Origin: Neoechinorhynchus agilis
Taxonomy: Eukaryota; Animalia; Acanthocephala
Assembly: GCA_051530055.1 (NCBI GenBank)
Contig: CM121341.1
Coordinates: 14,176,784 to 14,240,783 of the forward strand
Direction: 5' to 3'
Length of the DNA stretch: 64,000 nucleotides
The first letter of the stretch is position 1; every line of letters starts with the position of its first letter. This document shows positions 1 through 64,000 of this stretch, piece after piece. Below the pieces are notes generated by a model. It did not search any database. It was not told the origin of the DNA and worked only from the letters and a program-made list of their open reading frames with translations. The translations under genes were made by a program, and so were the position numbers.

Positions 1-1150
1 TTAATCAACAAGAACGTGTCGTCCACATATCTGAATCAGATATTCACACCCTGTATCGACGACAAATGTTCGTCCTCCAAGTGCCGTATATGCAGCTCAG
101 CAAGCACAGGAGCTAACGGGCTGCCCATGGCTACTCCATCTTTCTGGTCATAGTCGATGCCGTTGAACTGGAAGTTGCAGAATCTGGTGCAAAACTGCAG
201 TAGCTTTCGCCAGTCACTATTAGTTAAATTCCATTCAGTGTTCGTAGACAGGAGAGGAACTGCGATATCTATTGCCACATCGACAGGAATTTTGGTGAAG
301 AGGGAGATCACATCTGCCGACAGCATCCTATACTGGGAATTCTAAGACGATTTCAATCTTGAAACGAAATCCACTCCCGAGGAAACCACTCTCTCTGAAG
401 ATCCCATTGCGCTCCTCAACATACCAGCTACTCTCCTTGAGATGTTCGTGCAGAAAGTGGAGTGTGCCGCAATTATTGGTCTGAATTTGATAGGCTCCTT
501 ATGTACTTTCGCAAGCAAATACATTTCGGGCGTTTTCGCATCGGTTGAGCGAAGGATCTTATAATCTCCATCCGGAAGCTTGCCTTGTTTTTTAAGGTTC
601 AAAAGAAAAGAATTGAATTCTTTTTCACGACTAGACGTTGGGCATCTTGATATTCTTGCAAATTCGACTCCATTTAAGATTTCCTTTCCTGCACTTATAT
701 ACTGTTGCTGACTTAATACACAATACCCATATCCTTTATCGATCTTCACTGGAACTATCTGCGTGAACGACTTGAGCATATTGACCCCTCTTAACATCCT
801 TTGTGATACATTGGAATTCACCCCACGATTCTTGAAGACAGATTCATAGAAACGCTCAAGTTTCCAGATCGGGATATTTAGATTATCACATTCCGTTCTC
901 ATTGCGATCTTCTCTAACCTGATCCTATAGTCGATTCTCCTCGATACATTGTACGGAACAAAATCCGAACCATAGCTAAGCAGCTCCAAGACTTCATTCG
1001 GCAAAACTACCCCTGAGATATTGCGGATAGAATCAGTATGTTCTGACGCGGCAAAGAGTCGGTTGTTTGTAAGATTCGCGATTTTATTCAGGTGTCGTCT
1101 ATTTACTGCTTTAATATCGATCAACTCATACTTAAACCAATTTCAAGAAC
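1..1150 (-). mobile_element. Penelope-like element (Poseidon/Penelope-type), N-terminal and RT part, frameshifted, running off the window edge
   Basis: ORFs 342-1124 and 36-326 carry PLE RT motifs (IVPVKIDKG, KVHKEPIKFRPII, SADVISLFTKIP, GVAMGSPLAPVLAEL). Clearly the same family as 47340-49200. Confidence 0.9.
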
Positions 1151-2276
1151 CTTGCCTTCAAAAAATTAAACACAATCAGCGACTAGAATTAACATTGACA
1201 AATGCATATATTTTGAAAGAATGACAAACGTTTTACATACTGGCGAACTGCTCACCAAGTAGAGGTGCACTTTTATTGCTCATCTACTTTTTTGAATTAC
1301 AGTTCTTTCAAAAAAATTGAACTTAAAGATTGCCACTAATCGGCTCCTTTTCAATATCCGTAAATTATTTTTCATTCTCTCTTGCATTCGTATGTATCTA
1401 AGCGAAAACAACCCATAATTTTTCTTTTAGATATTCTCAAATGGATTCCTTAATATGTGCAATAGTAGTTATGCGACTAAAACATACAGGTTTTTAGTTT
1501 ATTGATTAAGAGAAGGGGAGTTCGCAAAGGAGAAAACGCAAGTCATAAACTTTTGCGTTTTTATCTTTGAAGTAACGTCCTCTGAAATGATTAAATGCAG
1601 TTTATTGTCTAAAAATCAGGTAACAAACCTACTTATAGGTGCTAAACTGTTTTGTGTATAACTGATTCGATTCATATAACATAAAGCAATTCAACGAAAA
1701 AGGATATGTGTTGTTGGTATGCTTTTGACTACTTTACTCTTAAAACTATGGAAAAGTTAAGTTTCAATGTATGGTTAGTTTCATTTTTAGACACCTTAGG
1801 CAGCATCATTCACAGGTAATTCGAATTCACAATCTGCATCAGTTTTCAAATTCGAAATTTTTCCATGACCAGCGAGACGATATAGTCGGTTTACCACCCT
1901 CATAATAAGTCTACCTCGATCGAAAGTGAAATAAAGTGCACAATGGTTCATGAGTGAGTTAAAATATTAAAATTGAATCTATGATTCGCAATTTCATTTG
2001 ATTATAGTGATTTCAAGAGAATATAAAAGCAAAAGATGTCTTTTACACTTCGAAGGATTACTCACACTTCTTTTTCCTTCACGTAACTTCCTTCTCTGGA
2101 GTCTTGCTACTGATTTGCTCATCCGACTGAATCATATATCCTAAGCAAGTCTAGCTCTGAGAAAGTGAGCAATCCTTTATGTTCTTAAATCGAGTTAACA
2201 TTTTAAGCTCACCGAAAGCTCTTTCTTTTTGCAACCGAAAGAGCACCACCATCTAGCACAATCACAATAATTTGCG

Positions 2277-5200
2277 ATGCGCTTTATGAGCTTCTGTGCT
2301 ATCCTGGTGTTCCTAACCCTGTCTAAGGGGCAAGACATTAGCAATTGGGAGCCACAATGTGCGCCAAGACCGGACGAAGTCAGGACTAACTGCCATCCTG
2401 AAGTAAACGCTTCGCTGGAATCATGTGTAAGTAGAAAATGCTGCTGGCATGGACCGATTTCAGGTGGGTATAATACAGCACCTCATTGCTACCATCCACC
2501 CAATTACCCTGGATATGTGGTCAACGACGTTGTCCACGATTCGGTCTTGGACACAACTACATTCACAATGCAAAGACACTTCAAATCACATTTGCCAGAT
2601 GAAATCGAAAACCTCACGGCTAGTGTCGAACCTTACAATGACGGAATTATTCGACTTAGAATCATCGATTCGAACGAGCCACGTTTTGAAGTTCCCACTG
2701 TGTTAAAAGACAAAATAGACAGCAAAGCGAAGATACCGAGCAATGTAAAGGTCGATTATACAACTAATCCATTTACACTGAGGATAAGTAGGGTAGGCAC
2801 AGGTCAGGTATTGCTTGACACTAGCATCGGCCCATTGTTGTATGCCAATCAATTTATTGAAATCAGTACTGCGCTGCCCACGGACTATGTGTACGGTCTT
2901 GGAGAGCACAGGACTCAGTTCCAAATATCAACAAATTGGAGAAGAATGTCCTTTTATACCCGAGATCAGGCGACGGTAAGGGATGATAATCTTTAAAGGC
3001 GGCTATTCTCCGTTCGGTAGGTCGAATAAAAATTGAGAATAGTCCCTGTACGGCGATCACCCATTCCTGATGTCAGTAGACGAAGGCGGGGATGCTTTTG
3101 GATTGTTCATGTTAAACAGTAATTGCATGGAGATGGTCTTTCAACCATATCCTCTAAGGCAGCTACTCTCAAACGGCCATGTATAAATAAAAAAGAAAGG
3201 ATTGCTGGCATGTCCTCCACTACGAAGTTTCTAGTTGCGAAAAAATATTGCCAAGATGCAGGGATATTCTAGATAATCAACTCGCATATCGATTACAAGT
3301 GAATTTCATCCCGGTCGGGGCATTTATAGAATATTGAGAATGATTCCTAAAAGCATTTTTCGAAACCCTTAACGATATAACCATTTGTTCATTGTCGATT
3401 TTAATATTGAGAGTAGCTAACGTAATGACATACCGAACGATTGGAGGAATAATTGATTTGTTCATAATAACTGGACCAACTCCCGCCGACGTCATCCGCC
3501 AGTACTGGACTTTGATTGGAAATCCACTGTTTACTCCATATTGGTCGCTTGGTTTCCATTTAAGTAAATGGAATTATGGCACGATCGCCAACTTAACGGC
3601 GGTCATAAATTCGATGAAAGCGGCTGATTTCCCGTGGGATGTCCAATGGACTGACATCGATGCTCTGTACGAAAAACGTATATTCACTTACAACAATGAA
3701 ACTTGGGCTGGTTTACCGGAGCTCGTTCAGCAACTACATGCAGAAAATAAGAAATACATTTCCATAAATGATCCGGGCATCAGTTGCGATATGTCCAAAC
3801 GAAACTACTCGACATTTTGGAATGGTCTAGAAGCGGATGTCTATGTCAAATGGGCGAACGGATCAGGATACTTGATCGGAGAAGTATGGCCTGGTTTAAC
3901 GGCTTACCCTAGTTGGTATCACTATAATTCGTTCGATTGGTGGTACAATGAACTGTCAACATGGGATAAAACATTACCAGTTGATGGACTTTGGATCGAC
4001 ATGAACGAGGTTTCCAGCTTCATTTATGGCAGCATTGATGGTTGCCATGAGGAAATGGACAACCCGTACTACGTTCCAAAGATTTTTGAAACTTATCTAT
4101 GGGCGAAGACGATTTGTCCTTCGGCTTTGCACTACAACGGTCAGAGGGAGTACAACCTTCACAATTTGTACGGCCATGGAATGGCTAGAGCTACTCACTA
4201 TGCGCTGACGGCTATGAGACCGGAGCGTCCTTTCATTCTTACAAGAGCTAGTTTTTCCGGATCCGGCAACTACACCGCCAAGTGGGGCGGCGACAACTTC
4301 GCCACATATGATGATCTCTACTACAGCATCACGGATATCTTAAACTTTAACATTTTCGGGTTTTCCCTAACCGGTGACGACCTATGCGGATTTATTTACG
4401 ACACGACCGATGAACTATGTACTCGCTGGCACGAACTCGGTGCTTACTACACTTTCATGAGAAATCATAACATTGAGGATGGAAGACTGCACCACCCGAC
4501 AGCCTTCCCTCCGGATATTATGAAAATAATGAAGGGTACCGTAATCCGGAGATACCGAATGTTGCCATATTTCTATACTCTTATGTTCGAGTCTCATATT
4601 AGGCTGCAGACCGTTTTCCAACCAATGTTCTTCCAATGGTGGAAGGACCCGAATACCCATCCGATCGATACTCAATTCATGGTTGGCGATGCAATGCTGA
4701 TTGTTCCGGTTACCCAGGAAGGTCACCGAGAGGTCTATGGATACTTCCCGGACTCTAACAATTATTGGTATGATTATTTCACCTACGAGCTTGTAAGTTG
4801 TCATTCTCAATTAGGCATCGCTTTAAAAAAATCAAACTTCTGCCTCGCTAATTTAAAATATTTTCGGGGAAAATGTTTTGCCTTGTGTAAAAGGCGCAAA
4901 GCCTGGGTTACATAATCCGCGAATTCTGACTAAGGCCGGTACACATTTCATACTCTACATTTGAATTGAGAATTGGCGATTTAGCTTCTCCGGATGATAA
5001 TGGATGGAAATTATTTAATGCCCCACTCGACTACATCAATGTCTTCCTCAAAAACGGCCACATTATACCAATGCATATTGTTGCCGAGAACGAGTCCAGG
5101 AACGCCATGCAATTGAAAGATGTAGCTCACTTCAAACTTTTGTTTGTAAGTAGACAAGTGGATGGAATGGATCAGGGAACCGGCACTCTTTTCTGGGACG

Positions 5201-5490
5201 ACGGCGTTGCTTTCTTGTCTAAAGCGACCTACAACTACATCGGTTTTGTTGGTGGAAAGGGATATTTGAGTATTGATCCGCACCATATTAACTATGACGT
5301 CCCAATGATTTTACAAGAACTTACTGTTACCGGATTCGATGACTACTCATCAGTTTCCATTGTGAGTGTAGACGGTATGGCGGTCACTGGTTTCTCACTC
5401 GATCCAGTATCAAAGTCGCTCACAATCGAAGGCCTCGACATTGACTTAAAGAAGCCCCATGATATTAATTGGGAAATCAAATATATTTAA
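2277..5490 (+). CDS. GAA: GH31 lysosomal alpha-glucosidase / maltase-glucoamylase-like protein (signal peptide, trefoil domain, GH31), multi-exon
   Basis: Hydrophobic N-terminus, P-type trefoil cysteines, YGLGEH, LYGDHPFLM in an unlisted exon (~3045-3155), catalytic WIDMNE, KWGGDN, DLCGF, RWHELGAYYTFMRNHN and C-terminal G-L-F-WDDG. Exact splice sites not resolved; the symbol is the closest class, not a proven ortholog. Confidence 0.92.
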
Positions 5491-5543
5491 GGAATTCTCT
5501 CTTTATTTGTGAAGAACTTTTATCTTTTACGAGTGCACACAAC

Positions 5544-6180
5544 TCACTCATAAGCCATCTTATCTTCTTCCTGGTGAAGTTCACAATCGGGACAGCATAC
5601 GTTTCCCGCAGCGTCTTGAACAAAACTTTCGTTGTTAAGGTCCCGATTGCACATTGTACATCTGAAGCACTCTTTGTGCCATAACATTTGACCATACTCA
5701 ACGGCAACCTTCGCCATGTCATTGATAGGGTTCCGGCATCGATTGCAAAACACCGTACGGTCGGGACTTATTAGGTTAAATGGCATTTCTTTTTGCTTAA
5801 ATTCCAGCTCTTCGTGACCACTGCTAGATATCCCGCTACTAGAGCTTGTTCCGGAACATTGCCGCATCGGTTGAGATTGAAATATTGATGTCACTCGGGT
5901 AGTAGATCTAAAGCACTGCTTCCTACACCGATCCTCGGTCAACATTCAGTCTGTTTAAATGAACGAGGGTCGGTGCTTTTATGTGCAAGTCGACCATTGA
6001 TTTGAGCTGATTCATGACTTTTCTCGATTATTTGACGACAGAGGTAGCACACAATATATGGAAACCTTTTTCGGTGGCATGGAATACACACGGTTGATCC
6101 GTCTGAGTAGGGGTGGTATTGTGCGGTTAAACTACACTGGCAATCCGAACACCGAAAACATTGAAGATGGTATAGACCAA
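5544..6180 (-). CDS. Multi-LIM-domain protein (3' exons; 5' end lies further upstream)
   Basis: Complete LIM in ORF 5544-5945 (CNRC...H.ECFRCTMC...CPDC). An upstream exon from 6180 reads YHLQCFRCSDCQCSL...CIPCH...CYLC after a cag acceptor. Confidence 0.8.
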
Positions 6181-7579
6181 CTGATCACGACACAAAACGC
6201 AGAAACTGATCCCAAGGATGGTTTGAATGCAAAGTTGTCCCACATTTGGGAATCGTTGCGTACATGTAATGATTATCATAAATTGTCGCGTACATAATGC
6301 GAATTTTATGAATGATCAACGAATCGAATCCATTTTCAAGGCGAAAGGCGGGCGAAAATTTTAAAACGATGTTTTGAAATTTAGAAATTCACTGCCCCGA
6401 AACTACGTCAAAACCCCAACCGTCTAATAAGCCCGAATTCGGTCACGAAGTGTGTATTTCTTTTGATTGGTTAATTTAAAATTGCAAATTAACAGAATGG
6501 GAATAAGGAAAAATAAAGTCAATATACTTCTGGAAAGAAATCGTCCTTTGGTGGCGAACAGATGGCACAAAAGTCCATTGGCTTCAGCTATACAGATTCC
6601 TGCAACGAATGCTTGACTGCATTTCTCACACCTAATAAAGATTACATCTCGTCCAAGGAGTTCGCTCTATGGTTCACTTACCTCCACATTTCAATAAAGT
6701 GAGTTCAAAACCCGAATAACGATGTCTTTGGTTAACTCTGTCTCATAAATCACAAAGGGAGCTTAGTAAGATTAAATGAGGTTAAACTACAAAACAAAGG
6801 TTGGCACTATTTGGTGAACATCGAAGCATATTATGTTTTGGATAAGATAGGCTTATGTGAAACAGTATAAAGAATCATTCGATACAAGGCGCTTTATTGC
6901 CCTTTAAACAACGAAATTTAATCCTGAGGAGATGCAAAGGAAATATCATATTGCTCAGATAATGGAAACCCACGTTGTCGCTTAGTATCACATGTCAAAT
7001 CTAATGAGTTTGTTGAACCTAGACAAAAATGTAGAGCTGCTTTCCTTGACTAGCTGATCGTGATTTATACTGGGAATGATAAGTATCTTACTGGAAAAAT
7101 GAGTCTGGCGGAATGCTGTCAAAGATGGCACGAATCCAGCACGTCGTGCCAAGAAAATAATGATCTCTAAAAATTACTAATCGTATTTTTAGAGATATAG
7201 AGTAATTCTTTGTTTTATAGAAGGTGCTAATATAATATTACTATTAACACACACATTTTCGTCCGCTAGTGAACAACGATTTGCTGACTTCGCATTGGTA
7301 AAGAATAGCCGATAATCATAGCTGAAATTTAACAAAAAAGAATCCAAAGCACGTTTAAATTTATCCAACTCGCGCTTGACACATCACATTTATACCAGGC
7401 AGTCGCAGTCGTTTTTTAATGTGATTCAACGCGCCAATCAGAGGAAACATACTAATGCGCTCAGTCGATTATGAAGGCAACAGACGATTGCGAATATCCG
7501 TTGTTCTTATAATCGCATATTTAAGTAAATGGAGTTGGTTGCTGCATAAAAATGAAAAATTCGACTAAATGATGAGAAT

Positions 7580-7993
7580 TTATTGACTGGAAGTAGGCTG
7601 CTTAAATTTGCTAAGAATTACATTTAGTTCTTTACTAGGATACCGTCCTTTTCGCATTGACAATCGTTGTCCAAACTCAATGCCACGCTCAGTGAATTGC
7701 TGACTGCGACCAATATAAGCTTTGTTACAGTTATCAAAGTCAGAGATCTCTTTTGAGCAATAAGCTTCGTCGAAGTTGTTCTTTTTAAGACAAGAAAACA
7801 TCAGAGTCATCACAGTGAGACAATCGTAATCTTCGTCGACGTCGGGTCGATTGGACACTTTATCTTTCAACTTCATTGGGAGAACCGCTTTAAATTGTCC
7901 CTGATTAAGACGGTAATTTTCAGCAGTTGGTACACGTGATCCTCCCTTGGGACGCTGGCCAATGCGAATACGGCGAAATGCGCGAGTTGACAT
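7580..7993 (-). CDS. CHCHD1: CHCH-domain mitoribosomal protein mS37
   Basis: Twin CX9C-like motif CLTVMTLMFSCLKKNNFDEAYCSKEISDFDNC preceded by LPMKLKDKV and a basic targeting-like N-terminus. Confidence 0.8.
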   Translation of the reverse strand: MSTRAFRRIRIGQRPKGGSRVPTAENYRLNQGQFKAVLPMKLKDKVSNRPDVDEDYDCLTVMTLMFSCLKKNNFDEAYCSKEISDFDNCNKAYIGRSQQFTERGIEFGQRLSMRKGRYPSKELNVILSKFKQPTSSQ

Positions 7994-8059
7994 TATCTGT
8001 ATATTAAAGTAATAAGGCGAAATGGAGCAAATTATTAAGATACGCGGTGATAATTAAAA

Positions 8060-8390
8060 TTATACAAAAACCAAAATTTAACACAAATCATAAAATAAGA
8101 GAACAAACATCCGTTAAGAAATCGCAGATTACGAATGAGAAATTTTGACTGGTTAAAACTTTACGATTACGAATGAGAAAACTTGAGTTACTTTAAACTT
8201 TACAAAAACAAAAATTTAATGAAAAAATTAGAGCGAACAGCCGTCAAGCAATTGCAGAATACGAATCAGAAATTTTGACTGGTTAAAACGTTACAAAAAC
8301 CAAAATTTAAGGAAAAAAGGAGAGCGAATATCCGTTAAGAAATAGCAGAATACGAATGAGATATCTTGACTGATTAAAACTTTACAATGC
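8060..8390. repeat. Degenerate ~90-bp tandem repeat
   Basis: gagcgaa(c/t)atccgttaag...gaatacgaatgaga...gactggttaaaactttac recurs at ~8101, 8231 and 8321. Confidence 0.8.
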
Positions 8391-8391
8391 T

Positions 8392-8880
8392 ACTGGCAAG
8401 CCGGGTCTTTTTATTTTTGACGCAGGCTATTGCATCCCTTCCTCTTCTTTTGACATAAGCCCACGGCATAAAGCCACACTGGTCTGAATCAAAAATAAAG
8501 ACCCAGTTTGCCAGTAACATTTAAGAATTTAAAAACACTTGCACCGAGGTATAAATACTGGCTGAGTTTGTACATTCCGTAATTGTGCCGAGGTGGTCAA
8601 GTGGACTAATGATCCATATCTCAGTTAGGGTCAACAGGTTACCGTCGATTACGCACAACCAAGGGGAACGAAATAGCACTAAAGGGAGGAAACTCCATGA
8701 TGAGTCCCGCCTCCTGGAGGTATCTGAGAAACTAGAAGGAGGTACAAACTCGTATACCGTATGCAACAGAGTCTAAGTGATATAATCACTTATCTGCTGT
8801 AAGAGATCGATGTGGCTTCGTGCCGTGGCCTTATGCCAAAAGCCGAGGAAGGGATGTTATAACCTGAATTAAAAAAATAA
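8392..8880. repeat. Dispersed foldback/MITE-like family B copy
   Basis: 8410-8482 is an imperfect inverted copy of 8808-8880, and 8392-8517 is also self-inverted. The body (8585-8770) aligns with 12790-12950(-), 56500-56655 and 63640-63705(-). Confidence 0.7.
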
Positions 8881-9345
8881 GAGCGAACATCCGTTCAGAA
8901 ATCAAGCAAAAATTTAATGCAAAAAAATTAGAGCGAACATCCGTTAATAAACTTTAGCTGTCTGTTCATTTATATTCTTCGACTTCCACAAAATAACTGT
9001 AGTCATTATAACATTGCGCTCTCGTTCACAAATAATTTCAGTGAAAATATCGTAACGATGCGCTATAGCTTCTTTCAGAATTTCTGCCCACGAGAAAGGT
9101 TCTTCGCGTCGATTGCGAAATCTGTATGCTAGTTAACAGAGTATTTTCCAGGATTTTCTCTAGACGGCGGGTTTGATATTTTCACTGAAATTATTTGTGA
9201 ACGAGAGCGCAATGTTATAATGACTACAATTATTTTGTGGAAGTCGAAGAATATAAATGAACAGACAGCTAAAATTTATTAACGGATGTTCGCTCTAATT
9301 TATTTGCATTAAATTTTTGCTTGATTTCTGAACGGATGTTCGCTC
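8881..9345. repeat. Long near-perfect inverted repeat (171-bp arms, 123-bp spacer), MITE/foldback-like
   Basis: 8881-9051 versus the reverse complement of 9175-9345: 3 mismatches by eye. Confidence 0.92.
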
Positions 9346-9863
9346 GGTCCCGCGCACACGAGTCCAGGGATCAAATGAGTCCCCTACTACATGTGATTTT
9401 AGGTGCTTGATAAGGAGGTTGAGGCCTCGAAAATTTGCATGTTTACAAATAAATCTCGAGGAGGGAAAAACTCGCCGTATAGAGAAAATGAACTGAACCC
9501 CTCGAAGGAAAAACTCGATAGAATTTTCCGGAATATAAGTCGCTGAAACCTATCACACGATATTACCCTTGGTCCAACGTCATTGCTATTTTTGTTAGAA
9601 TCGGTCGTGTTATTTTTGCTAACTATTGTTCATGACAGCCCATTTGAGTTCCGCGATCAACGCAAATATTATCGTATTGAACTTTACATTTCATTGAAAT
9701 CTCTTATAATCATCATGCTCAATTCATTCCCCTTCGTGAGCAATTTTACTCCTCATTGTGAGCATAATCCGTTGTCGCTTATATACGATACAAGCCGTTT
9801 AGGTTCACTGTTCCCGTATATCTTCACTCCTTTTTCTCAGCATTTTGCCATTCACGATTTCGA

Positions 9864-9982
9864 TAATAACCAATTAAATCATCAAAAAAAACTTCTAGGT
9901 GTTTTGATCATAACTCCGGTAGATGACTGACGAGCTGATGCTTCCTCGCGTAATATTTCGATCCAATGAAATATGTTTATCT
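9864..9982 (+). repeat. Solo degenerate copy of the 160-nt hammerhead repeat
   Basis: ataaccaattaaatcatcaa...gatcataa...gatgactgacgag...cttcctcgcgtaatatttcgatccaatgaaatatg matches the units at 51785-52460. GAAA is mutated to GTAA. Confidence 0.8.
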
Positions 9983-10024
9983 CATGTTTGGCTAGCCGGT
10001 TGCTTCTTTATTAGACGTTGAAGT

Positions 10025-10355
10025 GACCATCATTACACGGCTGATTATTTTCCTCTGGCAGACAGCCCATCGATATCTTGGGCCAGGGAAACTATTGAAT
10101 CACTTAAACCCTTAACCATACGGTTATGAGTTTTGTACATCCCTTCGGAAGGCAGGATTCATCCGTGATTTTCCTTGGTTATGAGTCATCGGCGATAATG
10201 GATTTTGAACCCTTTGAATCTGAAGCAGGAATTCTGGGCTCAAGTCCATAAGACCACCACGGCACAACTGCAGAATATACAAACTCTGCCAGTTTTAACT
10301 AGTGACAAGTATTGAATTGATCTACAAACTCATAACTGTATGGTGACCATCATTT
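10025..10355. repeat. Family B copy
   Basis: cacggctgattattttcctctggc...ccatacggttatgagttttgtacatcc matches 63566-63670 and 56363-56440. Inverted caaactcataactgtatgg at ~10325. Confidence 0.75.
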
Positions 10356-10599
10356 GCACCTTTGAAGAAACTGACGGACTAAGACTTGCAGCCACAAGTC
10401 GATGTTACACGATTAGGACATCAATTACGCGTGAGATCATTGATGGAGAACAAGGATGAAAATGCCACGATACAGAGTAGCAATGAACGCGAAGGAACGA
10501 AACGATTATGGGAAGCTAGGTCGCGGTTCGATTTTGAGTGGCACGTAGTTGCAATTCGTAGAGCTGACTATTACACAAGGAGACATTTCCCCTAGGTGC

Positions 10600-12590
10600 A
10601 GGATCAGAATCCTAAATCGAACCTTAATCGAGCTGAACAAGACGATCTTGCACAGGTTAATAGCAGAGCAAGGGACAAGTCGATTCGTATTTCATTAAGT
10701 GATAAAGGTGGTGACTTAATTTCGATCGATAAAGGTGTAGAAAAGATCACGATGGAGGAATTATGACGGAATAGAGGGACGATTACGAATTGAAGCGCAA
10801 GAAGTTGAACAGCATCATTCGTGAAGTGATATCCACAGGAGATTTGAAAAGGAATGAGTAGCTCCATGCATGGACCGTTGCGGGTGCCCGTGATGTATTC
10901 AATGGTCAAAACGCAAATTATGCCGGTCGGTCCGGTAAAATTAACAACAGCGTCTTTGTTTAAACGTAAACCGATTATTTCGGCAGTCAGTGGACCTGCA
11001 TGCCGATTATCTCGCTTCCTGCCGACGGTGATTAGTCCACTGCTTCGCAATTCGAGTTCGTATGTGGAGGGCTTACTTAATTCTCTGAATGCGCGATGCA
11101 ATGACTTAAATTGTAGCTAGGTTATGTCTTTTGATCTTGTCTCGCTCTATATGAACGTCGACAAGAAGAGAGCGGTACGAGCACTCTATAAGCAGTTGAA
11201 CGAGAACAAAGAGAACTTAAACCTATTCGGAGTGCTACCGAGGGACGTGATTCTACTCACTCAAATGGTTTTAGATTACAACCTCTTTCGATATAGCGAC
11301 CGAGTTTATAGACTAATACGTGGACTGTCAATGGGAAACAACCTTGGTCTCGTCTTGGCAATTATTTTCGACGATGATTTGGAAAGCAGTGTATTTTCCT
11401 ACATTTAACGCCGAGCCAAATTTATCTTCACTGTGTGTATGATCTGCTGTTCACCTACAGAGAGGACTGTGAGGTCGGCGACATGAAGAGTAGGGTGAAT
11501 TCTATTAATTCTACTGAAGGGATTCAGATGACGCGAGACAAACCATCCGATTATCTGCCATTTCCTAAATTTGTGTTTCAAAGTGAATGATGTCACTGAT
11601 TTCGGTTGGTATCGCAAACCATGCCGTAAAAGGTTTGTCATGCATCGAGATTCCAATCATCCTTGGGTAAAGAAACTGGCAATTTATGCTGAAATGCACA
11701 GGACAACCCTGGTTTCCTCATCGTCATTAACGGAAAAACGGTTGGCGAAATACCTAATGAACGAAATTTTCACGGATAATGGATATAAACCTAACGATAT
11801 CGCGAGGTTACAGCGCCAGCGTAATTTAAGCGAAAAGAAACGGAAAGATGATCTTTCACTGAATCGATATGGAAGTAAATCGATCCTCAAGATTCCATAT
11901 ATCAGTGAAAAACTCACCAGTGAGGTTTGAAAGCAGCTGCGACGGTCGAGAATGCATATCCCGATTGTCCACAGAAGTGCGACTACACTTAGACAAATCC
12001 TGATGGGAACTGGACATCGAGAAACGCCAGAAATATGTCCAGCATCATGCTTGGCGTGTACACACCAAGGAAATCCCTAAGCATAAATGGCTGAAAAGAT
12101 TCGATTTGCACTGGAAGCAACGTGGTCTACGAGATGACCTGCGAACGATGTTTGGCCGATGACAATCGCGAGGTCATCTACATGGGAAAACTGAACGATC
12201 TTTGCGTCTATGTTTAACGCAACACGTTCGCAACGCACTTAAACCGAACGCAAAATCATGGCCACACCATGGGCAAAACACCACTCAGAACACAGCGAAC
12301 AAGTAAAACTCTTCACGTGAGTTAGGTTTCTGGCCACGGAACCGGTGGAACTACCTATCGCCGAGGCACTACTGATATCCCTGCGATTGGAAGGGGATAT
12401 GGCGCTTCCAAAGACAATGCGAGTGAGAGTTCTGGGCATTCGCCAGGCAAATCTTCTGAACTGTTCAACAAGCGGGACGAACCTTCCGCTTCGATGTCAC
12501 TACTTTAACACACTTTGCAACCCCACGCGCTTTTGTAGATTCCTGAATTAGCCGTAAGACGGCGAAAGCTAGAAAATAAATATTTTTCTT
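10600..12590 (+). mobile_element. Penelope-like element (Neptune-like, Cys-rich linker), degenerate
   Basis: SNLNRAE...SDKGG, PVMYSMVKT, MSFDLVSLYMNV, GLSMGNNL, WYRKPCRKRFVMHRDSNHPW, plus GIY-YIG remnants at ~12130-12400. Multiple frameshifts and stops. Related to the 32.7 and 37.1 kb copies. Confidence 0.88.
12539..12575 (+). ncRNA. Degenerate minimal hammerhead ribozyme in the PLE 3' terminus
   Basis: UUC CUGAAUUA GCCG uaaga CGGC GAAA GC U A GAA. Stem II and GAAA are intact; the core CUGAAGAA is mutated. Confidence 0.65.
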
Positions 12591-12639
12591 TATCATTACA
12601 ACAACCCGACCGAGTGTCAATTAAAAAACAAAACTTTAT

Positions 12640-13065
12640 CCCAATAACCAATTTAATTATCAAGAGAAAATCCTTCGGGATGATAGAGTTGGAGATGTGG
12701 TTATTTTCTTGCCATTTGGCAAGCTGCTTATATTAATCAAGTGTTTTAACAGTCCTTACTCGTTTTTTTGCTCTGTGATATAAGCACCTAGACTGAAGCA
12801 TACGGCTTTGAGTTTGTACATCCCGCAGGACCATCAGATACTTCCAGGAGGCGGGGCGCATCGGTGAGTTTCCTCTCTTAATCGGTATTTCGTCCCCTTC
12901 GGTTGTGCGTTAAAGCAGGGATTTGGGGCTAAAGTCCATTGGACCACCTCAACAACTAACGGCAGATGAATGACGAGGCGAGGTTTCCTCAGGAAATATT
13001 TCGATCAAACGAAATATGATTTATCCGGGGATTATGATTACCACAACTTCAATAACCGATTTGCA
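12640..13065 (+). repeat. 160-nt hammerhead repeat unit split by ~240 bp that includes a family B copy (12790-12950, minus strand)
   Basis: Left half has atcaagagaaaatccttcgggatgatagagttggag. Right half has gatgaatgacgaggcgaggtttcctcaggaaatatttcgatc...gattatgattaccacaac. Confidence 0.8.
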
Positions 13066-14523
13066 ACGTTTACTTGGAGCAAATATTCAAAATCCGTTCT
13101 ACACTCTCTCTGTACTTTTCAATGTTTTCTTTGCTTTCAACCTTATCGAACAGCTGAGTGATTGCCTTTCGATATGCCCCTTCAACTTTCTCTTTTCCTT
13201 TTGTTGGCAACTTTGACCGCGACAGCATTTCAGTTAACGTCTTTTTTGTTTCACTCGACTCCCAGTAATACCTTTCCCAGTCTTCTGGACACTTCGTATC
13301 CTCCCACGCCTCTCTTTTCTACATTAACAAGTTACTGCCATCATAGATAAAAATGACCTACAATGCATTCATTATAAACGACGTCGAGTAGATATTTTGC
13401 GTAATCATAATTTTGATTGCGGTATGGGCACTTATCCGCTGTTATAGATAAGCGACCGGTCTTTGGCTCATATCGATCCGGCCCAAGTAAACGAATCAGC
13501 TTATCACGTGATCGCCCACTTAATTGAAGAACTTCTAATTTAACCTGAACAAGTAATTCTTTATTAGACTGATAAAAAAGAAGTGCCCGAATTTAATAAC
13601 TGAAGTTTTAGAATGAACAATAACCAGTTGCAGTTCAATGGAATACGCTCAACATCAAACTTGGAATGAGGAATATCAGGTTCCAATCAAACATGAACAC
13701 AAAACGAATGCATTATTTGCTTCAAAACAACAACCATTAATTCAAGGCATGCATCATCAAGCTTAATCATAAATGCACGAATACGGTACTTTGATCATGA
13801 TCACACAAATACAGTGGCAACGTTAAAAGGGAGCCGAGTAGTTCGCGCGTTCAAAATGCGCTCGATATGTCGATGGTTCAAATCCACTGGTCGCTGGGTT
13901 CCACGGGGGTTGCGAGGCTACTGGAAGGGTCGGGGTCAGGTTTTACATCACCCATCGGTCCCAGAAGAGGGTTGGCCTTGTCCCTTCGAATGCGGCTGAG
14001 CGCATCCGAAGTGTGCTAGTTAGCCGAGAAGCTCCCAAAGAATATGTAGCCGAAAAGTTCCCAAAGACAGTCGTGAGACCCTGTGTGCATGCGATTAAGA
14101 TAAATAACGTTAAAAGGGTTACCACGACGCAACTTTTGTTTCAAGCTTCAAAACTACCACAATTTAAGATAACATGGATTAACTTCTTTTGAGCTTCTTA
14201 TACGCGATCCTCTTGAGATTATATGAAATCAAAACATACTATCCTAAGCATTCTACCCGAATGCATCAGAATGACATTGTTAAAAACACGACGAACATCA
14301 TGCGTTCGAAAACGACGATACTGCTCTAACTTTGTCTGAACGATTACACTGATAATTAAAGATGTTGACACTTAATGCACCGTTTTTTCGTTAAACATTT
14401 TGTTTGAGTATATTACATTACAAGGTTCAACAATGCAAGTAATCCCGATCATTGGGTGGTGTGTTTTAAATGGAGTATGCGTTTTAAAATTAGTTAAAAA
14501 TTATTTGTTTTATGTAAAAATTC

Positions 14524-15010
14524 TTAAAGACTGAAACTAACCGATATTTTTACGATTCGGGAGCGTTCATCCCGGATTGAGCACGAAGATTGAACATAGT
14601 CAACTGTTTCTACGTCTACGGGCATAAGGGCGTGTCTCATATCAGGATCCTTTAGTTCCACTGGAAACTCAGTGCAGAACTCTACAATTGAGCACGACCT
14701 TTTCCGAGAGAAAAACCCGCTTACTTTTAATGGCGGAGCAGTGTTTTTGCACATGAGTTGGAGTTAGATGAAGAAAGTTGGGAATCTTCATGAGTTCGGT
14801 ATTACCGTTTTTATCCGGAACGACTCCTTCATTGTCAAGCATTGACGTAACCATTCCTTGCCTTATAGGCATTGGAACGACCGATGATTTGAAACACTGT
14901 GCGTGTGGCCATACGTTAGTCCATTCTTGGTCAAGTCGCATTTGTTTGTAGCGGGGAATTCGCGGCTGGAAACCAACATTTTAGTACTTTGAGAGCTATA
15001 GATGGGCTTT
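14524..15010 (-). CDS. MRPS35: Mitochondrial ribosomal protein S35 (internal exons)
   Basis: MRLDQEWTNVWP...FKSSVVPMPIRQG...GNTELMKIPNFLHLTP..VQKHC..IK, then a 43-nt GT-AG intron (14682-14724), then FCTEFP...P.DVETVDYV.S..SIRDERSRIV. Confidence 0.9.
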
Positions 15011-16407
15011 TTACCTGTCGTTCGGGTTTTCTCTTAATTTCGTTTTGAATCCTTCCTCTGCCTACATTAAATACCCTAAACTCTTAAAAAACGTTATCGA
15101 CGATGTAGCAAATATAGAATAGCGTTCAGCGCGTTTAATCCACTGAAATTTTTTTGATCAACTACAAAATGTAGAAAATCTCATTAGGCTTTAAAAATCT
15201 ACATTAAATTTTACTAAAAAAATTAACTCTAAAGATGCTCTCCGTAGTTTGTTTTGATGAGGGCGAGATATTTTCTTGCGCACTACAGTCTTTTAATTTT
15301 AGCTTCATTTTAAGCTATAAGATCATTCACACTACCGCTCTGGATCATTCAGATGTTTTATCAAATATCTTATCCGCGTAAATTAAATTTGAATTACTTT
15401 TATTCATTTCGCCATCATTACGAACGAAAAGTTAACGTGAATTCAAAGGAAAGACTCTACGGTTCCCCAACGTTCAAATATGTTTGCAATCATTGGATAA
15501 TTTACGATCTTTTCGGGCAATTGTCAATTTGTTTAAAGTTTTGAGCTACACGGCAGACTTATTAACGAGCCTCGTTCAAATGATTCAACCTACGACGCGC
15601 ATTTCATCTTGGATCTTAAAGTCAGGTCTCGTTGATCTTCTGCTCGCGTAGATCTGCCATCTAATGAATCATATACCTTTGCATTCATGTTCTCAAGCTC
15701 ACGAATTTAGTTACGGCAACTGCAAGAGGGAATTGGTATTTTATGTAATCGAAACGGCTATTCCGCTGGCTTACTCGCACCTGCTTTCAAATGAGGCATT
15801 TTAAATCGTAATCGAATTTATGCGCACATCCCAATAACTACGTTAAAGTTTCAAAGGAATTAGAAATTGATCCCAATTATTACTTTTGACTACATACCAT
15901 TAACAGTAGAGCTTATAAACCGTCTTATCATTTTCACAGAAAAATAATTTAAACCACTTTTTTTAAACATCTTAGATGATGTCACCATTTTTTAATATTC
16001 TTCCGGTACCCGACCGCACTTTCGTTACACCCAGCTTAATTATTCTTCCGCGTTCGAAGCGCAGTTTTTAATAGTAAAATATAACGCAAAATTTGGAAGA
16101 ACAAAATTTCTAAAAGTATCGATCGCTCTATGAATCGATCATTGAATTCCAAGGTAACTTGTACATTATTGTATGAATTCAGAGAAAAATGATTGAAATG
16201 TCTTCCGTGTTATGACGTGTATATATTTTGTTGACCTTTCGCGCATCCTCGTCGAAAACTGCCCATTGGTCGCCGATACCTGGTCATCTCTTTCTTTTGA
16301 GCTTTGTTAGCCCGGAAATTTCTAGTCGCTATTGCCTATTGCTGTATCTAATAACCGTTGAAAACATGCGATCTATCAATGATCAATGTTACATTCTCAA
16401 TTTTAAG

Positions 16408-18093
16408 ATGCCATCGGGCCGTCGATCGAACCGAAAAGCAAAGCCGCAACAGTTAATGTTATCATCAAAACGTCTAGGTCCAAGGAGTCCAAAAACCCCG
16501 GAGTCGGTGTCGCCATCCCGCGCTGTCAAACGCGTTCGCCATTCCAAGAAGGCTACAGTCGATGAATCTCCATCGCCACCAACAGCTACTCTTCCACCGA
16601 CCAACAACGATTCGATGATAGTCAATGTGTCCAATAATGTCGCGGAGCATCCATTAGACGAAAGCCTGAACGAGCCGACTCTCTGCTGCACTCATCTTCT
16701 GGTTCCATTATCTCCAACGGGCTGTTACGGTGGCGAAGACCTGGCTTCCCTTCGACACAAGATCGTTGATTCCCGATTCATCCCAACGCCTACTCGTCAC
16801 ATTCCTCAGCCTTTTGGAACTGTTACCCTTGATCTTGATCTGAGTGGCGCAGGTGAGTTGTTGGCAGTTGGTGACAATGGCACCGGTCAACTTGGCCTTG
16901 GTAGTTCGATATTCCAGCGAAAAAACCCACAATTGATCGCTTCACTTGGCTCAAGTGTCGTACAGGCGTGTGCTGGAGGAATGCATTCACTTGCATTGGA
17001 CATTAATGGCGTAGTATTTTCTTGGGGTTGTAACGATGACTTTGCACTTGGAAGAAGTACTGATGACTCTGAAGAGTCGGAATATACGCCTACTCGAGTG
17101 CAGCTCCCTCGTCGTGCTGTCCAAATAAGCGCTGGGGATTCTCATTCCGCGGCGCTGTTATGCGACGGGACTGTATTTGCTTGGGGAACATTTAGAGACA
17201 CGAATGGCGCAATTGGACTTCATCGGGAAAAAATAAAAGAACGCAAACCAATCCATGTGGATCTTGGAGAGCATGTTGTTAAGATCGCCTCCGGTGGTGA
17301 TCATCTTGCACTTTTGTCGGTTTCAGCTCGGGTTTATACTCTTGGTGGAGCAGAACAAGGACAATTAGGAAGAGTCGGAAAACAAATGAGTTCAAGTGGT
17401 GGACGTAGACAAGGGATTAATCGACTTTTAACTCCGCAGTTCATACGTAGTCAACATTTTAAGGGTATAAAGTCTACCTGCCGGTTCTGTGATGTCTGGT
17501 GTGGAAACTATTCCACTTTTGTGAAAACTCAGCATTCTTATCATATTTTAGCTTCAGGACTTAATAATTATTTCCAACTTGGCCATGTTTCGGATGAGAA
17601 TCAATATACACTCGTGCCTTCTGGGTTTCACGAAAAGCAGAATATTGTTAAAGTTGCGCCAGGGATTCATCATAGTATTGCTCTTGACTCGGATGGAAAG
17701 GTCTATGCGATGGGAAGACCTGAGTATGGGCGACTTGGACTTGGACTTGATTCCGGCATTATAATGGAGCCGACAAAAATTACTGGAGCCTTGGATGATG
17801 TTAATGATCCCGTGGTAGATATTGCGTCCGGCACGAGTGTGTCGTTTGCAGTTACCAAAAGCGGGCGCGTTTATAGCTGGGGAATGGGAGTTAATCTTCA
17901 AACTGGACATGGAGATGGCGATGTGGAGTATCCAACGCTCGTTCAAAGCAAACAAATTGACCTTAGGGATGTACTAAGCGTTAGCGCAGGTGGACAACAT
18001 ACACTTTTTATTGCGAGGCTTAAGAAAGATGAAATTGAGAATACTAATGTGGTTGTGGTGTCAGAGAACGGAAAGCCAGCAGGAAGTGATTAG
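16408..18093 (+). CDS. RCC1: Regulator of chromosome condensation 1 (Ran GEF), intronless
   Basis: Seven RCC1 repeats (GDNGTGQLGLG, GGMHS, SWGCNDDFALGR, ISAGDSHS, GGAEQGQLGR, GLNNYFQLG, GRPEYGRLGLG, AGGQH) and a basic N-terminal tail. Start taken at ATG 16408. Confidence 0.92.
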   Translation: MPSGRRSNRKAKPQQLMLSSKRLGPRSPKTPESVSPSRAVKRVRHSKKATVDESPSPPTATLPPTNNDSMIVNVSNNVAEHPLDESLNEPTLCCTHLLVPLSPTGCYGGEDLASLRHKIVDSRFIPTPTRHIPQPFGTVTLDLDLSGAGELLAVGDNGTGQLGLGSSIFQRKNPQLIASLGSSVVQACAGGMHSLALDINGVVFSWGCNDDFALGRSTDDSEESEYTPTRVQLPRRAVQISAGDSHSAALLCDGTVFAWGTFRDTNGAIGLHREKIKERKPIHVDLGEHVVKIASGGDHLALLSVSARVYTLGGAEQGQLGRVGKQMSSSGGRRQGINRLLTPQFIRSQHFKGIKSTCRFCDVWCGNYSTFVKTQHSYHILASGLNNYFQLGHVSDENQYTLVPSGFHEKQNIVKVAPGIHHSIALDSDGKVYAMGRPEYGRLGLGLDSGIIMEPTKITGALDDVNDPVVDIASGTSVSFAVTKSGRVYSWGMGVNLQTGHGDGDVEYPTLVQSKQIDLRDVLSVSAGGQHTLFIARLKKDEIENTNVVVVSENGKPAGSD

Positions 18094-18722
18094 AAGAGTT
18101 GATAAACTCTGTGTGTGTATTAGTGAGAGAACGTATGAATGTGATTGTCAACAACGGCTGGTAAATCTAAACGGGGTTAGAAACGTATGCTTGACTTGCT
18201 AATGATTAGTCTTAAGATAAAACAGGTATCAACGTAAAGCAACCTTAGGCCATGCTACGTCTTTATGGATACCTTGAAAGGCACGTAAAATACATTGCAC
18301 CTCATCACAGCGATATTTGTTTGAAGCGAACTTTAGACCTTTCAATAGGAGCATTTCATTTCTATTGTTCAAACGTGTAAAAACTGCACGCAAGGAGGTG
18401 TACGTAAGCACGTTAAATGCGATTTCTTATGCATATCGAATTCAAACTATGAAGTTTTAACATGTTCAAATAACAGAAATTGATTGTTTTTGTTAAAATT
18501 AATAAAAATAGCCAAAAGTGAAATTTGTTTTAAAGTTTACATGAAAATATATCAGGCGAGATAATGTTTTTTAGAATGCGATTAAATTATGATGAATTTT
18601 CGATCAGAAATACCCAAAATTGCATTTAGATATCTTTTACGGACATAAGTTGATGAAATACTAAAGATAAGAACAACAACCATAAATGGCACATGCGGCT
18701 AAAATCATATTTAAAAGTAGGT

Positions 18723-19445
18723 TGTTTGTTCAAAAATTGAAATACGAATAACTCAGGAACTATGACAGCTATCGCAAATCTAAATACAGTTTTGGAATCA
18801 GCGAATCGAGATGTACTCCAATTTCCCAAACGTAATTCATCCAATAATTGTTAATAATATACTTAATTGGATAACACGAATCAATTCATTGGATCAGAAA
18901 TACCCACAATGACGTATAACGAAATACCAGATTAAATGCTTTATTCATTAAATTCAGGTGTCTTCTCTGAACCAGAATCGATGAAGCAATAGAAGAGATA
19001 AAAATAAAAACCCAAAACGGTATATGCAGCTGAAACGAACCTTAAAAGTTGATTTAGATAATGTAATTTAATTGGCAATGACAAATGTTTGTTCAAAAAT
19101 TGAAATACGAATAACTCAGGAACTATGACAGCTATCGCAAATCTAAATACAGTTTTGGAATCAGCGAATCGAGATGTACTCCAATTTCGCAAACGTAATT
19201 CGTCCAATAATTGTTAATAATATACTTAATTGGATAACACGAATCAATTCATTGGGTCAGAAATACCCACAATGACGTATAACGAAATACCAGATTAAAT
19301 GCTTTATTCATTAAATTCAGGTGTCTTCTATGGACCAGAATCGATAAAATAATAGAAGAGATAAAAATAAAAACCCAAAACGGTATATGCAGCTGAAACG
19401 AACCTAAAATGTTGATTTAGATAATGTAATTTAATTGGCAATGGC
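18723..19445. repeat. 363-bp direct tandem duplication
   Basis: tgtttgttcaaaaattg starts at 18723 and again at 19086; the units are nearly identical. Confidence 0.92.
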
Positions 19446-19524
19446 AACAATCGATTGCCAATTAAATTACCTTAAATATCATTGTTTGACGACTAACGAT
19501 TCGTCACAAAAATTTGCTTTTTAA

Positions 19525-20456
19525 TCACGAGTAATCAACAGACGAACATTCTGCGTTTTGCTCTTTTTCCCCCACATCGGGTACATGCCTTCCTTCCATA
19601 ACGTGGAATATCAACTCTCCATATCTTTTATATTGAAGGATGATATCCATTAAATTTTTGAACGTGGCATTAACCACATTGATCCCGTTTACTCCAATTA
19701 CGTACGAATAAGGTTTAACACCCGCCCGGCTCGAAGCAGAATCCTCATCAACTTCTAAGATGACATGAGGAGGCTGCTTACATTCTTTAAGTTTAATCCC
19801 TATCTTTTCACTATCCTTAATCCCGCTAATCACATAATTCTGCACAACTCCATGCTTCCAAGTTAATCCCTTTTCCCGTGGTCCACCCCATGGTTGTTGT
19901 TCTTGTTCCGGGCCGCTACTGTTCGCTACAGATCGAAGAACTTTAATCTTTATATGACCGGTTGCTTGTGCCTTTTTTAAAATACCGAACGAGGTTCTAT
20001 AGTCATGCAGAAATAAGGGTTCGTCATTTATTTCCACTATACGATCGCCGACTTTTAATCCGGCTCGACTTGCCGGTGAATTGACGTCTACACTTTGGAT
20101 CGTTAGTTGAGTGTCCAACTTTATCCCAACATTGGGAGACCGCTCGTTCAGATCGATGTTTATCTGGAACTCTTCTAAAAGCGTAGAACATGAAACGCTG
20201 ATGGATGACAGTGACTATTTCTTCTTGGCTCGATTGATGAATTGTGGCATACATCATCTAGTACAGCGAACCCAAGCAATGTATCGCTCTGCAATTTTTC
20301 CAACTCACGAAAATATGAGGTGTTTAAACACGGATTTAAGGACCAATGTGGGGGTTTAAATTTTATTAGAAAAATCATTATCACCTTCAGTTCGCAATAG
20401 CTTCCGTTTGGCAAAATATATTTAAATGTATAAACCTCTTCTTTAGGGGCATCCAA
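19525..20456 (-). CDS. Two-PDZ-domain protein (NHERF/PDZK1-like)
   Basis: PNVGIKL..IQSVDVNSPASRAGLKVGDRIVEIN and KIGIKL...VDEDSASSRAGVK...VIGVNG. The upstream exon from 20456 is inferred. Confidence 0.8.
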
Positions 20457-20898
20457 AGCGCCGTCTAGACTATTTTATGCCACATCGAAACCAACGAAAT
20501 TTAACATTTTACAGTTGCCAAATCTCTGGATTTAAATCGTTTTATCGAATCTTCCACGTTGGAATTACTGTAATGCACCGTATATCAAAGGCCGTGTATG
20601 GAAAAGCATCTATCAAAAGGACTACCGGCTGAGTCGCATATAAAAATTCTAAAAATTCATCTTGTGACCTTTAAAACAGCTTAGAATGCCCGTCCTGCTT
20701 TTCATAAAGAACTGAATGCATTTGCACCCCTGTATGACTCCAATTCACATTTACCTTTGCTGCTTTTACACTTACCGTCCACGTCGGTGCCTTCTTTGCT
20801 GGCAATAATTTGAGGAATAGGCTCGTTTGCATCTCCATCCAAAAATATTCTTTTAATACCGAAAGTGAGGCACGACTTGTTTTTCGATATTGTGTCGA

Positions 20899-21729
20899 TT
20901 ATCTAAGTTTAAAAACAAATACAGAAACGTGATATTTCCATCCATTACCCACCTCTGAATGGTTCATCTCTTCAGTGTTTTGTCCGTTGACACTGACAAT
21001 AATGTCACCCTCCTCCATATCAGCTTCATGGGCAGGCAATCCAGGCGAAATCCGGTCGACCAAATGAAGAACTTTTAGTTTGCCATTGTTTGCCGATATG
21101 GACTTAAGAACAAGTCCAAGGGAGGCGTTCTTGTGGGCACTTATTTTGGCGTATATGAGTTTGGCTTCACTTCTCATTCCTACAGGTTAGGCGGAAGATA
21201 TTTTCGATGCTGCCACTCACACGTTCGTTATAGCACGTGCGATTATGCTCAACTCACTTTGAATGTTCTCTGCATCCCAAAGATTTTCTACATCCACCTT
21301 CTCCATAAAAGCATCATCGGTCTCATTTGATGTCTTTTCGGAGCATTTATTCGATCTACTTCGGGTATCATCGTTCTCTAAAGTCACTAAAATCACATAA
21401 TCGTATAATATTGGTCGTTTGAAACCTGTTTGACTGATCGTAAATCGATCGTTTTGAAGTACAGTCTGAGCATCTGTCCGCATTGGCTCTAAACTTCGCT
21501 TTTTCACACTTTGTTCTTTTAAACCACTGGTAGCGCTTGCAGCAGCAATCGGAGGAATATCTACGATTGCGAATTCCGTTGTTGGCGTTGGTGAAATTGC
21601 GCTCAATGTCTCGTTTGACACCACACAGGGACCACTAGTGTCGACACTTGTCAGATCTGAACTTAGCTCATCAGAGTTACTGGGACGAAGGCGGTAAATC
21701 ACTTCAGGCTCCGTTGTGCTGTCCTCCAC
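20899..21729 (-). CDS. PDZ-domain protein, at least two exons
   Basis: SLGLVL...LVDRISPGLPAHEADMEEGDIIVSVNGQN in ORF 20899-21177, preceded by the low-complexity ORF 21217-21729. The splice junction is not resolved. Confidence 0.7.
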
Positions 21730-23399
21730 TTCTAAAGCAAATTTTTAAAGACAAAAGATCTAACCCATGTTGCTTTTTCTTTTAATAAGAGTTTTGAAAT
21801 TACAGCGTAAATAATTGCTAGAAATTAGCTTTTGAAAGTGCATTAAAGATTTCAAAATCAGAGTCAAGTAGATGAGCAGCATTCAATGTTTTTTTAATTG
21901 GATTTGTCTTAGATACTCAAATATTCATCTCAAATATTCATGGTACTAAAAAACACTTCTTAAAAGGTCTAATAATCACTGCATCACTAAAGTCAAAGCG
22001 AAAACCCCAGTCACCGAACGGTCGGAAATTTTGAGAAAATAGCTTAAAACGTCTATTTTCGTTTTCATTAATTGGCATTAAGGATGATGGATAGTGATGC
22101 ATAATGAACAGAATACATGTGTTACTGCACTTCAGAGAGAACAGAACTAGAGGGCTTGTCTGAACGGTTCTTGCTTGAGGGAAGGAGCGAAAGGGGCATT
22201 GGAAAGCCGGATAATTATATCATTATTCTCTTCCAAATGACTCCAATTTTTGAGAAAATAAGAGCCTTTCATCCTACTTGCATTTTATTAGTACTAAAAA
22301 TCAAAATGTTGATATGTGAGGTGATGGGGCGCATGATTAGAAGTATTATTTAGGCCTTCACCAGGTAAATAATCTTTTATTAAAAACGTTCCGAACCTTA
22401 TTTTGGTACTAAAAATCATTCAGTAAAAGATCCGGAACCACTCGGAAACAAATTATAAAAAGGTGACTACGTTAATTTCGTAAACGAAAATCTAAATAAA
22501 TTTTATCGGTGACCATGTACATTATTTTCCAAAGTACATATAATAAATATCCTATGTTAACATTTCAGGTATAGAAAAAGTGCATCTAAAGCCAACATTC
22601 CCATTAAACAATCGAAGGCATTCCGCAAAACGTCTCTTTGTCGGAGATGAAATTACAACATGGAAAAACAGACATTCTCTCCTTTAAGCTCGGTGATAAA
22701 TGACATTCAGAATTAGCCACATATCAGCATATGAAGGCGGTATCACATTTTGCTCTCAAAAACGTCGATCCACTTCATTTACTTTTTTTAACGAACAAAA
22801 AATATACAGTTCTCTAATACGTGTATAGAATACATCGATTCTTGACACATAGCTTACGCAAAAAATAAATTTACATTCCGGCCGTATGATCTTGACCATC
22901 TAGATGTGATTTGTGAACATTTAGGCGAAAAATATCTTTACACTTTGTACAATCGTACTACTGATTCCTGGAAACGAGAGGCCTATAAAATTTGGCAAAT
23001 AACCGGCAGCGTTTGCATGTCCTTGGAGAAAATGGATAAGCTGTTAAAAATTTATTACCGAACAATCCGATGGTCAAAAACTCATAAAGCAATACTGATG
23101 AGTGTGGATGAACCCCTTGTCCCAGTGCACAACTACCGAATCCTAAATCTTGAATGATCACAACTTACCGTTGTCATTGCGTTGTGCGAATGCATCCTCG
23201 GGATTAGTTTCCAAATAATCTAAATTGCACTCATGCAGCCTTTCACTTGTCGCAAAATAGCTACTTACGTTGCAGGGGCTTCTTCGTTTTATCGCAATTC
23301 TCAGCATCATCCACAGAATGTTTTCCGAGTGAACACGGATTTGGGGCGTTTACATCGTTGGCTTAAAAAAGAACATGAATACGGAATCGTCTCTTAAAT

Positions 23400-24383
23400 T
23401 TACAATGAAAAATACGAACCGCTTGTATGATCTTTGTGGTGCTGAATATTGTCATTGATTTGCATGACTGAAGTTTGCTCTATATTTTGAGAAACGCTTT
23501 CTATTGGTTTTGCGGCTGACATCAACTGTAACCCATTTTTGAGGATTGGCTTACGATTTTGGCTTTTCAATTGTTGCGGTTGAATCGTTTCATGAACAGC
23601 GAGATCAATATTACGCGCTTTGAAAACGTCGTGTGTTAGATCATTCATGGATAATGACTTTATCCAACTTAGGTCTCCACCCAGCATAGTTTTCCTTGTT
23701 CGTTGAGAAATTGTGTGATACTCCACCCAGCCATGAGATGTATTGATTGGATTAACTTCTGGTTCTTGAACGAACTTCATATATTCGTATTTAGAGGATG
23801 GTTCTGGTATTGCAAGTGGCATAAGGTGGTGATTGTGCTGTTGTTGCAATTCCATGTCGTTTCCTTGAAGGATCAACTCACGTTTGTGAATACATACGTC
23901 GGAACTTAGTCTTTGACGGCTCTTTGGCTCACCCAAACTCTTAAAACTGTGAGATGGCTGAACGGAAGGCGCGACATATGAAGATTTGGTTTTTTTATTC
24001 TTTTGATGAGCGATTGGTTCGTATTGAGTGAGAATCGGTAATCCTTTGTACATTCGTTCTAGTAAACGCTGACGGGACGCAACGTACAATTTGATGGATT
24101 CAACTGGTCGGCTTTCGATTATTTGTCGAAGCTTCTCGAATGGATAGTTCATAACGATCTCGTGGTTGATCTGAACTATAGTATCGCCAGCTCGTATTCC
24201 TGACTGACATGAAACTGAGTTAGGTACGACTCCGGAGATTACGTTTCCAACTTCTGGATCAAATACCAGTTTCATTCCATACGCCGAAAATGAGTTTGAC
24301 TGACCTCCAGATGCAGATAATGCATTCAATTTTTCTAATGAAAAAGACGGATTGAGGTTAAAATGCATAGGGATCGTACTCAT
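23400..24383 (-). CDS. PDZ-domain protein
   Basis: AYGMKL...VISGVVPNSVSCQSGIRAGDTIVQINHE in a 327-aa ORF. Confidence 0.78.
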   Translation of the reverse strand: MSTIPMHFNLNPSFSLEKLNALSASGGQSNSFSAYGMKLVFDPEVGNVISGVVPNSVSCQSGIRAGDTIVQINHEIVMNYPFEKLRQIIESRPVESIKLYVASRQRLLERMYKGLPILTQYEPIAHQKNKKTKSSYVAPSVQPSHSFKSLGEPKSRQRLSSDVCIHKRELILQGNDMELQQQHNHHLMPLAIPEPSSKYEYMKFVQEPEVNPINTSHGWVEYHTISQRTRKTMLGGDLSWIKSLSMNDLTHDVFKARNIDLAVHETIQPQQLKSQNRKPILKNGLQLMSAAKPIESVSQNIEQTSVMQINDNIQHHKDHTSGSYFSL

Positions 24384-24590
24384 AAAATTTTAAGTGCTAA
24401 GATTTCGTTGAAATAAGTAATCAGCAATGCAAATAAAATTTTGATGAACATGTAGTCCACATTTAAAGCAGCTCGCTTCAAATAACACATTCAAAAATTG
24501 ATTTTCGCGATGCTTTGTTGATCATTTCAAGGTAAAAGTCTTCAAAAATCATCGCTTTTATAACGATAAGAAAATTTCAGCGCCTGGTAA

Positions 24591-25427
24591 TCACTGCGCA
24601 GTTGTATCCTTGCGCATACCTTTCCAACCCACCAAGCACTTACCTTTTGAGCCTATCTGAGCTGTGAATTGCCGCTGCGAATCAAGCTGCGTTCGGCTCC
24701 ATTGTTGTGTCAGTTCGTCTGTCCTTGGACACTTCATACTATGACTTCTTCTACAATTTCTCTTTTGTCCTGCGAATTTACTTGACAATCCAAGTCGCAC
24801 ATCTCCCTTCCTTGCTTCCGAGTGAAGCATTCGAAGGACACTAAGTACACCAGAAGATTTCACGTCGATATTATTGATGCTCAAAATCCGATCCCCGATC
24901 CCAGGGATGTTTTCAGATGTACCGCATCGGCGGATATCGGCAATTTCTACACCTTCTGCATCTCTTGATTTTGTCAAGGCAAGACCATTTAGCTGATTTT
25001 TGTCAAGTGGTTTAAATAAACAGGTTCTCATCGCCATTTCAAATTTAGCACCGAGTGTCGTAATGATAGTAACAACTCCGTCCTTGTGAACAAAAATTGC
25101 AGACGAGATAGCGTTTGTGGCTGTGCGAAAGGTGAATTTTCTTTTCTCACGGTAAATTATGGCGGCAGAGAGAATAGAGGTCAAAATTGTGGCTGAGATG
25201 TGCAGGTTGCTATCTCGTTGTTCTTGCCAAATATTACGAAATATGTTTTTGTATTTTAAACTCGAATGCGGAATCGCAATTCTTGGTTTTAGGTCGTATT
25301 TTTTCTTCGAAAATGAGGCAGCGTGAAAAACGAAGAATTGGTCACGCCGGAAAATTCGACCCGCATGCACACAATGCTTCATATTGAGCGAATTCATTAT
25401 GAGACATTTAAAAAAGAAATGTTTCAA
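24591..25427 (-). CDS. Divergent PDZ-domain protein
   Basis: LNGLAL...VEIADI...PGIGDRILSINNIDV.S...VLRML resembles a PDZ fold. Confidence 0.55.
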   Translation of the reverse strand: MKHFFFKCLIMNSLNMKHCVHAGRIFRRDQFFVFHAASFSKKKYDLKPRIAIPHSSLKYKNIFRNIWQEQRDSNLHISATILTSILSAAIIYREKRKFTFRTATNAISSAIFVHKDGVVTIITTLGAKFEMAMRTCLFKPLDKNQLNGLALTKSRDAEGVEIADIRRCGTSENIPGIGDRILSINNIDVKSSGVLSVLRMLHSEARKGDVRLGLSSKFAGQKRNCRRSHSMKCPRTDELTQQWSRTQLDSQRQFTAQIGSKGKCLVGWKGMRKDTTAQ

Positions 25428-26219
25428 GATTTAGTCAATCACAATTTTACAAAAGTCAAAGAACAAAAAATTCCACATGACACGGTTTTCACTATATGTA
25501 AAATCATTCATTTTGTAACTTTGTTTGGAAACCAAGAATTGTTACATTAATCTGTCATTTAGATTTAGTCGAATTCCTCAGCGGTGAAGTACGAGATTCT
25601 CGAGTTGATATTTATCGGCATGGCCAGATTATCAAACTTTTATAAAAGGGACATTCTTTACCGAGTTCATATTTTCTCTTATGATTTTCATTGTTTCCGT
25701 GCCATCAATATATTATCATCAGTATCCATTTAAGGAAGTTACTAATCAAGTACATTTGGTTAGCTACTTCGTTAAGACTGTTTTTCCAATTTAAAAGGTT
25801 GGAATTTTATTTTAGAAAATTTGTCAAAAGTTAAAATCATCCAATTTTGCTCAGGACAATTTTTCATGTTAATCAGCCAGAAATACTATCATTTTAAGCC
25901 AGTTTTATATTTTATAAAGTTGGAAAGTAATTTTCTAATATTTTGCAGCGCTCAAAGCAGTATCTTGTATATTTAGTCTTCCATATTTAACGATATATTT
26001 CGCGGGGAACGTTTAAACAATGTATCTCGAATGTAAAGTTAAGGAGACTTAAAGATTTATAAATTTGCTGTGATTTATAGAATTGAAAACAATATTTGCA
26101 AACATGCTTTCCAGTTGCTAAAATCACCGCGAAATGATTTTGCACATGTTCGATAAAGTAGTCTTTGATGTAACTCGGTTTTAACTATTTGTAAAATCAT
26201 TCATTTCCATTAATCAGAA

Positions 26220-29200
26220 CCTCTGCCCTGACTCAATTTACAAACGCTGGCCCCCTCGTTTCGTCATACGAAGTACTACAGCATCTCAAGAAATTACCTT
26301 GAAATTCGTCCTCTCAATCCGAAATCCCAAACTGGGCTATTCGCTACATCATCCCCGAACTCAGCGACCCAATTACCCACATTAAAACCTCAGCTTTTTA
26401 TATGGCATGTACCCCTCATGCCTGAAAACTGCTAAAGTTATCATTGTTCCAAAAAAAGGACATCCTATTTCCGCCGAATCATTCCGTCCAATATCCATTC
26501 TGCACGTTCTTTCAAAAATCATATAAAAATGTTTTAACTCTAGCCTTCTTTCACCCGACCAAAATTTTCTTCAACATATGCCCTACTCGGCATTTATGAC
26601 ACGCTCCTACGCAACCTCGACAATAATCCCTCCCACGTCACCCGTCTCATTCAACTTGATTTATCGAAAGTTTTCGACACAGTGGAACATTCATTCCATC
26701 TCCGGGTCTGCTCTGATTTTGGTCTCAACTTGAGGCAGATCCGCGGGCTCGAATATTTTCTTCACAATCGCAAACAATGCATTCACTGCCGTTTTACCTC
26801 TTCTGTCAGCCTATCCCTCATCAAAGGCGTACCTCAAAATGCTGTGCTGTCACCACTTCTCTTTAATATTTTCCTAAACAACCTCAAGCCTCTCTGACGA
26901 TATCACCCTAATCACCCATTCACCACCTGTTCTGCATTTTGGCGTTTATTCAACAAAAAAACCGCGAACTAACAATCCAGCAAATGGACGCGTGCACGTA
27001 CATGTCCATACACACGATCACTATATGTGCAATGCGCGCTGTCGTCGTCACATTCGCCATCACATTCTCCCCCCATTTATAATTTTTAAGGTAAGGCGGA
27101 TGGTTTCGAATTCGAGTGGACTTTCGAACGGTTGGGAGGATCGACATTTGTTGCTGTGCATCGTCGGAACTTTCTACTTCGTTTTGCTCAGGTGTGGCGG
27201 CTCCTTCTGAATCGTCTGTATGTATCTCGCCATCGTCGTGCTCCTCCAACGATCGGTACTCTTGAAGAGGATTGTATTCACCGCGGGCAAACTCCGTGGT
27301 CGACACCACGCTTCTGCACCCATCATCAAACTGTATGGTTGAGTATCCTGGATTAGAACTCAATAAATCCACTTTTTCCATCTGATCGTCATATTTGCTA
27401 TTGGTGGGCCCTTTTCTATACCACACCGGACCAGGATTGCAGAGCCAATGTGGCAGTGAATTAGAGTATCTTGATTGCCGAGGGAAGGCGAACAAATGTT
27501 CGTGAGGAGTGGAGTTTGTCGATGTGTAGAGGAGTGACCTGATCGCATGGAGAGCCGTGGGCAACACAGTTTCCCATGCGGATATAGGCAGAAATTTCGA
27601 CTTGAGAAGCATTCGAATGTTTTGCCACAGTATCCCGACATATCGCTCGTATTGTCCGTTGCCCCGCGGATTATACGGTCTGGAGTGACTAGTCGGAACT
27701 CCCAAGTTAGACAGGAAAGATCTGTTCTCCTCCGATCGAAAACAGCTTCCATTATCACTGTGGAGGTATTCGGGAAGCTCGAACGGACTGAATACTTGAT
27801 ACAATCACGATCTAACCGTCCGACTAGAAGTGTCCTTACACGCAAAAGCAAGAGGGAAGCGTGAATATTCGTCCACCACGAGAAATATGTACTTGTTGAT
27901 CGAGGAGCTCGGTAAAGGACCTTTAAAATGGACTACTAGCCTTTCAAAAGGCCTAGTAGCTTTGATCACGTGCAAATCCGGAGGTCTGTAGAATCGTGGT
28001 TTGAACTTGGCACATATCGGGCGTCGTTCACAAACCCGTTGTACGTCATTTGTGGAGTACGGCAAGCTTTGGTTTTCACAAAGTGAGCCAGTCGTTGCAC
28101 GCCGGGATGAGTCAAGTCTTCGTATATTGTCTTCAGGTCAATGGGATCGATCGCGTTACGTTCCAATCGGGAGAAGGCATCTGCACTAACATTCAGCCGA
28201 CCAGGCCGATATTTGATTTCAAACTTGAAGCACGACAGTTCGATCCTCCATCGCTGAATCTTGTCGTTCTTGATTTCGCTGTTGTGGTGTTTGCTGAACA
28301 TAAATGATACGGACTGTTGATCGGTTGCAATCACAAACGTTCTGCCAAGCAGGCAGTGTCGCCATTTTCGTACGCTCTCCACGATCGCCTGTGCTTCCTT
28401 TTCAATTGCGGGGTGCTTCCGTTCCGAGGGTGAAAAGGTTCGGGAGAAGAACGCCACAGGTTTGCCTCCTGACTGAGTGTTGCAGCTATGGCTACCTCCG
28501 ATGCATCTGTCTCCAGCACTAATAGATCTGAAGGGTTAAAACAGTTTAGAGCCGCTTTTCCGATTTCCTGCTTGATAGACTCGAACGCCTCCATTGCTTC
28601 CTGCGCCAAGGGGATTATCGGATGAATTTTTGTCGAAAATTCTGGTATCCAATTTGAATAATATGAGAATATTCCCATACAATGCTTTAGAGCGGCAGTG
28701 TCCATGGGATTCTTCAGCGCCATCAAACTCTCTATTCTCGCAGGGTCAGGTTTTATACTTCGATGTGAAATGAGGTAACCAATCATCGTTATTTTATTCA
28801 TTCTGAAAACGCATTTGCCCTTATTAAATTTCAACCCTAGGTCCCTCGCGACTGTTTCGAACTTCTCTAAATTAATATCATGTTCTTCGATTGTTGATCC
28901 GCAAATAGTAATGTTGTTCAGATAAGCGTACGTACCGTTCAGCGAATTATTTGCTATGATCGAGTCCATCACTCTTTGAAACGCGGCTACCCCGTTTGTA
29001 ACTCCAAATGGGATCCGGGTGAATTCGTAAAGGCCCCATCTGCTTCAAAAGCGGTATAAACCCCATCTAATCTGTTTATGGGTATATGGTGGTTGGCATG
29101 TCGAAGGTCGATAGTGGTGTAATACATGTATTGGGCTACTTCTCTGGCCAGATCCTCAATTTTGGGAAGGGGTAAGCATCAAGCTCAGTGTATCAGTTGA

Positions 29201-31480
29201 TGTTGGACGCGTAATCGATTACCATTCGAGGCTTTCCGACTTTATTGCGGACAACCAGCACTTTAGCCCGCCAAAGCGACTGGCTAGGAACAATTATTCC
29301 CTCAGAGAGCATCCGCCGAACTTCTTCCTTAATTTAGCTCTTGTCAGCGTGGGAATAATTCCTTGATTTCACGGCAATCGGTCGACAATTCTCACTCAGA
29401 TTGGCGACAAGAAGCGGAGTCAACTCTCCATTCATCGCCATGCACCGAAGAGATCCGTTTCCACTGAAAATAAACTTTACTTCTTCGAAACCATCCATGA
29501 AGCTTCTCCCCAGAATTACATCCGTGCTTAAATCCCCTAGGACATATAGCTTGACATTGCCGTGAACTACTCCTCGGTATTTTTAGACTTGCTTCAGTCG
29601 TTCCGGTAGTATTTCTTCGGGCATCACCAGAGGCCATTCGCACCGGCACTTTGCTTGGTATAACCTTGAGTCGTAGTCTCTTCGCTATTTTATCGTCAAT
29701 GAAGTTTTGAGAACTGCCCGTGTCGAACAAAACTGAATGTTTCGATTTATCGTTCAAGAAGATGAAATCAGAACTTGGACTTTTGCGTATATTTTGGATT
29801 GCCGGTAATGAGATCGCGGCCACTCTAGACGCAGACTTGCAAACTTTGGCAGTGGCCTACTTTCTTGCAGATGTTGCACTTCGCATCCTTCGCCGGACAT
29901 ATTGATCTAGGATGACGCCTTTCTCCGCAAAAATAGCATTTTTGCTGGTCGATTTATGGCAACGGAGCTTTCGCTTACTATCGTTCGAGGGATAGGAGTG
30001 TTGGCAGCTCGACAATCAGGAGTAGGAGTAATGGCAACGCGACAATCAGACTCTGTGTTAGGTATTCGTCAAGCGATGGTTGATCTTTTTTATGTAGCTA
30101 CATTGTGATTGGTTGTAGTTAGAGCAATCGTTCTCAGCCTGCTCAATAACAGTAGCTTGTTGAATCGCTTCATCTAGGACAATGTCCGATTTTTCAAGCA
30201 GCTTCAGTCTTAGCTTGTCTGAGTACACTCCCGCGATAAGTTATTCTCTTATTGCTTCTTCTTTAGCTACGTCAGCTTTAACGTCTTTGAATTGACATTG
30301 ATCCGCCAACAGCCTTAATTCGGTTACATAATCCGTCACCGACTCGGTATTCGTTTGTCGACGGGTCATCAAGCGGTACCGCGCCGCAATCACATTAGTT
30401 GCTTTGCAATATGACTTTTTTTAAAACTCCTTTAGCATCTTGATAAGTTCTACATGTTTTGATTTGAGCATAGACCTATGGACCTACACAATTGATAAGG
30501 TGGACCAATTTCCCTTTATCGTCTAGCTCGAAATCCTGTATGTAATTTTCGAATGTTGCGAGCCAATGCTCAAAGATTTCGGCTGAGTGGCAATCACTTG
30601 GTATCGTATTAGCCTATCTGGTTTCAGCAAAGCACCATTGACTTTATGAATTGTTGTATCGAGAGTAGAGCTCATTTCGATCCGTCTACTTCCTATATTG
30701 TCTTTCGGTGACCCTTTTTTGTTGAATAAAATGTTCTGCATTTAGGCGTTTATTCAACAAAAAAACCGCGAACTAACAATCTAGCAAATGGACGGGTGCA
30801 CGTACATGTACATACACACGATCAGTATATGTGAAATGCGCGCTGTCGCCGTCACATTCGCCATCACACCACCCCAAACTCTCCCTTTCCTTAACCTCTA
30901 AAGAAATCACACACATAAAAGATTTTGCACCAATCACAAACTGCACCTGAATTTCTCTAAATGCTTCGAAATGATTCCCTCTCTCCCGCAACCCTACATT
31001 ATCCCCCGAGTTTCTGAATGACATCCTACGAGTAATCTCCCTCAGAATTCTAAGTCTGCAATTTCAATCAAATCTAAAATGGGACTCCCGAACGAACCGT
31101 CCCCGGCTGGATAGCTACCACCCGAATAGACATACTTCTGACCAGATATTACCTTCCGAACGGACATCCCTCGACTGCATATTCAAATATTAATGGATGA
31201 GGACCCAAAGGTACGCAAATAGCTTCTCCCACGAAACCTTTAATTCCAAAACATCCTTCCCCCTCTACCACTCACAGTTACCGCCAAACCAATCTTATTA
31301 AACAAACACCGCAACAGACTTACAGCAACCAACAATATCATGATATATCATCCCACTATGGGCCTACACATAACATCTTCTCTCAGGTATCCACGAAATC
31401 ACAGCATTATGCAAATTAGACCTTCAGAAACACTACATGTCGACAATTTTCCCCCAATCCTTCTTTCCCTTTCTTTTCCG
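26220..31480 (+). mobile_element. CR1/L2-like LINE RT remnant, split by the Gypsy insertion at 26928-30868
   Basis: C-rich degenerate RT: PKKG...FRPISIL..LSK, DLSKVFDTVEH, GVPQNAVLSPLLFNIFLN. The sequence resumes after the Gypsy TSD. Confidence 0.75.
26928..30868 (-). mobile_element. Full-length degenerate Gypsy LTR retrotransposon with 137-bp LTRs and 5-bp TSD
   Basis: LTRs at 26928-27064 and 30732-30868 (TG...CA, 7 substitutions), CCACC on both flanks, and a purine tract next to the 3' LTR. Protease LFDTGSS, RT, RNase H and integrase (LHSDNG) are frameshifted. Confidence 0.95.
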
Positions 31481-32583
31481 GTCTCCTTAAATCGCACATA
31501 ACTCTCGTCCTCGTCAACTGAAATCGCTTTCCATCTACGAAACACCGCATCCTCCGTTCAAAAGCGCTTCTTACTTGTCAATTCCTCCCTACAATACCGA
31601 ATACCCAGAAAGCTCACTTCAAACTGTGAACTCCATCCATCATTCGCCTATGCACAACCGTCTTCTCCCCCTTCCAATAATTTACAATCAGCAAAACAAG
31701 TAAATTTTTGGACACCTCCGCAAATCCCTACTGTACTTTTTTCAGAATCAAACATTACTACTCACTCTAAAAACGCTCAGAAACTTATCCATCGAACTCT
31801 TCCACCAGCCAACTCCCACAAACTACATCACCTTTCAAGCTCTTTCAAACAACCATTTCCCTATATTCTTTTCACTAACATAAGAAGTCTGTTATCTAAA
31901 ATAGATCATCTTTCGCTTTTGGTCATTGTGTAAACGTGGTTGCACTTCTCCAATTCCGACATCGCCTTAATTCCTGGATACACTTATTTCCACTCTTACA
32001 GAGACGAACGCGCAGGAGGTGTAGTCTTCATTTTCATGCGGTCTGACCTCCCTTAATCCCTCTCCCCCTCAACTCCTTACGAATCACCATACCTGGAGTA
32101 CATCCACATAACGCTCTCTCTCAAACTTTGCTCAGACCGCCGAAATTTAATCATTATCAGTATCTATCGTCTTTCCTCAGCCAATCTACAAATGGCATCA
32201 CAGAAGATTGATACAATGATAGCAAATCGTCACTGTCTTGGTCTTGAACATCGAATCATTCCTGGTGATTTCAATAATCTTCCAACATCACCATCTCTCC
32301 TTGACTTCGTCCAGTTAGTAAAATTTCCTACCCGCCACAACTCACATCTCGATTAAATCTTTCTCATCCTCAGACCATTACGCAATAATCCTCTCTCCCT
32401 CCGCTTCTCCTCGACGTGTACGGTCACCCCCCTTTACGGTCTGGGATAAGAGAGATCAATACATTTTCGCATTTACCAAATAGGTCTCGCGTAATCTCTC
32501 TTCAAACAGAAAATCTATTTTTCACCCGATCCCTTCGGATGCTATGCTTTCTCTTACTAATTAATATACTCTCGTCTTGCATG

Positions 32584-34530
32584 ACTACAGCTATTCCAGA
32601 TTTATTATCGAACGGAAAATAGGTGCTTTATTTGTTTATTGCTTCAAATTTTCGACGCCTTGCGTCTTCGTCAGGAAGCTTTTCTTCGGTTGTCTGAAAA
32701 GGAATCAGAGGAGGGCAACGCTGTCCGTCAGCTCATCCCTCTTATTGAGCATCCCCTCTGCCTCGTTGTGTCCGTCCTTGCTGCTCGTAACCCCGCTCAA
32801 TCCCACTACTTTCTCACGATTAATGCATAGCGCTTCGGCAATCGAGAGATCCACCGGATCGGATGCCTTGTGCATCACCTCAATCTCGAAGGCTGGGCTG
32901 GCACCAACGTGAGAGGTAGCGAAATGGGTAGCCCATGGGGTCGACCGGTATGACGGAGCTGTCGGATTGCGCGCATTACGCACGTGTTCCGTCACACGTG
33001 AACGTAATGTTCTTTCCGTCTTGCCAACGTAGGACGTTGTCCGTCCTTCGTCCTTGCATAGCCGGCACAACATCCTATATACTACGCATGTTGATTGGCA
33101 AGACGGTCCGAGGAATCGTCCTTCCTCGTTCCTTGAAGGGCTGCAATGGTGGCACATCAGACATGCCTTCGGACAACGATTTTGATCCTCATGGTGCTCG
33201 GTCTGCGTCAAAATCTGTCTGAGTGATGGCCCTATCCTGTGGACAACTCGCGCTTTTAACTTACATTTCAGCAATGCTTTCTTGACTTCGGTCGTGAATC
33301 TTTCATCGACGAATGGCACTTTTAGGACTGGTAGACTTTCCTCTGCTAGTCTACTTCGTCGATCGAATCTTTTCTCTTTTTTCCTCGCACCAGCCGTCAA
33401 CCTGGTAATGTCCTTGCTGGAATACCCATTACCAGCGAACAGTCGCTTTATCCGCTCCTCCGCCTCGTGTTTTCCATGATCCGTCGAAGCACATATCCTT
33501 GCTGTTTTCCACATTTCTGTGAAGATAGATTGCTTGATGATCCATGGATGGTGAGACTCACGATGAAGGACCAGATCTTTCTTGCATGGCTTCCTGTACC
33601 ATGTTCTTGTTATTGGGTTATTCACCATAAAACAGAGGTTCAGGAACGGTAGATAGTCACTTGGTTTATCCCGAGTAACCTTGATGCGACCTGCTAAATC
33701 CATTGAATTTAGCTTTTCTTCGATTGTGTCGACCTCAATATCCTCGTGGTAGGTTAGCAGCACATCATCCACATATCGGAGATAGATTTGACTCGACGAA
33801 AGATGTGGAAAAATGTGCTGCGCCTCTAAGCCATCGAGGAATAGATTAGCCAAGACTGGCGCGAGACTGTTACCCATCGAGAGACCACGGACTTGACGAT
33901 ACAGTTGATTTCGGAATCGAAAAAGGTTGCATTGTAGGACCAGACGTGTGAGCATCAACACATCACAAGGTTCCATTCCGAACAGGTTTGTCCGACGTTC
34001 TTGCAACTTCCTGGCCAATGTATCAATTGCGGCTTCAGTGTCGACATTCGTATATAAGCTTTGGAAATCGAAGGACATCACTTTAGATCGTTGCAGGATA
34101 TCTTGCCTCGATTCCAATGTTTCTGTTAGTCCGCGCGTATTTTTAATGTATGCTGGTCCATCTCCAACCAAAGGAGCCAACATCTTGGCTAGCAGTTTGG
34201 ATATCCTATATGCTGGTCCATTTATTGTAGATACAATTGGTCTGCATTTGAGCTGGTCTCCTCTCAATAAGACCTCCGGCATCTTATGGGTCTTTACCAT
34301 CGCATATAGAACTGGAGTACGTAAGGGCCCTTGGGTAAATGCGTGCATTCTCGTAAGGTTCCTACGCGTGACTATCCTGCGAAAAGCTTCGTTCAAACTG
34401 CATCGTTTCTCATCGGAATCATCCTAAGCAATAAACAAATAAAGCACCTATTTTCCGTTCGATAATAAATCTGGAATAAACATGAGGGTGTTGGGAAAAG
34501 AGGCTTTCCATAATATACTACAGCTATTCC
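32584..34530 (-). mobile_element. 5'-truncated Neptune-like Penelope element with a short inverted terminal piece and 14-bp TSD
   Basis: Open 563-aa RT (YVDD) plus Cys linker and GIY-YIG (VVY...YVGKT..R.TEH). 34426-34478 is an inverted copy of the 3' terminus. ACTACAGCTATTCC at 32584-32597 and 34517-34530. Confidence 0.95.
32641..32679 (-). ncRNA. Minimal type I hammerhead ribozyme, intact core
   Basis: GCUUC CUGACGA A GACGC aag GCGUC GAAA AU U U GAAGC: 5-bp stem I, 5-bp stem II and palindromic AAAUUU stem III. Confidence 0.9.
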
Positions 34531-37061
34531 TAGGAAAACCATTCGCCTTTCCAGCCGAGACCCACATTGAATGTCCCCTTTCTTGAAAATTCTCCAAATA
34601 ACGGTGAATAAAGCATACTACGCATGTAATCCCAATTTCCCCCACCTTCAATCCTCCCTTGCGCATCACATTCTCAAATCGCGCAAAACTTTTCTTACAT
34701 ATAAACTCGCCTCCTCTCCCACTCACCTCTGGCAGGAAAAGCGCCGTAGGCCCAACCTCTCAAACTTTGACATCCGTGCTACACCAAACTCCATCAATGC
34801 ACAACTTTGTGACTCTCACTCGAACAGAAACAAACCATCATCGCCTTCCAGATCTACATCACTGTTCTCGGCTTTCTACAGCTTCACCTCCCATGATTTC
34901 CACGTACGATATTCTCTTGCTTCCTCGGAAACTACCACGCAAATCATATCTTAACTATCTAATTCTCAACTGGGCTCCACGCTTTATTATGCCAGATTTA
35001 ATTGATCCACTTGCTCATATAATCAACCAAAGTTTCAAGACCGGAATCTTCCCTAGTTGCCTCAAAACAGCTCGGGTAACCCTGCTCCCGAAAGCAGGTA
35101 AACTTATATCCACCTCAAGTTTTCTACCCATCTCTATATTACCTTCTTTCGCTAAAATCTTAGAGAGATGCTTTAAAGCACACCTTCTGCAAACCTTCAA
35201 TCGAAAAATTCCACCTACTTTGCATTTATGACACACTCCTATGTAACGTTGACAATATTTCCACCCATGTCACCCGTCTCATTCAACTTGATTTATCCAA
35301 AGCTTTCGACTCAGTTGACCATTCACTCCTTCTCCGGATCAGCTCTGATTTTGGTATCCGCTGGCTCGAATCTTATCTTCACAATCGCAAAGAATACATT
35401 TACAGCCGTTCTACCTCCTCTATCAGAATATCCATCACCAAAGGCGTACCTCAAGGTGTTGTGCTGTCACCACTTCTTTTTAATATTTTCCTAAACGACA
35501 ACAAACCTCCCTCCTCTCACTCTGAACTTTTCTTCTATGAGGACGATCAATCACACGCTCCACCTGAATTTCTATAAATGCGTCAAAATGTTCCCCTAAT
35601 TCTCACGCAACCCCAGATGCCTTTTGGAGTTTCGATCGCACCACTCATCTTCCAACGCTACACGAGTGATTTACTGTATGGGATCCCTGGGGTGGCCGTA
35701 TATTTAGATGATATAGTCATAACGGGAGTTGATGACCGGGTACACTTGGAAATCTGAAAAGAGTCACGGAGAGATTACGAAACGCAGGGATCAAGGCCAA
35801 AAGAGAAAAATGCGTCCTTATTGAAAGACGAGTTATGTTTTTGGGTCATATCCTCGAATCGAACCAAATCAAACCAGATGAAAATAGAATCGAGACCTTG
35901 AAAAAGATGAAGACGCCCTCAAGTGTATCAGAACTTCGAACTTTCTTGGGCGGGGTGAATTTCTTAGAGCGTTTTGTACCGCATCTACAGAAGAAATGCG
36001 CACCATTGTACAAGATGCTGAAGAAGGGAATGAAATGGTCATGGAACGCGGAAGCAAACGATGCGATTGGTGCAATTAAGGAAGCGCTGGCAACGGCTCA
36101 GGTACTAGTACCATTCGATGGACGAAAAGATCTACGTCTCATGTGAAAAAGGATTGGGGCGGTATTGCTGCAAGAAACGGATGAAGGATCTTTCAAACCA
36201 GTAGCGTATTGTTCGAGAGTACTCAGGCCAGCGGAACAGTGATACGCTCAGATAGAACGAGAAACGTCGGCGCTCGTCTACGGGGTGACGAGATTTAACT
36301 ACTACCTGATGGGACGATTTTTCAACCTTGTTAGTGACCACAAGCCCCTCTAATATATTTTCGGCGAAAACAGGAATCTGCAGAAAATGTCGAACCACCG
36401 AATTGTGCGCTCGGCGATCTTACTGTCGCAATATGATTATAAATTGCAGCACATACATGGGAAAGACAATATGGTAGCGGGCATCTTGTCTCGATTTGAC
36501 ACTGAAGAAGACAAGGAAATGGAGGAGTTGAGCGCGATAAATTTAATTCGGAACGAGATAAGTGACCAACTATCATTATCTTTGGAATCTGTCGAAGAAG
36601 AAACCAATAGGGATAAATACCTACGAACAGTTAAAAGGTTCGTCGAAACTAACTGGCCAAACAAAGTACCGAGGGATTTGGAACGCTTCAGGAACAGCAA
36701 GAACGAGTTGGCTGTTGAAGGAGGTATCCTAATGATGTCTGGGAGGATAGTGATCCCGAACACATTAAGAAAAGCAGCGCTAGAAACGTTACATAACTTT
36801 CATCCGGGGATGGTCGCGATGAAAAGCATGGCGCGATACTACGTGTGGTGGCCGAATTTGGATGGTGACATTGAAGAATGGTTCAAGCGGTGTACTCAGT
36901 GTCAGGACAATAGGGCTGCGGACCCTCCTCATGCATTAAGCGAGTGGAGTATACCCAGCGAGAATTGGGGTTACTAAGCGCTACTTGGTTGTTCAGCCGC
37001 ATGTTTTATCTAGTGATGATTGTTTGATAGACAATCCGACTGAAAAATATATTTTATTAAA

Positions 37062-37100
37062 ACACCAAGCTTTCGCCGTCCAACGGCTTCTTCAGGGTGT
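37062..37100 (-). ncRNA. Minimal type I hammerhead ribozyme, intact core
   Basis: ACACC CUGAAGA A GCCG uugga CGGC GAAA GC U U GGUGU, with palindromic AAGCUU stem III. Confidence 0.9.
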
Positions 37101-38704
37101 AATCTGCAATGCGAGTGGAGTGGAGGTTTACAGGAGATTCATGACGGCAGACAACTCATCCTTCTGGTTAATGAGTGTCCTACCGACCGACCGATGCCCG
37201 CTAGAGTCCTCACGATCCCGGGTCTCTCGGGAGATGATCAGCGCTTCCGCTATCGACAGCTCGACGGGATCCTGCGCTTTGTACATTATGCGCGTGGATA
37301 GTCGAACTGTTCCATCCGGGTGGACTCGCGAATAATGTTTCGCCCACGGTGTCGTCACATACGATTGCGCACTTGGGTTCAACGAGTTTCGTACATGCTC
37401 GGTTACTCTTTGGCGAAGTGGCCTTTCGATTTTGCCCACGTACGTGACCAAGTGGTCACGGTCAATCCGACACCGTTCACACCGGATCTCGTAAACCACA
37501 CTGCTCTGATCGCACATCTTCCAGTCACGATCAACTGCTTGCTGACGCTCCTCGTCCATCCTCGCACCTGCTGCGTATCTGCACATTAGGCACGACCGAG
37601 GGCATTGCTGATGATCCTCGTGATGCCTCGTTCTCGTCAGCATCCTCCGCAGCGTTATACACAATCTGTGCACATTACCCACATTCAATCCCGCTTGCCT
37701 GAGCAGTACTTTGACTCTCTTCGTGAACATTTCACTCGCGTACGGAATTCGTAGGATCGGCCTATCGTCTTTTCGTTCACTCATGGGTCCAACGTCCCGT
37801 CTAATTCTATTTTCCACTTCTCGCTGGAACCCTTCGATCTCCTCTGTCGAATATCCGTTGTCCGCGACGATCTTGTTTACTGCTTCCACCGCTCCACGCT
37901 TCGCTTCCAACGTCGATGAGCAGGTGGTTGCCGATTTATGCATACCAGCGTATATCGCCGCTTTCATCGCCCAAGGATGGTGAGAATCTCGGTGCATCAC
38001 AATCGACTTCCTGCATGGCTTTCGATACCAATTGAAGTTGGATACATCGTCGGATTTGAAGCGGAGATTGAGGAATGGCAGGTAGTCCGAAGGTTGGTCT
38101 CTCGTAGCCTGAATCCTCCTATTCGAGTCCATTGAATTTAATAGTGACTCTGAAGGTCAGCAACACATCGTCCACATAGCGGACGTAAACTTGACTCGAC
38201 GCTAAATGTGGATAGATGTGCTGTCTTTCCAGGTCATCGAGGTAGAGGATGGCCAATACCGGAGCTAAACTATTTCCCATTGCAAGACCACGAACTTGCT
38301 TATATAGCTGGTTTCGATAACGAAAAAGGTTGCGCTTCAGTACCAATCGTGTCAGACCAATAACATCGTCTGGAAGTAGACCGAAGAGGTCAAGATCCTC
38401 ATTCTCCTTCAACCTTTTCTCCAGCGCACGTACTGCTCCCTCGTTGTCCACATTGGTGTACAATGCTACGAAATCAAAAGACATTACGCGACTGTTGGTC
38501 AATTCATTCTGTCGCAAGCGCAGGATCCCGTCGAGCTGTCGATAGCGGAAGCGCTGATCATCTCCCGAGAGACCCGGGATCGTGAGGACTCTAGCGGGCA
38601 TCGGTCGGTCGGTAGGACACTCATTAACCAGAAGGATGAGTTGTCTGCCGTCATGAATCTCCTGTGAACCTCCACTCCACTCCACTCCACTGGCATTGCA
38701 GATT

Positions 38705-38743
38705 ACACCCTGAAGAAGCCGTTGGACGGTTAAAGCTTGGTGT
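38705..38743 (+). ncRNA. Mutated hammerhead copy in the inverted pLTR
   Basis: Identical to 37062-37100 except CGGCGAAA is changed to CGGUUAAA (G12 lost). Confidence 0.8.
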
Positions 38744-39729
38744 TTTAATAAAATCTATTTTCCAGTCGGATTGTCTATCAAACAATCATCACTAGATAAC
38801 CAGCGAGAATTGGCAACGGGTACACATCGATTTCGCGGAACCATGTGATGGAATTACATATTTAGTTTTGGTCGACGCTTTGTCCAAATGGCCCGAAATA
38901 ATTCTGATGCGATCGACCAGTGCAAATAGGGTAGTTCGAGTGCTTAGGGAAATCTTTGCACGGTTTGGAATATCGCAAGAAGTTATCAGTGATAATGGGC
39001 CACCAATCACTTCGACCGAATTGAAGAATTTCCTGAAAGCAAAGGGAGTGAGACAAGGACGAATCACGCCCTACCATCCAAAATCAAATGGCTTAGCGGA
39101 GCGGATGGTGAGGACGTTCAAAGAGCGAGTCATTAAGGGAACTGCGATTGGAGACCGGTCACTGCGACTTCAACAGTTTCTGATGAGTTACAGAAACACA
39201 TCCATACCTCGACAGAAAAATCGCCGGCTCAAATGATGTTTGGACATCGATTGGCCTCAGTGTTAGATAGGATTCGCCCGACCAGTCAGTCAACAGCTCA
39301 ACGAGCACACCTGAAGCAAAAAGAACGACTCGATCGGAGAGCGAAGCCACGGGAATTCCGAACGGGAGACAACGTGCGGTTCCGCAGAAAAAAAGGCGAA
39401 TCACGGAAGGAAGGAGAAGTGACGAGCAGGCAATCGTGGGCACTAATACGGATGGAGATGTCAGAGTGCACGCCGATCAAATGAAACCCAGGATAGGCCC
39501 AGCAGACGAAAACGAAGAGACGCCGCAGAGGGAATTAACAGAAGCCGAAGTGCCACCGATAAAAGTGGAAGGCGAGCAGGAGGAATGGACAGAAATACTA
39601 TCGTTTTAAGCCAGTTTTATATTTTATAATGTTGGAAAATAATTTTTTAATATTTTGCAGCGCTCAAAGCAGTATCTTGTATATTGAAGCTTCCTTATTT
39701 AGCGATATCTTTCGCGAGGAACGTTTCTT

Positions 39730-40100
39730 TCTAATGTTTTCCTAAACGACCTTAAACCTCTTTCCTCTCACTCTAAATTTTTTATATGCCGACGATCTCA
39801 CCACCTCTAAACCGGAAATGAGTCCAGGACATTACAGTTTCTCTCGAACGCAATACCCCCTTCAAACGCATTCGCCATTTAGGGTTCCTCGCATCTTCCT
39901 CTACCTACGCTCCTTTTTTCATGCTTCGCAATCTTCTCGAATGTCATAACCTGAAGTGAACCTGAGGATAGACGAACCTCACAAGCTATGCTGCAAACAA
40001 TAACCTCCAATCTCCATAAGAATGGGCATACCCACACAAGATATTCCCACCCGAACAGACCTCCCCCTACCTCACAAAATCCGCATTCCATAGATTCAAT
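39730..40100 (+). mobile_element. CR1/L2-like RT fragment
   Basis: FLNDLKPLSSHSK..LYADDLT-like sequence similar to 35485-35545. Confidence 0.6.
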
Positions 40101-40189
40101 TCAGTATTGTTTATCGCTCAAATAACGATTACCCTATCTTCATCAAAAAATGCCACAAAGAGGACCTAAAGGTACATGTGTCCAATTAT

Positions 40190-40565
40190 CTAACAAATAA
40201 ACATGTTATTATAAAGTCGGACTGGAGAGTGCGCGACGGGACTGACTTCGAGTGAGAATACTGTTGGAGCCAAAGGATCCCCTTGTTGAACTCTTCTTTC
40301 CGACCATAAAACGTGGTAGTTGAACAACGAGGGAGTTGAAGTCCCACAGGCATTAAAGAAGTAGCGAAATGCTTCTGATGCGTGATCTATAACTAATTCG
40401 AGCAAACCTGCTCGGTGAACTGTGTTGAATGCATTGTTGAAATCACATTTCAAGATCACGCATGGCTTTGAGTTTCCGGTGATAAGCGTACGGAGTAAAT
40501 GAATGATCGCCTCTGCGCCACATGGTGTACAGCAGTCTAACTGTGCCGGGCGAAGCAGCATCCGT
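40190..40565 (-). mobile_element. CRE-like non-LTR RT fragment
   Basis: LRPAQL.C.TPCGAEAIIH...LKCDFNNAFNTVHR...VQQGDPLAP, similar to 43923-44294. Confidence 0.8.
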
Positions 40566-40921
40566 CTAAGTTATCCAGAGCGGCAGTTCGATAGAATTTT
40601 CTCTTTTCGACACATAGAAGTCAGTCTTGTTGAACCCGATTGAGTTTGGTACGGTTTGCATAATTTAAAATTGCTGATGTAGTATCGCCACATCGTAAGG
40701 CGTACTTATGTTCACGGAGACTGTTTTGAAGAGCTCATTGTTTCACCTACGTAGCCGTTCCGCAATCGTTGCAGGGGATTTGGTATACTAAGCTAGAACT
40801 AGTTTTTAACTGTGATTTTAGTATAAAGATACCCGTGATAGTCAGGGTTCTCTTGTGATATAGGCGAATGGGATATTTCGAATTTCCAAGTGTCCTGCTG
40901 CAAAAAATGAAACTTCGTTAT

Positions 40922-41464
40922 CTATTCTTCAAACTCATCTTTAAATCGGTCCATCCTTTCAACTAACTTTAATCGAACTGCTTTCATTTGATCAGTAGCA
41001 AGCCAGGCATCTCTAATAGAATGCAGTCCCAGAGGAATTCGTCCCTCTGAAACTTCTTTCCGAGTTTGTTCTTCGTCATGTTCAGTAATCACAACATCCA
41101 TTTCGTCCGGATTTCGTTTTCCTTGTCGTAAATTGCTCATCTTAATCGGTGCCATCTTTGCTTCCGTTCTTGGATCAATGATCCAAACATGGTAGAACCA
41201 GATAATGTCACCGATCTTTCGTAGAGGCAGAAATTCTACCTGAATCTTATGAAAGGACGTGCCGTAAATAGCATAGCCTTTGGTGAAGGCGTTTGCTTCG
41301 TCAACAGAAAATGCACAAGGTTGAGATGCTCGGTCGTGTGCACAATAGCCATTTTCTAGCTCAACAAGTTCAGAATCGTCATCTTCTGCAAAATGTGACT
41401 CATTATAATCCAGGATCTGAGATTGAAATTCTTCCCCGATTCGAATAGATTGCGGTTCGCGCAT
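40922..41464 (-). CDS. ELM2-SANT domain protein (MTA/MIER/RERE-like co-repressor module)
   Basis: IRIGEEFQSQI (ELM2 start) and FSVDEANAFTKGYAIYGTSFHKIQVEFLPLRKIGDIIWFYHVW (SANT). Confidence 0.75.
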   Translation of the reverse strand: MREPQSIRIGEEFQSQILDYNESHFAEDDDSELVELENGYCAHDRASQPCAFSVDEANAFTKGYAIYGTSFHKIQVEFLPLRKIGDIIWFYHVWIIDPRTEAKMAPIKMSNLRQGKRNPDEMDVVITEHDEEQTRKEVSEGRIPLGLHSIRDAWLATDQMKAVRLKLVERMDRFKDEFEE

Positions 41465-41514
41465 GATTTAATCTATAATGGATTTGTATATTATCTTCGG
41501 GGGAAATGATGCTT

Positions 41515-41720
41515 TCTTTTGGTAGTTATACCGGATTTAAATTGACGAATTTATTACCAATATTTCACGTCGGATAATCCCGACATTACCAAGGTTTGAC
41601 TCACGCAGTAAATAACTTATAAACAATGACAAACCTTAATATAATGTCGGAATTAGGCGACGCGAAATATCGGCAATAAATTAGTCAATTTAAATCCGGA
41701 GTGTTATAACTACCAAAAGA
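41515..41720. repeat. Foldback family C hairpin (~90-bp imperfect arms)
   Basis: ttttggtagttata-ccggatttaaattgac...ccgacatt..aaggttt is inverted relative to aaacctt..aatgtcgg...gtcaatttaaatccgg..tataactaccaaaag. The same arms occur at 49539 and 51559. Confidence 0.85.
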
Positions 41721-42837
41721 AATTATAATAGGTATCTTTTAAACTAAAATTGAGATAATTATTATCTTTTCAATGATTTTGAAACATTGTACACATGAAT
41801 GCTATCTTAACGTAATAAGAAAATTCAGAACAAATTCCAATCATAATCCCTTAGATCGGAGGATGCGACGTCGAAATACTAACACTAATTGAGGTTATCC
41901 TCAATTTCTCAGCAACGTAGAATGGTACTGTTAATAGCGGATCGAAATTTGTCGAGTAAAAATATGCGGTGGTGGGAAAAATTATATCAAAGAATGAATT
42001 ATATTGAAACATTTCGTCTAATCGCACTGGGCTTCTTCAGTCAGGTATCTAAAAAGGAATTCGGCAACTTCATTACTCATGGAATTTATCTTCAACGAGT
42101 AAAAATAGACATATTATGTCAAGGAACAACGATTCGGGGAAAAACGAATGGAATGGAGATAATCACTACTACAAAAGTGCAAGCAGATTTTCTATGATGG
42201 TTGTGTGAAATTTTCGATCAGGTTTTTATATTAATGTTGCCAAATGTAGAGAAAAATAGACAAAATGCAGAGAAATTGAAGGCTGAGATATAAGCTATTT
42301 CTAAAGAGCGCCGTGCTCAATTGCTAAGTAGTTCAAAAAATAAATCCAGGTTTTAATACCATAAGTTTAGAACAACTTAAAAGAAGATTTTCAAACGTCA
42401 TTGTGTCAAATGGCAACGAAATTTTCAATTAGATGCGCTAGAGCAACTCCAAGTACTTCGTTTTAACTTTCTTGAAGACAAATCAATTTAGACAGCTTAA
42501 TCGTACATGGTTCATAATATAGTATTCGAATTCTCAAAATGGTCTCGAATTTCATCTATAATCATGCCAAAGATAGTTTACGGAAAAATCTTAAACAAGA
42601 GTTAGTTAAAAATCGTCTACACACAAGTCGGTTGGGACTTTGAAGACCAATGCAAAAGGAGCTCTGGTAAAAGTCCTTAACGGTGATACAAAAAGACTGG
42701 GACTGACGACCGCAACAACCGTCAATTCTCATATCATCGCCTAGTTTTACCATGGAGACCTCAGTAAAAATCGTGGGGGACTTAGAGACCTCATCCTCTG
42801 TTATTTTATGAATGGAAAGCAATATAATAAACAAAGT

Positions 42838-45540
42838 GAGGTATTTCGCCGTTTTCCGCCCTTCCGCAGCGCTCGCTGCACCTTCAGCTTGAACCACCGA
42901 GAACTTGAGATTGCTGGCCGCGAGTGTATCGACATAAGTGGCGTCCCAGAGGAGGCATTTACCCTCCCGCCACGGAAATGCGGTCACCCCATCAGGTCTA
43001 CGCCCGTCGTCAAGTGCCCGGCTCAGCACCATGTTAATTTCGGCATGTCTTGCGAATCTGCCGGCTGATTTTCTACAGATGAGACCATGACGTCACGACG
43101 AATCCACATTTGCACCGCAGCGGCAACGGTGGGGATGACTCAACCAGCGGGACCGAGTTCAACCAAGCATCTGATTCTCTAGTGGAGACTGACAACAACC
43201 TGGCACGGACAACGTCGTCGCATGAGTCTGATAAGAGAGAGCTTTGAACTCTTGCGAAAAATGCCTGTCAAGACGATACGTATCTTTCAAAATGCGCTGA
43301 ACTGCGCTTCTGCTTCAATCATGGGAGCCTAAAAATGCGGGCAGAGATATGTCTGATGTTTTCCGGATGCCGAACCCCCCAGAAGATACAAGCAAGGATG
43401 CTTGTCGCCATGCCTCTTCTGACAGCTGGACATTTAAAACTTGCTCGAGACAGTCCTTCAATCTGTCATCTCGCTTTACAAGCTGAACCTTGTGCTTGAA
43501 AAACCGCGCAGTGCGTAGAGCATAAAGGAAGTTGGGGATGAAGAGGGTGTTCTTTATTAAGAACAGAGCCTCGTGTGATCCAAGCTCACAGACCCTATCG
43601 CAAAGCACCGATAATTTCTTTAGAAGGCTGTTAATTTCGTTTTCTACATTCCCACCAAAGACGCAACTGTCCAACAAGGTCGCTCATTTCTATCCCGGGT
43701 GCAACATTTTCAAAGTCGCGCTTTATTACGTCTTTTGCAGGGCCCCTCTCTATGTTACAAAATAGAATTCCGCATTTTTCTGTGCTCAATTCAATGTCCA
43801 GCTTGCTTGCCCCATCTTGATTTTCTCCAGGTCACGGAGAACTACTTAGGGATCGCCTCCCAGCGCAGCATCGTCCAGGTACCAGACATTGAATTCCGCA
43901 TCAAGAGAATGCGCTCATTCGTTCACTGTGAGCGCCAACCAATGGGACCTAATGGGTCTCCCTGTTGAACGCCACTTTCGGATGGAATGATGTGATCGCT
44001 GAATACAATAAAGGTTGCAGCTCCGCACGAATTTCCAAAATACCCGTAAGCCTCCGCTGCGTGATCTTTGACAGTTTTTAAGAGCGAGTCGCGATTAGCG
44101 GAATTGAGGGCGTTTCGGAAATCTAATTTTAGGATCACACACGGTTTGACGTTCTCAATATCAGATGTACGGAGTGCGTGTACTATGGCTTCCGACCTGC
44201 AAGGTGTGCAGCAATCTAGTTGAACTGGACGAAGAATTTCAGCAACACCCTCTGAGACTCGCCTAGAAATCACTTTCCCTGCTAGTCGTGTCAATGTAGA
44301 GCCAATCGTGATGGGACGAATCTCACCGTCCTTCTATTCTAAAGCGCAGGGGGAAGCGCCAAAAAACAATTCGATCGCTTTGGGGGACAGGTTGTCTCCA
44401 GAGAAAACGCCGACTAACCGAGTCAAGGCGTACGGAGAAGGACATCATGTCCTTTAGGTGCTGAGGCCGAAGCCCACCGAACCCATGTGTTGACCCATTT
44501 GCGAACTAAGAAACGGCAGTCTTAACAACATCAACCGAAAATTCTAACGGGGTGCACGAGAGGATCATCTCCGAATATTCTAGATAACCAGTGGGTCGAG
44601 GATGTTTCTCTCTGAGAAGTTGGAGAATTTTCGTATAATCCCTTGCGAATTCGTTGGTGGATGATATAATGGGAACCGCGCCTCTCACATCACCATCGGC
44701 GAGTTTAGAAGACACTCTCTGGGCTATTGAACGGGTTGAAACTAGGCTCGGATTCGGTTGCTTTGAAAAATCTCTCCCAAAAACGCGAGCTTTGCGTACG
44801 ACCTCTCCAAACGGATTGTCGAAGGAGGACACACGGTTTTTGATGAGGGTAACAAGGGGGTACCAGTCTCGGGAATGCGAAAAGGCGTGCCTAAGATATT
44901 TCGGTATTTGTCTCGAGACAGTCGCTCAGCAGGGCTGAATACCTCTTCGCTACCTGAAATCGAGCGCCCTTCGGGATCCGCTTCAGGATGTTTCTGGGCA
45001 AAACGCGCACGATCTCCAGCAACGAAGGGGTGCAATGGACGATGTTTTGGATGTTGACGAGGTTCATTGAGCTGAGGAGCAGAGTTTGCTAGCAAAAGGC
45101 CGGAACAAACACATCGGGAATCCCTTGGGCCGTGAGTCCAAAATTCTCCAGTTTCGTAATTTTGATCTGCTTGTCACATACTGTGCAATTATGTGTTAAG
45201 ACCTTCGGATATCGGACAGCATTGACCTCACCTCCCAGAACACTTTAAAATTTCCGTTTGCCGCTTGCTCTCTACAGGTTGTTCTAACCAAAGTTGATTT
45301 TGTGAATTTGCAGCGTTGGTCCTCTCGTGATCCACGTGCGTCAGCAGATGGCGCGCTGAAGGCGCCTGCATCAGCAGCGTCGGGGCGTGGGCGGCACGAC
45401 ATGCGGCGAATTGTGGTTCGCTAAGATGGTTAAGTCCAGAGTGGAGCGAGGGAACGGCGGTGGAATCGTTGACATGCCGATTGCTTGTAAGTTTTTTGCC
45501 TGTATTGCTTGTAAGTTTTTGTTTGTAAGCTCAAATATGT
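42838..45540 (-). mobile_element. CRE-like non-LTR retrotransposon (RT + CCHC + restriction-like endonuclease), degenerate, lacking its 3' end
   Basis: LADGDVRGAV, TRLAGKVI, LDFRNALNS, QQGDPLGP, HRCRCG...H.LIC and [26 protein letters not shown]. Confidence 0.85.
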
Positions 45541-45569
45541 CGGTTTAATCCGTTTTCTTTAGCGCCCAA

Positions 45570-45800
45570 TCATCGCGTGCTTCCAGCGCTGCGGAAGGAC
45601 GAAAAACGGCGAAATACCTCGATTTAGCCCGGACACATGTGTTTGTGCCTTTTGGGGTTGAGACCCACGGTTCTCTTGGTAGCGAGGCTCTTCAACTCCT
45701 GAGGGATCTGAAGCGACACCTTCATGTTATAACAGGTGATGCAAGGTCACGCCGTATTGAGAGACAACGCTACAAGCATTCGGGCGACAGTTGAGGACGA
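45570..45800 (+). mobile_element. CRE-like element 3' end in the opposite orientation
   Basis: [42 protein letters not shown] continues the RLE domain that is cut off at 42838. Confidence 0.78.
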
Positions 45801-46160
45801 GGACGGCGAATAATTATGTTTATATCTTCAAACAATAAATTGGTGAAATTCTGCAAAAAATAAAATTAAATTGATGGCCCACTCAAGAATACACAAATGA
45901 AGACCCTTACGAATCCAAGGAGGCCAATGACGACGTGACACACCAGGGAAGAATGGTTAAATAAGAAATTCTTCCTTCATGGATTTCCAAAATGGTTCGT
46001 GGACACTAAATGATTAAATGAAGAATTCCTGACGGACTGGTGAGTTTCGTCTCCATGAATGGTAGGCTGCTCAAAACGAAACACATTTTGTATGAAAAAC
46101 GATATAATAGCGGATCCCAGCCAATACAATTGCTTCTTCTTAAATTTTAATACTCTCTCC

Positions 46161-46862
46161 TTAAGTGTTTGTGATTGAAAGAATAGCTTCAATTATATCT
46201 TTGTGTTTCTTTAAAGCTTTAATAGCTTGATTTCGCGAACAATGTCCTTGGTTCATCACTACAGCGATGTCAGATTCATCAACGTCACCCTTGTCAATTT
46301 CTATCTGGTCGTCATCGTCATCATCATCGGACTCCTCTTCCATAGGCTGTCCAGGAGTCGAAGTTTCTAGTTTAACGTCTTCCTTCTCGTCGTCTTGTCC
46401 ACCTCCGGGAGTTTCAGCCTGCAACCGAGTTTTTTGCTGTTGCATAGCTGCAGCCATTTTCAATTGTTCTGCAGCCTTGAACGCCTGTTGCTGTCCGAGA
46501 TCTTCAATCTTCGCTTCACCAAATATAACATAATTATCACCGGCACCTTTGAACACTTCTGGATTAGAAATCACGAACAGAAGATTCTTCGATTTACGCA
46601 TTGTAACTCGGCCTATACCAGGTACTGGTTTCAAGCCTAATTTGCTGAATATCTTTCTGGCCTTCTTCTCATTTCTTGAGAACTTTTGTTCGGATGATTT
46701 GTCACCCGCAACAACACCTTGTCCCAACTCCAAGTCTTGCTTAGACTTTGTTGAATCCTTTACGTCATCGTCACGAGAAGACGACGATGAATCTGACGCA
46801 GAGTCAAGTTCAACGTTAGCTGAACGATCCTCCTCCAAAGTCGATTTCGTCGCTGCCGACAT
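46161..46862 (-). CDS. NACA: Nascent polypeptide-associated complex alpha subunit
   Basis: [44 protein letters not shown]...[11 protein letters not shown] and a C-terminal UBA ([19 protein letters not shown]). Confidence 0.95.
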
Positions 46863-47339
46863 TGTTTTAAATGGGAACCGAGAATGTGTGCAATAAGAGC
46901 GAGCACGAAAACGCGTAAGTCTGCCCCATGTTGATGTGATCTGAAAGAATTTAAAATACTGTGACGCAAATTGGTGAGCAATCATTGGAATTAGATACGT
47001 CTGGTCAAAAAATAATCCCGGCCATAACATATTTGTCGATAAGTATTGGATTATTTTTTACCATACGCGGCTGTGCGGCTGAGCCACTCATAATAATACT
47101 ATAAAACATATTTTGCTTCCAATGAATCAAATATGTTATGACATATGGATTATTTTCACCAAAAGTATAGTTAAAGATAAAATCCATGAGTATGTGAAGG
47201 TGGGGAAAATTATATATGTAAGAATCGCTTTAATTGAAATATTTCGTCCAATCACGTTGGGCTTCTTTAGTCAATTATCTAAAAATTGATTTAGCAACCT
47301 CATTGTCTTATCAGAAGGTATCCTCAACTTTAGGGAATA

Positions 47340-49200
47340 ATCTATATTGTTTCCCTCGAAAATATTGGTTCTCTGAATGAACATGGCCTCGATAATAACA
47401 CGCTCAACCTTGTGGTCATTGCGTACCAACAAATATCCGTCGTTAATATCGGGCCCGTATTCAGAGAGTGGGAAACCACAGGGGAGTTCGTGTCATGTTT
47501 CCTCAGTGAATAGCGATGTTCCCTTATCCTCCTCCCAAAGTTATTTGTCTGGCCAATATAGTAGCGATCACAATCCGAGCAAGGTATTTTATATACCGCA
47601 CCACTTGGGCTGTCACGAATGCTCGGACAGATCAGGTCATGAAGATTCTTCCTTCGTTTGGAATAGACGAGCGTACGTTTGCTCTGGTGGCCTGCCCATA
47701 GGACCCTGGATAAATTCTGATAGGAGGAATCGTCAATAAACGGCAACTCAAGAAACACACGATCCTTATTTGATGTCACGACTGTCGGCCTCCCAAACCT
47801 AGCGCTCCTGATCACCTTCCTATGCAGATTCAACGGATAACCCATCCGTTCTGATAAATCCATGATAAAATCCAGTTCATGTTTGAGGTCAGTACTCGAG
47901 CTGCAATAAGCAAAAGCTCGTTGTACCAATGATCTAACCCTGGAGATCTTATATTCTCGTGGTTGAGAGGAAATCCATGGTACCATGTCATGTGGAATAT
48001 TGATTTTCCGATAAACCTTAGTCATATATTCATCTCCACCAACACGATCTATCGCAACATCAAGGTAACTGAATTTACCGTCAGTCTCAACATCCGTCGA
48101 CCATTGAATGTGTGTATCTTTAGTGTTGAGGTAGTTCTGCACGTGCATGGAGGCATAGGCAGAACATTCAAGGAGAATAAATGTGTCGTCCACATATCGG
48201 ACCCATAATGAGATTCCAGGAATTGTGGGTAGGTATTTATCTTCCCACTGGCGCATGTATAACTCCGCAAGCACCGGTGCAAGAGGGCTGTCCATCGCTA
48301 CACCATTCACCTGATCAAAATCCATTCCCTCAAATTGGAAGTTCGAAATTTTGGTGCAAAAACTCAAGAGTTAATCAGTGATCGAAAGCTTCCAATTATC
48401 ACAGGCCCGTAGGATAGGTATAGCCAGTTCAATAGCAGTATCTACTGGAAAATTTGTGAATAATGAAATCACATCAGCCGATACCATGATAGAACGCGAG
48501 TCCCACAACGTCTTAAGTCGACCAATGAAATCCTTTTCGGAGCATACTACATTTGCACTCCGTTCCATTCTCTGACGAAGCATCAGAGCCAGTTTCCTAG
48601 ACAAACTTGTGCAAAATGATGTATGAGCCGCAGCTATTGGTCTGAACTTAATCGGACATTTGTGTACCTTGGCCAACAGGTACATTATCGGTGTCCTAGA
48701 GTTCACGGACCTAACTGCCCAGTAGTCAGCACTCTCAATTTTATTTTGCTTCATCAGCTTCAGTAGGAATGCATTGAATTCCTTTTCCCGTTTTTGAGTA
48801 GGACAAACCTTAAGACGCTCGAACTCACTTGCCGTTAATATCTTGAAACCAGCCTCTTGATACTGTTCACGATTAGTAACGCAATATCCATACCCTTTAT
48901 CAATCTTCACCGGTACAATGTCATGGATTCCCTTTAACAATTCTATGCCTCTCTGCATTCTCCTTGATATGTTGGAATATAATGATCCATTGTGTACCAG
49001 CTAATCGTAATAGCGTTCCATCATCCAGAGGGGTATACTCAAGTTCTCTTTTACAGCTCTGGTTGCTAAGCCCTCCAGCTTTGGAGCAGTATACGGAACA
49101 AAGTCGGGCTTGTCCTGGAGGATTTTCTCTGTCGATGATTGAGATTATAATTGGAAGGCCGCAGATTTCGAATTAGACAACTGTGAGATACCGTTGATTT
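47340..49200 (-). mobile_element. Penelope-like element (Poseidon/Penelope-type), near full length, frameshifted
   Basis: PDFVPY, IVPVKIDKGYG, GVAMDSPLAPVLAELYM, WVRYVDDTF, GAVYKIPCSDCDRYYIGQT...RIREH. Confidence 0.92.
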
Positions 49201-49635
49201 CAGTTTCAAATAGGGGATCCTGGATGACTCAATAGCATTTTATTGAATTCGCGATGGAATTTAACGAAATTTCATTGTTTCTAAACAAAAAAGTGAGAGC
49301 GCAATTCTGATCTTTGCAGAATCATGGCGGTTTTATTCTAGTATCTCAAGATGGCTTGAAGAATTAAGTTACAAAAGAAAATTGTCATTCTTCACATCGT
49401 AAATAAGCTTATTTTCAGAAAACTCATTTCTTAAAGATTGTTTCTAGAAAGGCCGATGTTCTTTTAAAACTCTTTAATAATGGGGTGCTTAAAATTTAAA
49501 GTGTGATCATAATCAACCGTATACTCAAAAAATTACCCCCGGATTTAAATTCATAGATTTATTGCCGATATTTCGTCGTGTAATTCCGATATTATCAAGG
49601 TTTATCATCTAAAATACTAACACACAAGTATATTT

Positions 49636-49714
49636 TTGGTGAAAATAATACCGGTCATAACATATTTGATTTATTTGAAATATTTCGCGAGGTAGCCTTG
49701 CCTCCTCAGTCATC
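49636..49714 (-). repeat. Solo copy of the hammerhead repeat, minus strand
   Basis: gatgaCTGAGGAG gcaag gctac ctcgc GAAATATTtcaaataaatcaaatatgttatgaccgg matches 54373-54445. Confidence 0.75.
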
Positions 49715-49993
49715 AAAAAAGTGGGTTTTACACATTAAGGTTTTATGCTCGAATGCGCGGGATCGCCAAAGCCGAAGTACGTGGAACATGAATCCGCTCG
49801 AATCCCCTTACGTTTTTCCCATTAATTTTTTGTATCGGTTTTCAACACGTCGCTGGCTGGAGGTTTCAAGCTAAAATTAGCTTTATTTCCTTCCATTGTG
49901 TTAGACACAGCAACGTGCAGAGCCTCCAAAACAAGACGCCTTTTTAAGTTTTGCTTCTTTTTCTAGAAAGTTCGTGTCGCCAAAATCCGTGCG

Positions 49994-50750
49994 ATGCTTA
50001 AAGATCTCTTAATGATTGAAAATGGCAGAGTGCTCGAATCGGCTGCAAGCGTGCTTGTGTTGAGCGATCCTATTCCTAATGCCCTGCATCACTTCTCCGA
50101 TGTAGACTTTGTCACACTGATCACAGTGCATTCTATAGATCCTATGAGTCGGCTCAGTATTAACCTTCCTCTTGAATGTGCTTCTGAGAGCGATTCCTTT
50201 AGTATTACAGCGACGAATTCCAACCTTCTTTTTCATAATGAAGTAGATCATTTGATTTGTGTCGTCATCATCAATGATATGCACTCTTTCGAAGCATACA
50301 GGCTCTGCAGAAGATTTGTTGTTGTTATGCGGATTGATGACGCGGTCTATAATACATTAGGGATATCCCCTCATTTCCAGCTCCTGTACCATCCTCTCCC
50401 TTTCCTAATCCATGCAAATCGAGTAGATGAGATAAGAGAAGCTTTTCGGAAGTAGGAAGTGACAGCCGAGATTTTATGCCTAATCGGTTAGTGACTTGAC
50501 CAGTGTGGTGGTCCCCATGAAAGTAAGGTGCTAACGTTGCCTTGTGACGAACGCTTGACAAGGACGTCCAGGAAAGAGACATCACCGTCGATCTTCTCTT
50601 TATTGACTGTCCACTGTATGTGTGGATCTTGAATGTTCAGTTCAGCATTTAGCGAGTCTTTGTTGTTGTTTGAATCAGTTAGAATGAATCCGTCATCCTC
50701 CTCCAGATCCGTCATCCTCCTCCGGATCCGTCATCAACTCTAAAGTGATC
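49994..50750 (-). mobile_element. Penelope-like RT C-terminus and GIY-YIG fragment
   Basis: DDGFIL...DPHIQWTV.KE..G.VSFLDVLV and IYRMHCDQCDKVYIGE...RIAQH. Confidence 0.82.
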
Positions 50751-50799
50751 ACGAGGACCCAGAGGTACATGGGTCCTCTTCTTAAACAGAATAAAACGT

Positions 50800-51450
50800 G
50801 CTGTTGTTGTATAACGCCACCGCCGATTTACCTAACTATGAAGCCTTAAGAAAGTGGACTCCCAATCCCTGAATCGGGACATTTGTATAAAAACTTAGTC
50901 CACGCACAGTGTATTGTCGAACTTCCATGGCAAAAGTAACGCACCCGGAATCCTATAAGAGATCTGCAGCTGTGTCATTGTTTCTAAGATCCTATAGAAT
51001 ATGCTCAACTAACAAGTTAAAAACTTTTGAAATACGTAACAAACTTCAATCCATACTTAATCGAGATTCGCGAAACTTGGACAAAACAATCTTTCTGTTC
51101 AATACAAAAGAAGAGAACCTCGCAGGCATCCTTAAAAATAAGCCAAAATACGAGCAACATGAAGTTGTATACTATGTCCGCTGCAAAGACTGTCCAGCCA
51201 AATACGTGGCACATAGCAAACACGGGCTCAGCAAAAGGATCGCACAGCACAGATATGCGTGTAGGCGTCAAGATGCTTCCTCAGTGATAGCCAATCTCAT
51301 GGTGAATTGCAAACATTAAATTGATTTTGATGACGCGAATGTCATAAGCGTACAACCGAATTTACGAAATCGATTAATAATGGAAGCCATCGAAATAAGC
51401 TGCTCAGTTTAATATATGGAAGGTAACAAGGTGAGCATCAGCTTGAAATT
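50800..51450 (+). mobile_element. Penelope-like RT C-terminus and GIY-YIG fragment, back-to-back with the previous one
   Basis: HPESYKRSAAVSLFLRSYRICS and VVYYVRCKDCPAKYVA.SK..LSKRIAQH. Confidence 0.78.
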
Positions 51451-51784
51451 GCCAATGAGGAAACAATAGTGCTCTTCTTGAGAGGTTTCAGTGGACAAAG
51501 AGTCCAGAAACGGGGGTTTCTCTATCATATCGGATAATAACTAGTCTACAGCATAACACTTGTGTGTTAGTATTTCAGATGATAAACTTTGATAATGTCG
51601 GAATTATCCGACGAAATATCTGCAATAAATGTATAAATTTAAATCCGGGTGGGGATAACTACAAAAAGAAGGTATCTTTTCCCCCTAAGATAATAATTAT
51701 CCAAGAAAATATTTAATTACATTCAAATATTTCGAGATTAAGCATAGCTTCATCAGTCATTGCATCGCGAAATATCACTCAATA

Positions 51785-52460
51785 ATATGTGTTTTATCCA
51801 GGGATTATGATCACCAAAACTCCAATAAACAATTTATTGATCGAGGGAAAATCCTTCGGGATGATAGAGTTTATGGTGTTCATAATCTTGATGGATAACT
51901 GATGAGGCGAGACTCACTCGCAAAATATTTCGATCCAATGAAATATGTTTTATCCGGGGAATGCGATCTCACAACTCCAAAAACCAATTAAATCATCAAG
52001 AGAAAATCCTTCGGGATGACAGTGTCGGAGTTGTAGTGATCATAATCATGGTGGATGATTGATGAGGCGAGGCTTCCTCGCGAAATATTTCGATCCAATG
52101 AAATATGATTCATCCGGAAGATTATGATTACCAAAAACTCAAATAAGCAATTAAATCATCAAGAGAAAATCCTTCGAGATGACCGAGTTGGAGTTGTGGT
52201 GATCATAATCTTGATGTATGACTGATGAGGTGAGACTTCCTCGCGAAATTTTTTGATCAAATGAAATATGTTTTAACCGGTGGGATTATGATCATCACTA
52301 TTCCAGTAAACAATTTAATCGTCAAGAGAAAATCCTTCGGTATGATAGAGTTTGTGGTGATCATGATCCCGGCAGATAACTGATAAGGCGAGGATTCCTC
52401 AAGAAATATTTCGATTCAATGAAATATGCTTTATCCGAGGATTATGATCTCATAACTTCA
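51785..52460 (+). repeat. Tandem array of ~160-nt hammerhead-containing units (4 cores)
   Basis: Cores start at 51899, 52059, 52222 and 52380 (spacings 160, 163, 158). By-eye consensus: GGAUGA CUGAUGA G GCGAG acuuc CUCGC GAAA UA U U UCGAUCC. Confidence 0.9.
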
Positions 52461-52549
52461 CCCCGAAGTATTTTCACTCAATGGTTATCTCATTTATGAT
52501 TGAAGAGTGTTTATTTTACAAAAAATAATTCTCTTCGTAGGTGTGATTT

Positions 52550-53602
52550 TCACTGGAATGAGCCAGCAGATCCGGCGAGAAGTGAATCGAACAACGTATT
52601 CGCTGGGCGCGCTTCGTAGCAAATTTCATAGACGGCAACGAACAAAGGATATCGACTAACAGCCTCCCGTTCCTTCAAAAGAGTAATAACTTCCTTTGCT
52701 GTTGAAGGACCTTGAAGTTTTTGTCCATTTAACATCTCGGCTTCTAATTGTTCAATCGATTTCTTTTGCTTTACGAACGCACTGGCAACTAATCGGTTTC
52801 TGCCTCCATAGCACGTAGCGACCAAATCTGCGATTCCACAGCTTTCAAGAAAGACACTTGTGTCATGATCGGGGAACATGAGTTTCGCTAGATTCACCAT
52901 TTCAACGAAACCGATTCGAATAATGGCAGCTTTCGTGTTATCTCCATATCCTAAACCGTCAACGAATCCGACGGCCACTGCTACAATATTCTTTAAAGCT
53001 CCACATAGTTCAGCTACCTGGGTCGAAGTAGTTGTTGAAAGTCGGAAATAGTTTGTTTCAAATAATTGTTGAAGAAGCGCGGCGTGATCGTGATGTGCGC
53101 AACCAATCGTGCTCTCACAAAATTTCTCAGCGGCTACCTCGTTGGCAATGCTTGCGCCCATCAATACATGACAAGGGATTTTAAGTGTTTGTTCAATGTA
53201 ATGGCTAATAAGATTCACGGATCCGTCGTCTGTGGTCAAAAATCCTTTACATAAAGACACGGCGAACGAATTGGGCTTAACCGCATGTTTAAGAACTTCG
53301 CATTGTCTTACAAGGAATTGATGAGGAATGACAATAATGAAAATATCAGATTGGCGAGCTACGTCAACCAAATCAGTCATTGCTACCACATTATCTGGGA
53401 TCTTGAATCCAGGTAAATACTTAGGATTCTCGTGATCTTCATTGATGATATCACTAAGGCGGCGGTTATCGTGTATTTCGTCGTAAACGTACATCCTAAC
53501 TGTCTGCTTAAATGTTTCGGCGAATCGCTTTACATTTTGAGCGGCTATTCTAGCGATCGCGGTGCCCCAATTTCCACCACCAATCACGCTTACTGATAGC
53601 AT
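52550..53602 (-). CDS. GPD1: NAD-dependent glycerol-3-phosphate dehydrogenase, intronless
   Basis: VIGGGNWGTAIA, HENPKYLPG, VIPHQF, LCKG, ELCGALKN, GYGDNTKAAIIR, ESCGIADLVATCYGGRNR, LNGQKLQGP. Confidence 0.96.
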   Translation of the reverse strand: MLSVSVIGGGNWGTAIARIAAQNVKRFAETFKQTVRMYVYDEIHDNRRLSDIINEDHENPKYLPGFKIPDNVVAMTDLVDVARQSDIFIIVIPHQFLVRQCEVLKHAVKPNSFAVSLCKGFLTTDDGSVNLISHYIEQTLKIPCHVLMGASIANEVAAEKFCESTIGCAHHDHAALLQQLFETNYFRLSTTTSTQVAELCGALKNIVAVAVGFVDGLGYGDNTKAAIIRIGFVEMVNLAKLMFPDHDTSVFLESCGIADLVATCYGGRNRLVASAFVKQKKSIEQLEAEMLNGQKLQGPSTAKEVITLLKEREAVSRYPLFVAVYEICYEARPANTLFDSLLAGSAGSFQ

Positions 53603-54140
53603 CGCAAACAACACGACAGTTGTCTAAAAGAGAGAAATAATAAAAAGCAAGGACGGTTAAACAATTTTAAGCGTGTTGTGTATGTGGTCGGTATGCATTT
53701 CGTAGACGCTTTCATATATAGAGACGCAAATAGGATTATGCACTTTTCCCTCAAGGACTAGGACAAAAAGATTTATGAACAGACGTAGTCTTTACAGTTC
53801 AAGGAAATTTGATGAGGCCGAGGAAGTATTTTATTCCTGAAGATATGCAAAAGTATTTTTTTACGAGAGAAAGGATATCACTCTTAAACTTCCAGTTGGA
53901 TTCAATATACATTATCAAGAAATGATCAATGTACAGAAACACTAAAGAGTATGTCATTTGGGATAATTTAGTCGTAGTTCCATAGTTGGATAGCCGAAAC
54001 TTTAAAATCTCAGAGGGAGTACCGTATAATACCTCATGAAAACAATTTTATTCTCACAGATCAAGAAAAATGTCAGCGATTCTCTTTATAATACTTCTGA
54101 GTTCTAAAAAATGGCTCACACGTACAACTGTACATTCCCC

Positions 54141-54510
54141 AAAATCATCAAGAGAAAATCCTTAGAGATGATCGAGCTGGAGTGGTGGTTATCATAATCT
54201 TGATGGATGACTGATGAGGTGAGACTTCCTCGCGAAATTTTTTGATTTAATGAAATATGTTTTATCCGGAAGAGTATGCTTAACACAACTCCAATAACCA
54301 ATTAAATAATCAAGAGAAAATCCTTCGAGATGATAGAGGTGGAGCTATGGTGATCATAATCTTGATGGATGACTGATGAGGCGAGACTTCCTCGCGAAAT
54401 ATTTCAAATAAATCAAATATTTTATGACCGGGATTATTTTCACCAAAAGTATAATCAATTAAATCATCGATGAAAAATCCTCCGACATGATAGAGTTAAA
54501 GATGTGGAAG
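54141..54510 (+). repeat. Second tandem array of the 160-nt hammerhead repeat (2 cores)
   Basis: Cores at 54211 and 54373 (162-nt spacing). The 54373 copy has an intact core, stem II and AUAU palindrome. Confidence 0.9.
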
Positions 54511-55550
54511 TCTTATAGCAGCCGAAGTAAATTCTTAATTCTTGTGGTTCTTTCAGATCGTCTGAAAAATTATTTTTAAAGAAATTAACGAAAGTGTTTA
54601 TTCATCGCATTTAGGCCCTTTTGCCCACGGTTTTAGGATTCGTGTAGAGTTCACTTAAAAAATGCGTTTTCTTATTATTCGGTCGGCCCTTGACACCAGA
54701 GGGAGGTCGTTAAAGTCGAATGTATGTTTTTGACTGTGTAAATCAGTCGCTTTCAATTCAAATTGTTTCGCAGTCTCGAGGTGTCGAGTACCCACCAAAA
54801 ATAATAATAATATATTGAACCAGCCGAATGTAATCCCAAAGAAACTTAGATTTCTGTTTGCTTTTAATGTTAGGATTCGAAATATATCTCCATAAAACGC
54901 TTGAAGTTGTATTTTAGTAATGGTTTGAGCATGAAAACCAATATAGTAATAGTTTTTTGTTTAGTTTGAATCCGTTCTTAATTTCTAAAATTGAAGTATG
55001 TGACTTCGGATCACGAAAAATGATTAATGATTATCTATTTATTTCCTAGTTAGGTCACGAAAAGAAACAGTGGTATAAAGCTAAGTTAAATATTTGCTTT
55101 TTAAATATTTATTGTTTGTGTATGTTGCTAACCGGTTATATTTGGAGTGTATTTTGAAGTGATTAATCCCTACACGGCCGTGATCTAGAAATCAGTCGTC
55201 TAGGGGATATTTACATTTAGTACGAAAACTTCCTTGATTCCGACTCATTCAACCAATATTCCGTTTTACGCCAAATTAACTTAAAAACTAAACCAACTTC
55301 CGACTTAAACCCACTTATTCTATTGCATATTGAACTAATCGTGATGGTTCTGGTTTAAATCGCAGTCTTTTGTTTTATGTGAATGATTTCCCTAGCATTG
55401 CTTTATCTCGACCAAGCGTTATTCGATAGCGATCAACTTTCATATTTTAATCAGAGCATCCCTCGTTCGAGAACTATTTATAATTAAAAGCGGCAGATAT
55501 TGCTAGAGCTAACAAATACAAAAATGCAAAGCTTCTGCATTTGATGCAGG

Positions 55551-57050
55551 TTATTGAAAGGGTTCTTGTTCTCCTACATTCGTTTGCTCGAATTCAATAC
55601 TGTCGATAAATGAGAGAATCAAAGTATCGTTACTCCGACTATGTGGATGGAAAGATGGAACCAAGATTCAGAAAAAATTACAGACCTCTTGTATATGTCT
55701 CGGCACGTGATTTGGCCATCTTTTTTCGTATTGCGCTCCTGAACCGCATCAAGAATGGAATACAAGAATCCATCGGTGCTTGGCATCATTGACTGATTAG
55801 AACAGTCTACGAGCCTCTCACAGATTCCCTTTTTTTATGGATTAAGGAATATCTATCGAGTTGAAGAAGCGTACCTTATAGAAAATTCGGATGTCATTTG
55901 GGCCTATGTATCCGCGACCGAAAGTGTCAAGTATGCGGAAAAAATATTTTATGGACCGTTCATGTTTGAGATGCAATAAAGCCAAACGGAAATCGACGAA
56001 TCTTGGTAAATCAAACACTCTTTGTTCCAGATTCTTCAGCTTCTTGCAATGTCTATATTTCTTTTTTGAACTTGGAAACAAATACTCGTTCCGGCGGAAC
56101 ACTTCGGATCTTGTTACTCCGTACTCTTGGAATAAGCAATCCGTGAATTCGCGAGTAAAAGCAAAGTCGCTGTAACTAAAATAAACGGCGTGGACTTAAG
56201 CACTTGAAAGAAATTACAAATGACCGAAAGATATGTAATTTTCAATCAGTAAGAAACTTCAGAAGTATTCACTTCATAATAAAATCATTTGATTTCGTTG
56301 TTCTTTTCGAATACTTTAGATTCAAATAAAAAATAATTTTAAGCGTTGAAGTGAGTATCCGACACGGCTGATTTTGGGCACGCGGCTCATCGATTTTGGC
56401 CAGGAAAGCGCATCAAATCACTTAATGCCCTAGAACAGGCTCAAAGATGTCGAAGTCGTCTAGTTGACTTGAGTCCGAATCCTTGTTTCAGGGTAAGAGT
56501 GTTAAAATCCACGATCGCTGATGACTCACAACCAAAGGGGCGAAATACCGGTGAAGGGAGGAAACACATTGTTGAGTCCCGCTCTCTGGAGGTATCTGAA
56601 GACCCGGAGGGATGTAAAAAAACTCGTAATCCTATAGCTCCGTATATTGAGTGATTTTATGAGCTTCCTTGAACCAAATCGGTTGGCTTTGTTCCCAAAA
56701 ATCAGCCGTGCAGGGTATTTCATACGTCTAGCCACGCACGTGAAAAATAATATAAAACAATATTGGTAAATTCGGATTCGCGACCGTAGAGCTAATACTG
56801 TTGCCAATTCAGTCCAGGTGAAATACTTATTAATCATCAAAATTAAATTCAGAAACTAACTTTAAGATTTCGTCTCTTTCAATAAATCCATCCCTGTCTT
56901 TATCCAATTTTTCATATTCTTTAAGGATAGCTTTAAAATTGCGGTATGTAAAGAAATTGTGGGTAAGCTTCTTCTCAGCAGTGGTATCGGCCTCCTTGAC
57001 TTGCTTGACTTCTCGTCTTGCTTTTGTGTAGGCATCGAAAAGCTATGAAA
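55551..57050 (-). CDS. PP2A regulatory subunit B''-type EF-hand protein (PPP2R3C-like), 3' exons
   Basis: Exons read KEYEKLDKDRDGFIERDEIL, FTREFTDCLFQEY, RFVDFRLAL..LKHERSIKYFFRILD, ILDAV...ITCRDIYK and FIDSIEFEQ, ending at TAA 55551-55553. Confidence 0.7.
56363..56655 (+). repeat. Family B copy in an intron of the B''-like gene
   Basis: acacggctgatttt...ggccaggaaagc...aatcacttaa, then gagtcccgctctctggaggtatctgaagacccggagggatgta, matching the other family B copies. Confidence 0.75.
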
Positions 57051-57491
57051 AATTAAGACGAATTTCATTGACGTATATATAGGATCTTAAGCATATTGAT
57101 TTTAAAAATGCACTGATAAGGATGAACGATTCAACTCGCAATTCACGTTGAATGTAATTAGACTTCTTGGTCCCGGTTAGATAAAATACCGTACTTTAAC
57201 TTGACTTAAAAACACCTCTTAGTCATAATCCCGACAAACCTAAATTCTAGCATTAAACTAGTGCCGAAAAATGTAAAATGAGTTACACCAAAAAGTACAC
57301 TAACATGCAAGCAAAATAGCGAGATTTTAACTAATGTAGTCTAGTTACCGAGCGTTTCAGGTTCTCATCTAAGCAATGGAAACTTTGAGCATCATGAGTC
57401 AAATGCTCTAGCACAAAGGATTAGTCATCTATGAGTAAATTACACCGAGTGCGGCAGTTTCGACAGGGTACGAACTAACACAAGATAGGTA

Positions 57492-58626
57492 ATGTACGGT
57501 AATCGGCTATCCGCAACACCATTGAATCCCTTTCCGGTAGCGGCTAAGTTTGAAACATTCACGATTTCACCATCACCACAACCATATGGCCCAAGAATTC
57601 CGGCTGTAAAAAGTTTTACGAAAACTGAGATAGACAATGTCGATTATGCACATTCACCGCTTGGAGAACGGATTCAATCGGATCAAGAATTCATTGGAGC
57701 CAACCCAACTGTTGTTAAAAGAGAACTTCCTGCAACGGTATACCGACAAAACATATCAGTACGGTATTTAAAACCACCTACACCTGAACCAGAAGTTGTC
57801 ATTATAAAGGAAGTAAGGGAAGAGCCTCGAGAGTTGCCACCAAAAATTATTCGGCAACGACAACCGGCTCCAAGGACCCCGTCCCCTATTATTATCCGAG
57901 AAAAACCACCTACTCCACCGGTACAAAAGCAGCCGAAGGTCATTTTGAAATATCTTTCACCTGATCCTCCTACTACAAGGCGGGTTATTATTGAGAAGTA
58001 CGATAGTCCTCCGGTTAAGCCGCGTGATATAATAATTGAACGATGGTTGCCCTATTCGAAGCCTGAGACAAGAACGGTAGTACACCGCTCGGTTCAGAAA
58101 GGACCGGTTCGAGAACCAATTATCGTTGGTCACAAGAGGCCTACGTCGAGGTTTGAACGTGAATTGGTCGTTGATGGGGTTATAAAAACCGACCCAGATA
58201 CATACTTGAGAAGATACGGTGACCGTTTGGTAGACGTGGGGACCATACGGAAGGAACTGGACCACATGGGCTTTAACGAAGTCCTTCAGGTATGACTTTG
58301 AGCAGGTTATTGTTTAGAAGAAATTTTGTAAAGATTGCCGACGACCGTCTTGACTACAACCTTGGGACTCAAAATCGATCAAAAAGTTTTTATCGTGATA
58401 GAAAGCATCACAGAAAACATCGTTCATCATCATACCGGCGAGTTAAAGAGTATGAGGTCAATGGTAAGTAGTCTTGAAGGCTATTAAAATAATTAAATTA
58501 AGTATTTTAGCCGATGAAGATATTAATGAGATTCTAAAAAAACTAGAACGTGAATCAAACTCACCATTCAGTCAAATCAAATCACGCGAAGAAAATGATG
58601 CTTCGAAAAAGAAAACTTATGTCTAA
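57492..58626 (+). CDS. Proline-rich repeat protein of unknown function, 3 exons
   Basis: ORF to 58289, in-frame 44-nt (58290-58333) and 47-nt (58464-58510) GT-AG introns, and a stop at 58624-58626. Repeats of PP..IIR/IIIE(K/R). Confidence 0.8.
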
Positions 58627-60012
58627 ACCAGTTTAATTAATATATGAAGCGGATTTTGGAAGAATATTTAAATTTGTGGAATGTGTAATTCTTTTTTTTA
58701 ATCGACAAAAATTATTATTTTACGAAGCGATCGAAAATGAGATTAAATGTTTAGAATTCCCCTTAACTATGAATCACAATGGAACAAAAGTAAACATACG
58801 AAAAAAATCGTTTTGCTTTTAATTCGTGAGCTAGATTTACCTCACAAAACTCTACGAAGACGGGATGTATCACAAGACGTTCCAAACGTATGCATTTAGG
58901 ACTTCGAAAATCAGGTGGAATAAAGAAGAAAAATTTTCGACATGCGACGGTTATATATAGCTCTCTTTCAGCATTGGTGCTTCCCTGAAACCAAGAAGCA
59001 CAGTTCATCAACGATTCACTTATCATTGTACTTAGGGCCTTTGGAAAGACACTTATGAGTCAGATGAGGACACAAAGTAGTCAAACCTGCTTGTCTAAGT
59101 ATCCCGATTTTTGGTACGGAATTATCAGACTTGCACAAACTCGCTGCCATATGCGACGATGGATATATTCCCTGTCTTGCGCATTACAGCCAAACCTTAA
59201 AATAGACCTATCGACAATCGTCTTATTTGGCTCAGACTTTGTTGAGATCAATTAGGGTTTATCTACGCTGCGATCCTCGTAATAACAATTCGCCGTAAAA
59301 AAATAAGGGGCCAGTTTAGCCTTTATATGTTTCTGAGTCAAATGGCAATATTTCGCAGTTCCCAGATTTTCAGACGTTCAATCGCACTACAAATGCGTGA
59401 TTCAAAGAGGCTAACTTTTTAGAAAAATATCGATTGCGCGTTTCGTAAATGAACGATTGACTAAAGCTTCAAAACATTCCAAACTACCACTCCAGATGTG
59501 CAAGATAGAATTAAGCAAATAAATCATCAACTTTAACCACAAATTCTCCGCGTGATTCATCCATTGAACAGAGTTTTGCGAAAAGTGTAGCTGTCATTAG
59601 GTTGCTGTAATAAAGACATTGAGAAAGATACTTAAGATATTAATTGCCCACCTGACGGATTGATGCATTTTAAGTTTTAAAACTTCGAACTGGTTGTAGT
59701 TTATTTTGCACTTATTAGGAGATTCCTTTTCGTCACAGGACTTTCTTGACCTTTTCCCCCTGTATAGGTCATTCCAAAAATCCTATAGGTATCATTTAAT
59801 TAGCTCAGATATTAGAAAATGACACAACTCACGTCCAAGTGCGATTCCATTTCCTCTGTGACAGTACTGTAAGTTGACCATTGTCCAACAGGCTTACTTT
59901 TCTTCGACCTATTAAGTTTTAAACCAAATACCATTGCGTTCAATCGACGCACCACCCGGACACAATTTATCATTTTACACGCGTAAGTTAAAACGCAGTG
60001 CCCTCAACTTTT

Positions 60013-60327
60013 TTAGATTTTATTCAAAAATTCCACTAACGTACTTTCCTCATCCTTAGAGGTTGAGTCAACTTTCTGACCGGACCGATAGGCTATAACT
60101 GTCGGAAAGTGATCGAGTTCAAAAAATTCTTGTACTTCGTCACTGCCTCCGTCCACCTTCACGATCTCCACATCTGGATATTTTGCTTTCATATCCGCCA
60201 GCATTTTCCCCAACATCTTGCATTTTTGGCACCAACTAGCAAAGAATTCGACTACAACTTTATCCTTTGTTTTTATTAGTTCCTTTGCCTTCTCGAAATC
60301 AACCACCTCCAACTCAATTGAACACAT
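60013..60327 (-). CDS. Thioredoxin-fold protein with WCQKC active site
   Basis: VVVEFFASWCQKCKML...YPDV..VKVD...PT, about 104 aa. Confidence 0.85.
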   Translation of the reverse strand: MCSIELEVVDFEKAKELIKTKDKVVVEFFASWCQKCKMLGKMLADMKAKYPDVEIVKVDGGSDEVQEFFELDHFPTVIAYRSGQKVDSTSKDEESTLVEFLNKI

Positions 60328-61721
60328 CTAGCAATGCCGGTAAACGGGGGAAGTTAAGAGTGCTTGAATAATCAGTTCTCTTTTAAGAAGCGCATTATAC
60401 ACTTTAAGAGGTTTGAATCATCCTAAAATGTAGTTGCTCTTCAAGAAAAAAGAGCTGAAATTTACCTAGATTCCGGTACAGTGTACAGTTTGCGTCGTCG
60501 ACTTTGAAATCAAATAGATCAACGATAAGGTTTACAAAGTTTAGATAAGCAATTTAAATGCCGGGAACGATTTTCTATCATTAGGGCGTTCTTCAATGCC
60601 ATAAACCTCCACAAAAATTATAGACATCAAGCTTCTACTTACGAATTAGTTGATTCAGCCCAGCCAGACGAGTTGAAGTAATGCACAGAAAGCTTGTTAT
60701 CTAAATCAACCCTTTTATTATTTTCTTTATTCCTTTGGAAGGTGTCAGAAACTTATCATGCTCCATTTAATGTTGAGGACTATCCAAAAAATTATGAAGG
60801 TTGGCACTTTGAGTAACAATGCAAAAAGAGCTCCGGTAAAAGTCCTTAATGGTGATGCAGAAATAATGGGACGCTGGAGACCGCAACAACCGTCAATTCT
60901 GATACCATCGCCTCAACTTCTAGTTTTGCCATCGACCGTGTGGATTTCCGGCCAAGCCAACGGACCTGGGATCACGTGAAAAGATCTCAGTAACACTCCC
61001 AACGGCGACGACGATTCCTGGGTAATATAGGGCACACCTAAGTGCAATCAATATCAAATCCAGAAATATTAATCCAATCACATTTCATGAACATTCAAAC
61101 AACTTTTGAATGTTTACTTGTTTTAGTCTACTCTCATTAACACTATACCGCTTCAATAAAACAATTCAGGACAAAAACGCTATCTATTGATATTGTTTGC
61201 TAAGAATGTACTATTTGCAGACGCGATGATTGAGGAATGGTTCTCAACACAACTTCGCAAGCATCCCCATAATATATAATGACAGGGACGGGAAAGCGCG
61301 AAAGAGAGAGTAAACGAGCGACGTTGAAGTCTATGGAAGGCGTGCTCAAGCCAAAAGTTTTACGACGAAACCCAGGTGGGTTTTTATGGGAAGTCTCACA
61401 AGAAAAATGTGGTAAACAAAACAGAGTGACTTAAGAGAGAATCGGGGTGATCGGAAATTTTAACGAACTGTTCCTAATACTATTCTACAGAAATGATACT
61501 ATAAAACGTTAACTATAAATCTCAATTTGAGTATCTGATTGTTAATAGCGAACTTTAAGTGCCTTTTCCACACAGATATAAAAGACGTCGTCTTCAGATT
61601 TTCTATTAGGTTTTCTGAGAACGAAATCACCTTACGAATCGTGAAATAATTAATGTGGAAATTTGGAGCCATCCCGAGTGTACGTGCTTATTGGCTTTAT
61701 TTTCTTCAAATTCTAGCATTG

Positions 61722-62369
61722 TCAAGATATTTCAGGAGACGACTCCAGTTGAGGTTCTCCACCTTCATAGCCCATTTGCGATGGCTGATCATCCGCTGAC
61801 ATCCCCGGATCGCCACCAGGCATACCTGATGCATGATCCCAACTACTGTCTCGAAATTGACGAGGTTCCATTTCAGATTGCCAAGGAACGTATTGCATTT
61901 CCTTCTTAGATGCCTTAAGAACTTTATGCCTCTGAATCAGAGTATCGCCAATCCGATGAACCTCATTCCCTCGTTTATTAAAATTCTTTGTCTCTTGTTT
62001 TAATCGACCGTGCAGGTGGGGCGTATCGTCTTTAGAATGACTGCGGGTAAGAAGGCTTTCTACATTTGAGTGACCACCATTCATATGTTTAGTTTGGTCC
62101 CGTGAGAGTTGTAACATGCGGTTGTGCTCACTTTTCGATTTTCCAAACAAACGTTGCTCTTCTTTCACCGCTTGTTGAAATATCTTGGAATCGTGAGATG
62201 AAGATTGACTAAAAGGATTCGCGCGGTCGTATCTTGTGTGGTCAATCGAATGCTGACGATCATATCTACTTGGACCATAGTGCCCCGGTAGCTCCTCCCT
62301 CGAATAACCGGACATTTGAAACTTGTTTTGCTTATCCTTATGCGGATTTATTTGTCGTAAATAATCCAT
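61722..62369 (-). CDS. Hypothetical hydrophilic protein
   Basis: 215-aa open frame in AT-rich surroundings; no domain recognised. Confidence 0.45.
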   Translation of the reverse strand: MDYLRQINPHKDKQNKFQMSGYSREELPGHYGPSRYDRQHSIDHTRYDRANPFSQSSSHDSKIFQQAVKEEQRLFGKSKSEHNRMLQLSRDQTKHMNGGHSNVESLLTRSHSKDDTPHLHGRLKQETKNFNKRGNEVHRIGDTLIQRHKVLKASKKEMQYVPWQSEMEPRQFRDSSWDHASGMPGGDPGMSADDQPSQMGYEGGEPQLESSPEIS

Positions 62370-63565
62370 AGCTATTCGGCTTTTTTCTTCACTTCTACGA
62401 TCATAATGTGAAGTAGGTTCACCTTGTCTTAAAATCCCAGGTCGACCAAATGAATGAAGTCTATCTTGGCCATCGTTGCTTAAATTAACTCTATTGATAA
62501 TTAAAAATTCGATTTATAATGATTTCTTAAGCTTACTCCTTAGGTTCATTTCTTGACAAAAAATTTCGCTCTTTCGGTTGCGCGAACGTTCGAGGTCTAT
62601 ATTTATCAGATAATTTAATTTCTAGCACTTTACCATATCTCAAACGTTTCGTTTGTGAACCTATAGCGTCGATAAGTTGATTCCTTATAGAAAGTAACAC
62701 AATAAAACTTACCTCCATCATTTTGTTCAAACCTCGGAGGATTATGACATGAGGAAACTATCAATATTAGGGCAAGTATCGCAAGGTTAAGCATTTCTGG
62801 GGTGTTTGTCTGAGCAATCAAAATTTTAAAGTTGTTACTGTTCCTAACCTTCTATATATTAAGGGCGACAGATTGATTTGACGTAAAAGTGTAGTAGGAG
62901 GCAAAAGATTGAAACTTCAAGAAGGAACTATGAGGAGTGCCACGAGTAATGGTTTTAGTGATTTACGATTTTATTACCACAGGCGACACTTAAGTCTTTA
63001 TGCTTTAAACCTCTCGTGTCGATTTCAGAATATCAAGATCAATTCAAATATAAGCTAAATGATTGGAAGCTCTGAAATATTTTTTAATAGATACGAGGTA
63101 CAAAATTGATTTTCATACTTATTTCAGGGCTTATTTAACAGTAGAAAAATTGCAACTCCTCGAATTAGTTTGTTACAGTACTTGGTAACCTAAATTCTAT
63201 TACTTTAAACTCTTGGAACATGGTCGAATATTTCTACATACGACAAACAATGCACTGGTAAACAATATAAATAATTTGTTCGAAATTCTTTGCGGAATAC
63301 CAATGCTTCATAATTTCATTAGAACTTATATTTAAATCAACCTGATTAAATGATCACCTTTTTACATGTAGCTTAGATTCGATAACCATTGAAGACTTTG
63401 AATGTTCCAATTAATGTACGTTTATTTTATCTTATATAATATAAACACGTTTTATTAATTAAGAAGAACGATCCATACACTTGCTAGCATCTATCTTTGC
63501 TGAAGGTGTCTGGATGTCGGATGTTGAGGCAGGGAGGTCTGGATGTCAGATGTTGAGGCAGGACC

Positions 63566-63823
63566 GCGGATTATTTTCCTCTGGCATACAGCTCGCCTAC
63601 CTGGGCAGGAAAGCTATTGAATTACTTAAACTCTTAACCATACGGTTATGAGTTTTATGCATCCTTCCGGATCTTCAAATACGTCCCGAGGAGACGGGAC
63701 TCATCATCTGAAGATACGGAAGGATGTACAAAACTCATAACCTTATGGTTTATGGTCTAAGCGATTCAATCACGTTTCTTACCCAGATCGGTGGGTTGTG
63801 TGCTCCAGAAAAATTATTAGCCG
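63566..63823. repeat. Family B minimal hairpin element
   Basis: Inner 34-bp arms at 63636-63669 and 63717-63750 (3 mismatches) inside more degenerate outer arms. Preceded by a 29-bp tandem duplication at 63508-63562. Confidence 0.85.
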
Positions 63824-64000
63824 TGGAAGGGATGCTTACTTCACCACTTCAGATCTAGTCGATTAGATTTATTTACAACCTTGATAACGGCACAAGATTG
63901 TGCTGAAATATTGGAATCAATAAATTCTTTTAACTTTTAAGCCAGGTACAAGCATGAACAAGTCAATCTTCAAGCGCAGGTAAAAAGCAAAACGGGAAAA

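Follow-up and report, generated by a model that had tools for sequence, protein, structure and literature searches.

The 64,000-nucleotide stretch of DNA analysed here (the window) carries a short tandem satellite that is probably a decayed family of the non-LTR-retrozyme-like type: dead copies of a non-autonomous, non-coding repeat of ~162 nt, descended from Penelope-like elements (PLEs) and likely copied by them. We read it as a worn-out addition to the retrozymes, parasitic repeats that are already known, and not as an element of a new sort. The window presents a sequence family, a hammerhead architecture, a consensus fold, homology and adjacency to PLE ends, and decay of the copies.

The array and its repeat unit

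The source of the DNA is the acanthocephalan Neoechinorhynchus agilis. Non-coding tandem units of ~160 nt had been claimed at 51785-52460, and on both counts this was right: Tandem Repeats Finder (TRF) places array 1 at 51790-52449 with a period of 163, 4.2 copies and 78% matches (score 736), the units measure 158-163 bp (~162 bp in the consensus), and the longest open reading frame (ORF) is 48 aa, with ORFs that are not the same from unit to unit. BLAST with the consensus or a consensus dimer widens the limits of array 1 to 51765-52460, and GC is 37-39%. Weaker homology may reach further into the flanks of arrays 1 and 2. The coordinates of all features are collected in Table 1.

Table 1. Satellite features and related elements in the window (scores in bits are from R1, a covariance model whose only input was five PLE hammerheads of the window that lie outside the satellite)
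Feature	Positions	Strand	Basis and remarks
Array 1, ~4.3 units of 158-163 bp	51765-52460	+	TRF, BLAST with consensus dimer, unit alignment
Array 1, full units cut at predicted cleavage site	51930-52089 (160 nt), 52090-52252 (163), 52253-52410 (158)		
Array 1, partial end units	51765-51929, 52411-52460		
Hammerhead copy 1	51892-51937	+	Lesions G12 to A (AAAA for GAAA), stem I G2.2 to A; 11.9 bits
Hammerhead copy 2	52052-52097	+	Sole lesion C3 to U; stems I and II, GAAA and AUAU palindrome intact; 20.6 bits, E 0.016
Hammerhead copy 3	52215-52260	+	Core intact; stem II pairing kept via G-U; helix III AUUU, palindrome lost; distal stem I mismatched; 15.2 bits
Hammerhead copy 4	52373-52418	+	Lesions G8 to A, stem II 3' strand CUCGC to CUCAA (G10.1-C11.1 lost), G2.2 to A; sequence alignment
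Arm L (GGAGTTGTGGTGATCATAATC), at consensus sequence	52190-52210	+	Fuzzy pattern matches, pair counts
Arm L, further copies	~51865-51887, 52027-52047, 52348-52368, 54179-54199, 54341-54361		
Arm R (GATTATGATCACCAAAACTCC)	51803-51823	+	Fuzzy pattern matches, pair counts
Arm R, further copies	51959-51978, 52120-52141, 52284-52304, 52440-52459, 54272-54292, 13030-13050		
AUCC-UUCG-GGAU hairpin, intact	52006-52017, 51851-51862, 12670-12681	+	Sequence; mutated in the five other copies
Array 2, ~2.3 units (unit positions 63 to 109)	54142-54507	+	BLAST
Array 2 hammerheads	54204-54249, 54366-54411	+	17.2 and 22.2 bits (E 0.006)
Inverted partial unit (hammerhead domain, unit positions 128 to 40)	51689-51760	-	Head-to-head with start of array 1; BLAST, local alignment; 14.3 bits
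Split unit, left half (unit positions 43/51 to 113)	12629-12704	+	Begins at end of 5'-truncated PLE tail
Split unit, right half (unit positions 127 through hammerhead to 62)	12965-13061	+	~255-nt copy of another repeat family between the halves
Degenerate unit (unit positions 52 through hammerhead to 25)	9865-9981	+	
Hammerhead-domain fragment (unit positions 127 to 47)	49634-49714	-	~700 nt upstream of PLE ORFs 48958-47342(-); 17.9 bits
Satellite fragment (unit positions 158 to 47)	47108-47164	+	~70 nt past 3' hammerhead of PLE with ORFs 48958-47342(-); BLAST 84-87% identity, E 3e-12
23-nt satellite piece	47012-47034	-	
3' hammerhead of PLE with ORFs 48958-47342(-)	47232-47276	-	G5 mutated to A

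Hammerhead architecture of the consensus

The sequence supports the view that a minimal hammerhead of type I, of the sort found in Penelope elements, is encoded in the satellite consensus. It comprises stem I (GGAU-GA/UC-G-AUCC), CUGAUGA, an unpaired G, stem II (GCGAG/CUCGC), GAAA, the AUAU palindrome and U17. It contains the catalytic boxes (C3-U4-G5-A6-N7-G8-A9 and G12-A13-A14, with an A15.1-U16.1 pair and an H17 that is not G) together with the hallmarks of PLE hammerheads, namely an extra nucleotide after A9, G10.1-C11.1 and a palindromic helix III. The extra nucleotide is G in 9 of the 10 satellite hammerheads read and A in the degenerate inverted copy at 51720-51762(-). G10.1-C11.1 closes a helix II of at least 5 bp, and 93% of stem II cells pair across copies; stem I of the consensus has a bulged G, and helix I is open. 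Helix III (A-UA-U) lies inside a 12-nt palindrome, CGAAATATTTCG, and there is no loop 3, so the hammerhead would have to work as a dimer. In cofolding, two hammerhead domains pair via the palindrome, and an isolated domain folds into stems I and II. The palindromic stem III of the original prediction is thus present, with a self-complementary stretch of 12 nt in place of the AAUAUU assigned to it.

The consensus satisfies a strict descriptor of minimal hammerheads (min-HHR), and no single copy does, which bears out the two earlier claims that a minimal type I hammerhead is encoded in the consensus and that every unit is damaged, the consensus alone being intact. Across the whole window the descriptor has only three matches, all of them PLE-type hammerheads, and it finds none in 200 dinucleotide shuffles of 128 kb. 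The motif CTGATGAGGCGAG, with at most two mismatches allowed, occurs nine times in the window against an expectation of 0.89, a number reached in none of 100 shuffles. For hammerhead copy 2, cleavage is predicted between 52089 and 52090.

Arms, hairpin and RNA fold

The unit falls into two halves, a ~80-nt hammerhead domain and a ~80-nt domain in which two 21-nt arms close a small hairpin. Inverted arms of ~21 nt had been described as flanking the hammerhead in each unit; every unit does have both, and pairing is seen in 81% of arm cells, a share that drops to 29-52% once the partner column is shifted. The cUUCGg hairpin stands intact at exactly the three places originally given, but it is not the favoured fold: it overlaps and competes with a longer hairpin, AUCAUC/GAUGAU, to which RNAfold and RNAalifold alike give preference. 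The consensus RNA is predicted to form a rod (-58.6 kcal/mol, z -6.15), with the plus strand 10 kcal/mol more stable than the minus strand, and for the consensus this supports the rod-like unit RNA that had been proposed; the folds of individual units are degraded (z -0.03 to -3.5).

Decay of the copies

Substitutions per site amount to 0.113 in the catalytic core and 0.141 overall, and G-U replacements are as many as A-C replacements (11 of each). Stem covariation across copies, the want of which was named in the original prediction as a result that would speak against it, is absent among the ~10 copies available in the window: compensatory changes in the stems do not rise above those in shuffles, and the RNAalifold covariation term is +0.63. 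Because the core is conserved no better than the rest and covariation is lacking, we conclude that the satellite copies are decaying neutrally. No sign of selection at the RNA level is seen in them: the copies here are dead relics, and the inferred ancestor alone looks functional.

Association with resident PLEs

The PLEs that were expected alongside the satellite are there, in the same window and with the same hammerhead architecture. Reverse-transcriptase and/or GIY-YIG domains are encoded by the ORFs at 32705-34396(-) and 47342-48367(-), and further PLE sequence comprises a related stretch at ~37128-38132(-) and a degraded copy at 10854-12508(+). Min-HHR motifs stand just 3' of PLE ORFs (32640-32680(-), 37061-37101(-) and 47232-47276(-)), and the R1 model finds seven PLE hammerheads in the window; these have A or G as the extra nucleotide after A9, and between their families the stems diverge while pairing is kept. 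When PLE proteins were used to search for further genomic copies, a 341-aa piece had no match and a 563-aa ORF retrieved only distant PLEs of other animals; no N. agilis PLE proteins were found because the PLEs were masked before genome annotation. The published N. agilis RNA-seq is poly-A selected.

Satellite copies adjoin PLE tails and are split by later insertions. The PLE at 47.0-49.7 kb has a satellite fragment on either side, but the arrays are free-standing, and the hammerhead of that element at 47232-47276(-) has stem I UGA/UCA and the GAAAUAUUUC palindrome in common with the satellite hammerhead. The copy at 12629 begins at the 3' terminus of a 5'-truncated PLE; together with 9865-9981 the sequence at 12629-13061 is probably one old locus, split by a PLE and another repeat. 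The inverted partial unit that abuts array 1 has the same head-to-head geometry as that described for PLE insertions (PMC8557442). Copy ends cluster at unit positions 40-63, in or beside the rod loop opposite the ribozyme, with fragments starting at 127-128, and they do not coincide with the predicted cleavage site. No clear target-site duplications were found at the ends of arrays or copies, where likenesses were weak and non-significant (for example, AGTCTACAGCA versus AGTCTTATAGCA). Arrays 1 and 2 have the same orientation and bracket a glycerol-3-phosphate dehydrogenase (GPDH) gene, 52550-54037(-), which is intronless; strict alignments end at unit position ~55 and restart at 63, which is compatible with a single former array split in phase by the GPDH segment.

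Origin of the satellite

A different origin, unlikely if still a serious contender, is that of a PLE terminal-repeat minisatellite without a life of its own. The hammerhead domain would then belong to a PLE pseudo-LTR that truncated insertions left in place, and unequal crossing-over or segmental duplication would have multiplied it locally as DNA, bypassing any self-cleaved or circular RNA intermediate. A fragment with the hammerhead domain (unit positions 127/128 to 40-47) does recur alone three times, twice beside the same PLE-associated repeat, but the full 162-nt unit, including its ~80-nt rod/hairpin half, occurs in no PLE of the window. Similarly, all copies lie in the parts of the window that are rich in transposable elements, beside PLE tails, and the ~19 kb of gene-rich sequence to the right of the window holds neither satellite copies nor PLE hammerheads; set against this, the copies occupy separate loci with differing flanks and unit phases, which implies that the unit itself was dispersed. 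The leading unit of array 2 and the non-adjacent array 1 unit at 52090-52252 share 93% identity, whereas neighbouring units share 77-85%, which indicates duplication or conversion at the DNA level, and the copies' want of covariation and core conservation also suits a minisatellite; amplification of DNA alone does not account for the consensus rod or for the advantage of the plus strand. An origin of tandem repeats of this sort has been proposed in a 2026 preprint, in which retrozyme families of vertebrates showed homology to terminal repeats of the PLEs resident with them; its authors suggest that such families arose from truncated PLE ends and were then amplified in tandem (Li, Clavereau & Pollet 2026, 10.64898/2026.07.22.740005).

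An ordinary inverted-repeat satellite with coincidental hammerhead-like boxes is very improbable and close to refuted. Core or stem is broken in every copy, and the Rfam hammerhead models gave no match at the gathering threshold in the whole window or at E up to 10 in 51600-52600; Rfam missed the perfect PLE min-HHR at 32640-32680(-) as well, and because this control also failed (the test has no power for the min-HHR class) the negative result says nothing either way. The independent R1 model recovers the satellite motifs, eight of which are among the 24 best of its 29 matches in the window at E up to 10, the two highest of the eight reaching 22.2 bits (E 0.006) and 20.6 bits (E 0.016), each aligned in every core column. 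Coincidence is further opposed by the descriptor, which the consensus passes and which matches none of the 200 shuffles, and by the unusual extra nucleotide after A9 and the helix III palindrome, which are common to the satellite and the resident PLE hammerheads.

Domestication by the host, for instance as a structured element that serves the neighbouring GPDH gene in regulation or as its 3' flank, is scarcely credible: the two same-orientation arrays do lie ~90 nt from its stop codon and ~90 nt from its annotated start, but the units decay neutrally, the same satellite family occurs at unrelated sites, and the hammerhead strand is antisense to the gene.

Other repeats were considered as hammerheads. 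The repeat at 51558-51690, read with U3-A8, agrees with a hammerhead in its core, in stem II and in GAAA, but lacks stem I (R1 10.9 bits, E 6.5) and is at most a candidate; the repeat family at 8669-8748 and 56541-56620 was rejected, as its core positions differ between copies. A metagenome scan for GAAAATCCTTCGRGATGA returned 109 loci, all of chance size (at most 34 nt), and no relatives.

Comparison with known systems

Non-LTR retrozymes are arranged head to tail, from dimers to multimers, in units of 150-450 bp that each contain a single type I hammerhead; they are low in GC, have no ORF, LTR, PBS or PPT, co-occur with PLEs and give rise to abundant unit-length RNAs, linear as well as circular. 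Retrozyme-like repeats are on record for invertebrates of many phyla, among them the rotifers, to which acanthocephalans are most closely related (Cervera & de la Pena 2020, PMC7229834). The satellite resembles them in its tandem units of 158-163 bp (4.2 and ~2.3 copies), in its GC of 0.37-0.39 and lack of any ORF longer than 48 aa, and in the predicted high self-pairing of its consensus unit RNA and the co-occurrence of PLEs. It differs in that all copies here are defective, and its unit of 162 nt is slightly under the ~170-400 nt reported for non-LTR retrozyme RNAs. Most invertebrate retrozymes, moreover, have canonical hammerheads with a real helix III, loop 1-loop 2 contacts and efficient cleavage as monomers, whereas the satellite has the minimal PLE type.

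The hammerhead architecture of the satellite is identical to that of the PLE min-HHRs, which have CUGANGA, an unpaired nucleotide before stem II, G10.1-C11.1, GAAA, palindromic 15.2-16.2, U17 and a short open helix I, and which cleave poorly in vitro (Cervera & De la Pena 2014, PMC4209133). Within a genome, families of PLE min-HHRs covary and change in compensation in their stems, which the satellite copies do not, and it is as dimeric or multimeric transcripts that PLE min-HHRs cleave themselves. Those motifs lie in the terminal repeats of a coding element of 2-4 kb, whereas in the satellite the hammerhead belongs to a short non-coding tandem unit with a rod/hairpin half. In amphibian satellite 2, axolotl retrozymes and schistosome Sm-alpha, helix III is too short to serve alone, and double hammerheads cleave in multimeric transcripts (PMC7229834, PMC4209133). 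They too are tandem or dispersed short repeats with an inadequate helix III; their units are ~330-350 nt with a helix III of 1-2 bp plus a loop, and their transcripts and cleavage have been demonstrated, whereas the satellite unit is 162 nt; as to sequence similarity between them, the comparison covered Rfam, with a negative result. Plant LTR retrozymes, with type III hammerheads in LTRs of ~350 bp on either side of a non-coding region with PBS and PPT, form a class to which the satellite (type I, no LTRs, a 162-bp unit) does not belong. Compared with the 2026 preprint, whose scope is vertebrates, mainly Xenopus (other organisms are outside it, according to its authors; 10.64898/2026.07.22.740005), the link between satellite and PLE is drawn here from a single PLE copy and from short modules in common, all within one window of 64 kb.

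Proposed life cycle

For the retrozyme-like reading, a life cycle can be drawn by analogy with published non-LTR retrozymes, and it is by this analogy that we infer cleavage, circularisation and PLE-mediated copying of the satellite RNA. In a tandem transcript, two hammerhead domains would be joined via the 12-nt palindrome CGAAAUAUUUCG, and the double hammerhead would cut after GAAAUAUU. The resulting unit-length RNA, with 5'-OH and 2',3'-cyclic phosphate ends, would be closed by tRNA ligase into a rod-like circle in which stem I is sequestered and the ribozyme is off; the PLE reverse transcriptase and GIY-YIG endonuclease might then copy the RNA into the genome as tandem insertions of more than unit length.

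A bolder reading, which is speculative and which we would not expect to hold in full, makes this the first case among invertebrates of a retrozyme-like satellite whose sequence links it to the hammerhead domain at the terminus of a resident PLE. It would then be a 'missing link', an obligately dimeric retrozyme of 162 nt with a minimal hammerhead and the smallest to date, and the clusters of copy ends (40-63) and fragment starts (127-128) would mark either a site where rolling-circle reverse transcription of a circular RNA is preferentially primed or a target preference of the PLE endonuclease for the satellite itself.

Implications

Retrozymes and PLE minimal hammerheads are both known, and the passage from one to the other has so far been argued for vertebrates only; in Acanthocephala neither had been described before. 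A short tandem repeat that carries a PLE-type hammerhead and has sequence in common with a neighbouring PLE hammerhead and PLE ends fits the birth of retrozymes from PLE termini. Annotation based on Rfam overlooks the whole class of PLE-type minimal hammerheads, and the consensus and a small covariance model can be used to survey the N. agilis genome and other Syndermata. The copies in the window are relics from which no activity is expected; live copies, should the genome contain any in other places, would provide a very small system for the study of dimer-dependent hammerheads and circular RNA formation.

The satellite family and its hammerhead motif

The satellite, a tandem repeat of about 162 bp, was delimited in its first array by Tandem Repeats Finder (51790-52449, period 163, 4.2 copies, 78% matches) and by BLAST with a consensus dimer (51765-52460); reading and unit alignment resolve this array into three full units with a partial unit on either side (full-unit borders were set by cutting at the predicted ribozyme site). 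The original prediction described a retrozyme-like satellite of ~160-nt units here, and its observations are confirmed: the array is recovered, the coordinates given for the hairpin are exact, every unit has the 21-nt inverted arms (L and R), and the hammerhead boxes CTGATGA-G-GCGAG...CTCGC-GAAA-TATT-TCGATCC are present, with the 13-mer CTGATGAGGCGAG (two mismatches or fewer) occurring nine times in the window against 0.89 expected. The family is larger than had been listed, and its further copies are given in the table.

From its sequence, the satellite motif is assigned to the minimal type I hammerheads of Penelope-like elements (PLEs), which lack loop 3. All of the non-random hallmarks of these hammerheads (Cervera and De la Pena, PMC4209133) are present in it, and cleavage is predicted to follow GAAAUAUU, which in one copy places it between 52089 and 52090. 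Rfam reported no satellite hammerhead, whether at the gathering score or with E relaxed to 10; in a 201-nt control search it likewise missed a perfect minimal hammerhead of PLE type that closely follows a PLE ORF on its 3' side (32640-32680(-)), and the negative result on the satellite therefore carries no weight. It detects none of the six PLE-type minimal hammerheads given in the table (stem I ~5 bp; CUGANGA; a single unpaired nucleotide; 5-bp stem II; GAAA; 4-nt palindrome; U17), most of which lie immediately 3' of PLE ORFs.

A strict descriptor (exact CUGANGA; 0-1 extra nucleotide; GAAA; palindromic 15.2-16.2; U16.1; H17; G10.1-C11.1; stem II of at least 4 bp; stem I of at least 4 bp with at most one bulge) found two standard-core motifs in the window, each directly after a PLE ORF, and one motif with a U3-A8 core at 9401-9441; 200 dinucleotide-preserving shuffles of the window yielded none. 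No single satellite unit passes this descriptor, and among satellite sequences the 162-nt consensus alone does so (stem II 6 bp; stem I 7 bp, one bulge). A covariance model seeded with five PLE hammerheads and no satellite copies, run over the window with filters off, matched its seeds, the satellite motifs (with all core columns aligned) and two further PLE hammerheads, at 38704-38744 and 12537-12577.

Satellite, hammerhead and associated features in the window (CM, covariance-model match)
Feature	Position	Strand	Remarks
Full satellite units, array 1	51930-52089; 52090-52252; 52253-52410	+	unit alignment
Second array	54142-54507	+	
Inverted partial unit	51689-51760	-	head-to-head with array 1
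Split unit	12629-12704 and 12965-13061	+	interrupted by ~255-nt copy of another repeat
Degenerate satellite unit	9865-9981	+	
Hammerhead-domain fragment	49634-49714	-	
Small satellite pieces	47108-47164; 47012-47034		
Satellite hammerhead	51892-51937	+	G12 -> A; CM 51893-51932, 11.9 bits, E 3.4
Satellite hammerhead	52052-52097	+	C3 -> U only; CM 52053-52095, 20.6 bits, E 0.016
Satellite hammerhead	52215-52260	+	helix III = AUUU, distal stem I mismatched; CM 52216-52257, 15.2 bits, E 0.44
Satellite hammerhead	52373-52418	+	G8 -> A; G10.1-C11.1 lost
Satellite hammerhead	54204-54249	+	helix III = AUUU; CM 54205-54247, 17.2 bits, E 0.13
Satellite hammerhead	54366-54411	+	stem I 3' strand replaced; CM 54367-54409, 22.2 bits, E 0.006
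Satellite hammerhead	12965-13007	+	C3 -> A, stem II broken; CM 12964-13007, 10.8 bits, E 6.9
Satellite hammerhead	about 9914-9962	+	stem II scrambled; A13 -> U
Satellite hammerhead	49673-49715	-	stem II A-C mismatch, stem I variant; CM 49673-49715, 17.9 bits, E 0.082
Satellite motif	51720-51762	-	CM 14.3 bits, E 0.79
Copy ends/junctions at unit positions 40-63 (examples)	9865; 12629/12641; 13061; 49634; 51689; 52460; 54142		
Fragment starts at unit positions 127-128	12965; 49714; 51760		
PLE ORFs (reverse-transcriptase and/or GIY-YIG)	32705-34396; 47342-48367	-	
Related PLE sequence	around 37128-38132	-	
Degraded 5'-truncated PLE	about 10854-12508, 3' terminus to 12640	+	tblastx-collinear with copies at 32.7-34.4 kb and 37.1-38.5 kb
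PLE-type minimal hammerheads	32640-32680(-); 37061-37101(-); 38704-38744(+); 42002-42046(-); 47232-47276(-); 12537-12577(+)		
U3-A8 hammerhead-like repeat family	51558-51690(+); 49538-49629(-); 41489-41597(-); 41626-41721(+)		
Short interspersed repeat family, ~250-300 nt	9990-10300(+); 12705-12960(+); 8554-8779(-); 56455-56620(-); 63563-63843		

Predicted RNA fold

The consensus unit is predicted to fold as a rod (minimum free energy -58.6 kcal/mol, versus -35.9 +/- 3.7 for shuffles, z -6.15; only -48.6 for the minus strand), in which the arms lengthen to about 30 bp through UUAUCC:GGAUGA pairing, the small hairpin is closed at one end and ribozyme stem II stays a separate hairpin; the actual units fold much more weakly (z -0.03 to -3.5). 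The cUUCGg hairpin originally proposed can form, but RNAfold and RNAalifold both favour AUCAUC/GAUGAU, an overlapping hairpin with pairs that are better retained among the copies. Taken alone (58 nt), the hammerhead domain forms stems I and II (-13.8), and two such domains pair (-33.8) via CGAAAUAUUUCG, a perfect palindrome of 12 nt with helix III at its centre. In the predicted folds GGAUGA, which is also the 5' strand of hammerhead stem I, is contested between rod and ribozyme, the arrangement that would be expected if multimers may cleave and the monomer is suppressed.

Drift of the copies

Each unit had been said to carry a lesion, and every hammerhead copy is indeed damaged; relative to the consensus, the catalytic boxes carry 0.113 substitutions per site and the sequence overall 0.141. 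In the rod, the hairpin and both hammerhead stems (I and II), 84-88% of the cells pair, versus 12-62% with slid partners. Covariation among the copies is not above that of shuffles (for the rod set, the observed values are equalled or exceeded in 406-414 of 500 shuffles), RNAalifold assigns a covariation term of +0.63, and G-U and A-C replacements are equal in number (11 each). On these measures the structure is a property of the ancestral sequence, and the DNA copies in the window have drifted neutrally. Stem covariation, put forward originally as a check, thus finds no support among these copies, which at about ten are too few for judging the whole family.

Association with PLEs and copy ends

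A 3' hammerhead (47232-47276(-)) belongs to the PLE whose ORFs span 48958-47342(-); it has the GAAAUAUUUC palindrome and the UGA/UCA beginning of stem I in common with the satellite, and differs from it in stem II. Satellite pieces (84-87% identity, E down to 3e-12) lie just past this hammerhead and about 700 nt upstream of the ORFs. The split unit at 12629 starts a few bases at most from the truncated PLE's 3' terminus (PLE at 10854-12640), as placed by alignment of three PLE-tail copies. The satellite copies at 9865 and 12629 appear to derive from a single older locus of two units, which this PLE and another repeat later split. The inverted partial unit adjoining array 1 is similar to the truncated copies in inverted orientation that typify PLE insertions (PMC8557442). 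About 19 kb of gene-rich flank on the right-hand side of the window contained neither PLE hammerheads nor the satellite.

Satellite copy ends and junctions with inserted elements cluster at the loop end of arm R, over ~24 nt (positions 40-63 of the consensus unit). The starts of three fragments fall at positions 127-128, exactly on the 5' edge of the hammerhead domain; none of the copies in the window ends at the predicted cleavage site. The clustering fits preferential priming at one site of a circular template; it also fits an endonuclease preference for that stretch of the satellite.

The U3-A8 hammerhead at 9401-9441(+), with UUGAUAA instead of CUGAUGA (a covariant core described for schistosome PLEs), scores 40.8 bits as a seed of the covariance model. 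A separate repeat family carries a hammerhead-like core and stem II (UUGAUAA-U-GUCGGA-AUUA-UCCGAC-GAAA-UAU-C) with no convincing stem I (covariance model 10.9 bits, E 6.5); two of its copies, 91% identical, adjoin satellite hammerhead fragments, and those at 41.5-41.7 kb form an inverted pair.

Host genes and other repeats

The ORF at 52550-53614(-) matches, at 100% identity, an annotated glycerol-3-phosphate dehydrogenase (GPDH) of Neoechinorhynchus agilis (Acanthocephala) on a 19.4-Mb chromosome record of GCA_051530055.1; RCC1, GH31, NAC and PDZ are ordinary animal genes also in the window. The GPDH gene (52550-54037(-), segment 52461-54141) is flanked by the two satellite arrays, which share an orientation; since array 1 stops at unit position ~55 and array 2 begins at ~63, the segment may have been inserted into a single older array. 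Its coding sequence is apparently intronless from the ATG at 53599, and comparison with the Pomphorhynchus orthologue makes the annotated N-terminus (MSVS plus an upstream exon) look like an artefact of the gene model.

One copy of the ~250-300-nt interspersed repeat lies within a satellite unit and another adjoins a different unit; a hammerhead reading of this family was considered and rejected. Other tandem repeats occur at 18723-19447 (363-bp unit, 2 copies, 96% identity) and 8168-8387 (91-bp unit, 2.4 copies, 82%). An integrase-core (rve) ORF at 26950-27804(-), together with long direct repeats at 26582-27064, 30732-30868 and 35214-35512 (spaced 3.8-8.6 kb), suggests that a retroelement of the LTR type is nested amid the PLE copies.

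Comparison with retrozymes

Non-LTR retrozymes were defined as tandem repeats of 150-450 bp that bear type I hammerheads; they are GC-poor and non-coding, their unit RNAs are self-paired, their linear and circular transcripts are abundant, and they co-occur with PLEs. Retrozyme-like repeats are reported across many invertebrate phyla, rotifers included (PMC7229834). The satellite agrees with this class in its sequence-level criteria; its 162-nt unit is at or below the lower size limit, and its hammerhead is the minimal PLE type, whereas invertebrate retrozymes usually have the canonical loop-loop type. The minimal type depends on dimers, and its activity in published in vitro tests is weak. 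A 2026 preprint (10.64898/2026.07.22.740005) shows homology between vertebrate retrozymes and PLE terminal repeats, and states that other animals were not examined; the N. agilis genome paper, with poly-A-selected RNA-seq, makes no mention of PLEs, satellites or ribozymes.

The original interpretation is supported in part. There is good ground for classing the repeat as a retrozyme-like hammerhead satellite related to PLEs; the copies in the window are relics, and the RNA life cycle is a putative one, drawn by analogy. The satellite is of interest chiefly for linking PLE termini with retrozymes in an invertebrate, and standard RNA-family annotation overlooks its class.
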